Assembly: GCA_037447605.1 (NCBI GenBank)
Contig: CM074811.1
Location: 1,302,001 to 1,366,000 of the forward strand
DNA length: 64,000 bases
Source of the DNA: Zygnema circumcarinatum SAG 698-1b
Lineage: Eukaryota > Plantae > Zygnematophyceae
Reading direction: 5' to 3'
Under the pieces are notes generated by a model. That model ran no database searches, was not told the DNA's origin, and was given only the letters and a program-made list of their open reading frames with translations. The translations under genes and the position numbers were made by a program. Positions 1 to 64,000 of the stretch are shown one piece after another (position 1 is the stretch's first letter; each line of letters opens with the position of its first letter).

Positions 1-1
1 C

Positions 2-202
2 ACAACCCTTGGCGCACAAATTGCAGGCAGCACCTTTACATGATTCCCTACGTTCAGGAAGTTCAGAAGACCGTGTGCATAATCCAGAGCAGGAATCTCC
101 TGTCTTGCAGCCAGCGCATCCTTCCTGCGCATGCTTCTCCCCTACAATATACTCTTGCGCATCATCATCATCTTCCTGAAAGCAGCCAAAACCAGAGCTC
201 AT
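2..202 (-). CDS. Possible first part of a gene running off the window edge (unknown product)
   Basis: Open frame from ATG at 202 (MSSGFGCFQEDDDDAQEY...) to the window start, or from an acceptor TTTCAG. Preceded by a sense-strand GA tract at ~520-560, as other genes here are. No family recognised. Confidence 0.25.
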   Translation of the reverse strand, partial: MSSGFGCFQEDDDDAQEYIVGEKHAQEGCAGCKTGDSCSGLCTRSSELPERRESCKGAACNLCAKGC

Positions 203-1505
203 AGTCTTCAAATTTCCAGCTGCTGCACAGAGTTCAAAATGTTTCCAAATTCTCCTTACTCATCTCCGCAACCAGTACATAATTTCTATAACCAACTTTG
301 AAAGCGCCCGCCCCAACACAGCAGCAAAGCTCAACAAGATAACCGCCCTCTGCCTTTCGAGATCAACATGAAATCCTTGTCTCGAAACATAAATACCAGC
401 GTCCGCAACGTCCTTCTACGTGGTACATTTCCGTGCTATTCGCTTTCTACCGTCCTCAAGTCGCAGGCAGTGCAACCTGAACTAAAGCTCTTGTTCAGTC
501 TTCTGACTGAGAACTTCCACCTCCCTCCCTCCCTCCCTCCCTCGCTCTCTCTCTCGCTCTGCTGCATGTGATAAGGCTTTAGAAAGTCCCCTCTTTCCTT
601 CCTTCTGTGGGGCATTTCCTCTCCTGCCGGAGCTGGCGGTAGAGAGAGTCGTTTGGGAAGGTGCTGTTGAATTGGAAGACTGTGGACTCTGCCTACTGGC
701 GCTCTGGCCTTTTCAAAGAACTAATGACGACTCCGCTCCACATGTCGTGCTATCGTGATTTCAAGTAATTTCTTTCTTCCTCTCTCAGTTTTACGGGATG
801 ATGCCAGTGGACCACCGCATTGTGTCAAATGTGGTCATCAAAGAAGGACTAGCCTGATTGCAGACGCAATCTCAATTATGTGCCTGTGAGGTACGAGAAA
901 GTATTTAGCGATTGAAAAGCATCACCTTCCAGACAAAGCACATCCTTTTGTTTTTTATGTGAGCTTTCGATAGGTAGAATTGCCAAGCCGACCGCATGAT
1001 GACCCGAATTCCACTTCCGAAAGAAAAAATTCGTATACTGGGCTGCGCGCTAGCTTTGTGCTTTGAATACACAACAATTCCCCAGACACATTGTGCGAGA
1101 CAAACAATCTGGTCTCTAGGTGGCCACCTTCTAGTGACTGGTTGGTTTCATTCTTCTTCATTCTGACATGCACTGTGCAATTGCTTACGCTACATTTCCG
1201 CTCCTTCTTTATCAAGGCAACGAGCGCGCTTTGATTGCAAAGGGCAGGGTTATCTGAAGATAGAGTCGCGATAAGGCAGGAGGCTTTCTTGCTATTTTCT
1301 CTGTTTTCCCATTGCCTCCAGTCGTCAAAAGCACTTGCTTATAGGAACAAACAGCCGGGAAATGATTTCATCAAATTATACCGGAAACTTTTGATCTTGC
1401 AATGTATGTGAATTTCGCCAAATCCATTTTGTCCATGTGAATCGTGTACACGATTTCTGTATTCAGTAAAACTGATCATGTGTAGGGGATCACGTTTACC
1501 CCTGA

Positions 1506-3940
1506 ATGTGTAGGGCGTGGATTAAGAAACGGCGACGAGCTCTGTTAGTGACAGCGGGCGTTGTGGGGGTGGGTATCGGAACATATTATCTTGTAAAGAA
1601 CTATTCCGCGGCATTGGAGTATGAGAAAAAGCGGCAACAGCGACAAGTGGCGGATGAAAGAGCAGAAGCCCAGTGAGTTTTTCACCATTAGTGAGACAAC
1701 ACACATATCGCTAATGTTTGCCTGTACCTCAATGGAAATCCTTTTTGTAGTTATCATAGTTGTGGGATCCTCTGTGAAAGGGTGAAGATGATGTATCTCA
1801 AGCAGTTGCCCTTGCTCTATCTCTAATGACGCCCTGATAACCCTTAACGCACAGAGATGTGTTGAGGAGACAATATTTCTCCAACTATGGTTCATGCTGA
1901 GAAGACTTTTTATTGGCTGCTGGGGGTGGGATACGTAGACTGCAGAGCCATTTCGAAAGCGTGCAGAAGATTTCTGACTTGACTACCCTTCCTTCAGTGC
2001 TACCACATCTCAAGTCACGTCTATTTGAAGCAGTTGACTTGTCAAGCCTTACAGAGAAGCTTATGGCAGGGAAGCATCCACAGCAACCGCTGACGCCAAC
2101 TGAAAAAATGCAAATCTGGCAAGACCTTAAAGAGCTAAGTGAGTATGCTGATACTCTTGCATTGGTCAGTTAGTCTGCTTCATTGTCGTATAACAGGCCT
2201 TCCAGTTACGTAGAACGATATCTATGTAGGTCTGTACAATGTTCTTGCTTTCAATGTTTGTAAATGCTGCCATATACCAAATGGTCTCAGTAAACCCTTA
2301 GTCAATGTGCTTGTTCACGTGCTCCTGGGCCAATTTTGGTGACAAGTCAGACGGTAATTTCTTAGTCTGACCAGCACTGTGGGGCTATGGGATACAGGTT
2401 TCACCCGAACTTTCTGTGCTATGTGGGGAGTGAGCTTGCTGAATCTCTTTGTCCGGACACAGTTAAACATTTTAGGGCGCAGAGTGTATATTGATACGGC
2501 ACAAACCTCTGCAGCGCAGGCCATGCCTCATAATCACAAGGTGAATGGTGCGATCCTCACTGAGCCTTGGGGCAATTCTGGAGACCTTTGATCAGCATGT
2601 TGTTTAAGCTGCAGTCGTAGATTTCAAGCTGACTTATGCTGGAGGGTAAGAGGGAGAAGGAGTGACTTACTGCTTGAATGGGCTGCAAACAGGTGGGGCA
2701 TAAAGCTCTTACAAAAGGTACCCAGCATAAATTCATTGCTTTTGCGGACTACTTACCACATCGAGGGTTGGATGCACTCATCGCCGACTGCCATGAAGTG
2801 GTACGGGACGTAGTGAACAGGTTGGTGCTTGCTCACTTTTATACTTTAGATAACTTCCGGTTGTTTTCAAAAGAATTTGTCCTCACCATTGTCAGTGACC
2901 AGTGCACTGGTCCTGAAAAAATGTTAGTATTCTAGTACATGGCTCTGAACAAGATTATACCTTTTTTATCTGCTTGTGTGCAACCACGAGTCATCAATTG
3001 TTTAGGGACCATCTATGCTGCACTTCCAGGGCCATGAGCTCCGTAAACTTCTGCGCGTTATAAAATGGCCGTTTTTGTGCAGCTATCTCAGGAAATCTAT
3101 GCACTCTCACCGTGATTATAACATCATTAAATGACCGTCAAGAGTATTGGAGTACTGTGGGGGTGTGGGAGTGATTCTCTCAGGGTAGCAGAAATGATAC
3201 TGATTCGATGGTAGATACTTGTCCTCAACTGTGCAGTAAATCGCTGAAGGAGTTGTACACTTTGGAACAGCTCAGAGACCTTCTGTGCACCATTAGAGAC
3301 GCTTTTGATAGAAAGGGTCCCATGTGGCTCTCATATGTCCTTCCAGAAGACAACACATTGCCAGAGGACCTTGCAGCAGCGTCTTCAGCAGCGGATGCAG
3401 CTCAGAGGCAGGCAGAAAATACAACAGTTGACGAGGAAGAAGACATGCTTAATGACCTCATGGACGAGACAAGGGCCGTCTTGACCAGGTGCGGAACTAC
3501 TACAAAGAGAGTCAGAGTACTGTAATATGTTGATTGAGGTGGAAACTGTAGGAATTGTTGAGTGCGGCAAACTGACATGCCTTTTAGAGGGGTTGAATGA
3601 TAATACGCAGACGCACTCAAGGTTTTGATGTGATATTTTGACTTTTGCTTGCAGTGAGGATTTCCGCTATGTGCTTTCTGTAGCCCTTGACGCAGTGACA
3701 GAGGGAGTTTTGGAGGAGCTAAGGAGTACTTTTGAAGCCCAAGCGGGACGAGGCATTCATTTGGCGAAGCTTCTCCCTCCAATTGCAAGCGTAGGAAGCT
3801 CTCTCCTTGACCTTCCGCAAGACAATCCGTACATCCAGACATTGGGTAACATGCCTGAATTGAAGACCTTTTGTACCAAAGTCTATGCAGATGCCATCAC
3901 AGGCCATGGTAGACAGCCTCAAGGTCTCCTATCCAATTAG
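1506..3940 (+). CDS. PEX3: Peroxin-3 (multi-exon)
   Basis: Exons read (MCR)AWIKKRRRALLVTAGVVGVGIGTYYL (basic + TM N-terminus), LQSHFESVQKISDLTTLP...EKMQIWQDLKELS, FTRTFCAMWGVSLLNLFVRTQLNILGRRVYIDTA and IHLAKLLPPI, matching plant PEX3. Start is uncertain: ATG 1506 or an upstream mini-exon. Confidence 0.88.
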
Positions 3941-4864
3941 TCTCTCATTGTGAAGGTCTTTGTCCCTGTTGTTAATGCATATCAGTGCTAAGGTGGGCTG
4001 TCCCTACTCCTTCAGTAAGCGGTCTTATGTTTCACTACTGGCTCTCTCCCTGTAGCCGAGCTGTCCTCATGCTGAGGATGATAAGGGGTCAGTACTTCCT
4101 CTATTAGTGGGGCGAGGATTTCTGTATTGGCGACTCTTAGTAAGAGGATAGTAGGGAAGGCAGGCTGTGGCGGACAGAGACCAAGTGTATATTGGATTCT
4201 GGAATAAAGGGAAATCGTTGTCCATGAGAGTTGGAAGAGCTTTTTCTGCTCCCTGTCAAAAGCTGCTTTAAGGAATTTGCATAAAGATCTGGGCAGACTA
4301 TTAAATGAACTCAACGATGTCTTTGCCAAAGCTTGAGAGGAGGCAGGAGGACAACCGTCTATTTGGAAGTAGGGCCCACGCCTACTTACAGCTTTATTGG
4401 CTTTAGAAAAAAATATGGTATTATTGCAGCTCAGGTAAGCCAAGGTTAGGGGGGTGACACTGCCAACAAGTCCGTCCTGGTGCTCCGAAACTTTCCCCTC
4501 TCTCTCTTCCTCCCCCCACCACTCCCGCGGTCCACTCACTGTGAGTGTCTGGATACACTGAGGAAGAAGGGTAGAGACAAGAGGAGCAACCTACAACTGT
4601 CTCTACGCTTCCATTTTCTGCCTGCAAAACTGTGGAGATATCGACCTTCCGCGTGAGCACACCTGGAAATTCTCAGTTTGACATTTCAGTGAAGCAGATG
4701 GCTGCTACGGCAGGCAGCAGCCTCTCCTCGACAACTACCTTCGCGACAGGGGCCCTCATTGGGATCGATAGTCTGAGAAATATAAAGCCCCTGTTACAGG
4801 AAGCGTCATCTGTACACCAAATGAAATGCGCCGTGCGTGCACTTATTAAAAAGGTTAAAAGGGT

Positions 4865-7800
4865 TCAATCTGCACTGCTGTCTCCCACTGCTTTTCGGGC
4901 CCGTTTTGAGCCAGGAAGGGAGTCTTCTGGTCCGGTTTCATCTGTGGGAGGGGGTTTGGGAGAAATAGAGGTGAGGTAGCGGAGGAGGTAGAGGTTGCTA
5001 GTAGACGACTGCGCCAAGTCTTCATGCAGCCGTGTAAGGCCTTTCTGAAGGGCTCTCATGGCAGGCAAGAGCTGCTTTGAGCCCTGCGCTTGCAGCAATT
5101 TTCCGTGTGCCACACAAATCTCCTGAATACAACAAAAAAAGAAATCCGTAAGCACCCAAACTTTGGCAATGCTCTGCTCACATTCGACTTAAATAAAAAT
5201 TTGTGACCTTCGGGCCGTATTCCGCTGATGTTAGTCTAGAAAAGAAAAACCTTCCAATGGCGACTGCCACGTACACAAAACCAATCATACACAATCTATT
5301 CTGCAGACATGGCGAGCCATCATCGGCAAAGTCATGGAACTCAACTAAACTAAACCATCAATGGAGTTCAGCCTTTACCTGAATCCAATGTAAAACGAAC
5401 TCCAAATGGGGAGAGTGCTCCAAGTAGTGCGCGAGAGCAGAGAGAAGGGGACCTAATCGGGAGCTTGGGACAGTCGCCGCCACAGTCTTGATGTCAGAGG
5501 GAGGTACGGCCTCCACAGCTTTTCTTAAAAGGAGGGGCTCATTCAGCCGCAATGCGAGAAGGAGAGCCATGCTGAAACGCCGAGCTTTCAAAGCCTCTTC
5601 TAATGTCTGCTCATACCTCCAGTAAGGAGTCTTAGATTAGGCTTTACCGACATGGTCTTTGACCAGCTTCGAAGAAAAACCATCAAAGCATAGGCACATG
5701 TTTGCGACGAGGATATCTAGAGGAGTAGATTGAAGATATCTGAACAGCTTTGTTTCAGAGTCTTGTGAAGGAGCAAGATTGTTTCATTGCAACATTAGCA
5801 GGTTGCATGCTTCCAGTACTCACCTCCGGAGTGACATCCACATCAAGGTCTGTAGGATCGAAGACAAGCCCATCATCCAAGGAGTACAGAAGCACTCCCT
5901 CTGTGGTAGCGGCAGCCCAGCAATGGCCAGTGGGAGATATACGAATGGCCTTTGTCCGAGCCACAGGGCGGCCTCTATTAGCCACAGCACCTGGAAGACC
6001 CATGCCCTTATTGGGCAGAATTTGGCCAGTATTTTCGTCATCACTATCATTCAAGTCTAGTAGATCCAAGGGGCCTGCATCAGTCATGTGCTTGCTGTTC
6101 AGCATATCCAGCACACCATCAAACGATTTGTTGGAGGTGATTTCAAACTTCCGCAAGAGAACCTGATAAACCCCACTTGCAAAAACGTAGTGAGAAGCAG
6201 AGGGAAAGTGAGCTAGGTAAACGAGTTCATAGAATTCACTGGCCAGTTTTTAAGCAGGGACGACTGGGGACAAGACCTACTTCAAACCCTCTTGCAGGAG
6301 GCAAACAAGCGAATGAAGAATAACCCACCTTTTCTCCCACATCGTAGCAGCAGATGAATTTGCTAGTGCCGGCCGCAAGCAGATATGAACCATCGGCTGA
6401 ATAACAAAGGCTGTTAAAGCACTTTCCAGAACTCTTGTTTGCAGCTGTCTGCCGATCACCTGCAAGACGTCCCCCAGCAATGTCCTTTCTGCCTTCTATG
6501 AAACCCTGAAGCTCTGCTTCCAAAGGATCCCACAAATATATGTTTCCATCCAGCGTAGCACTCGCCAATTGGCGACCATCCGGCTTATAAGCGACTGCCA
6601 ACACATCATGTGTATGTTGAAGGACCTCCACTCCACCCTTGCCTTCAAATACATTCCAGATGCGCACTGTAGTATCCCATGAAGCTGACGCAAGTGTTTC
6701 CTGTTGCATAGTAATAGGATGGACACAAAACAGTAGAGATTAAGGAGGTGAGACATCATGGAGCAATGGTAAGACTAAGGCTGCCAAGTGACCTTCAAAG
6801 GAAAGATGTAATTAGTAACATGTAATTTGCAAAGAAATAGCGAGAAATTCAAGAGGAGGACAGTGCAGCATTGCACAGCTCCTAGCCATGAAGGAACTAG
6901 AAATCCCACCTGTGTAGGTGAGAAAGCTATACCCGGCACTGGACCCTCATGACCGCTCAGGATATCCAGCAATCGCCCCGTTTTTATAGACCAGACAAAT
7001 ATCTGCAGCCCAACAAAAGTGTTGCTGTTACTGGAGACTGCATCAGCACTTCACATTCAACTTCTTGAAGCGGCAGCTACGTCGTCTGGACCACCAGCTT
7101 CACAATCTATCCTTAAGAGCAACTTCACGAATCCTAAAGAATGCACAAAACCCATTTGTTCGAAATATGCCGTTCACACTAGACGAGCCAACTCTCATGA
7201 TACCTGATGCCTGCAACATTAAGAACCGGAACCTTACGCAAGCAGCTGCTCATCCGCACCGCCATCACTCACCTGGAAAGTGTCAAGAGATGCAGCGCAT
7301 ACAATATCGCCCGCAGGGTGCACCGCCAACGCTGCAAGTTGGGTGGGCTCTGGAGAAGTGAATGTGCGGAAGTTGCGGTAGCGAAGGAGGTCCCATGCAC
7401 GCACAGTGCCATCTAAAGAGGCACTGAGGACAGCACCACTATTTGGGAGAAACTGGACACCCGTGATGGGCATAGTGTGCTCACTCAGAGTAACAAAACA
7501 AAACCCTGAGTTCACATTCCATACCTGTAAGCCAAATACTTAAAGAGTCAGGCAATGGTTCTTGCTTCAATGCAGGCTGCCTTTTTCAAATCGACGACTA
7601 CCCAGTATATGCATATCACAGTAGTCTTTTTTTACTTTCAACAATGCAGGGAACTTAAAGATTAGGTGATAGTGTGGGACCAAGCCTATGTTGAGACAAT
7701 GAGTAAAAAACTGAATAGAAGCCATGAAACTCAAATTGTGCTCATACTTCAGTCGCTGGTGCGAGAAAGAGCTCCTTGTAAGCCAGAAGCATACTTATTA

Positions 7801-9686
7801 GAATATATCCAGAAAATGGATTTTTCCTCTGAAGAAGAAGCTAAGGCGAGAGAGAAAAGATGAAGGAAAAAACCTGCACTTACTGTAGATTATTAAGCTG
7901 CTATTAGCCTTGCAATTCAAAATCAGAATTGGTTCAGACTGTCCTCATACCGGGCAGAATATGCTGACTTCGAATTCTCTGGTGAGAAAAAGACTGGCTA
8001 GTATAAAATTATTTTCGTAGAAATCTAATTTCTCCTTAAGAATCATCTCAAACTCAGGGAATGACTTTTAAAAGACCTACTCCTACTATCGACCCGGCAA
8101 TGTCCTTTTGTCTTCAAGCACTGGTCTACCAACTAGTCCTTAAATAATCCGACAGTCTTATTCACTTCTCTGTGATAAGTGCTTTTAATCTTCTTGACAT
8201 GATTCCAAGAAATTTCTACCTTCACAAGGGTGGAATTCCCACTGGGCAACAGTGCTTTGATAATTCATAAAGTCCACACGTCAACAGGTCAATGCTCCCG
8301 TATTCTTCGCGTTACTATCTACTATCTGTACTTACTTACATCACTCAATACAAAATTTTCAAAGCGATTACCCTACTTTTCCCCGCTTCCAAGTTGCCAG
8401 ACTCCCCATACCAACACTTCATTGGAACACAGTATGTTCGCTACTTCAATTCAGAACTTCTCACTCACCTTGAGCTTATTGTCATCTGCACCGGTCGCTA
8501 GCAAGCTGCCGTCTCCTGAAAACGCTAATGAGTTCACATCAAAGAAATGGCCCTGCTGCTTCAAAACGTAGGTCTCTGACCTCCACTCCCAAACCAGCAG
8601 CTGACTTAACTTGGCGCACCCAAACGCTATCCAATCTCCTGTCTCATTGAACTGCACGGTAGTGATCTTTTGTCTAGAGATTGAAAGAAGGTGAATAGGT
8701 GTGAATTCTGGCATTTGATAGAGGCCAAAAACGCCTGACGAAAATCCTGCTACTACGAGCTTTAGCTTTGGGTGGTAATCTACTGAAGACAATTTTGCGC
8801 CCGCCTGCAAGAAAAGATGTTTTTTTTCTAGCTTCCATTTTCCCATGTCTAATCGAACAAAGTTCTCCTCTTCGTACACGGCCTTTTTTCCCATGCCCAT
8901 AAGCTTCTGCTCCCCTTCATCCTCCTCATCCGCAGAAAGGTTTTTGTCTCCCTTAAACCCTATTTTGGATCCTGCAATCTCCTCGGAATCCGAATTTGGA
9001 ACAAACTTCCAAACAAACAGAGCGCCATCTTTGGAAAGACTGTACACTCCATACCCGGGATCTTTATCATCTTTGTTTTCTGCACTTCCAGAGGGTAAAG
9101 TGCTGTAAAAGTACGCCGCAACCACAGCATCCCGATGCCCTGTTAAGGTTACAGGCTTGTAAGCCTTCAGTTCATGAAATGAGAAAAATTTGACGCTCAA
9201 ATCCTTGCCTCCTGCAAGTATCCACTGTCCATCAGGGCTCCAGCCCACACATGTGACTGAATCATAGCAGCCTGCATAAGTCCGGTGCAACGCAAAGGGA
9301 GCAAATGTTTTCTGCACTCCGGGCGTCTTCCAAACCTGCACAAGCTTTCCGACTCCAGCTGCAAAGTACCTCCCTGAAGGGCTGAACTCCAGCGCCCCTA
9401 CGGGCCCCTTGAAAGCGAAGCGATGCAGCACTACCTGGCGCGGCACATTGACAAGGAGCGCCCTTCCGTTGTCGTCCACTGCAAGCAGCAGCACTCCGTC
9501 CGGCGAGAGAGCGAGCCGAGCGAGGTTTGCGGAGGCTTCGAAGGGCAGCGTGAGCGAGGAGGAGAGCGCGAGGTCGGTGATGGTCACACGCGCAGCGGAC
9601 GCGCAGAAGAGCTGCGTGCCGCCCCGCAGCAACACGTTGCCGCCGCGATAGGGCGCACCCAGCACGCTGCGCAGCGCGAACTGCAT
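4865..9686 (-). CDS. PWP2: Periodic tryptophan protein 2 / UTP1 (WD40, SSU processome), ~7 exons
   Basis: N-terminus ..LGAPYRGGN, QLLVWEWRSETYVLKQQGH, ASLDGTVRAWDLLRYRNFRTFT, IEGRKDIAGGR, FDPTDLDVDVTPE, and C-terminal Utp12-type SPHLEFVLHW and NLYLLRYL. Confidence 0.95.
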
Positions 9687-9893
9687 CTCCCTCCCCCTCC
9701 CCCCTCCTCTCCTCGCCTCTCTCCCTTCCCTTCCCTCTCCCTCCTCCTGCCTCTCCCCTTCCCTCTCTCCTTCCCCCTCCTCTCCCTCTCCTTCTCCCTC
9801 TCCTTCTCCCTCTCCCCCTCCCTCCCTCCCTCCCCCTTCTCCCCCTCTCCCTCCCCTCTCCCTCCCCTCTCCCTCCCCTCTCCCTCCCCCTCC
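9687..9893. repeat. C/T tract (G/A on the PWP2 sense strand) abutting the PWP2 start codon
   Basis: ~200 bp of almost pure C/T on +, ending directly at the CAT of the PWP2 start. Confidence 0.9.
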
Positions 9894-10669
9894 GCCGCCG
9901 CAGCAGCGCAGCAGGCAGCGGCGGGAGGCGGAGGGGACGTGACGGGACAGCGGGAGCCGGGCTAGCGCCCGCGTGTTGCAGCGCGCGCATGGGATGGATG
10001 CTCATGACCAACATGAAACATTGTACAGTGCATACGGAACATTGTACATTGTACATTGCACATTGCACCAAAAACATTGCATACTAGGGATTAGACATCG
10101 GAGTGTCGTAGGCTTGGCATCGAGCATAAGGGCTGCTCAATCTTGAAACTGAGCTTGAAACTAGAACAGGCTTTCCGTCAAGTAGCTTTTCCAACTAATG
10201 CTTCCTCTTTCTCCTTCTTCCAATCTTCTCAACATTGGTAATCCCTAATCAGTTTTGTTCCTGAAATCCTCCAAAGATAATCTGGTGGCCAGAATAACCA
10301 GAATCAAACTAAACTTGCCCACTGCCCATTGCCCACCTCATGAAATGCCATGTTTTGGGCGTCTAGTAGCCCCAATAACAGCGCTAGCAGCGGCATCGAG
10401 CCGTTGGCACGCGCGCGCTCCAAAAGGGGACCTTGGCAAGGACGTCCCGCCACGTGGCGGCCGCGGGGAGGGAAGGAGAGAGAGGTCGTCCTGAGGGGTG
10501 CGTGCCCGCCCTCGGCCGCCATGGCTGCCCGCACTGCAGGGGGGCCGTGAAGCTCGCCCGCCGCAGCTCCTCCTCCACCCCCTGCTCTGCGCCGGCAAGG
10601 CCTTCAGGGTTTTTTCTCTGCTGCTTGTGGAGTGCCTGGGTCCTTGAGAGGCGGCCGCGTGGCAGAAGG

Positions 10670-13600
10670 ATGCAGCCTGGGAGAGCCGCCCAGCCGGGCG
10701 GACCCGGTCAGCCCCCTCCAGCATTCACCGGATTCGTACCTGCAGGTTTACATCTCTCCGTTTTCGTCCCTTGAGTCATTTGAACGTATGATTAGCTGTA
10801 GGAGTTGGGAGAGGAAGGGGCTCGGTAGAGTGGCCTCTCTGCTTGCGAAGGTCTATGCGACACCAAAGAAAACCACAGCGCAGCGGGCGGAATGAGAAGC
10901 TGTTTCATATTTATCATGCATCTCAAGATCGAGAAGGCTTAACATGATAAGTGAGGGAAGATTTGAGTGTACTACGTTTAGGGTTTCAGTACATGTCCAG
11001 AAATTGGGCCCGCTGATGTAATCTACCGACAAAGAAGGAGCTGCTGGTATCAACTTATCTTAAAGAGCTTCTTTCACAGTGTTGATCAAAGTTAAACAGA
11101 AAGATTTGGATGGCACAGCGCAGATTTGCTTTGATTGGAATCACAGCCATTTTTAACAGCTCTCCTCTCTCAATTTGCATGAAGCTCATCGTGTTTGGTG
11201 TTTGAGATAATGAATATTCTTATTGTTTGTTAGAATCTCGTAAGGTTCTTCTCTGTTGCTATAAAATCAGAGGAGATCCTCTCATATTTTGCGATCGGTA
11301 GCACCTGTAGTTGGTTGAAACTGATTTTAGGAGGCTGTCGTAGTAGACATGATGCATTGCCAACGCTCTTTCCCTCAAAGGGCTCCAGGTAGGGTGTTCA
11401 ATTTTCCTAATCAGGCAAGAAGAAACCAAGCACCAGTGCCATCTACGCTCCTCCATATTCGTGTAGTATTCCCCTTTCACTGCATGCATCTCCATTAAAC
11501 ACCGTTTAACAGCCAAATAGGTTTCTATGCCAAACTGGCTAGGTTTTTAGAACCTTCTAGTCAGTTCGAACTTGAGCTTGGCATTTCTGACGCTTCCGCC
11601 TTTAACACTATTACCGACTTCAGATATTGTAGGAAGAAATGCATCGTATGGCAGATTTGTCAAGTCCTTAAAACATTTATGCTCAACAGAACGTATATTT
11701 CCTGCATCATATATTTCCAGCATAATCTTCTATTCATTCACTTCTTATTCTTCAGTGCTTCTTGATCACGCTTTCTTCATCGTGTACTATCTCACAGTTC
11801 AATGTTCAAGTTGTGCCGCTTGGTGTCTCTGCAAAGAACCACAAGGAACCTGCCTATTTCTTTGATCCCTGCATGCTCTCAGTCGTGTTGTACCTATGTG
11901 CCCTTATCTCTGCAGGTGCTCCTCATGGTGTCGCACCTCAACCTGGAGTCCCAGTAGGTCCACAGCCTGTGCGGCCACCTGCACAGGGCCCTCCCACGCC
12001 TTTTCAGAACCGGCCTGGAATTGGTCCTGGAATTGGTCCTGGAATTGGAGCACCACAGATCAGACCCCATCCTGCCAATGCATTTGGGCGTCCTACAGGT
12101 CCCCCTCCCGGAATGAGAGGAGGGCCTCTCGCTGGCCCACCGGGACCCCCTCCCGGAGTTCGTGGTCCGGCCGGCGGTATGCCTATTTCTGCTGCTCCCA
12201 AAGGGCCCTCTCCTCATGTCCCTGGGGGAGTTTCTATGGCGACTCCTAGCAGGCCTCTCTTTCCGACTGGTGTGCAGTCTGCTAGCCCAGTGCCTATGGG
12301 GCCTCCAACTACACAAAGTTCTGCTGTATCATTATCAGGTGCATCCCCACCGCTTGCAGCACCACAACCAACTGCTCCTCGACCAATGGTAGGGCCTCCC
12401 ACTGTGGGACAGGTCATCAACCCTTCTCCGGCGATAGGCCAGCCATCGCCTGCTCTTGGGCCTCCTCCTACTTTCTCTGCTCCCCCTCCTCCTTCCTTTG
12501 GACTACCAAAGAGTTCACCCCCAGTCCCACCACCCGTTATGGCTGCTTCTGCACCTACCCCTGCACCCACTATGGGAACAATGCTGCCGCCTCCCCTTGG
12601 AGCTGCCCCTCCAACTTTCATGCCAGCAGCACCTGGCACACAATATGCATCACAATTCGGAGCACCTCCTCCATTCACGGACGGAATAGGGCAGCTTCCT
12701 GCACCTGTTGCTCAGCCTCCCCTTGGCCAAGACCCTTTAGGGTTCAAGGCTCCTGCTCCTCCCCCTTCGTTCAATGCTGGGCCTGGCAGGCAGCGTCCCC
12801 CCTTTGCATATCCACCTGCTACTCCACCTTTGGCTGCTGTACCGCCTCCAACAGCTGCCTCCCCTGCTGATGGGTATGCAGCCGCTGGTTACGCATATGC
12901 CGGATCACAATTAGCGGAGGAATTCCAGTCTTTGACCATTCAGCAAGCTCCGGGTTCATTGGATGGGGGCTTAGACCCCAACACTCTCCCTCGTCCTATC
13001 GTCTCTCCTGACACTCCACAGATCACCGGTCCTGCAAATGCACACCCTCGTTATGTGCGATTGACGACAAACGTGATGCCTAATGCTCAGTCTCTACGAA
13101 GCCGTTGGCATCTACCTCTTGGTGCTGTGGTTCATCCTTTGGCAGAACCTCCCCCTGGGGTACGTGAAAGAGCAGCCTCTCCTGTTTCTATGGGGGAAGG
13201 GGGGACGGGCGAAGCATGGAGGAAGCTGCAAAGGGGGGGGTTCAGGGTAGACATTTTATCTCTTGTTCAGTGCGGTTGGTCAAATCAGAAAGATTAACGT
13301 TTCTTTCATTCATGGGACTGCATATCTGAGGACATCTTGCTCAGTCGAGAGAAATTGCCCGTAGATGTTGTGAAGTCCTTGAGGTGGTCCTTTAAAGGAA
13401 TGTTTTGTCAGCAGTCTGGGTCAGCCATGTTAGTTGCCAAAAGACGAGTTCTTTTATGCGCCATGCTGTGCTTATCACGATTGTGCTTTCGTAAAAGCTG
13501 GTAGCAGTATGGATAGGTCTTTAGGTTCCGTCTTTTAAGCTATTGGTAGTCTCCTAGAGGGCGACAGTGTTAAAAGCAGTGGTCAGAGTGTCAAAATGTA

Positions 13601-15777
13601 GTGTGAAAACTTGAAGTTCATATAGTTCAATCTAAAACACAAGGCTAATTCGATGATGAACACCACCAATGAAAAGAACAGTAGCCTTCTTGTGCTGCAT
13701 AGGCCCATAAAAGTGCATACAGTCAGCTACTGTCTAAATCAAGTGAACTACCTTCCCGTGGTAATGCTAAATTTCCTTAGAATCTTTACCTTGACGCCAT
13801 GGGTCTAGCTTTGTGGGGATATGGGAGCAGGAAGAGGTGCCAATAGTCAACTTTGGACCATCAGGAATTGTTCGTTGTCGCAGATGTCGGACTTACATCA
13901 ACCCTTACGTCAGCTTTACAGATGGAGGAAGACGATGGCGCTGCAATGTCTGTAACCTATTGAATGAAGGTGTGCAAGAGTAAAGGACCTTGTTTTGTTG
14001 TGTTTGCCAAGGTTTAGCGCATAAGCAGACACTAAGGCAAGATTAGTACGTTGGCAGCACGGAAGAATGAGTGTCTTGAGTAACAGGTAGTCTGAAAATC
14101 AGGGTTTCAGAAAGTTACTTTTTGGCTTCTGGTTTGTTGCATTGGTGGTGACTTAATGTTACGAGCTCTCCCAGTGAACGGCTGCTTCAAGTTGACATAC
14201 GAGTCATATAAAAACCTTTTTTAGAATCTGAAATTCAGGCTTTAGTGGGAATCCCCTGCTGACCTTCTTGTATCACTTTCCTTAGCAGTGTGCTCTTGTT
14301 TTTTGTATGCTGATTGTATGCACTCAACATTGCTGAAAGTCGGACATGTGTTGTGGGGGACAGTGCCGGTTGATTATTTTTGTGTGCTCGATGCAAATGG
14401 TCGCCGTCAAGATGCTGCTCAACGGCCGGAATTAAGCCGAGGGAGTGTTGAATTTGAAGCCCCGGCAGAGTACATGGTCCGCCCACCCATGCCTCCGGTC
14501 TACTTCTTCCTCATTGATGTCTCTTCAGCTGCAGCCAACTCCGGTATGTTGCAGGTATGTATACAACTCTTGTAGGCTTTTTTCTATCTGAGCTCGCTGG
14601 AAACTCTTCCTTAAGGTGAAGGTTAGAGCGTGCAATGCATCAGAGCGAAAGCAAGCAAATCATGAAGTCATGTGGTTTGTAAAGGTAAAGGTGAAGGTAA
14701 AGGTAAAGGCAAATGTAAAGGTAAAAGTAAAGGTAAAGGTTCACAGAAGAGAGAGAGGAAGGAGAGGGAGAGGGGGAAAAATGGTGGGGACTTTTCCTAG
14801 CAGCTTATACAGTGTGGATATACAAGCTCTGAATGGATGGTAAAGTTCAAAAATCATCAAAATCTCCTTTCTCCCCTATCTGTAAGTTTGTATGGAAGCT
14901 CCCCTATCTGTAAGTTTGTATGGAAGCACTCATCAAAATCAGAGGTTCTAATGCTTTTCGTTTCTGTTCCGAGTGCAGGTTTTGGCAGAAACAGTGAAAT
15001 CCTGTCTGGACAGACTCCCTGGCAACTCCCGAACGCAGGTTGGATTCCTAACATTCGATAGCGCTCTGCATTTCTACAATCTGAAGGCCTCCCTGAGCCA
15101 ACCCCAAATGATGGTAGTGGCCGAACTGGACGAACCCTTCCTCCCACTTCCGGACGACCTTCTCGTGAACTTGTCGGAATCGCGAGCTGTTGTGGAGGCC
15201 CTGCTCGACAACTTACCCGGAATGTTCCGCAGCAATACAAGCATAGAATCTGCTTTAGGGCCTGCATTGAAGGCTGCATACATGATCATGGTGAGTTTGA
15301 GACGTCAGAAACGGCAGATGTGTCCAGAAGGAATGTCAGAAATGTCATTTCTTTCATTCAAATGATTGCTGATTGCTCCTTCTATCACGTTTAGCTTAGC
15401 TTTGGATTACTCATCCATGGACGAGAGACTTTTCCGATTGCCTCTGTATGAAGAGAGAGGTAATGACCGCTGTTCGCGGGTCTTGGAGGGCAAACAGAAC
15501 CATGTGGGAGGCAAACTCCTTATTTTCCAAAGCATACTTCCTTCTTTGGGAGTTGGAAGATTACGTCTTCGAGGAGAAGACCCGCGGCTTTATGGCACGG
15601 ATAGGGAGCACACATTGCGCACAACAGAAGATCCGTTTTACAAAACCCTCGCAGCGGACTGCTCTAGGGTTCAGATCAGCATCAACTTCTATGGGTTTTC
15701 GGACAAATATCTAGATCTGGCATCTATAGGCAAGGATCTCTCTCTCTCTTTCTCTTTCTCTCTCTCTCTTTCTCTCG

Positions 15778-15814
<37 letters not shown>

Positions 15815-18680
15815 GCTCTCTCTCTCTCCCCCTCTCTCTCTCTCTCCCTCTCTTTCTTGCCATTTTCTGTGATGCTTAACATGAAAGTGCAATGCGAAAG
15901 AAAGTCTTACTGCGGACCAAGGGCCCTTTACAGAAGTGTCTAGTTCAGGTTGGTAGGGGGAAGAAAATTGAAAAAAAAATGGAAAATTGATGCCAAAGAT
16001 GCAAAGAATATCTGAGGTTAGCTGTGTGTCGTCCCTGTTGGGCTGCAGGGACCTTATCTAAATACACTACTGGTCAGGTGTATTACTACCCTGGTTTTCA
16101 AATAGCACGAGATGGGGAGAAGTTCAGCAAGGAGCTGGCACGGGACCTTACTCGAGATACAGGATGGGAGGCAGTCATGAGGATTCGATGTGGAAAAGGT
16201 AAAACTTTTTCTACGTTTGTTTGAGTTTGCTGGTAGCAGTGTTCAGCTCCGGCTAAGGAACTCCAAAGGTCTGTTGCTGGTCATGACAAGCACGCATTTC
16301 GCAGTTACTTTAGTTTGTTTGTCCTGTTTCCAAATGTTTAAGCTGCTTCTCAAAATTTCAAGCTCGTCATTATAATCGCACGTTTAGTGAGCATGTGTTG
16401 ACCGCTCACGATAAACAGCGCCTTTTTCTGAAGAATTTTATTTGTGCATTTTATTGCAACTGAATGCCCATTTCTCGCTTTCGAAGGCCCATGCCGCTAA
16501 AGCATAAAACATTTAGAAAGAAAGCTCGTTAAATTGTTAGCAAAAGTATCCGTGAGATGTTCTATTTCCTCCCTGTTACATGACAGTGTCCTCTCTCTCT
16601 CGGTTTGTCTCTCGTCTTCTACAGGTCTGAAGATATCAACATTCCATGGCCATTTCTTTGTCCGAAGTATCGACCTTTTGGCCCTCCCTGCGGTAGACTC
16701 TGACAAGGCCTTCGCAGTTCAGATATCGCATGAGGAGACTTTGCTTACCACTCCGAATGTCTACCTCCAATGTGCTGTGCTTTACACTTCATCTTCGGGA
16801 GAGAGACGCATTCGTGTTCACACTGTCGCGATTCCTGTTGTTGCCGACTTGGGAGAGATGTATCGTGCTGCAGATTGCGGCGCTATCGCCACTCTCCTTG
16901 GAAAACTTGGTGAGTGTGAGCCCCTTAGAACTATGTTGTAGAGTGGAGGGGCGACGGTTTGTCATGTTTGAAAGAGAGAGAGGTTACAAAAGGGTAAGTG
17001 GCTCACATGGCAGTGAAGATGTCTGTGAGATGACTGCTGTACAGAAATCGTGGTTAAGGTGAAGAGCATTTTGGTAGCCCGACTAGCTGAGAGAGGCTGT
17101 GTTAGTGGAGAGTACATTTGGAAGCCGACAGCTATTATTATTTGAATTATTTCAACGCTGATAGAGGTTAAGAGGAAGACGCCGCGAGTGGTTTTTGGGT
17201 GTTGAGAAGAACTTTGAAGTTGACATATACACACCTTGTTTCTATTAGGTGTCAAGCTATCCATGCATCAGCTGCCAGCTCGCCATCCTATCAAACTAGA
17301 ATGTTTGTAGAATCGCAATGGGTCCTGTTTAATCTAAATTTCTGTTTTCTTTTTCGATTCAGCTTTGGACAAGGCATTAACAGCTCGACTGGAGGATTCA
17401 AGGCAGCTGATTCAGCAGAAGATTATTCAGGGTCTGAAGGAGTACAAATCCCTTCACCAAGCTCAGCATCGTACTGTTGGGCGTCTCATTTACCCGGACA
17501 CCCTAAAACTCCTTCCTTTATATACTCTTGGCCTTTGCAAATCTCCTGCTCTAAACGGCGGTTTCAGTGAACTTGCACCTGATCCTCGCTCGTGGGCTAT
17601 GTATGAACTTATGAGCATGCCGGTTGCTCGAACCCTCAAACTCATATATCCTTTCCTTATACGACTCGACAATATGCCCGCTGAGGTAAAGCAGTGTACA
17701 AGGCAACCGGCAAACCTGCGAACGTTGCTGCAATGCATCAAAGCTCTGTCAGTTTAGATTCTTGATTCTTGTTTGAAATATGGTTTACCTTTGCTATTCC
17801 TTAGGAATTCAGAGTGGGCTTGCTGCCCATATGTTGATTTTTTGAGCTTGGTTGAGGATGTCAGGCTGGAAAATCGGGATCGGATGGCAAGGTAGTGCTG
17901 CCACCCGCGCTGCCACTTGTCACGTCGTCATTGGATACGAGAGGAGCGTTCTTGCTGGATGATGGGTTGCGGATGCTCGTGTGGTTGGGGAAAGAATTGC
18001 CCTCCGAATGGGAGGTTCAGCTGTTAGGCAAGGAAGGAGCAAGCATCGGGGTAAGCTTTGCACTCTCCCATTCTACCAACTGCCTTTTGTCCTCTCTTGT
18101 TTCGAAATATTCCAAACTATTAATGATGAACTGCATGGCATGAACTGCATGAACTGCATGAACTCATATGATGTATCATGCTGGCTATATAATTGTTGAG
18201 ATATCGAGACATTCAGAATTCAAGGTTATTTTTAAAACATGTTCAAAATTTTATGAGTTAAGCTTATATGGGTATGGGGTAAAGGGTAAGTAGCACCACC
18301 AAGAAGTCCCGTAAAGTCACTTGAACTCTTAAGTCACATGATGATGTTTTTTCCAACTGACTGTTTCAGAGTCAACGGTGCAGGATGTAAGGTCTGGATT
18401 CGATGTATCTGTGGGCTTACTTTTGAACTGCTACGTTGCTTCTCTACCACTTTTGCAGACTTCAATAGCTCCAACTGGAAGCGACATCTCTGGGCGAGTA
18501 ATGGCCATAGTAGAAGAGCTTCGGAGGGGGAATGGAGTGCACCAGCAGGTGGTAGTGACCCGGCCAGGGGACTTTTACGAACCCTTCTTTTTCCAGGGCC
18601 TAATCGAGGAGAGAGGGCAAGGCAGTATGAGCTACGGAGACTTTGTTGTAATGGTGTACCGCCAGCTGCAACAAAAATAG
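10670..18680 (+). CDS. SEC24: COPII coat subunit SEC24 (SEC24A-like), multi-exon
   Basis: Exon 1 (10670-10745, MQPGRAAQ...) joins in phase 1 to a Pro-rich exon with [15 protein letters not shown]. Zn finger [10 protein letters not shown]...WRCNVC (13831-13969), trunk YFFLIDVS and [24 protein letters not shown], gelsolin-like C-terminus. Confidence 0.95.
14684..14740. repeat. (AAGGTA)n-like microsatellite in a SEC24 intron
   Basis: Degenerate AAGGTA/AAGGTG tandem; source of the spurious VKVKVK ORF. Confidence 0.7.
15737..15858. repeat. (CT)n microsatellite in a SEC24 intron
   Basis: Imperfect CT dinucleotide run just after a GC splice donor. Confidence 0.85.
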
Positions 18681-20270
18681 AGAGGGAGAGCGACTTTCAT
18701 TTGTTTCTTTTTAAAATAATTGGGGCTACTTTCCTTTCTTTCTCCTCGGAAAATATTGTCAGAAACAGGCTCTCTTGCCTGTTTTGTAGGGGATCTTTGC
18801 TTCCCCCGTTTCAATCAGTGACGGCAGGGGACGGAAGGGAGAGAGAGAGTGAGAAAGAAAAGCTCTGGGCTCAAATCTTTGCAGGAGAGGGGAACCTCCC
18901 TGGCTTGGCTGATCAAGAGGGAGAGCAACGGGAGAGGACGGATTTGAGGAATGAGCGATAGGTGGAGGGAGAGAGATAGCAACTTTCTGATTTCCCTTTC
19001 TGATTTAGCCGCCTTTTGTCCCGGGGAGTTCCTAGTGGTGCTCGGAGGGCTTGTTTCTGCTAGAGGAGTTTCTGAAGGGGCCCATTTTGGAAGTAGTGTG
19101 ATATCTTTTTCTTAGCGCCAGAGCCTGTGAAGGTTGGGAGAGAGATGGAGAGGAAGGAGGATGGGGGGAGGGGAGTGGTATATAGTGAATTCGGTAGATT
19201 ATGGCTCGCAGCTGCTCAGAGGGTCGTCCTGGTCTAATCCATAGAACGGTCGTTTCATGCGTTAGTCCAACGTTTAGGCCTTGTTGTTCGTTCCTCAATC
19301 TGAATATTGAAAGGGAGGTCTGTAGAGGGACCGCTTTTTCATGCCACATTTTCCACCTTTGCTCTTTGTTAAAAGATTAGAAGCTTCATTTTGCGTTTCC
19401 CAAAAAAATGCGAACACGTGAAGTGCTTCTAGTGGTTTTGTCCCGTTGGTTTTAGGCGGCTCGCTGCTCTCCTTTTTCCTTTCCGGCTCCCTTGCGAGAG
19501 ACCTTTCTACCGTCGTCCAGATCTTAAAATGAAGGCCAATAGCTTGTCTTGCGCCTTTGCTCTTATGTTTTGGGTCACTCGAGAATCTTCAGATGGCGAA
19601 TCGATAAGTACACAATTCTGAGATCAGTACCTTGTCGTGTCGAAGCATCTTCCAGTCACTGTATATTTGACAAAGAAGCCTTTAAATGCCCCATAGCGCC
19701 ACGATTTGTGTTTGAAGCAGTCTTTGGAGACAAGATGACAAGAAAAGGGGGGGAAAAGGCCCGGCGTCTCCGAGCAGGGGTGCTCCATGCAAGGTACAAA
19801 TGTGCAAGCAAGAGGAGGCAGGCATACCAACGCGTGCTTGCTCATATTAAATTCTATACAAATTACACTAAAAAATCAGTTACACATGTGACTTTCTAGC
19901 ACTTTCCAGCCTCCAACCAGCCATTTCGATGCGAGCAGCCTCGCGCGGCAAGCATCACATAAAAAACGCGCGAAACAGCTACATTGGGCATAAATGGACG
20001 ATTTCGAATCCTATGTGCCTGGACGGCGTCTGGCCGGTCAGGCCTCTAGTGCCCAATGCTGAGGTGGCACGCAGTGGCTTCTGTGAATTACAAATTCTGA
20101 ACTTGGTGCTGATTATCCAATGTGTGGTCACCCCCCTTGGGCTGCCAAGCATGGAGAAAAGTGCACCAATAGAGAGTAATTTGTTTACACTCATTTTGTT
20201 AATAAGCAGAGAGATGTTGAGTCATAGAGGAAGGCTCAGCTTGAGGAAGGTGCAGAGTGGCTGCAGCCGG

Positions 20271-23200
20271 TCAAGCGGCATCTTTAGTCTCCGACGTGCG
20301 GTAGCCCCACGGGTTTTTACTCGCCCAGTTCCACTGGTCACGGCACATCTCATCGATGTTGTACTTACCTCTGTATGGCACGGGGGGCAATGCGTAGTGA
20401 GAAGAGGACGAGGGGGAGTGGGGAGGGGGGAGGGGGGAGGGGGGGAGGGGGAGGGGAGGGGAGGGGAGGGGGAGGGGGGAGGGGGAGGGGAGGGGGAGGG
20501 GGAGGGGAGGGGGGAGGAGGGAGGGGGAGGGGGAGGGGAGGGGGAGGGGGGGAGGGGAGGAGGGGGAGGGGGAGGGGGGAGGGGGGAGGGGGAGGGGGAG
20601 GGGGAGGGGGAGGGGGAGGGGGGGGAGGGGGGGAGGGGGGAGGGGGAGGGGGGAGGGGAGGGGGAGGGGGAGGGGGGAGGGGAGAGGGGGGGAGGGGGAG
20701 GGGGGAGGGGGAGGGGGGAGGGGGGGAGGGGGAGGGGGAGGGGGAGGGGGGGAGGGGGAGGGGGGAGGGGGGAGGGGGGGAGGGGAGGGGGGAGGAGGGA
20801 GGGGGGAGGGGGAGGGGAGGGGGAGGGGAGGAGGGGGAGGGGGAGGGGAGGGGGGGAGGGGGAGGGGAGGGGAGGGGGAGGGGAGGGGAGGGGAGGGGGG
20901 GAGGGGGAGGGGGAGGGGGAGGGGAGGGGGAGGGGGAGGGGAGGGGAGGGGGGAGGGGAGGGGGGGGAGGGGGGGAGGGGGGGAGGGGGAGGGGGAGGGG
21001 GGAGGGGGAGGGGGAGGAGGGGGAGGGGGGAGGGGGAGGGGGAGGGGGAGGGGAGAGGGGGAGGGGGGGAGGGGGGGGGAGGGGGGGAGGGGAGGGGGAG
21101 GGGGGGAGGGGGGAGGGGGGAGGGGGGAGGGGGGAGGGGGGGAGGGGGGGAGGGGGGAGGGGGGGAGGGGGAGGGGGGAGGGGGGAGGGGGAGGGGGAGG
21201 GGAGGGGGGAGGGGGGAGGGGGGGAGGGGGAGGGGAGGGGGAGGGGAGGGGAGGGGAGGGGAGGGGGAGGGGGGGGAGGGGAGGGGGAGGGGGAGGGGGG
21301 AGGGGGAGGGGGAGGGGGGGAGGGGGGAGGGGGAGGGGAGGGGAGGGGGAGGGGGAGGGGGAGGGGGGAGGGGAGGGGGGGAGGGGGAGGGGGGAGGGGA
21401 GGGGGGAGGGGGGGAGGGGAGGGGGAGGGGGGGAGGGGAGGGGAGGGGTGGGAGGGGAGGGGGAGGGGGGGAGGGGAGAGGGGGAGGGGGAGGGGGAGGG
21501 GGAGGGGGGGAGGGGAGGGGGAGGGGGAGGGGAGAGGGGGGAGGGGGGAGGGGGAGGGGAAGGGGAGGGGGGAGGGGGGAGGGGGAGGGGAGGGGTCACC
21601 ACACCCAATGCAACTCTCTCCGGGCTTTCTCTGTCGAAGCGAAAACTTCACTTGCATCACCCGGCCTCCTTGCAGCAAACTTCAACGGAATTTTCTGCAG
21701 TGACAGGCCAAGAGTGTTATCCTATCCCTCCACAGAAAGGCAAGGCTGACAAAACATGCGCACAAGGAAGAACGCTTCAATTGCAAGCATCCCAATCGCA
21801 ACGAGCAGATATCAGGAAGCAGCAGAAGACTACAGAATACCGCACAACTCCAAGAAAGAGCCGTCTGGTGGGCCACTTTTCTATCCTGCTCTACTTTTGG
21901 CTTCCACATCATAACCAGCAAATTTTGCATAGCTGAATCCTTTGGACATACGCCATACCATGCCTTTGGATGAGGCAAACGATTTTCATGCCCATGGTAA
22001 GTGAAAAAACAAGCATCACAGGGGCATGTACGGAACTGAAGCGTTTCAGATAAAGATTAAAGCACTGGAATCAAATCGCACCCCATCCTCATCTTCACTG
22101 ACAATGAAGCCTGACCAAGAGTTAGCCATAACGTCCCCGGGAAAGGAGACCGACCTTCCCACACGCCTTCTCAAAAGCAGCCACCATCTCCAAAACCGTG
22201 GTGCCTTTCCCATTCCCCAAGTTGTATACCGAACATGCTGCAAAGATGCAAGACTGCCCCTTTAGCATTCTGCTGTCTAAGAAGTTAGGAGACACTTTGC
22301 CACACTATCTGCAATGTGATCCTGAGACGAAAGGACAGGGAGACCGTTGTGTGATTCGAGTTAACCCAACTCAAAATTTTCCGGTTTGACATTCTCTCAG
22401 GAAGGTGACAGCTTGAGAAAATCTCGACCAACTACAGGTGATAGAAGGGGCAGAAAGAGCATTGAGGAGTACGGGGAAAGGAGTTGCAGGTGAAAGTGGC
22501 GAAAAGTGAGAGAGAGTGGAGACATAGAACGATTGAATTCTCAGGAGAAATTCCAACTGCAATGCAAGCATTCACCATTCTCCTCCCCCCTTCTCAAACC
22601 GGAAACCAGCACATGGTGTGTACTGTCATCTGGTACATACTTTTGGCCACCTTTCAATAAGGATCTCTTGGTTAATAGTTTATTCCAATTTGTCCCCTAA
22701 TGCTGAGGCCAAGGGCAAACTTTAAACATGTCCCAAAAATAGCTGCACACACCTTTATCCCCAGTTCTGGAAAGCTTCCTGAGAGCTGCCACGTGTCCTG
22801 ACGCCAAGTCCATCACATGAATGTAATCACGGACCTGCCAACACAGTCCATATCGTAAAACTTCCTTCGGGTAAAAACGCAAATGAAGCTAAAACGGTAC
22901 ATGGTTCAACAAGCACGTCCAGAGAGATAGACCTACATTCTCAGTTTGCGGTTTCTTGGCCATTTTCAAGTCCTACCTACGACGTACGTTAGAAGGAAAG
23001 AAACCGACTAATATTTTTTATATGTCCGCTACTCTATGTAATCATCGACTGAAGGGGGTGCAGTTATGCGGTGGCATATCGGTTCGAAAAGGATTATGAA
23101 TAAGAAATATGTGTTTTCAGCATAATCAATCTCCCAATCTATTGCTGAGACATGCCTACTGTTCTCTTCTGCTCACTGTCCATGCTGCAGGTATTTAGAA

Positions 23201-25601
23201 ACGGAGTTATATGTTGATGGAATGTTCTGAAGAGTTGACTTCTAACGTGATTCCGCATTCAAGTACCATGGAGGAGGGTGGGGGAATCGAGGTCGAGGTT
23301 TGCAAATCGCCCTTTTGAGCTATTAAGTACAGAGACTTTCCTTCATTTTTATTTTATTTTATTTTAATTTTCCCAAAATTAAGGCCGACACCGACATCGC
23401 ACCGGGAAAAAATCATGCCACGCAATCCCTCCCACTTGTCTCTCTCTCTATGTGACTCTCAAAATGATGAGTCCCGACCTTCAACGTTTGTGAAACTCTT
23501 CACTTCCTTCAAACACTTGCCAAGTTTACACCCATTAAGGTACAGCAAGATACAAGAATCCAACCACCTCTATTCCAAACCTAGCTTACTAAAGTGGGGA
23601 CTCACCCCGGTTCCGTCCCTTGTGCTGTAGTCTGTACCAAAAACAGTGAGCTCTTTAATCCGACCCACCACCACCTGCTGGATGAATGGCATCAAGTTGT
23701 TTGGAATTCCCACAGGGTCTTCCCCCAACAAGCCGCTCGGGTGAGCACCCACAGGGTTGAAGTAGCGGAGCAGTACAATGTTCCAAGAGGGGTCTGACAC
23801 GTGCAGGTCTTTCAGCATCTCTTCGACAAAGAGCTGCAAGAAGGGAATCACAAAGTCGATCGATCAGCAGATCACCAGCAGTTTTTTGAAGCAAAGTCGG
23901 AAAAAGAGACTTTTCTTGATCCTGCTGTAGGAAGTTGAGACTGGAATAGAGGAGGAGTTTGCAAGGCTCTAAATGAATGCTCCTTTTGTTGTTTTTTTAC
24001 CTTCGTTCGTCCATACGGATTTAGTGCTTGAAGAGGTGAGTCTTCGCAGCACGGTACTGATTTTGGCTGGCCGTAAACAGTGGCTGACGAGGAGAACACT
24101 AGCTGCACGGACACGTTTCCCATGTTGGAAAGGAGGGGAGAGTAGGGAAAAGAAGAGAAGAGAGAGTGGAGGCTGGAGAGTACAGATACGACATAAGACT
24201 ATTCCACTCACGGGAATCATCACCAACTTGTTTGTACAATGTAACCGCATACCTATAAAGGCTTGGTGCTGTGTTTGTTATTAAAAAGTGGCTCTGAAAA
24301 CAGAGCAGGCAACGGGGACGAGAAGGGGAAGGAACGGCAAGAAATGAAGATTTTCAGATAGCCAGCTCTACTATTTCTACTATTTCTTTTTTTTTTTCTA
24401 TTTCTATTTTTTTACGGCCCACCTTCTTGCAGTTATGCTCGGCCATAAGCTCCACCAGGTTCAAAGTCCCCGCCATATTGTTCCGGTAATACCAGAGAGG
24501 CTTCCTCACGCTCTCTCCCACTGCCTTCAGACCCGCAAAGTGAATGACAGCTTCGAACCTGCTCCCCATTTCATTTTTTTTCCCCATCACACGTCATAAC
24601 CAATATTCCTCACAGCTTCCTCTCCATTACGCTCTGCCTCTAAGAAGCTAATGTGAATTGGAAGGCAAAAATTTGAGATCATCGCCTATAACAACAGATG
24701 GCGGGGGATTTCCTAGCGTGAGCAAGTTGAGCATGCTTTCTGCATAGCGTTGAAGGCATTCGAGGTGAGATCATTCAGGATGAAAAATTTTTAAGCTATC
24801 CTCGAGCTGGAGATCAGCGAAAGGGCTCCCGGGAAACCACTCACTCGTACTGCGCAAAAACCTTTGCCAATTCTTCTTTGTCACAAAGGTCAACCTGCAC
24901 GAGACAGACCATGCAGCCTCAATCCCTAAAAATCTAGATTTCAGAAATGGAGATGACACATTAAGTGCAGTGAATGATTTTTTTTATTTTTTTAACATGT
25001 GAGTATTTAGCCCTAGGTTTTTTTTGCATTTAAAACAGCACTAACGTTATGAAATGCCAAATTGGAACCGTTTTCTCCCGCAAGCTCTGCCACTCTCCGC
25101 AGCGCTTCTTCAGAGGAGTTCTCAAGATTATCCACAATAACGACCCTGAACAGGTTGAAAAAAAAAAGGAGAGAGAGGAGGAGAACGGAAGCGTTAGAAT
25201 GGTCGATCTGCAAGTCGCCATCAAACTATACGAAAGGTGGCAGAGTCAAATCAAGCAGTCAAAGGAGCATCAGATCTACTAAAGTAGCAGAGTTCTTTTG
25301 GCAGGATCCAGGGCTTCAATAAAGTATGTGCATTCAGATGTCAATGCAAGCAAACTTGCTCCGATCGATCTTGACGATACCTGTATTCATCATCCAAGAG
25401 CTGCAGAACCGTGTGACTTCCAATGAATCCTGCACCGCCAGTCACAAGAATGTTGCTATGCAGATGGACGCCATTGGCAGCAGCGCCTCCTCCATGGCCA
25501 TTCACAGATCTGATCAGATCTTCCATGCCTTTCCCTTCTCCAAAAATCTCAACTGCTCCATCGCTCATCTCTTTCATTTGTTCTCTGATCTCAACAACCA
25601 T
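20271..25601 (-). CDS. UGE: UDP-glucose 4-epimerase (multi-exon)
   Basis: [44 protein letters not shown] (YxxxK), [38 protein letters not shown], last exon [17 protein letters not shown]. Start could be 25601 or a downstream in-frame ATG. Confidence 0.95.
20410..21595. repeat. ~1.2 kb G/A tract, (G3-8 A)n, filling the last UGE intron (20371-21602)
   Basis: Only G and A on + apart from about two T; flanked by the UGE donor (HWV|gt) and acceptor (ag|GKYNID). Confidence 0.9.
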
Positions 25602-25779
25602 TCGAGCGTTAGCTCCCCTTCCAAAACCAATCCAAAGCCGTCTCGTTCTCTTTCAAATGTCTCCTCAAACCTCACCACCAAACCGCCATCAAATCCGCTC
25701 TATCTCCCGCATTCAACCCTCTCCCTTCCTTTCCCCTTTCTATTCTCCTTGCAACTCCCTCCACTGACCTGATTCTAAG

Positions 25780-25940
25780 CCCCCCTCTTCTTCTCTCCCT
25801 CCCTCACTACTTCCCCCTTCCTCGCTCCCTCTCGCCCTCCCTCTCCCTCTCTCCCTCTCTCCCTCTCTCCCTCTCTCCCTCTCTCCCTCTCTCCCTCTCC
25901 CTCTCCCTCTCCCTGTCCCTCTCCCTCTCCCTCTCCCTCC
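25780..25940. repeat. C/T tract, (CTCTCC)n-like; GA-rich on the UGE sense strand, upstream of UGE
   Basis: Read directly from the sequence. Confidence 0.85.
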
Positions 25941-26145
25941 ATCCCTGTCTGTAGGGCCGCGCGGATCTGGGAGCCTCCCTGCGGATCCCTCCCGCTGGCC
26001 AGGGCCGCCACGTGGCGCCCCGCCACTTGCTACCCCCGTAACCGTTCCATGCTAGCAGATCCGCGTTCCGTTTCCCACGGACGCGTTTGTACGCTACCCG
26101 TACGGCGGATCGCGCCGCCGACACGCTTTACTGCCCAGTTTGACA

Positions 26146-26164
26146 CGTGGCAAAACCCGATTGG
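26146..26164 (-). promoter_or_regulatory. CCAAT-N9-CCACG (ERSE-type CCAAT + G-box) motif upstream of UGE
   Basis: + strand CGTGG-CAAAACCCG-ATTGG. Function is inferred. Confidence 0.5.
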
Positions 26165-26569
26165 CTTCCGCGGCTAGCTCAGGTCAGTGGGAATCGTGAT
26201 CGGTCAGGGCGGCAGGGCCAGCAGAGCCAGGAGGGGCCGAAACGATACCGTACGGCACGGCGCAAGGGCCAACCGTTGGATCGGTCGCCGGAATGCTTGC
26301 GGACCGTCGATTGGGGCCCAGCCAGCCATTGGCAATGAATGGCAACTATTGGACGGTCAACCATTGAAAAAGAATACCATTGGCGAGCAATATGCAATGG
26401 TTGGCGATCCAATCTGCGCGCCGTGCGGGCAGGCCCGAGTCCTAAAATGTTTTTTTCTTTCTGCCCGCCGGCGTGGCCGCGGACACGTGACGGCGCTGAG
26501 GTCAGCGCCCAGGGTGGCGTCATGATGGCGTACCGTCTATAACAGCGTCCCCGGCCGGCGTCCGTGGCG

Positions 26570-26643
26570 TCCGTCAGTCCGTCCGTCCGTCCCGTCCTCC
26601 CGTCCCGTCCTCCCGTCCCGTCCGTCCGTCCGTCCGTCCGTCC
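26570..26643. repeat. (CCGT)n microsatellite
   Basis: Tandem CCGT/CCCGT units. Confidence 0.8.
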
Positions 26644-27411
26644 CCTAAGCAGCGCCGGCTGCTTTGAGGGCCGCGTTAGTGGCCGGTCCCCCCCCTGCCC
26701 CGGGCCGGGGTCCCGCCCGGCAGGTACCGTCGAGCCTTTCTTTTTCTTTATGGGTCGGTACGAACGTTCGACAAGGGGTCCCTTCCAGGTCCTGTTCGTT
26801 CCACGTTCGCCCTTCGGCATGTCCATGTCCATTTGATTGCGTCGCCTCTCGCCTGCGGGAGACTAGTCCAGGCCAGCTCAGTCCAGGCCAACCGCATTGC
26901 TGCAGACTCTGTATCAGTACTACTGGGCAGTGGCAGCGGCCTGTGCCGCCCTCACGAGATGCGCAAAAACTTGAACGTTATCGCCTCTGGAGGCTGCGCT
27001 TGTTGCCACTTTAGGCGCGCGCATGCTCCTGTCGTTTACTTGTGTTCTCGCATCGGAATGAAAAACACAGTTGAGGACTACGCGTGCCATCCATCACTCA
27101 TCGATGCCGGCTTGGCAGTGCTCATCCGACGTATTCTAAGGGGACTATACGTTTACGGAAGGAAGCTACTGCAGCCAAATGTGAGTTTTGAATTGCTCTA
27201 GTATTCGATTGAATCAATTCGCGGAAACGTAGAACTCGGCTTTGGTCTGCTGAACATTTGGTAAAACAAAAACTCTAAATGCGTGTTAAAATGCACTAAC
27301 ATAGTTGTCCCGACTATAGAATTAAGAATATGAACTTATTTTAAGAGTTCAATTGGTCGTAATGTTCACTCCAGACTCCCATGCCCCCCCGGAAACAAAC
27401 CGCTTCAGTTT

Positions 27412-30400
27412 TTACATAATGTGCGACTTCTTCACGACCCGAAGCCTCCAATCCAACACGTATACCTCTCCATACCCCGCAGGAAACTGTTGACATTGGC
27501 TCCCACAGAGCAATGTCAACCTCCGTCTCCTCTCACTGAAGCATTTGACTCGCACTTCCACCAAGCCCATGTCCTTCCAAAGGAGGTCCACCTCCACAGC
27601 TCCCCGCACTCTTAGGCCAACCAAAGCTCCAGAGGGCCATTCCTCCCATGGGAAGGCGGGAAATAACTGGATTTCACTGAAGCCCTCCACTTCATTTCCT
27701 CTACTTTGCACCAACATTTCAGCAACAGCAGCTGGAAATCTGCAAGGCAAAGCATTTTGGGTGGTCTAATTGCAAGGGGTGCCTTCATAAGATCACCGAT
27801 AAGGATCAACAAACATTGATCGCGTTTAAATTCACAAGTTTAAAATCAACCGATTTGTCAGAGCACATTTCTGAGGGAAAGGAATAACACGCATACCCGA
27901 GGTTGCCGTCAATTTGGAAAGGAGGGTGGCCGTTGAAGAGGTTCGGATATAACCCACCTCCCCCCAAAGGGGGATATATGGAAGAAGGTTCCAGAAAGCG
28001 AAACAAGTGTGCTACCATGCGGTATGCTTCTTTTGCGTTTCCGAGACGCGCCCACAATGCGATTTTCCATGCAGTTGACCAACCAGGACCTTCTTCACCT
28101 GGCGGACTCGTCAGGTCCGCTCTCACAAGCAAGAAGTCAACAAGATCAGCAAATCCTTATCAACTTGAGGGCGAGTACATGCCAAGAGCCGGACATGAGA
28201 CTGATAATAATGATGATGATGTTGTATTGTCGAACAATGCATCATAACGAGCATGTCTTTGAAGGAGAATGTCAAGCCTGCAAGATAGTTAGGGCTTGAC
28301 AGGAAATCACTCACCCCTGAGAGTGACACTCTTAGCGGCTGCAGCAGCAATTTCTTTGTCTATGTCTGCATGAATGCTGTGCCCCGGATAGAGGCCATAC
28401 AGGTGAGAGAGATGTCGGTGCTGAGGGTCGGGATCATCAAAATCAACTGCCTGCTAGAGGAGCTCTTCAACACACGGAAGCACAAAAGGAGGAAAAGGAA
28501 TGTGGTGATCATGTAAACCAGTTTCGCATCTTGGACCGTAGAGAATGCACATGTATTTTCTAAGGTCCTCCCACCTGTGCTTGAGGGCTTACCCATTCCA
28601 TGAGGCAACCATTCTTCCCCACTTGCAGGGGAAGGAGTCGATCTCTCGCCCTCTTCAACTCAGTGCAAATATCTCCATCTTGATCCCCTAAAATCTGCAC
28701 CATAACAACATTCCCGTGGAGCAAAAACAAAATGGGAGCAAAAAAAAAATGAACAGTGTCCTTTATCCTGCTTCTCCGAAAGGCTTTGACCAGGAAAGTG
28801 TAACTACAGAACTGTGCCATTTCTCTCTCACACTCCTCCCTCGTCAGTTCCACCTTCATTTCTCTCTCCCTTTAAACCTGACCAGCCACATAGAACCCCA
28901 CAGAAAAAGTTTACCTCGTTTGCCACGATGCAAGCAGAGAAGACATGATTGATGATTGAAAGGTCCATTGTGGCCCCCATCGCCACACTAGCAACCTGTC
29001 CATCCTCTTGGAGGAACAAATGTTCGGGAGAGGTAGAGGGGCAAGTGAGGAGGTTTCCACTATGGGGATCCTCCACAAGCCAGTTCAGAAGGAACAGTGC
29101 GCTTCCCCGAAGGAGGGGGTATGCTGTTTCTCGCAAAAAGTCCTACACGCACAAAACAGGAAGGGAGTGGAACTCATTTGGCGGCAGGATGAATAGACCA
29201 AATGGCAGGTTTATGTCCTTGTAGTGCCACGTGGCAGCACCTGATTGGGGGAGAAGCAGTAGTGCTCCCAGAGGTGCAGAACAAGCCAGGCGCCTCCCAT
29301 TGGCCAGAGGGCCCAAGAGGGATCGTCTGCAGTAGTGCCTGTCTGCCCCCAAATGTCGGTTTGATGATGGCAGACCCATCCCGGAAGCCCATAGTTCACC
29401 TACATAAGCATCAATAACACAATAACCCATCCATTTTTTATTTGTCTTGGAATACACGTTTCTGAATTATCCTTTCTATGGACGTCAGAAAATGAGATGT
29501 TGCTGTCTTAGGTGCTAAGTTGGTGGGAGGGTGGTGGGGGAAGAGAAAGTAGTGAGCACCTCAGCTGTAAGGGTCCCATTTTCTGCGAGGATTTTTACAA
29601 GCTCGAATAGCGGGCGGTGACTATCGACGAGGTTGCATACTTCAGCAGGCCAATAGTTCATCTCCAAGTTTATGTTTAAATGAGGGCATCCTCTGCGTTG
29701 CATTGCAGCAAGCACCAAATGAGCCTACTCAAAAATGTGAAAGAATTGAGCACTTCGTAGGGCGACAAACTGTCGCTCTAAGTCGGGATCGCAAGTTTCA
29801 GTTGAAAACGTTAACTTAAGGATACTCAATAAAAAGGCATTCCCAAAAGTCTACATTCGTTTTGTGAAAAAGGATGGGTAGAGTCCCACCTCCATGGAGG
29901 GTTAAGCCCTTGGCTCCATATCCCTTGCAAGTTGGCAACAAAGCTCCCAGGTCTTGAAGAAGAAAGCAGCAGATAGCGCCCGTACTGAAACAGGAGGGTT
30001 ACAAGGCTTGGATCTCTTGTCTCTTGGAAGGACTTCAGTCTCTCATCAGTTGGCAGGACTCCACCTTTTGATATAGCACTAATGATAGCATCCGTCACAC
30101 CACTCTGCTTGCTGGAATTACTACGAGAAACAGCACTATGAGAAGTGGTTTTGTGAGTGTTCAGGATGCTCGGAGTTTCTAGAGCAGGGGATTGTCCTGC
30201 TCTAATCTGACAGAAGTCGCTTGCAATATCCTCCTTGCTACGAACAGTTATCTCCTCCTGCCCATCCAGTTTTCCAATAGCGGCCCTCTCCTCCTCCTTG
30301 GGCCCAAGGAACTCAAGATCCATCTTTCTAAAAAGAGGTTGATAGTCTGCGAGGTGGCAAGCCAAAAGCTCCTCCCAATTTTTCTCCGCTGCAGCTCCAA

Positions 30401-32187
30401 TTGCAGCCTCACACATAGCAAGAGGGTCCCTCGACGAATCCTTTGGAGCCACGTGTGGCCCTTCATACGATGAAGCTCCTGCAACAAGAATCAGTACTCC
30501 ACCTGCACTAACAATATCCAGAGACTTAGCATCTTGGCCTTCCATTACTCTGCCTCCATTCCACAACTGCACCTCAATAACAGCCGCAAAAGCAACCCCT
30601 TCCTGTACACCTTTCTTCGTCGCTTCCTTTCCTCCCGTCCCTTCCTTTCCTTCTCTTTCAATGAAGTTGCCTCCCATTGGACTATCACCCCGGCATCGTC
30701 CAATAAGCACCACTTGGTTCCCCCGATCATTCACGTGCACCGACTGCTTGAGAGGAGAATCTAATCTGACTGACAAGGAGACTCCTTCTTCATAATCAGT
30801 GGTGATTCGAATAGCTAGAACTTGATCAAGCTGTGATACAAAGGCTTCCCGAAGGATCCCGGCTTTTCCGCCATTCTCAGAAGACCAAGTGTATGCAACA
30901 GAGGCTACGGCTGTGTCAAGGTCGAGCTGCCGAACATACTCCTGAACCTTTTCCTCTGACGGAGGGTTTGAGAATAAAAGGGATAGAGTACCGAGGGGCT
31001 CATAAACCTGATCAAGGCCACGCGCACAGCCAAACTCTCAAGCCTGTAGCAGCAAATTGGTACGGAGAGCTGCAAAAGAATTTATCGCTTGATGCCTTAA
31101 TCAACATTGTTTAGACAACATTGAAGAGTCGCATTGCAAAAGAATGAATAGTAGACCTGTGCATAGGCGCCGAGCATGTCTTTGGAAAGCTCGGTGGCCT
31201 TTGCGAAATGTCCTGCAAAGACAGCCTCACGGACAGCTGGCAGCACATCCTTCGCCCCCGGATTGTTCCAATCCTTAGGTCCTCCTGACCACAGCGAGTC
31301 CTCTGCACAACGAATGTACAGCATATTCAGCACAGACGAAAAGAGAAAATAACATATGAATGTAACATAAAATTCACGCTGTGCAAACACGCCGTCCTTA
31401 ACGTTTACCAATAAGATCTTAGATACCAGACGACTCAGCCGCCTCTCAATTGAGATGAATGGAGTTAAATTCATTTTTTGTTTTTTCACAGTAACAATGT
31501 ACACCCTTATCTATCTCAATAAATGTCCATCCACCAATGCCGCTCCCAAAGGTTTGATAACTCCTTCAGCTTGTTATACACACGCATGATAACGCTATCG
31601 GAGAAAGAATTTGCAAAACTATGCACCTTTCATAGATACTCGAATGTGACCCTCAGCCCTACCGCACTCGCTATATTGTGCGATTTAAAAAAAGCGCCCT
31701 TACATCCATAAAAATCCCTTCAACTTGCTAAATTATTTGCGCACTACGCAACAGCTTTATCCCCTACTTCTCCATTCCTAAGAAGCTTGAATGCTTCACC
31801 CGACCTCCTGACACTACAATGCAGTTAAAATTATAATTAGCAATAAAATGTTCAAATATGATATTCCCTTTCCCTCACAGCAATAGCACCTCCCATGAAG
31901 AAGCAAACAACTTCCGGGTTGCTGAAATGCAAGGGCCCACCGTTCAACTCAACCGTTTCCGTTGCAGTTCCACCGAACAGCATGGCGCCCAGGCGGCCAT
32001 TCCCCAATGGCAGCGCCTCCGTCCAGTGGGAGGCCGCCCGCCTGTACCAAAGGGATGAGAAAGGCGCGCAGAACTCGCCTCTAATGCGCTTCATGTACAG
32101 GTTTTCTATGCTGCAGTTTTCATCGGGCAGGTCTTCCACGGATACAGAGACCCAGTCGTCATCTATGGCCTCTGCAGAAGCCTCCAT
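27412..32187 (-). CDS. Alpha-L-fucosidase, glycoside hydrolase family 95 (FUC95A/AXY8-like), multi-exon
   Basis: WTEALPLGNGRLGAM, LFQYGRYLLLSSSRPG...ANLQGIW, NINLEMNYWPAE, TCPSTSPEH, HRHLSHLYGLYPG, GPGWSTAWK, PPFQIDGNLG. Confidence 0.93.
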
Positions 32188-32344
32188 CTCTCTCCCCTCT
32201 CTCCCTCGCCTCTCCGTCCCTGCTCTCCTCTCTCTCTCCCTCCCCTGAAAGCAGGAGCAAGCCCTGGGCTTCAACAGAACCAAGACGTTTCTTTGGTTGA
32301 AGGGCGGACATTGGAGCTTTAAAAATTTAAAAAAATGGTCTGGA

Positions 32345-32615
32345 CCAATCCCAGCCTGCCACGTCAGCAGATTTGCGTACGTGCCATAAGCTGATTGGCC
32401 TCCGCTTAAGTACACTTCAATGGAGACCATCCCAAAACCGCCCGCTTTTCGCTCCGATTGCCACGTTTCATCCTCATGCCGATGTGGCAACGACCGCCGC
32501 CACGTAGATTCACCACGTAGATGCCACTGCAGCGAAATTTACGTGTCTGGACACTTGTCGCCTTCTCCGTCGGTAAGCTGACGTGGCGAGGGCCAGGTAT
32601 GATACCACGTGGCGT
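32345..32615. promoter_or_regulatory. Divergent promoter with an ACGT-core (ABRE/G-box) cluster and an inverted pair of CCAAT-(C)CACG motifs
   Basis: CCAAT-N9-CCACG at 32345-32363 (+), CCAAT-N10-CACG at 32380-32398 (-), plus CCACGT, ACGTGTC, TGACGTGGC and CCACGTGGC, lying between the fucosidase and LEA genes. Confidence 0.55.
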
Positions 32616-33482
32616 CTGGATGTTTTCCCTGCAAGCAGGCCTTGGCAAAGGGCTCTGGAGGAAAGCGGTAGAAGAGGCGACATTTTTTTTTTTTACCACA
32701 GAAGCATTTCTCCGTTTTGGCAGCGCCCGTTGGGACTTTGAAGGCGGGCCATATTCAAAGTATTCTGCAGCGCTTGAGAGGGAAGCAGAAGCAGAAGAAG
32801 CAGTGCACGGGAGCGCTTCCCTCATAGTAAGTGCTTGCTTGAATCAAATGGTGCTTGAAACTCGGTTGAAAAAAATGTTTGCAGATTACTCAGGGAGGAG
32901 AGGGGAGGCAAATGAGAGGACGCGAGAGAGGAGGGCGTGGATGATAGCAAGTAGGATGGTTGAGGAGGCTGAGATCAAATGGTTGCTGGAGAAGGTGTGG
33001 CGAGGCGACTGTGTCTGCAATCTTCTTGGAGTTCATACAGATTTGCCTCCAAACGGGCTGCTTACATCTGCAATGTTCTCAACTACCAAGTGAAGCCGGT
33101 GTACCTTTGACAGAATATGCAAAGTGAGAAGCATAGTAGTCTTGCTGTACTGGATGAAACAATTTGCTTTGAGCAAAAAATCGGCATGCTTGCTGATTAG
33201 TTGTTCATGTCGAACTTGTATGAGCCTGCAACTTTGAACTTGGGATGTACAAGGCCCATAGGCCAAGGCCCTTGTCTTTCACATTGGTTGCGGGCTCTCT
33301 GAATAATGAAGTCGATTATTGATTATAATTTTGATCTACCACGATGCAAGTAGCCCTTGAAAATTCTCTATTTGCTAGCATTTGTGAATGTAGAAGTTTT
33401 CATTTGCATCTGAATGCTGCGCTCATAATCGCTTGGTCTCCCGCAGCCAGCAGACCACTTTCAGAGACGGCTCTTTGCTGAA

Positions 33483-34418
33483 ATGGCTCAGTCAACGGAG
33501 AGCATCCACGAGAAGATTGTGCCTTCAGATGAAGTCCCCGGAATGATGGAAAAGGTGGCGCCCTTGCTGCCAGAGGACATTCCAAACCCGGAGACGATTG
33601 GAAAAAAGCGAACCGAGGTAACGAGCAAGCACCAATGTAGAGTTTCTTAAAAGGCAATGACGGCGTTTCTTATGTGGCCGTGCTTGTAATCTTCTTGCAA
33701 TCCCTTGCCAGCTTGTATATTACCAGCAAACTACCTTCTGGATATTGAACCGCGAGTTATGTAGCGTGGCAGAAGGCTGATGACCATGACGAGTGATGAG
33801 TGATGAGTGGGAGTGATGTGCATGAGTCATCACTCACTTTAGCCGATTTGGCTTGTTTGTAGCTATACTGGGTTTAAATCTTTGCGGTTTTTTTTTTTTT
33901 TTGCATTTCGAATGACAGTTTATCGTTAGTTGTGTGCAAACAGACGCAGGAAATTTTGGGCCGTCCAATTACCCTAGAGGACGCTGCCGAGGTGACTGCA
34001 GCAGCACAAGCTGCAGGGCAGGATACCGGAAAAGGCAGCGTTGCAGCACGAATGCAGGTGAGACTAACTTTATCCGCCACCGGCCTGGATTCTACCTTCA
34101 TGCAGGACCTTCGTACCTCCCAAATTGCACTTCGTTTGCCTTAGTTTACCTTACCAGAGTTTTCCTTTGCTTTATCACCACCCTAACAGCAGCCTCCAGG
34201 ATTTTTTCTTTGTTTAAGCCATTGTGTACGGTGGTGGGCTGTCTGTGCAGTCGGCGGCGGCTGTCAATGTGAAGGAGGGCATAGTCCCGCCTGTGGGGAC
34301 TCGCCCGCCCGGGACTGAACGGGGAGTGGTTACAGGCCCCGGGGAGCGCGCAATGACTCACTCGCATGTGGCTCGTGGAACGAAGTCGACAACTGGAGGA
34401 CCTGGCCCCCATGGCTAA
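33483..34418 (+). CDS. Small SMP-domain (LEA D-34-like) protein, ~138 aa, 3 coding exons
   Basis: Exons 33483-33617, 33944-34057 and 34251-34418 join in phase 0 with GT-AG. PITLEDAAEVTAA...GKGSVAARMQSAAAVN resembles the SMP repeat. Confidence 0.7.
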
Positions 34419-34949
34419 ACCTTCCACGCAAGAGATGTTGTGAGCGGCATTTGGTTGCTCGATGAAAACTACACCAGGGTTTCGCAATGTTGCCTTTAAG
34501 CATCTCCTGTAAATAGGAGCAGTCTAAGCGGGACTCTCGCCCAAGTTTGTAACAGTAGAAAGCGTTGTAAGGACTGAAGACTGAGGGAAAGAGATGTGGC
34601 ATTGAGGAGGGACAATTTTTCCAGTTAGAAATCAAGATCAGGAGCTGATGTGTGCCGTACTGTTGTGCCAAACTTTGATATGAAAGTCATGAGACCAACC
34701 ACAACACACCCGTACCGTTTTCGTACTGTTTTCGTACCCCCGCTCGAGGCCTTCTCTAATCATTGCGAATTCTTACCCTATTTACCTTATCCAATGGAAA
34801 CTTGCCACATGTACAAATTGTCCGACGCGGCGGATTCTAATTTGCGGATCTTGTAGCGTATTTTTCAAGTTTGTCGGTTTTTTTTTGTCGGTCCCCAACG
34901 GCTACGGACAAGCAGAACTTCCCCCCCGTCAGTCCCCGTTCGCTCTGAG

Positions 34950-34968
34950 CCAATCGCTGATCGCCACG
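34950..34968 (+). promoter_or_regulatory. CCAAT-N9-CCACG motif upstream of the acidic-protein gene
   Basis: CCAAT-CGCTGATCG-CCACGTG; a near match also at 34791-34809. Confidence 0.5.
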
Positions 34969-36430
34969 TGGTCCGTACTTACCCACCTTGTCGGTTTGCG
35001 CCCTGGCGTTCTGAGCCGCCTGGCTTCGTCGTCGTGACGCGCGCTCCCTCCTCCTCGATTGGCGGAATCCAACATTCCGCCAATCGGATGCCACTGGTGT
35101 CCGACAGATTTATCGAATTCTCCTAATTTCTTGTTTTACGGCGGAACGGGGCATGCAACGACAGGTTCCAGCCGCGGGCCCGGATTTACCAACCTCCTGT
35201 CAGCGCTCGGCCAGAAAGTACAGTTCCTGCCACGCTGGCAGGAACGCCATATCGTACGATCTGTAAGTGGCTGCAGGGCCGTACCGTACGGATTCTGGTT
35301 CCGGTTTTCGACTTGAGCGCACCACCAGAGGCTGGCTTCAGCCATCGGCCTTTGAGGGAGGGAGAGAGAGAGGGAGGGAGGGAGGGGGTGGGCCCTGTCA
35401 GACTGCCTTCCAGGGCCATGGCGGCCAAGTGAAGGCCGTGAGGCTGCGGCGTAGTCGGTATATTGCTGTAAGTACTCATAGACATGCAGTTTTTTTTTTA
35501 TTTTTTTGGAGGGGCTACGGGTGAGCCAAGCAGGTTTCAGTAACGCATTGCAACGTGTGGATATGGAGCAATCACCCCTCGAGCCAGAAACATGTGCATT
35601 TGCTTGAACTAGTCAGCTTTCTATCTCCATCCTCCGCTTCTACCCGCTCTGTGTGCAAGCCCCTTCCCTCCGTCACCCCTTCCCATTGTGGCTACTGTTG
35701 TGATATCCACATATTGGCGCAGCGCCGCATCCGCCACGCCGTCCTCCACCGCTCTTCCCTCGGCCCAGGCCGCGCCCGCCTCTCTCCGCCCGCCACCTTC
35801 AGCCGCCCGCCAGCGCCCCCTAGAAGCTGATCGGGACGCAGAAAGGATCCTGTGGCGGCGGCCCAAAGATTGTTCCTGCTACAGGTAAACCGAGAACATG
35901 CAGGACTGAGCGAACGGAGTATTTCTCCCTAGTATTACCTACCTCCTTCCCCACCCCTCTCGCTCGCCGACTCTCTCTCAGTCTCCCTCTCTCCCCCGCT
36001 CGCTCTCCTCTCTCGGCCTCTCTACCCCATCTTTCTTCCTCTTTTTCTGTGTATAATCTGGGCAGCCCGCCCTCCCGCCCACCTGCCGTCCCTCCAACCC
36101 CTCGTTTTTCTCGCCCCCATCTCCCCCACTCCACTCTCTCCTTCTCTATTCTCCCTCCTTTCCTCCTTTTTCCTGTACATTCGCAGCCCCCACTATCTCT
36201 CACGCCCCCTCGTCCTCCTGCAGTCTATCTTTCCCTCCCTTCTCTATCCCTATCTCTCTCCCCCTTTCCCACTCTTGCTCCTCTTTCTCCCTCCGTTTGT
36301 TTTCCTCAGCTAGCCCGCTCGCTCTCCCTCTCTTCTCACTCCCTCTCTCACTCCTTTTTCCTCTTTTTCTTGCAGCTCTCTCCCTTTGAGAAGCCCCCCG
36401 CTGCTTCTTTTTCACTAGCAGCAGCCCTCC

Positions 36431-37752
36431 ATGGCCACTGAAGTCCCCGTTGTGCCCCGTGCAAGAGTTTCCACCGACTATGACGATGTTGCAGGCGACC
36501 GGTGGTATGGAGAAAAAGGGGATGAATACGACAAAGACGATTATGAAGAGGTAGAGGAGGTAGAGGAGGAAGAGGGAGAAGCTGACGGGCGCAGAGAGGC
36601 AGGTAAGGAAATCAAGTCGGTAGGAAACGATCAGCACAGGAAGAGTTATGAGCAGGAGGAGGGTGGGGAGGGCTCCATATCCGGAAGCTATCCCGCTCTT
36701 TCAGTATCGGAAAAAGATTTCGATGTTCACGGTGACGACGGTTACGTCTCAAAGTCGAGAAACGGAGGTAGCTCAATCCATTCTAAAGAGGACGCCGAAG
36801 ATGAAAAAGAGGAGAAGGGGAGAATGGCTGAGGGGACAGGCCATGATTTGTATCCAGATTCTGCCCATGGCATTTCAATTCGGTCCTCTGACACCGTCAG
36901 CGATATTCAGTTTGATGATGACGACGAAAAGGAGACGGACCCTCCAAATGCAGACCCGCCTTCGCAGGATAAAGAACTAACAAGACCAATATCATTGAGA
37001 GTGCGCTCTTCCAGTAATGTTGAAGGGGTTCTGTTTGATGATGAGGTTGCGGAAGACGACGATGAAGATGATGCTGAAGATGGGACACAAGCTCTTGACT
37101 CAAATCGCAAGGAGAATGCTGCAGAGGAGGTTGAGGTCAAGGAAGGTCCTTTGAAGACTTCAGAGCAGTCAGACTCTAGAGAGGAAGGTGTGGGAGAGGG
37201 TACAAATGCCAAGACTGATGGGTTGGAAAAGGCTTGGAAGGATCAAGCAGAGGAAGAGGGCATGGAAAATGAAGAAGAGGAGCTGTACAAGCACGGCCTT
37301 AGAGTGCGAGAGTCGAGGGCTGAGAGATTGGTTGGAGAAGAGGAGACCCCCCCAGCAGCCATAGCACCGAATGCAACATCTGAGGTGCATATGCTTGCTC
37401 TTAATCAGAAGACAATTGCAGACTGTTGGTGTTGGTCCTGTCTTAATCAACTCCTTGTTTCAGATGATCTTTGATCACCGAATTTGCATGTGTCAGTATT
37501 CACCAGTATTCAGTAACTATTTAAGAATGTGCTGTTTTACAGGAAGTGGCGAAGGTTCAATCTGATCTTAATCAAACGTCGGAGAAGGATCAACCAGTCA
37601 CCCCTGACCCCAACAGCGTTTCTGCTATACCGGTTGCCCCGAGCAAGCAGGGCAAAGCTAGTGATGATGACGAAAAACATGTAGTTGGTGGAAAGCCGAT
37701 GCGTTTCCGCCGGATCCTGGGCCATTTTGTCTGTGGATGCCGACAGCATTAG
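36431..37752 (+). CDS. Unknown acidic, probably disordered protein (~387 aa, 2 coding exons)
   Basis: Long D/E-rich ORF 36431-37384 with donor GAG|GT; in-phase exon 37543-37752 ending KPMRFRRILGHFVCGCRQH. Confidence 0.7.
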
Positions 37753-39070
37753 ATGGGAATAATGAGCAGAGAGAGAGAGAGAGAGGGAGAGAGAGGAAGA
37801 GAGAGAGCGAGGGAGATGTGCTGTAAGAGAGTGGCGCATGGAGGGCAAATGGTGAAGCCTTCATCTCAGTTGACAGTGGCAACAGAGGGCGGCATCCATG
37901 GCTGATGAGCTCAGGGATGAGAGGAGCAGGACTGCTGCAGGTGAGGATAAGCATGCCCTCCCTTGGTTTAAGGTTACTTTATTACTACAGCTCCGATCCT
38001 AAGGCCGAGGTTGGCTCTAAAATAGAATAGAATAGAATAGAGCGGCTTTTATTTGGTTGTTTGCTTCTACTCTTCCTATTGCTGAACCGTTGTTGTTAAC
38101 TTCATGTTTAGTAACGAGGGTTCCTTTTCGTTTTCATAGATTAATCCATCACTATTTATGGCGTCTAGAATGTCTTCACTTTATAGCAAGCTAACACTTG
38201 CTACACGGCGCTGCTGCAAACCTTAGATCTCCATTTAATCCTTTACGTCCATGCAAGCCCGCCTGTCACGACCACTCTTACATAGTACAAGGGAAAGGTC
38301 TCATGTCTATGATTAAGCTCCTGGGTCCTCTCGTAAGGAGGGGAAATTGGCTATTTCAATTGGTGTGGGTTGTCAACGGAAGCTGGTTGGAGCTGGTTGG
38401 TTGGTTGGTTGGTTGGTTGGTTCGTTGGTTGGTTGGCTGGACGTTGATTATCCTTTTTTATATGTCACTCATGGGACGGTTGCATGAGTGGACCACATGC
38501 TTGGATGGTTTCTGAAGTCATCACTACAAGTGAACTGATTTGAACATCAGGAACTGGGACCTGGAGTGCTTTCTGCTCACTACATTTGGTTGAAATCCTG
38601 GAAAGGGGAAGAAGAGGTGCCAGAGAAAAATAAAGTATCCAGTCCTTAACAGAGGGTTTTCGAAATAAGGGCCAACGGGAAGCTGGACCCACATCTGCTC
38701 GCGCATGTTGAGCAGTTGAAATTAAAGCTCCATTAGAGAGAACACTAGCTCAACATTGTATAATCGACTTTGCTTTCATTTCCAAGAAGAATGAAAATCG
38801 CATTCATCGCATCAACATTACATAGGAGAAGGCGCGTGTGTGTGCCAACACTACATGGTACCAATAGCCCCAAAAGTTGGGGAGCGCGCTAGTGCTAGTA
38901 ACGGCTGCTGTGCTTCTAGCCAGCCCTAGGCCTAGGCGACAATATGGCCAACAAACCCCCTCATGCCTTCGGCCCGCCCAAACTTTGCCCTCCCCCCAAG
39001 TCCCCTACGGCTACCGTACAGATTCGTACAACGGAAGGTCCAAAACCGCCGCCGGTACCTCGCTTTTCCA

Positions 39071-39089
39071 CGTGGCACATCTCCATTGG
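39071..39089 (-). promoter_or_regulatory. CCAAT-N9-CCACG motif upstream of the carrier gene
   Basis: + strand CGTGG-CACATCTCC-ATTGG. Confidence 0.5.
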
Positions 39090-39470
39090 CCGATGTCAAT
39101 ATTCACACGTGTGAACCATTTCGCTTTGGCTTTTTAGCGCAGCGACAAAAGATCTCGGGCCACTACGAGACGCGTGGCGCCGCCAAACGTTCCTCGAATC
39201 CTGACCGTCCGATCGGGATAAATGGACGGCCGATATTTCACTTGGGCCTTTGGGCCCTTCCGGGCTGGTTCGTAGCGGGGTGAAAGTCCGCCTATGACGT
39301 CAGCATAGATCCGCGGCGCGTTCGTACTATCGGGCGGGCGCCGGAGCAGTTCAAAAAGGCCGCCTGTCCTACAAAGGAACTTTCCAGGCCGTACATGACG
39401 TACGGTTCGTACAGAAGGGGGCTTTTCCCCTCTCCTTCTCCTGCTGGCTGCTTGCAACCACCGGCCCTGC

Positions 39471-39693
39471 AGGGAAGGAGACGGAGGCGGAGAGGGAGGG
39501 CGAGGGCGAGGGAGAGGGAGAGGGAGAGGGAGAGGAGAGGGAGAAGGAGAGGGAGAGGAAGAGGGAGAGGGAGAGGGAGGGAGAGGGGAGGGGGGGGGAG
39601 AGGGGAGAGGGAGAGGGAGTGGAAGGGAAGGAGAGGGGAGAGGGAGAGGGAGAGGGGAGGGAGAGGGGGGGGAGGGAGAGAGGAAGGGGGAGG
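39471..39693 (+). repeat. GA-rich tract, (GAGAGG)n-like, in the putative 5' UTR exon of the carrier gene
   Basis: Read directly; followed by a donor-like AAG|GTATGG at ~39727. Confidence 0.85.
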
Positions 39694-40561
39694 ATCGAGG
39701 ATCAACGCAAGGAGAACGAGCAGAAGGTATGGTCCGGATGAAGCACATGGAGGAGAGGGAGAGGTGGAAGGGAGTGTGTGCAGAGTGTTTTGATTGATAG
39801 AGAGCGGGATCATTGGATAGAGTTATCGGAAGGGAAGGATTATATGATTATATGATTATATGTACCGGTTTGGCAGCTTTATTGGAGTGTCATCGCTCTT
39901 GTTGTGGCATGTCGGGGCGCTGACCATGTAGAGGAACTTCAACCTTCTCCTTAACGCTGAATACGAGCACCCTTTTTCAACTTTCGTAGGCATTCATGCC
40001 TCTTGCAAGCGTCTTAGGTAGAGTAAATTATGCGATAAAATGACATGAAAACATATGATATTGTCGGAAAGGAGATTATTTCGGCATGGCATTAGCTGGA
40101 TGGTTCCGAGACGTTCCTCAGGTCATGCCCAATCTTGTGCTTAGCAATCTTATGGTCCGGAATTCGCATAGATCATGTCATACGCTTCAAAGTCGAAATG
40201 CTCACGCTCAGTTATGAATGATTATTGTAACCTCACGAGTCTCATTCATGAAGGTAGTTGCTCGGTGTTTGAAGTTTCAGGAGCCGCAGGAAAGCATCCT
40301 GTTCACATCCTGCAGTCTCTATTCTGCCTCGCCAGGTTTTTTTTTTTTTGAAATCTATGCCAATGTCTTTTGTCCCTGCAGGTAGAGGAGATGTACCTCC
40401 AAGCAAATCACACTGATAGATTTCTTGTTTGGCGAACGTTGATTGCTTAACGAATTTTGCGGAGACTTCGCGACACCTCTAGTTTATCCCTCAACCGAAC
40501 AGCGTAGTGGGGGCAGTAAAGTCTCAAGGAGCTGAAACGCCCACTCATTTCAAGTCTGACG

Positions 40562-43500
40562 ATGTCATCACTTAGAAATGGTCAAGCCTTAAATTCAAGA
40601 TATTTCGAGTCAAAAGAAACCGTCTGCTCTGATGTCGGAGTATCCTATGCAGCATTTGAGCTTACGACGGTTCCATGGTCAATAAAGTGGGGCAAGCCTC
40701 TATTTGAAGAAGACGCTGATAAGCCAGATCTCTGTTTGGAAGCTTGCTCTGTGCCTTATCTTCGAAGACGACGTGGAATTCAGTTCCTTAGAGCTGCAGC
40801 TGATTCCTTGATCAATAAACTGCCTAAAGGCTGGAATTTCGAGGAAAGTGTTGGAAGTCCACCATTAGAGCAGAGTGAACATTCGCAAGGTGGGGAAATA
40901 GGTAGAGAAGTAGCTTTGCAGACATGGCGGAGGGCGGAGCTTCAAGTTGCATCCTTGTCAAGTGCTCTCCAGGAGCTTCCTAGAAGGGGGGGACAAACTG
41001 CTGAAAATCGGGGAAAGGAAGAACTTCGAGCAATGTTTGACGAGATTGATCAGAATCATGACGGGCAATTGACTGAGGCGGAGATCAGATCATATGCCGC
41101 TAAACGAGGCCTTCCCACAACATATGTGCGCGAGTTTTTGGATCAGGCGCGCTATTCTTGGAGACCTTTGCATATGCCTTGGGAGAATCAAACCCCCATG
41201 GCTTTGGCATCACTGAATTCTTCCTCCAGAAGGGTGAGCTCTTCTGCAACATGTTTGGAGGGCAAGGAAAAGTCGTTTGCAATGCAGAGTGGGACTCAAA
41301 CGATTCCTTGTTGTAATTCATTAGAAGGCATTGCCATTGAAAGCCTTTCACTTATGCATTAGACTAACAGAGTTTACAATGGCTTGTTTCAGCAACCCCG
41401 GCCGTCTTCTGTGGGTGGAAAGTCTGGAGGATTCCGGTGGCCTTTCAGAATACGGCCCTTCTTTGTTGCAGATGATGCTGTTGACTTTGAAGTTTTCAAG
41501 GCATTTGTGGAAGCGAAAGACGATGCTTTAAGAGATTCTTTCAATAAGATCGACCTCAACAAGGATGGAGTGATCACTGTTGCAGAGCTTGAAAAAGGAG
41601 TAAAGGTATGATATAAACTCGTTAATCTCATCTAACGCATATGCCTTGCGTACGGTCAGAAGTCTACAAGGGAAGTGCTCAATTCTCCTTAAGGTTCTTC
41701 GTGAATGTTGTGATTGGTGTCTTTCCTAGGTATGACGCTCTTTGCACATGATAATGGGCTGAAATAGTAATGATGAACTTCAGACGCACGGATGAAGTGT
41801 GTTTCTTCTTGAAACGGCGAAACTCTTATCGTGGAGTCCTTTGTCGAGGTTTATCCGTACCGATGGCTGTCAAATAAACATTCTGAAGTTGTCTACTTGG
41901 GGTTCTGATGGGCTTCAGCAAGTGCGAGTTATGTGCGGTCGAACAGGCGACTACTATCCGGTGAAGCGAGCATGTGTGACAAAAATGATGCGGAAAATGC
42001 AGAAAAGCTTACGTTCAACTGTGTCCTTCCAGGTAAAGGAGCTCCCACTTAGTTTGAACACTTTCACACCCCTCTCTTTATGGCAGCTGCAAAGAGACTT
42101 TCTTTGACTACCTGCACTTACATGCTGTCTTTACTTTCCCATACTCACAGGAATTTCGAGATTTCTTCACACTACTTCCAAGCTCAGAGTACCTTCTAGA
42201 CTATTGGCTTGATGCCAGTTGTTGTGCTCCCGGTCTTGACTATGGCAGCAATGTGCAGCTGCTTACAAGGGTGCAAGACTCATCTCGAAGTTATGCTCGG
42301 GGAGGCTCAAGCGGGAGTCCATGGAGTCACCTTTTGGCGGGAGGACTTGCAGGAGCGATCTCAAGAACAGTAACTGCCCCTCTTGAAACACTAAGGCTGA
42401 GAATGATGCTCTCTCCATCACAGAACCTGGGGACAGTCTCAAAGGTGCGTTCCTTTCTAGGAGGTGGATTCCTTATTCACATGATAGAAGGTCCTGCAGC
42501 CCTTTCCTTGTCTATCTCTCCAGAGTCACTGTATCATAGCAGCATTTTTCTTTCCTTTACACCTCACAGGGCCCTCACTTGAGGAGGGACGTGAGGTTTG
42601 AGCTGTATCTCTACCGCTCCCTCTTCCTGTGTCGTCTTTCTTCCTTCCTCATGTGTATCTCAAGCATATTTCTGAATGATCTCCATGAAGATGTTTTGCG
42701 ACTTGCATCCATGACGTAACGTGGAACCCCAGGATAGCAATTTCAGTACATCTCCAAGCTTTTATTCTCAAACGAATGTGGTGACTATGTATAGTTGAGG
42801 AGGAAGGTAACGGAGGTGATGGTGAAATGAATATTCTTTCGACTGAAGGCATTTACGTGCACATTCCTGGCAGGCGCTTCTTCGCACTGAAGGATGGCGT
42901 GCCTTCTTCAGGGGCAATTTCACCAATGTAAGACGTTCGACTGGCTATGCTGTCCCCCCTTCAGAAACATTACCGCAGAATTCTTGTGAAGTTGTTCTAA
43001 TTCACCTCTTTGCTGCAGGTGTTACGGTCAGCCCCACAAAAGTCAATCGATTTTTTTGCCTTTGAGGCCTACAAAGCCTTTCTGAGAGGCAAGAATAACC
43101 GCCAAGTGAGTGAGCCCTTGAAATGTGTTGATCTTTTTTTCGGTTCATGCTGGGGGGCCATCCTTTGACTCTGACATCGACATTTTGGATTGTTCTCTGA
43201 TCCTCTCTCTTCTATCATCCCCTTCTTTACACAGTCTCGACAAACTGAAAGCTTGCATATGATAGCTGCCGGAGCCATGGCTGGTGCAACTTCGACTCTC
43301 ATACTTTACCCACTGGATGTTGTAAGGAGTCGGCTTACTGTGCAAAGTAGCCAACAGGTGGGCTTTCCTCCCATTTTTTTCTCTTTTTAGGAAACAATTT
43401 GCATTTATATGGAAGTTTTTAGGTCTGGTGAGTTGAGATTGTTGCTCTTATATCTATGAATGCACCAGTCTTGCCGCCGAACCTAAACTCTCATCCTTCC

Positions 43501-44574
43501 GTTGCAGTACAAAGGAATTTTGGATGCATTGACAAAGATTCCACGCCAGGAGGGCTTCTTCGCGCTTTACCGAGGTACATAAATTCAGCCAAATGTTTTT
43601 TTTTTGGACAAGTATTGCTCCATCCAGCATTCACGTAGCATGAAAGCATGATTTTCTCGAGGAGACGAGCTTGATTTTGAATTAAAAGATTGGAAGGAAT
43701 TAGGATACTTGCTTATTTGCTGAAGTTTGGGAACAGGTTTGGGCTTGAGCATTCTTTCTATCATCCCAGAAGCTGCCATCACATACGGTTGCTTTGATGT
43801 GCTCAAGAGCACATATAAGCAAGTGATGAAGCAGGAACAAGTGGGAGTGGTGCCTGCCCTTGTGTGTGGTGTGACGTCAGCTTTTACCGGTATGCACTTT
43901 CCCCTCTCATCACCTTCACTGTCCTTACGCATTCCTTCCACTTATTCCTCACACTCGGCTTGCCTTCTCTCAAGGCTTCCAGCTTTTCATTTGCAGAAGA
44001 AAATTTTCTGCATTGCCAGTGCTTGCTTGAGTTGCGAGCTTGCACTCAATCCTGCCCATTTCCGTCTGTGGCATGCATCAGGATTGTCAGTGGGGTTGAG
44101 CCACTTCAATTGTTAGAATCATCTGCACTAATATAGCTATGGGAGTTTTAAGCATCCCTATTTGTAATTGCTGCCTTTTTTTGACGACGTGCACGACTGA
44201 AGCTTGATGAGCTTCTCTTCCTGCGGTTCTCTGTGCTGGCAGGGCAATTGGTAGCATATCCTTTGGAGCTGGTAGCAAGGCGCTGGCAAGTGGGAGGTGC
44301 AGCTGTGTACAGAGGCATAGGGGATGCATTCAAGCAGATCATTGCGAAGGAAGGGTTTCAGGGGCTGTACCGAGGCATTGTACCAGCATCCCTGAAAGTT
44401 GTGCCTATGGCAATTGTCAGTTTTGGAGTATATGAAGGAGCAAAGCAGGTGCTGGTACAGTTCTCAGAGTGGGAGGAGAGGAGACAGTTGGAGGAGGCTT
44501 TGCTGGAGGAAGAGAGAAGAATGCGAACAGTGACACACTATCTCCCCCCAAATAGGGAGACGATGGAAGGGTGA
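40562..44574 (+). CDS. EF-hand-containing mitochondrial carrier (ATP-Mg/Pi carrier, SCaMC/APC-like)
   Basis: EF hands FDEIDQNHDGQLTEAE and FNKIDLNKDGVITVAE; three carrier repeats (PLETLRLRM, PLDVVRSRL, PLELVARRW) with EG..G/A.(Y/F)RG motifs. Confidence 0.85.
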
Positions 44575-44777
44575 CGCACTACTGGTGCCGCTCGGTCTCA
44601 CTGCGACGTGTCTTGAAGCCATCGTATGTTATATTCTCATCAATGTAGGATCGAATTATAAATCTGTCGATTAATTTCAGTTTATTCTTGCACTTGACCG
44701 GAACATCGTTCAACGCACCACCTTTGGCGCGAAGTTTCAAGGGACGGTTATGATATTACGTGCAAATAATTTTACGA

Positions 44778-45923
44778 CATTGCAGCAGCCCCCTCTCCTC
44801 CCACAAATCCTCCGCCTTTAGCGGTCCCCTTCATTTCTCCAAGAGAACTTCTAGCAGTGCAGGATTCAATGCCCGTTTTTATTGATAGAACCAAGCCGGC
44901 TCCATCTACAGAAAAATGTTTCATTGCAACAGCCGCTTCGGCTGGATACTTTCATGGACGAGTGGGATACGCCTTCAAGTGCAAGTCGTAGTGGTTTGAA
45001 TCTTTTAGCAAGAGGGTTACATAGAAAACATTCTATGGAGAATAGAAGGTTGTCAATGAAGTGCCAGTGGAACCATGTGTTTCAAACAACTGGGCTTTCT
45101 TTTGGATGCGAGCACGAGAACGACAAATAATGAATCAGTTTGAGTATAGCTTTGAGGTGTCACGATTTTGTGAGGCTTTTTAGTAGGAGTCAATATACCG
45201 TTCCAAATCTCCCTTTGTCAAGCCAATTTCCAAATGTTACCCTGAACACATCAACTTCAAGAGTGATAGTAAAAGAGTCTTTTTCATTGATAAGTAGTTT
45301 GATGCAAAGCAAGTTGGAGTTATGCCAAAAGCGGGGTTGGAGTTTTTCTGTCACCCTTGTGGCCCGAGCCATTGCCCAAGGGTCTTCTCTGCCATTCTTT
45401 TGTTTTTTTTTATTTTGTATGAGTCGTTATTCTTTAGCTTTTGTTTGGGTTGTTTTGTTTGCTTTTTCCTTCTCCTTTTTGCTTTTTTTGCCTTTTGCTC
45501 TTTTTTCCCCTCTTTTTCACTCTTCAATTGTTAATTTTTAGCGTTGGACATGCTTGCTGTCTATGCAGAATATCCTATGGAGAACCTTCACTTATAACCC
45601 AAGTAAATAGTTACCACGATGTTCGTTTTTGTACATAAAGTCAATTCAAATTTGTGACAAACCAATAACTATTGCTGACAACCATAGATAGTTGGTATCT
45701 TTATGAATAAATATAGGAATGTGTAACCAGTGTCCCTATAAATTTCAGCGATTAAAGTTAGTTGTACAAATCAGTATAACAGTTTTATTTCTTATTGCCA
45801 AAATGTTAACTCGCCAAAAATGTTGAAAAGCAGGTTCGCATTAGAAGGTGCTGTTTTTGGGAACGACTGGACTATGATTGAAAAAAGAGTTGCAGGGGAC
45901 GAAAAAAGAAGGATGCAAAGCAT
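44778..45923 (+). pseudogene. Inverted partial duplicate of the Dicer-like 3' end (part of penultimate exon, last intron, part of last exon)
   Basis: Colinear with the reverse complement of 46416-47771 (e.g. [25 protein letters not shown]). Has an internal deletion of ~190 bp, frameshifts and an altered splice donor. Confidence 0.92.
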
Positions 45924-46099
45924 ACGAGTAACAAGTCATATGATACCTTTTGATCCACAAGGGTGATCTTCTTTTGGTTGAACTCTCGTGAAAACTTTCC
46001 CTTTGGCAATCCAAACCCATCAACTTCAAGATTGGAGTCTTCTCCTTCCCTTTTTTTGTCTATACATTTGATAAGGTTTATTTCTAGATTGCTACAATT

Positions 46100-46179
46100 G
46101 ACAATGTTGTATCACCATATGAGAGCACAACAATAATGAGACAATGTTGTATCACCATATGAGAGCACAACAATAATGA
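46100..46179. repeat. Perfect 40-bp tandem duplication in the spacer of the inverted repeat
   Basis: GACAATGTTGTATCACCATATGAGAGCACAACAATAATGA twice. Confidence 0.9.
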
Positions 46180-46358
46180 ACACTGCGTGACTAACGAAAC
46201 TTATACAAAATTCAACTATTGAGTATATGTACAAACCGACAAAACAAATGCTGACTTTTTCCCCTCTCTCTCCCCCTTCTCTCCCTCTCCCTCAAATTAA
46301 CACAAACGAGAACCTAATCCCCCACACCTTGGAAAAAAAATCTGACTACAAAATTTGG

Positions 46359-49300
46359 TCAATTCATGATTTCACCTCGTTCTTTCAGTTTGCGAAGTAT
46401 GTCTGCAGCAACAGCATGCTTTGCCTCCTTCTTTTTTCGTCCACTGCCAACTCCTTTTTCAATCACAGTCCGGTCGTTCCCAAAAACAACACCTTCCAAT
46501 TCAAACCTGCTTTTCAACATTTTTGGAGAGTTAAAATTTTGGCAATAAAAATAAGACTGCTATACTGATCTGTTCAACTAACTTCTAATCGCTGGGATTC
46601 ATTGGGATTCATAGGGACACGGGTCATACATTTCTACATGATTGATTTCATAAAGATACCAAACATCTACGACTGTCAACAGTACTTATTGGTTTCTCAC
46701 AAAAAATAATTGACGTCATGTATAAAAACGAACATCGTGGTACTATCCACTTGTGTTAAAAGTAAGAAATTTCCATACGATATTTTGCATACACAACAAG
46801 CATATCCAACGCTAAAAATTAACAACCAAAGTGTTAAAAAAAGAGAAAAAAAACAAAGGACAAAAAAAAGGAACGAAAAAAAAGCAAACAAAACAACCCA
46901 AACGAAAGCTAAAGAATAACGAGTCATACAAAACCAAAACAAAAACAAAAGAATGGCAGTGAAAACATACCTGGGGCAATGACTCGGGCCACTTTGCTCC
47001 TCATGGGTGACAAAAAACCTCCAACACCTCCTTTGGCATAACTCCTCCAACTCACTTTGCATCAAACTATTCGTCAATGAAATAGATTCTTTTTCTACCA
47101 CTCTTGAAGTCGATGTGTTCGGGGCAGCATTTTGAAGTTGGCATGGCCAAGGGAGACTTGGAACAATATACTTACTCCTACTAAAGGCCTCACAAAATCG
47201 TGACACCTCAGAGTTAGACTCAAATTGATTCATTGGTTGTTGTTCTCGTGCCCCCATCCAAGGGAAAGCCCTCAAGTTGTTTGAAACACATGGTTCCATT
47301 GGCACTTCATTGACAACCTTCTCCGTAAAATGCTTTCTACGTAACCCTCTTGCTAAAAGATTCAAACCACTATGACTTGCACTTGAAGGCGTATCCCACT
47401 CGTCCATGAAAGTATCTAGTCGAAGGGGTATAGGAAGATAGTCCACTAGAGGACTCGTAAAAGGAGGAGAGGTTGGTGCAATGAAATCGTTTTCTATAGG
47501 CGCAGTACGCTTGGTTGCTCGCATAAAAGCGACTATTGAATCCTGCCCAGTTAGAACTTCGCTTGCAAAAGGCAAGGAAACTGTTAAAGGTTGAGGATTT
47601 GTAGGAGGGGAAGTGGTTGTTGCAATGAAACATTTTTCTGTAGGTGGAACCGGCATGGTTCTATCAATAAAAGCGGGCATTGAATCCTGCACTGCTAGAA
47701 GTTCTCTTGGAGGAGTGAAGGGGACCGCTAAAGGCAAAGGATTTGTGGGAGGAGAAGGGGCTGCTGGAATGAAATCCTTTCCTGTAGGTGGAGCAGGCCT
47801 CTTCTTTACCAATTGTATATCTTCCTTCACAACTTGTTCACCCACTTTCTCGGCTCCATCTTCCAGAACATTCAACTGGAATTGTCCTCCTACATGTTTT
47901 CCTGTTTTGCTCGTTTCAACGATCTCTATATCCATCTTTGTCTCACCTTCGACCTGCACCACCTTTCCTTCCTACAAGCCAGCTAACAATGTAATGTTAA
48001 GGACAACGTCTTTGCAAGTATGAATACCAGAGAGCTTTAGTTCATCCATATTACAACATTGATTGATACAACATTGATTTTTTTGCATTTGTGCAACAAA
48101 GGACACATGTACAACTTCAATATTCTAGCCAATGGTACACGTACAGAATTGGAAACTCACATTCAATGCCTTCAGTGCCTTAGCTGAAGCCATCTTTATG
48201 CCTGCATCCTTCCGTCTTTGCTCCACCTCCCCCATACAGTGCCCATTTACCAGCGCTTCCACCTGATACCCTGCACTCAATATCTTGACCTCGAAGACAA
48301 GAGTCCATTTACGCGCTTGGCATAATTCTAGAAGTTGTCTCCTTGGATGTTGTTTCAGGGTATTTACAGTCGGAAATGGCTCGAAGAATTTATTGAGATG
48401 ATTCCACACTAAAGAGAAGTCAAAGCAAGAGTCAACCAACATCGCTCCGGCCAAGGCTTCCAGAAGATCTCCCAAGACCTGCGAAAAGGCAGGAAACCAA
48501 GGGAATAACATAGTCAAACATAGTTGGAAAATCTCCCTCTTCCTCCCACCCCTCTGTCCATCCCTCTCTGATAAGGGTTAAAAAAGTAGCGTGCAAAACC
48601 ATCCTTAAGAGTGTTCGCATGTAGCCAACAATTTTACCTTTGGCGCTTCATTTTCTCCATCTTCAAAGGAGAGCTCAGACCGTTCATGCCCTTTACGCTG
48701 CAATTCTGCCTTCTGTCTGTTCACGAAATATTCAATGCTCTCCCTCAAGCTTTGTGAACTGTACTGCAAATACTCCTGCAGCTCCAACTGTGGTTTGAGT
48801 GCAATCAGAGCAAAGCTATTATTGTTCACAGAGGCTGAACGAAGGTCGGTCAGACTGCCCGGGGACAGGTCGGGATTTGTCATCTCCAAATGCTGGGTGA
48901 CAGCAAGGTCCAAAAATGCATCTCCAAGGAACTCAAGTCTCTGCCACAACACCACATGAAAAAGGCAGAAATCAAAAAAAGAGAAAAAAAAAGCAGCAAT
49001 TAACACATAATGACTGGTATACACTGAGCCGCATACCTTTCTATTGCTTTTTCAAATGCATATGGAATTGCACGCAAAAAGTTTGTTCCTCGAACCTCAT
49101 AGCAACGCGTATATGATTGCATGTCTTGAAAAGAAGCATGCGTGAAAGCCTCCGCCAAAAGCTCCTTATTTTTGAAGGTATAACCTAATGTGCATTGGAG
49201 CTTATCCAAACAATTTAGCTTTTCAGCCATCGCCTCTCCCTGCTTCTTTCCACTCTGCCAAACATATTCGTTCCCAACCTTCGCCAACTCTACAGGGATG

Positions 49301-52300
49301 CCCACCCATTCCATGAGCAAAAGACCACCTTCAAGTCCAATCTCTGATTTCAACTCTTGCCAATACACTCCAATCAATGCTTCCACCATGTCTGCAATGG
49401 CCTTCATAAGGACTCGATTCCTTTTTTTTTTCTTCTTTTCAGGATCAACTATTTTCTTCTTAACCTCCACCTCGCCATCTATGTCCATACTCATTCTTTC
49501 CGTTACTTTCCCTTCCGTTACCTCGTCCTTCATTGAGTCAAACGCTTCTTTCTCAAGAGTTTCAATTGAAGACTTTTGGGGCAGCTCTTGTTCTACCTGA
49601 GTTTCTATATCTTTCTCCAAGTCTCTAAACCTTCCACTTCTATTGTGGCTGCATTCATTAGAAGAGAGAGGAAGTCCCGGAGCTGCCCAATCTTCAACAG
49701 TAAAATGGGTAACTCGGAGATAATTCTGCCCAAGGATCAATCACACGAACACACGACCACATGACATCATTCATATATTCCATTTTTCCATACAATTTAT
49801 GAAAAGGAGTCTCAAATGTTTTGTAGGTCAAGGCCAAAAGCATACCTGAAGTCCTTTATTAAGGGCATGCAGACAAAGAGTTACGTTGCACACTTCTTGC
49901 GAACGCTTCTTAGTTAAGAGGCCTTCGTGATCCTCAGGATTTGAGTGAAAAAAGTGACATGTAACACCATATTTCAACACTGTGTCTCCAAGGAACTCGT
50001 GCCTCTCTAGGTTGAATTCATCATGGCATTCAGCAGATGTCAAAGCCTCCATCACCTACACAAAGCCCATGAAATCCCTCAATATATCTCCACAACAAGA
50101 AAGAACATTCGCCTGTAAGTCTATGATGCTTCTCCACCCATTAACAAAAGCCTCAGATGACATTAAAAAAACCAACTATCTAATTGATTTGCAGACATTT
50201 ATCTAAAGTCATTTGAGAAAGCTAACAATGCATTTGATGAAATGCAGGCTTCTTCATATAATACAAGACATTACCTTGCATCCTCTCACAGTCTTCAAAA
50301 TGGGTTTCTCCATCTCGTCAGCGATACGATCCCTCAGCTCACAAGCTCCCTGCAGCATCTCTACGCGATGCATGACAGATGGCAGAATCTGAGCGGCTCG
50401 AAAGTATGGGCTCGGAGCAACCAGCCAACAGAGTTCAGGAGGAATTTCTGCGAATGCCCTCTCAGATAAAGGCTTCTCTGAAAGTTCCACTTCTGTTTTG
50501 CAACACCGACAACAAAACAAAGCATCAGATGTGAAGCGGATGTAACGTTTATAAGTTGATTTGGTTCCATGGTAGATGATCAAAATATATGTTTACATTC
50601 GTGCCAATTACGCGCAATTATCTATTAGCTTGTTGTGATGCAAATTGAAGGACAATAAATAAAGATTCTGGCAGATCTACCACTTCTTCTTCTTCACATC
50701 TTCCCTTCCCCCTTCGCCCTCACTCCCATTTCCCACTCTCATTTCCTTCCATGTGTCTTTCAGCTGATAAAGTTAATATACAGAAAATTGAAAACAAAAA
50801 AGCGATCAAACATGTATTCTGAAAAAAATTGGAATGTGATACATGCCTATTGTAGAAGGATGGACAAGGCTGCTCCGTGCTTTGGTGACCCGCCGCACTG
50901 AGAGCATTGGCTGCTTTGGAAACTTAAGCTGCCAGTTGTGCCTTTCACAAGCAACGAGTAGCAATTACAAACATTAGCTGGCTAAAAGCATAGAACTTGA
51001 TTGTTTACTAGTTATGTCGAAGCAAGGACAAGGTAAAGAGAGCGGAAAGGGGAACGAGACAATTGCACCATTGCAATGCAAGACAAGGAACTTACTTTTT
51101 ATAGAAATACTCTTCGTAACTTTTGTATTTCGAGTCTGGAAATGGACTCTCAGCTGTTAGATCTGTCCTCACAGCGTCAATATAATATTGACATCGATTA
51201 TGAATCGCATTTCCAGTCATCCCAATGATTTCTTCTACTGCCATTGAACCCATGGCAGTAATGAGGCGACCTTCACCTTCACTCTCTTTCACTTGAGCCA
51301 TGGCATTTTTTATTTGCTCTACAAATCCTTCTTTCCTTGCTTTCGAAAATATATCGATCGCAGATTCAACAACGCTCCAATCGACATCAATACCAGTGCC
51401 TGAAAGCTCATTCTTAGTGACCAAAGGGAGCAAGCAATATGCTCGCTCGCTATTCCAAAGAGTCTGACAAACAAGACCATTGGCAACAGTTGGCGGAATG
51501 GAAGTTTGAAAAGAAGTTTCAGAAGGACAAGCACAGCGTGTACAACGCAGAAGAGCTTCACAAAAGAACTCGGAATGAAATGCCTTTGCACATTCGACCT
51601 GGAGAAAGTAAAAAAAACGAAAAAAAAAGAAAGAGCATACTTTTAGAAGCGTGCAATCCAGAATGGCCTCCTCATTATCTTTTAGATGATTCGGTAATGT
51701 TCCATCAATTTCAGTACAGAAAAGAAAAACGGTACAAAAAAAGTACTGAAACGACTCTCAAGAAGCTAATGCAAGCCTTCCGATTACAGGCACCATCTGT
51801 TATTTGCCATCCAAATGCAAAACCCACCTGTCGCTTATCCATTGAGACCGTCCCACATGGCGTCAAGGTAGCCCTCCCACTCCCTCCGTAGGGGAGGGAG
51901 AGTCTAAGAGATGTAGAGGCTGCCTCGGGATCAAGCATCACCTCAGTGAATAGCCCCATCAATCCAATATCCCTCGTGGTCCAACTTGATGGACTCGTCC
52001 TTTCAACGTTGATACTGATGGAATACACAAATAGGTGCAGGATGTCCTCTGACACAGATCGTAAACCATTTGAAGTTCCCTGTAGAGCTCGCGGCACCAA
52101 GACTTTCAATTCCACGATTTTGGGGATCACTGCAGGTCAAAATAAAACCAAGATTCAATAAATGAACCGTTACGGATGACAACGAGCCTTTACTTCCACA
52201 GATTTCTGCAGACCAGCTTCAAAGCTCAATGGGTTTGCTCCAAACAAGAAAGTGGGAAGGGCGGCCATAGTTAGCAGACGAGCCAAAACCCACCATCGAC

Positions 52301-55300
52301 AAGCTAACCATATACTATAACCAACGTCTATTTCATGCAATTTTAACAAAATCCTTTAATAATAACATTTTTGGCCACAATATGACCAACCTTTAGCTTC
52401 CGCCTTATTTGAGTCTTCTCCCACTTCCTCGTCTCCAGTAACTGGCAGCAAGTGGTCGGTCAAAGCATTAAGCGCATGCAACTTTCTTATCACTTCTAAG
52501 CAAGCCGCTTGTTTTGCTGCATTGGTGCTTCTTTTGATTGGCCCTCGCACCAGTTGTGCCTCAATAGGAGCATTGGAGGGAAGGCGGACTTGCGTCACAA
52601 AGCCATCTTTCTCTTGCTCTGTCACGAAGAGTGGCTGCAAAATGCAAAAACTGCACCTCCGCAACAGTTCAGGGAAGGTGTTAGAAACAGCATCACGATT
52701 GAAGTTCAGAAGGAGTAAAAAGTTGGTTTGGATACCTAGATGAATAGAGATAGCATGGAAAATGGAAAGTAGCCACTCCAATCAGCCACCACTCATTATG
52801 GAGGGGCAAACATTCTACTCTTCTTTCAAACAATTGCCAACAGAAACGTGAAAAACACACAAACTTCGGTGAAAAAATCTCACACCAAAACTGTGGCTTT
52901 TTTTTCTTTCCCACACTACAACTACAGCTTGCAAAATCTGAGCCTCACAAATGCAGCTCATCTTACAAAACAGCTATGACTTGCAAACCTAAGCAAGAGG
53001 GAAGAATAAAAAGCAATTCAGAGTTTCTGAAAAAACAAACTTTTTTCTTTTTTTACTGAAATATACTATGTTTCAAATTCTATTTAGACTTCTCCAAGTA
53101 CCCATACATAAGCCGAAAGCCATAGAAACCACTTCAGAAACATGAATCTTGTCAGCAACAAGAAAACTGTCGCATGAAACACAATCGCCCCTGCTCCATT
53201 GACTCAATTTCCCCCATCCTCCTATCAAAAAGTATAATCATCGCTCCCACAACTTGCCGCACCTGCCACTTGGAAGCTTACTGCAGTAGTGATTGACGAG
53301 AGCAACACTTCCATCAGTGTCAATAACTGCCCCTGTTGAGTCCACCCTATAACTCTCTGCCACTTTATAGTCACTCTCCATCAGTTGGTCGAGGCTCGTC
53401 CTCTCGGACACCTCCTTCCGGATCAAATCTTCACTCTCTAACAGTTGGGAGACTTGGTACCTTTCATCCGAGTCTCTGATGCATACAAGCATCCGCAGCA
53501 ATATTAATGTTAGAGAAGATATTCAACTGTCAGATCTTAGGAACAGATTGCCCACAAAACGTGACATCTCCGAGAAAGTTTTTCTCCCAGCAGTTCAAGA
53601 TAGTCAGCTCCATACACGATAAAAAAGCACGGGTATAGTTTTCATTTTAAATTACGTAAGTGATTATAAGCAGACTCATTTCACTGAACATGGCCAAAGC
53701 AAGAAAGTAAGTACCGTCGAACGAAGATCACGAATTTTGAGTTCGTCATACGAGCACGCCCACGAGACTGAGTGAAGGAACAAACGTTTTTGCTAAGGTC
53801 AAACAGCAGCACGGCATTGCATGCTGGAATATCCACTCCTTCCTCGACTACATTTGTTGATATCAGCACGTTTATCTGTAAGATGGCACCGCGAATGATC
53901 ACAAATGAATAGGGGATTGGCAGACTGCAAAACATGGCATCAAAACCCTTTCCATCCCAGTTCACCTTGCAAGGCTTAAGGGCGAGTATATGAAGATTAT
54001 ATATGTAACCTGACGCTTCCCATAGCCCGAGCCGCGCAACAATCTTGGAACACTCCCATCTTTGACTGCAACTCTCATACAGAATATCCTGTATATATCC
54101 GAAAGTTGGGACAAAAATTCTTACCTTTGTGGCTACTCCGTATCAGATGCCTTTTATAGGGTGCAGTGAAGCCTACAATGGCAAAATCATGCAGTGCAAT
54201 CCTGCAGTTTCCATCTACAGATTCTAAAGCAGTCCGCTCCGCACACTTTTATTGGGATAACTTTAGGAGATATTGCGCTACGTGACAAGATTAAGATTTC
54301 TATGCAATGGCGTCTTGAATACTTTTGATCGAGGTAAACTTTTTTTTGAGTCAGACATTCTAATGAAAGAATGAAACGAATATTCTATTTGTTTCTATCG
54401 TCAAAGAAAGTTCTAGACTGACATTGAAAGAACCGTATACCCCTCAGAAACGGGGCAGCAAAAGAGTTCATCGGGATTCTTCTTCATTTTACCTCTCCTT
54501 TTCTGAAAGCCTTCAAAGTATCTTCGAGCTGAGCTCGAGTGCGGTGCCTTCCTCCAGCAATAGCTTTGCATTTTATAACATCCTTCAATACGACTCCCAA
54601 GAGATTCGCCAAAACATCGACATCTACCACCCGTTCGGCGAACACAATACAATGGAACTCGCTGCCCTTGGTCTCAACTCTGGTAAAACAAAAAAAAAAA
54701 CCCAAGAAGAAACATTAAGGATTATGGATTGCAACTTGGTAGAGGAATGCCCGATAAAAAAACAAGCAATTCTTGGACATTCACAACATCGATCGCATTG
54801 AAAAAAACGTAACAAGTGCTGGTTTCATTCATGAGAGAAGCATCTGTAAGTACAGAAGAATGCCCCAACGCATTCTTACCTGTTGTTGAGAATTTCCAAT
54901 ACGAGCAACTCCACCTTAGGAGTCAGAAGGCCCTCCCTTACTGCTAACCGTAGCTGCTCCCTGATTCGCTCTTCTCGAGAAGCTTCATCCATTAGATCGC
55001 CGACTGCATCCTCAATATTATACGTAAGTTTGCGTACATGTGAGAGAGAAAGAGAAAGAGAAAGAGAAAGAGACGCATTGAGACAACCAAATGACCAACT
55101 GAGAAGGCAACTCAACATGACTAGATTCTCTAAAGGGCATCTAGTCACTTAAGAGACCGAGAATGAGGGAAGGGGTGGAGATTTTGGGAACGTGAGGAAG
55201 CGGAAACAAGCCTTTGGTACAATAATCAATATATGCTGCGTGTGCTAGTCCAAGGGGCACTGGATAAGGGACACATCACTACCATACAGTGTTCACTTTG

Positions 55301-58300
55301 AACTATCTCACTCAGTATCTACGAACAAGGCAATCACTTGGTAATATTCCTACAACAGTGGTATGGGGACAATAGTGAGTTGAAGCATATAGCTTACCTA
55401 CTGGGAGTTCACACCGAAGGCGTTCTCGAGAAAGTTCCAAAATTCTTTTTTCTGAATTTATCAACGAATCTCTGATTGACGCATCCCATTCGTACTGTAA
55501 AATATTGCTTGTTTCGACATCTCTGTACTTCACCTCAGTAGCCTGCATCGAAGACGAGACGAAGGTTGCATTGTTAAAGACAATAATAAGACAAGCTAAG
55601 GATGCAACCTCTAGACCAAGCAGCCATTGTTCGACTTGCAGCAATACTCTCACCTGAAACGCACAATAGAGTCCGAGGTCCTCAACGCAGTGGCTCAGCG
55701 TGCTGACCAATCTTCTAACCCGCTTCCGAATCCTTCCAATTGTTGAAGACTTTTGAACCTGCAAACACAATCGAGCCACTCTCTAAGGGAGAACAAGGAT
55801 TTGAAGGCAAGGAAAGCAAGCAAGCTCCCTGCTTGCTCCCCCTCCCGTACCTTCCCCTCCCAAGTTTTTCCTTCATCGTTCTGCTTTGCCGTGATGGATA
55901 ATTCTCCATATTCAAAACTCCTATTGACAAAATCCCCTGTCAAAGCGATTTTCCCTCGATGTAGGAGCATGGCCAAACTTTCAAAGGTGAGATGATCAAC
56001 TGGTCAAATTGACCACGTTGATTAATTTCGAAAGGACAACTGCACCACACCTCCTCAAAATCTGCTCGCACCTGATCAGAATTTGCTTGTTCCATATGCA
56101 GACTGTTCAGAAACTCCAAAGCTGCTTCAGTGGCCACGGACGGGGTATACAGCTCATATGTTTTGAGGATGGTCCGAGGTGCCGGCATGATTGCTTCGAA
56201 GTCTTTTGTCATCTCGACGGTTGCCAACTGCTCAACAGCACGTGCAATGACAGAATTTACTACCCTATGTATGACCAAACACCAAGCAAGTTCTAAGATT
56301 GGCAGTCTGCATGGTGGAGAAATACTGCATTTCTCAACATGCCTTTGTCTTCATCTACAATTGATGCACGACTTTGAATGGGATTTACTATAGCGTGTCA
56401 GTGGTAAAGCATTAATTCAAACAACATGACGGAAACACATCAACATCTTTAGACACAGGGTGCATCATCGACGCTGCGCATTTTTGCGCTACTGGAAAAG
56501 CTCAAGTAGAGAAGGGATCATTAATCAAGGATGAATATGACTGAAACAGAGGGATGGATCTGTTAAAACCTTCTAAAAACCTTTTCTCTTAGAAATCACT
56601 GCATACCTTAGCATCCAAGATATCCTCAAGGTCCTGAAGCTTCTTAGCGCAATCCTCTTCCGAAGTTACACCTGCAAAAGGTTTCTAGTTTAAGAATAAT
56701 TCATGGATCAATGAATGGTTGCATGGACGAAAAGTTAAGAGTTGATTCTGTGCTTTTGTAAATCCTGAAAAAAAAAACATGCCCGATTCTGGCACAATGA
56801 TTGTAACGATTCTGGCAAAGTGATTGCAACGCAAAACACAACGCAAAACACAAACCATAAAAGTGTGAGCAAAAAAAGGTCACCTTTGCTATTGACTGGT
56901 GATGCGGTCATACCGAAGATCTTGGGCCTTTTGTCAATTGCCACATTCCTGTAAAAATTCTGTTCGCCCGATAACCTTGTCAAAATAGTGTTGGAAGCCA
57001 AAATAATCTTTCGTTGAAAGACTCGATCAAATAGTGAATTCACTGCTTTTCACTCGATACGAGTAACTAGCTCAGGTCACATCTATCATATCGATTACAA
57101 TTGGCAACGAATCCAACTCACATACATACATAGAAAGCACTGCCGGCTGAAACAAGCAAAAGTAATGATAGAACATCAAACACTCTTCCAGTCTGTGATC
57201 CTTGGTTTGAGTACACAGACAATCTATCTAAACTAGTATTGACGATAGACTTGAATCAATGCTGTAAAAACCAAAACCACTGTAATCAAGAGCATTCCAA
57301 AACTGTGACCGTTACTTTGTTCAAAGCTTCTTCTGGATAAGAAGCAGACTTCTGACTTCGGCAAAAGATCCTTTCTGAAAGCTATAGAGCATGGTTCACA
57401 AAGTGAAAGCTAGCTTACACGCATTATGACGACGTAAGGATGATTTCTTTGCGCGTGATGACATTCATCGAGGATGAGCAGGTCCACAATTTCCAAGCTC
57501 ATGAGTGCGTGTTGGAGGCTGTTAAGGAGCAGCTGTGGAGTCATGACTAGCACCTAAACATGACCTCCATACCACAAATGCAAAGTCATCAGCAACTTGG
57601 GAATTTCACAGATCAAAAAAATATTTAAAAATTACAATAGCGAGATGGATGTCCAGCCTGGCCTTTGACAATCTCGATAAATTAAGAAAAAAAAAAAAAG
57701 GGAGAAGATGGTAGACCTCGAGGACTTCAACTTAATTATGGACAGAATCAGTGAATTGAATATTACCACCAGATCAATGACGAATACTACAGTGCACAAC
57801 ATCAAACAAACGAGCAGGAATTGAAAGGTGCCAAAGAGTACTCCCATGGCACACTATTGGAGGAAAACTAAAGTAATTCTTACGTCGTAATTTTCCACCT
57901 CCGTTCTCCAACGAGAAATGTTGTACGAGTCCCCAGAAAGTCGCTTCACTTTGAGATCATTATCCTTGTCGATAACATCCGTTTGCTGCGCAGAACATGC
58001 GAAAAAAAATATTTAGCATAGGTGCCTGAATCAATAACGTGTAGTGCTGCGAATGCAGAATCGTCAACAAACAGCACTGGCAAAGCCGCTATTGGTTTGA
58101 CAACCTTAAGAGAAGAGTAGACAACAATCAGGAAAGCAGCTCACTTGCAGCGAAAGAGGTACACTCGGCACAAGGAAAACGATGATCTTCTTCTCCTTGA
58201 GATTTCTCAAGTGAGCCATCCGAGACTTCATCAACATTACAGCTATGTGAGTCTTTCCCGTTCCTGTTCCGAGGCACACAATAGTATTCTGCTCGGTGGC

Positions 58301-58711
58301 TCGGGTAAAGAGCTCTGACTGGTAGCTGCATACAAGAGAATACAAGCAAGAAAAATGAAGCCAGAGAGAAAGCGCAACAATGAATAAAAGACCGTGGAAA
58401 GGAAATTTTCCCCAGTGAATTCAGCTGGTTCGAGGAAAGAAATTCAACAGTGATGCCAGAAAAATAAAAAGGTTATAATTAAAAAAAAATGGGGAGTGTA
58501 TGGCATAATTGAAAAGAGCTGAACAATTCACGAGTCTTCTAGACTTTTGAGGAAACATGATTACTGACCTCCGAGGTTCGAAAATGAACCGAGCATTTTC
58601 GCTTCCCATATCTTGTCTCTTCTTGTCACTTTTATCCAAAATTTCTACTTGTGTCTCTGCAGTTCTCTTCTTGCTGTCATGGCTGCCATGATTTGACGAG
58701 TTGGAAGCCAT
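46359..58711 (-). CDS. DCL: Dicer-like RNase III endonuclease (helicase, DUF283, PAZ, 2x RNase III, 2x dsRBD), about 20 exons or more
   Basis: YQSELF...[37 protein letters not shown]...[23 protein letters not shown]-like [32 protein letters not shown]...[11 protein letters not shown], dsRBD1 [14 protein letters not shown], dsRBD2 [19 protein letters not shown]|FELEG...[14 protein letters not shown]. Stop at 46359. Paralog class not assignable by eye. Confidence 0.95.
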
Positions 58712-59012
58712 GGACACCAAAAACTCTTCCAGCACTTCTCATTGCAGCCCATAGCGGGGCGCCCGCCTCTTTTAAGGGCGCCATTTTCCTTGAAAGTATC
58801 GCCCCCCCAACCCCCTTCTCCTGCACAACCTCGGCATGCTGTCGTTTTCTCTCAAGCGAGAACCATGGCTGCCACGTGTGCTCTATTGGCGCTCTGCCAT
58901 GGCCCGATTCCATGCCATGAAAACGGAGGCCATGCATGCCATGGGGCCCTCCATTCCGTACGCTTCTCTAGTACAGTACTGTACAGTCGGGGACCCTCGT
59001 ATTTACTGTACC

Positions 59013-60846
59013 CAGGCCTCTTCAAATAGGGGATTTCGGCTTAAGATAGGGGACTGTCCCCTAACTTGGTTTTGTAAAGGGTAGTGATATTTCCACCCCT
59101 TTTTTGGATCCAAACACCCCTTCCCGGCCGGGCAGATTTCAAAAGGGATTAAAAACGGAAAATGCTTTTTTCACACCTTTTTGGAATCGATACCCACCTT
59201 CTTCCGTCGGCTGATTTTATTTTTGCTAACCAAGGAAAATGATACCCCGTCACTGCATTTTGAATACTGTATCCCGCCTAGCTGAAATTTTTTTTTGAGG
59301 GAAAGAAATATCTGCCAGCCCGAATCCGCTCGAAGTGGAAGATCCGTCCGCCACGAGATTGTTCGCCGGTGTCCGTCCTTCACACGTGTGTGTCAATCGC
59401 AGCTGTCGATTCCCTCGCAGATCGCATCACTGCAGGTCACCGTTCGATCTGCAGCCGGGCTCGATCTTAGCGAATGGAAAGCGCCCACGAGTCCCGTCAA
59501 AGCCGAATCGCACATGCGAGTGCGCGCGTCGATCGGCCCGAGATCTCGTAATTGTTAGCTCCCAGCCAATCAACAGGTGCCACGTGTTACATTTTTGACG
59601 TGGAAATTTTGATTGGTCCAAGCTCTCAATGTACGAAATTTTGGGTACCTCAAAGTTGCGACCGTACGACATTTGTACGAAACAACTTTTGAGGCGACTT
59701 TGGCGGGATACGTGGGCACGTGCCATTCGCTGTGACCGAGCCCGGCTGCAGAGTGATCTGCCGTGTTGCGATTTGCGAGGGAATCGACGGCTGCGATTGA
59801 CCGCACGCGTGAAAAGAAATTCAGGTAAGCGGGATATTCAAAATGGGGTGACGGGTTATCATTTTCCTTGTTTCGCAAAAATAAAATCTGCCGATGGAGG
59901 GTGGGTATCGATTCCAAAAAGGTGTGAAAAAAGCATTTTCCGTTTTTAATCCTTTTAGAAATCTGCCCGGCCGGGAAAGGGTGTTTGGATCCAAAAAAGG
60001 GGTGGAAATATCACTACCCTTTGTAAAAACACGTAAATATGGACTGTACGGACGAAACCGTGCACGTACGGACAAGAATTTTGTGGAGACCTTACTTCAT
60101 CATTTCCCAACACTGCTACCGTCGAGTCTGATTTTTCAGTAATTGGATGGGAGAAAGACGAGTTTCGAAAGAGGTTGACAGCCTTTTCATTGGAAGGCAT
60201 TCTTGACTGCAAACAGTTTGATAGTTTGACCGCTCTTCGAGGGTCTCTTTGAGTAGTTTGCATCACTTCTATAGCTGTCTTGTTCAGCCTAAAACTCCTA
60301 AGGGAGTGAGACCATTTTTCATTTCATTTCTAATTTTAGTTCCTATTTCAGTTTTTCTTTTGTGACTACACCTAGAATTTCAGAGGTTATAATTTGGAAT
60401 AGAGTTTTTGTGAGGAAATTTCAAGACTATGATGGATTCTAAAGTGATACTTGGAGTAATTAATGATGGATGGAAAAGGAAATAGAGAGCTTAGGATTGG
60501 ATCTACAAAGTTTCAGTGCAATTGGGTTTTTGAATAAGCAACTATATGTTGTGATTGCCAAATGCACAGTTGTTCTAATTGATTGGTAAAATTTACCAAT
60601 CTATAAGAGTCGAAGAGGTTGCACCAGTTTTTAAAGCCGTGTTGTTATACCAACAAGTAAAGTTCATATACATCATTGCTATCGTGGTTGCAAATGCAAT
60701 TCATTTCCATTTTGTTTTTAACCAAAAAAATGCTTTTTTGGGGCTTGTGTGGTATTTAAGTTGAAATCACGTAAACTAATCTCAAAATCTTACATACATA
60801 AGCTATTTACGATATTTAGGGGATCTCCCCTATTTGAAGAGGCCTG
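59013..60846. mobile_element. Non-autonomous hAT element (middle layer)
   Basis: Perfect 21-bp TIRs CAGGCCTCTTCAAATAGGGGA (59013-59033, 60826-60846); perfect 8-bp TSD ACTGTACC (59005-59012, 60847-60854). No transposase ORF. Confidence 0.9.
59079..60019. mobile_element. Long-TIR (Mutator/foldback-like) non-autonomous element (inner layer)
   Basis: ~200-bp TIRs starting GGGTAGTGATATTTCCACCCC (59079-~59290 versus ~59815-60019); 8-bp TSD TTTGTAAA (59071-59078, 60020-60027). Superfamily is inferred. Confidence 0.85.
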
Positions 60847-61612
60847 ACTGTACCGCCCTGAGGAGTGCGTCCCCAAGAATTTCGCCCCGATTTTGCCGAA
60901 ACCTCCTTTTTGTACGGTAACTTCGTGTTACCGTACAAAAGGGAGGTTTCTGTCCGCACTGTTCGTACTAGCCGTACTAGCTGTACTAGCCGTTACGGGC
61001 TTACGCAAAACTCACCTAATCTCCCCGCACGTGCCGCCGTAGGAGGCGCTCGCGCTTCTCCCCTTCTTGGCTTCGAGACGATACGATATGATACGGTACG
61101 ATATGGTACGATACGAAACTCCCCGATACGGTACTAGCCGTACTAGCCGTACGAGTTGTAGTAGCCGATACAGTACGAGAGGGTACGATGTAGTACGAAA
61201 CGATACGTACGGTCCAACATGAACTCTAACATAATACCGCCCGTCTATTGGTAACTCGAACCTTATATATGCAAAATCAATATTTTCGCCTCATATTGGC
61301 CAAAACCAGGGTGGAAAATATGAGGGCCCCTGACTGTACTGTAGCCCGTATGAAAACTACAGTACAGTACTGTACTGTAAACATTGTCGTTTTGCAAACT
61401 GTACCCTAGGGTCTGGACTCTGGACAGATACAGGGTACGATCGAACCGAAAACGTTACCGTACCGTACAGTCAACCGCGTCCGCGTTCGTTTTCAATGTT
61501 CAGTACTGTAATATAAAATTCGAAAATTAACTTTTACGGCGATCCCTAATCAAGAGATTCAAGACGGGAAGGTCTGCAGAGGGCGCGGCCGCCTTCATTC
61601 GCTGCGGGTCGT

Positions 61613-61825
61613 TTAGGGTTTGCTCCTGCGGCTGGGGGGGAGGGAGGGAGGGGCATGTGTGGGGTCATGGTGGAGCTCTTGTAGGGTTTGTGAAGGGTCC
61701 GACACTGGGAGGAAGCACAGCCCTATCGTTTCCTGTTCGCAATTTGAGAGAAATTTCTGATTGTTTTGCTGGTTTTGCGGGAATATTTGGATCGGTTTGG
61801 TTTGTTGGTTGGTTGGTTTAGGGTT
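61613..61825 (+). promoter_or_regulatory. Telo-box-like TAGGGTT motifs in the SKIP 5' region
   Basis: TTAGGGTTT at 61613-61621, TAGGGTTT at ~61682, TTTAGGGTT at 61817-61825. Confidence 0.4.
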
Positions 61826-61872
61826 GAGAGTAGGGAGTAAGGGTCTCACAAGGCCGGCTGCAGCAGCTATCC

Positions 61873-63744
61873 ATGGCTGCGATGTCATCTATGAAGTTAC
61901 TTGAGCAGCTTCCTCTTCCGAAGAAGTCAGGCTCCACATACGATTCATCTCTTGATTCATGGTTTTTGAATCGGCCGGGCAGTGAAAGTGCGTTGACTGC
62001 GCAGACGAAGCAGATCAAGGAGCCTCCTCCCTATGGCCGACGCCAGGGCTTCGTTCCGCGAAAGCTTGAAGACTTTGGGGATGGTGGTGCATTCCCTGAG
62101 ATACACGTTGCGCAGTACCCGCTGGACATGGGTCGGAAGGAGGACCGAATTAGCAACAAAGTTCTTCCTCTTAATGTGGATGGAAAAGGAAGTGTGGCCT
62201 TTGATGCTATCGTCAGGCAGGGTGAAAACCGCAATAAGACGGTGTTCACACAACAGCGGGACCTTGTTCCGAAGCTGCAGGACTTGGATGCCGCCGAGGA
62301 CTTGAAGCGGCCTGATGATGAAGAAGCGCAGGAGACGACGGACCGTACGCGAATGGCCCTGGAAAAGATTGTGACCACTCGATTGAGTGCAGCACAACCG
62401 AAGAGCTTGCCTGGTGCGCCGGATGCTCCAACTTTTATTAAGTATACACCATCTCAGCAGGGGGCGGCATTTAATTCGGGGGCAAAGGAGCGGGTTATTC
62501 GCATGGTAGAAATGCCAAAGGATCCTTTGGAGCCCCCCAAGTTCAAGCATAAGCGTGTTCCGAAGGCCTCAGGCTCTCCTCCGGTCCCTGTCATGCACTC
62601 TCCTCCAAGGCCTGTCACGGTGAAGGACCAGCAGGACTGGAAAATTCCTCCCTGCATATCTAACTGGAAGAATCCTAAGGGTTACACTATTCCTCTAGAC
62701 AAGCGTTTGGCAGCTGATGGCCGCGGTTTGCAGGAAGTTCAAATTAATGACAATTTTGCTCGTCTCTCAGAAGCTCTATATGTTGCAGAAAACAAAGCTC
62801 GAGAGGCTGTCGAAATGCGCTCTAAAATCCAGCGAGAACTCATGCTTAAGGAGAAGGAGAAAAAGGAGCAAGAACTTCGACAGCTTGCACAAGCAGCGCG
62901 GTTGGAGCGAGCTGGTGGAGCTGCAATTGGAGGTGGAATTTCACGCGATTCTGCAGTGGCAGCCAGTGTGCCAGCTGGCAGTGCTGCAGCTAAAGGGCCT
63001 TCTTGGTCTGGTGCTGCTGGAGCTGGAGCTGGAGGAAGGGGCGCTGAAGCAGACTTGCCAACTGAAGATAAGATTAGGGGAGAAACCAGGGTGGAGAAGG
63101 AGGAGAGGTTAAAGAGGGAGGCAATCAGAGAAGAGAGGCGGAGGGAGAGGGAAAGGGAACGGAGGCTAGAGGCTAAGGAGGGGGGTAATCCAAGCAAGAA
63201 GAGCAAACTCACCCGTGACAGAGATCGTGATGTCAGTGAGAAGGTCGCCTTAGGTTTGGCTTCTACTGGTACTCGAGGGGGTGAAATCATGTATGATCAG
63301 CGACTGTTCAATCAGGAAAAGGGCATGGAATCTGGGTTTGCAGCAGATGATTCCTATAATGTTTACGATAAGCCAATGTTCAACCGTGAAGGGGCTGGTG
63401 GTCTGTTCAAGGTTAGGAAGCTGACAGATGATGAGATGGCTGGAGGAGGCGGGGTCGGTGAGGATGTTGACCAGGTTTTGAAAAGTGATCGTTTCCGTCC
63501 GGATAAAGGCTTTGCAGGGGCCACAGAAAGGGGTGCCCCACGCGACAAACCCGTGGAGTTTGAGGCAGCAGAAGCCGATCCTTTCGGTCTAGACCAGTTC
63601 TTGACGCAGGTGCGAGGGAAGAAGGCGACAGATAAGGTTGGACAGAGTGGGACAATGCGTGCCAGCGGTGGATCAGGGACTAAGGACAGTTACGAGGGGG
63701 GCTCTGGGCGAAAGCGTGTTGATTTTGAGAGAGGCGACAGATAG
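61873..63744 (+). CDS. SKIP: SNW/SKI-interacting protein (spliceosomal NTC-related factor), intronless CDS
   Basis: DFGDGGAFPEIHVAQYPLDMG, DPLEPPKFKHK, WKIPPCISNWKNPKGYTIPLDKRLAADGRGL, YDQRLFNQ, DPFGLDQFL. Confidence 0.97.
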   Translation: MAAMSSMKLLEQLPLPKKSGSTYDSSLDSWFLNRPGSESALTAQTKQIKEPPPYGRRQGFVPRKLEDFGDGGAFPEIHVAQYPLDMGRKEDRISNKVLPLNVDGKGSVAFDAIVRQGENRNKTVFTQQRDLVPKLQDLDAAEDLKRPDDEEAQETTDRTRMALEKIVTTRLSAAQPKSLPGAPDAPTFIKYTPSQQGAAFNSGAKERVIRMVEMPKDPLEPPKFKHKRVPKASGSPPVPVMHSPPRPVTVKDQQDWKIPPCISNWKNPKGYTIPLDKRLAADGRGLQEVQINDNFARLSEALYVAENKAREAVEMRSKIQRELMLKEKEKKEQELRQLAQAARLERAGGAAIGGGISRDSAVAASVPAGSAAAKGPSWSGAAGAGAGGRGAEADLPTEDKIRGETRVEKEERLKREAIREERRRERERERRLEAKEGGNPSKKSKLTRDRDRDVSEKVALGLASTGTRGGEIMYDQRLFNQEKGMESGFAADDSYNVYDKPMFNREGAGGLFKVRKLTDDEMAGGGGVGEDVDQVLKSDRFRPDKGFAGATERGAPRDKPVEFEAAEADPFGLDQFLTQVRGKKATDKVGQSGTMRASGGSGTKDSYEGGSGRKRVDFERGDR

Positions 63745-64000
63745 TTTACTTTTGTTGATCTTGTATCCATTGTTGCAGCTGTAGAAGTCTTGCAGTCTGA
63801 CAGGTTTTTTTAACTGGTGGAATGTACTTATGGAGCTCCTTTTCAGTTAGCCAGAGTGTTGTACAAAGCACGGCTCAAAAGCAGAAATTCATTGTGGCTT
63901 TGGCAATAAGTTGTTGATTTGCCATGCTTGGTGGGGCTTCGTGGGCATGGGTATTGGTGTTTCCCTGTCAATGGAAGTTTTGCACAGGCACATGTAGGAC

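What the first reader, a model, noticed from the sequence alone, without database searches (positions are those of the whole stretch)
44778..47771. Dicer gene followed by an inverted copy of its own 3' end: candidate self-targeting hairpin
Seen: 44778-45923 (+) mirrors 46416-47771 (-), with a ~490-bp spacer containing the Dicer stop codon (46359). The copy keeps the intron, so it arose at the DNA level. It is frameshifted, looks roughly 80-90% identical by eye, and is flanked by a short direct repeat (ACGA at 44774-44777 and 45924-45927). Any transcript spanning both arms would fold into ~1 kb of dsRNA: either Dicer pre-mRNA reading ~440 nt past its stop, or read-through from the carrier gene that stops ~200 bp before the copy. 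Known: long inverted repeats are DCL substrates, inverted gene duplication is the accepted route to new hairpin/miRNA loci, and Arabidopsis DCL1 is feedback-regulated by miR162 and the intronic miR838 hairpin. Inference: this Dicer carries a cis hairpin that lets it cut its own message and make siRNAs against its dsRBD exons, a feedback loop switchable by poly(A) site choice.
Basis: partly seen in the sequence, partly recalled or inferred. Interest (0 to 1): 0.88.

Follow-up and report, generated by a model that had tools for sequence, protein, structure and literature searches.

The report
Inverted copy of Dicer gene tail
An alga's Dicer gene really does have an old, decayed, back-to-front copy of its tail beside it, but the RNA data show the copy inside the neighbouring gene's messenger while Dicer's messenger ends short of it, so a self-cutting hairpin could form only in rare read-through RNA and is unproven.

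Summary
The inverted repeat is real. 44778-45923 (+) matches 47771-46416 at 88% over 1,129 aligned bases, keeps the intron, is frameshifted, and has a 4-5 bp direct repeat at its ends. Independent DNA contigs cross both junctions at single-copy depth. The Dicer-like gene is full-length and expressed; the host is a streptophyte alga, probably Zygnema (inferred).

The proposed mechanism is not supported at bulk level. In three spliced RNA runs from three studies, the carrier transcript runs into the copy, mostly ending at about 45307-45432. On that strand the copy is Dicer-sense, so it cannot pair with Dicer mRNA. Dicer's 3' UTR ends at about 46065 (or 45963), short of the copy, and no contig crosses 45898-45962. 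Substitutions look neutral, with no significant G:U bias.

Best reading: a repair-type duplication partly absorbed as the neighbour's 3' UTR. A PAI1-PAI4-like minority read-through making siRNAs stays open, because contigs drop rare RNA and no small-RNA data were available. The scan noted this layout before at other genes of this genome (TOUGH, SUVH4, RsgA, AAH; unchecked notes), so it is not specific to Dicer.

The parts
44243..44574 (+). Last coding exon of a mitochondrial-carrier gene, convergent with Dicer; stop at 44574
   Evidence: Pfam Mito_carr E 4e-17; GT-AG joints in three RNA runs
44575..45432 (+). Carrier 3' UTR (strand inferred). Main coverage ends at 45307 (X13, from bin arithmetic), 45336 (X11) and 45432 (X7), so about 530-650 nt of it are Dicer-derived
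   Evidence: Spliced carrier contigs run to 44866 in all three RNA runs; copy-specific contigs follow at depth 34-186
44773..44777 (+). Left copy of the TACGA direct repeat
   Evidence: Sequence
44778..45923 (+). Arm A: inverted, decayed copy of the Dicer tail (exon part 44778-45380, intron part 45381-45833, last-exon part 45834-45923)
45436..45897 (.). Low-level RNA over the proximal half of arm A (X7 45436-45817, depth 12.8; X11 45464-45897, depth 3.3; none in X13); strand unknown
   Evidence: table 8
45923..45927 (+). Right copy of the TACGA direct repeat
   Evidence: Sequence
45924..46415 (.). 492-nt spacer; 45898-45962 has no RNA contig in any of the three runs
45998..46079 (+). Possible degenerate, gapped second copy of arm A 45210-45300 (filler-like)
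   Evidence: Score 50.5 against a maximum of 44.5 in 500 shuffles; scoring was chosen after seeing the match
46077..46082 (-). AATAAA in the Dicer 3' UTR; candidate main poly(A) signal
   Evidence: RNA coverage stops near 46065 in X7 and X11
45963..46358 (-). Dicer 3' UTR, longest extent seen
   Evidence: X13 contig 45963-46509
46359..46506 (-). Dicer last coding exon (second half of dsRBD2 and stop)
   Evidence: Pfam dsrm E 8e-4; splice joint
46507..46970 (-). Dicer last intron, 464 nt; covered by RNA at depth about 6-10 in all three runs
46416..47771 (-). Arm B: the parental Dicer segment
46971..47971 (-). Dicer penultimate exon: 333-codon Pro-rich linker with an internal repeat of about 144 nt, then the first half of dsRBD2
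46359..58711 (-). Full-length Dicer-like gene: helicase, DUF283, PAZ, RNase IIIa, RNase IIIb, two dsRBDs (start codon inferred)
   Evidence: Exon-wise Pfam, PDB and tblastn matches; spliced contigs of about 5 kb

Best explanation
An old local duplication copied about 1.35 kb of the Dicer tail, inverted, into the gap between Dicer and the convergent carrier gene. The likely route is repair of a staggered double-strand break using the neighbouring gene as template (inferred from the retained intron, the 4-5 bp direct repeat and the lack of terminal inverted repeats). The copy then decayed with no sign of selection (indels, stops and even codon positions are shown). Its distal 530-650 nt became part of the carrier's 3' UTR (RNA coverage shown, strand inferred), where it reads in the same sense as Dicer mRNA. 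Both messengers normally end without crossing the spacer (shown for abundant RNA only), so the hairpin is latent and has little or no regulatory role (inferred).
For: RNA contigs link the spliced carrier to arm A in three of three runs and never link Dicer to arm A. The Dicer 3' UTR as observed has no stem: z +1.7, against -13.3 once it is extended into the arm. Both genes are well expressed. Substitutions by codon position are 18/27/18; intron divergence (0.16) exceeds exon divergence (0.115); G:U-compatible changes are 55 versus 39, p 0.12 raw and 0.54 after composition. There is no clear C-to-T excess by methylation context and no CpG/CHG depletion specific to the arms. Unchecked notes report the same layout at several other genes of this genome, including non-silencing ones.
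Against: Contigs show presence only; a rare or quickly diced hairpin would be missed. At Arabidopsis PAI1-PAI4 most transcripts also end in the centre, yet a minority read-through gives siRNAs and methylation (PMC3203196). X13's Dicer RNA reaches within 40 nt of the arm. Low-level unstranded RNA lies over the proximal half of arm A in two runs. The distal 317 columns are more alike (93.7%) than the rest (85.7%), permutation p 0.003, which uniform decay does not explain. The proximal half leans to minus-strand G:U pairs (32:14, raw p 0.011, adjusted 0.23).
Confidence: 0.6

Rival explanations
1. PAI1-PAI4-like leak. A minority of Dicer transcripts pass the main poly(A) site and fold back (or their minus-strand 3' fragments pair with carrier or Dicer mRNA), and are diced. 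The siRNAs methylate the arms or mildly trim both mRNAs. This is a by-product of the layout, not a selected switch.
For: 158 nt of read-through into the arm already gives a stem of about 90 bp with the last exon (z -13.3). A second minus-strand AATAAA lies at 45789, inside the arm. Full read-through gives 16 paired runs of 21 nt or more counting G:U and 80 perfectly matched 21-mer windows. Intron-retaining Dicer RNA exists. Precedent: PMC3203196. RdDM-like genes are reported in charophytes (PMC11194755).
Against: No crossing contig in three runs; no methylation-type mutation signature; 12% mismatch plus 19 indels, and mismatches reduce inverted-repeat methylation in transgenes (PMC9263138).
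Confidence: 0.27
2. One reading: a selected autoregulatory hairpin. A switch to a distal poly(A) site, for instance under stress or infection, makes Dicer cut its own message and produce siRNAs against its dsRBD exons and the carrier's 3' UTR.
For: The geometry allows it. The Dicer 3' end differs between studies (about 46065 versus 45963). Feedback on Dicer genes is common: miR162, miR838 and a 5' UTR stem-loop on DCL1 (PMC12825306), miR6026 on tomato DCL2 (PMC6120711). Unchecked notes list similar fold-backs at TOUGH, SUVH4 and SGS3 in this genome.
Against: No spanning RNA; no significant compensatory bias, whereas a note on a Ran-derived hairpin in this genome reports a strong one (s1-387195, unchecked); divergence looks neutral; the same layout is noted at AAH and RsgA, which have no silencing role; conservation could not be shown.
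Confidence: 0.1
3. Assembly artefact: a second haplotype placed beside the gene.
For: None found. The best DNA holder could be the sample the window was assembled from.
Against: DNA runs from three studies hold the words; contigs cross both junctions at single-copy depth; RNA contigs carry copy-specific sequence joined to the carrier exons.
Confidence: 0.02

Closest known systems
Arabidopsis Ws PAI1-PAI4 inverted repeat (PMC3203196)
   Same: Tail-to-tail gene-derived inverted repeat; most transcripts end in the centre between the arms; only read-through can fold back.
   Different: There the read-through, siRNAs and methylation are shown. Here the copy is a 1.15-kb fragment only 88% identical, no read-through was seen, and the copy is transcribed as another gene's 3' UTR.
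Endogenous inverted-repeat siRNA loci (endoIRs such as IR71) and proto-MIRNA inverted duplications (PMC10827316)
   Same: Long imperfect inverted repeat able to form a DCL2/3/4 substrate; origin by inverted duplication of gene sequence.
   Different: No transcript holding both arms and no small RNAs shown; one arm is the working gene itself, not a non-coding locus.
Dicer feedback loops: DCL1-miR162, DCL1 intron miR838, DCL1 5' UTR stem-loop (PMC12825306); tomato DCL2-miR6026 (PMC6120711)
   Same: A Dicer message could be cut by, or targeted through, its own enzyme.
   Different: Those use short hairpins inside the normal transcript or trans-acting miRNAs with demonstrated products. Here the partner arm lies beyond the observed mRNA end, and the gene is not shown to be DCL1.
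Templated insertion or filler DNA at double-strand breaks in plants
   Same: Nearby sequence copied with its intron, short junction repeat, no transposon ends, decay afterwards.
   Different: The mechanism is inferred from the junctions only; the empty ancestral site was not seen.

Membership tests
endoIR / hairpin-siRNA locus | Long genomic inverted repeat able to fold into dsRNA | tested here: met
endoIR / hairpin-siRNA locus | One transcript contains both arms | tested here: inconclusive
   No contig crosses 45898-45962 in three RNA runs, so it is not met for abundant RNA; rare RNA cannot be seen in contigs
endoIR / hairpin-siRNA locus | 21-24-nt small RNAs from the arms, dependent on DCL | not testable with these tools
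   No run listed was identifiable as a small-RNA library; only contigs were held
endoIR / hairpin-siRNA locus | Substitutions biased to keep pairing on one strand | tested here: not met
   55:39 overall, adjusted p 0.54; proximal half 32:14, adjusted p 0.23
PAI1-PAI4-type methylated inverted repeat | Most transcripts end between the arms | tested here: met
   Dicer RNA ends at 45963 to about 46065
PAI1-PAI4-type methylated inverted repeat | Cytosine methylation over both arms | not testable with these tools
   Only indirect proxies, which show no clear signal
cis-natural antisense pair | Convergent transcripts overlap | tested here: not met
   Furthest carrier-side RNA 45897, furthest Dicer RNA 45963
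MIRNA gene | One precisely excised miRNA/miRNA* duplex from a stem-loop | not testable with these tools
   No small-RNA reads
Full-length plant Dicer-like protein | Helicase, DUF283, PAZ, two RNase III domains with acidic catalytic residues, dsRBDs; spliced and expressed | tested here: met
   the E-x-x-G-D and D-x-x-E motifs are present in both RNase III domains; tested exon by exon
DCL1 clade | Groups with DCL1 in a phylogeny | tested here: inconclusive
   Exon scores against DCL1, DCL3 and DCL4 are mixed, and a liverwort DCL3-clade protein also scores best on DCL1. A related-species Dicer (P0121, long branch) joins the clade holding named DCL3 and DCL4 (SH-aLRT 94) in a quick tree with no identified DCL1. 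DCL1 is reported absent from Zygnematophyceae (PMC7994812)
Transposon-captured fragment (Pack-MULE type) | Terminal inverted repeats around the fragment | tested here: not met
   No inverted pair of 14 nt or more at the copy's ends in 44560-46420; homology to Dicer runs right up to both direct repeats
Retrocopy | Intron lost, poly(A) tail | tested here: not met
   The intron is retained

The most novel reading that the evidence does not exclude
A zygnematophyte Dicer regulates itself through a kilobase cis hairpin formed only when a distal poly(A) site is used, with the neighbouring carrier mRNA as co-target or decoy; several silencing genes of this alga (Dicer, TOUGH, SUVH4, SGS3) may share such fold-back tails as an miRNA-free feedback design.
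Probability: 0.1. Interest if true: 0.78.

Novelty: new member of a known kind. Interest (0 to 1): 0.38.

Why it matters
[quoted passage not shown] If read-through makes siRNAs here, it would be a Dicer feedback loop built from a long cis hairpin in a lineage reported to lack DCL1, and a natural snapshot of the inverted-duplication route to hairpin loci. On present evidence it is more modest: a gene fragment taken into a neighbour's 3' UTR. The 12% arm divergence lets every read be assigned to one arm, so the test is cheap.

Tried and rejected
Mis-assembly: rejected. Retrocopy: rejected, the intron is kept. Transposon capture: no terminal inverted repeats. Coding role of the copy: frameshifts, stops, no third-position excess. 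Carrier read-through as a dsRNA source by itself: rejected, the copy is Dicer-sense on that strand. Overlap of the two 3' UTRs: not seen. G:U bias test: not significant after composition. Methylation footprint: no clear signal. Sister-species check: the nearest relative found (SRR8128903-7; SNW1 82% identical) differs at 64% of four-fold sites, far older than the 12% arm divergence, so it cannot test conservation; its Dicer contig ends after dsRBD1 and has no long inverted repeat. The loose end at 46853 in X6 looked like a paralog but is window position 48992. The sigma-70 scan is irrelevant to a eukaryote. Searches for papers on SRR8128903 and on rice LGC1 found nothing, one PAI paper was not held, and no zygnematophyte small-RNA study turned up. 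The organism name is inferred, not shown. The spliced Dicer and carrier proteins were searched exon by exon by reference; the joined model was left out.
Full report
Observation. Self-BLAST of the window and a gapped alignment confirm that 44778-45923 on the + strand is the reverse complement of 46416-47771. Over 1,129 aligned columns identity is 88.0% (K2P 0.13): 89.4% in the penultimate-exon part, 85.5% in the intron, 90% in the last-exon part. There are 19 indel events, one a 188-nt deletion in the copy. The flanking direct repeat is ACGA, extendable to TACGA; a 4-mer match has a chance of about 0.005. An unspliced minus-strand RNA across both arms folds into one long stem.

The genes. The minus-strand gene is a full-length Dicer-like gene: exons match helicase, Dicer_dimer, PAZ, two RNase III domains and dsRBDs, and the acidic catalytic motifs are present in both RNase III domains. 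The last three introns are confirmed by RNA joints, and the exon phases fit. The copied part is the Pro-rich linker and most of dsRBD2. The plus-strand neighbour is a mitochondrial carrier; an EF-hand ORF at 40562-41362 probably belongs to it (inferred). The class of the Dicer is unresolved. Exon scores against DCL1, DCL3 and DCL4 are mixed, and pairwise scores mislead here because a liverwort DCL3-clade protein also scores best on DCL1. A Dicer from a related species joins the clade holding named DCL3 and DCL4 in a quick tree with no identified DCL1. Wang et al. report no DCL1 in Zygnematophyceae (PMC7994812).

The host. SNW1 from this window is 66-75% identical to zygnematophyte and bryophyte proteins, so this is a streptophyte. 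DNA runs assemble to 69-92 million letters in five of six cases, and other runs under the same species label hold none of the words. That fits Zygnema circumcarinatum SAG 698-1b (71 Mb), where strain SAG 698-1a is now treated as a different species (PMC11096116). The name is inference; the tool codes it.

Is it real DNA? Six DNA runs from three studies hold 96-97% of sampled words of 44300-48400. The mis-assembled haplotype idea is rejected, with the caveat that one of these samples may be the assembly's source.

What is transcribed. X7, X11 and X13 come from three studies and show GT-AG splicing, so they are RNA. All are contigs: no strand, no true ends, rare molecules dropped. Three things hold in all of them. 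First, the spliced carrier contig runs past its stop into the copy to 44866, where a 39-nt block identical in both arms breaks it. Copy-specific contigs then continue to 45336 (X11, depth 47), 45432 (X7, depth 34) and 45307 (X13, depth 186, end worked out from bin depth). Second, Dicer's spliced 3' contig extends into the spacer; coverage stops near 46065 in X7 and X11, just past an AATAAA at 46082-46077, and at 45963 in X13. Third, nothing covers 45898-45962. Weak contigs lie over the proximal half of the copy in X7 (45436-45817, depth 12.8, starting 3 nt after the main contig) and X11 (45464-45897, depth 3.3), and none in X13. They sit closer to the carrier side than to Dicer RNA, but their strand is unknown.

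Why this changes the mechanism. On the + strand the copy reads the same as Dicer mRNA. A carrier message ending inside the copy is therefore not complementary to Dicer mRNA and forms no hairpin. dsRNA needs a crossing of the spacer or minus-strand RNA from the copy. The Dicer last exon and UTR as observed fold no better than shuffles (z +1.7); extended 158 nt into the arm they form a stem of about 90 bp (z -13.3).

Signs of selection. Substitutions in the exon part fall 18/27/18 on codon positions, so the copy shows no coding constraint. G:U-compatible changes favour the minus strand 55:39, not significant raw (p 0.12) or after composition (p 0.54). The proximal half shows 32:14 (raw p 0.011, adjusted 0.23), mostly explained by the T-rich intron. 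C-to-T rates by context and CpG/CHG ratios show no arm-specific methylation footprint, though these are weak tests. One result is unexplained: the distal 317 columns are 93.7% identical against 85.7% for the rest (permutation p 0.003). Gene conversion, a two-step origin or constraint could each give this.

Origin. Retained intron, junction direct repeat, no terminal inverted repeats and an adjacent donor point to templated repair of a staggered break (inference from established plant repair biology, own knowledge). A gapped patch at 45998-46079 resembles part of the copy itself and may be filler from the same or a later event. Conservation could not be tested: the nearest relative found is saturated at silent sites and so split long before the duplication.

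Context. Other notes of this scan describe inverted gene-tail copies in the same genome at TOUGH, SUVH4, RsgA, AAH and another convergent pair; the TOUGH follow-up reached a similar verdict. These are unchecked and are not independent support. They suggest a recurrent mutation type, which lowers the surprise of finding one at Dicer. That several involve silencing genes is a lead, but my search words and reader attention both bias toward them.

Comparison. The closest system is Arabidopsis PAI1-PAI4, where most transcripts end in the centre and a minority read-through still yields siRNAs and methylation (PMC3203196). This keeps a leak model alive (0.27). Dicer feedback loops are known for DCL1 and tomato DCL2 (PMC12825306, PMC6120711), but with demonstrated small RNAs or binding. 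The locus works at most like an endoIR (PMC10827316); it is not shown to be one.

Verdict. The feature is real and the description accurate. The feedback function is unproven and not favoured: latent duplicate absorbed into the neighbour's UTR 0.60, by-product siRNAs 0.27, selected switch 0.10, artefact 0.02. Novelty: new member of a known kind. Interest 0.38.

Noticed in passing
window 46344-46471, 46079, 47728-48175 (run X6): A contig of about 128 nt at single-copy depth differs at 5 places from the Dicer last exon; a joint 47728>48133 and loose ends at 46079 and 48175 lead to sequence not in the window. This suggests another near-identical Dicer fragment or paralog elsewhere, not seen in the three RNA runs.
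   Followed up: partly
window 46100-46179: Perfect 40-nt tandem duplication in the Dicer 3' UTR; the X13 contig holds one unit (strain difference or assembly collapse).
   Followed up: partly
window 46507-46970: The last Dicer intron has RNA coverage of about 6-10 in all three runs, while the next intron upstream has about none. An adapter on one X7 contig would make it Dicer-sense if the library is dUTP-stranded (unknown).
   Followed up: partly
window 46971-47971: Long Pro-rich linker with an internal repeat of about 144 nt (47449-47798, 73% alike) between the two dsRBDs; the related-species Dicer P0121 ends about 29 aa after dsRBD1.
   Followed up: partly
window 44778-45100: The distal part of the copy is significantly closer to Dicer (93.7%) than the rest (85.7%); unexplained.
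   Followed up: partly
window 45380-45384: The copied 5' splice site lost 3 nt and no splicing of the copied intron is seen in carrier RNA.
   Followed up: partly
window 59064-60034: Foldback-type element with nested inverted repeats (138-nt ends, 94% complementary) upstream of Dicer, inside further inverted repeats at 59013-60846; already noted by the scan.
   Followed up: no
window 20400-21595: About 1.2 kb of G/A-rich low-complexity repeat; related tracts at 9686-9899, 25780-25950 and 39471-39694.
   Followed up: no
window 61873-63744: Intronless SNW1/SKIP gene divergent from Dicer; used here to place the organism.
   Followed up: partly
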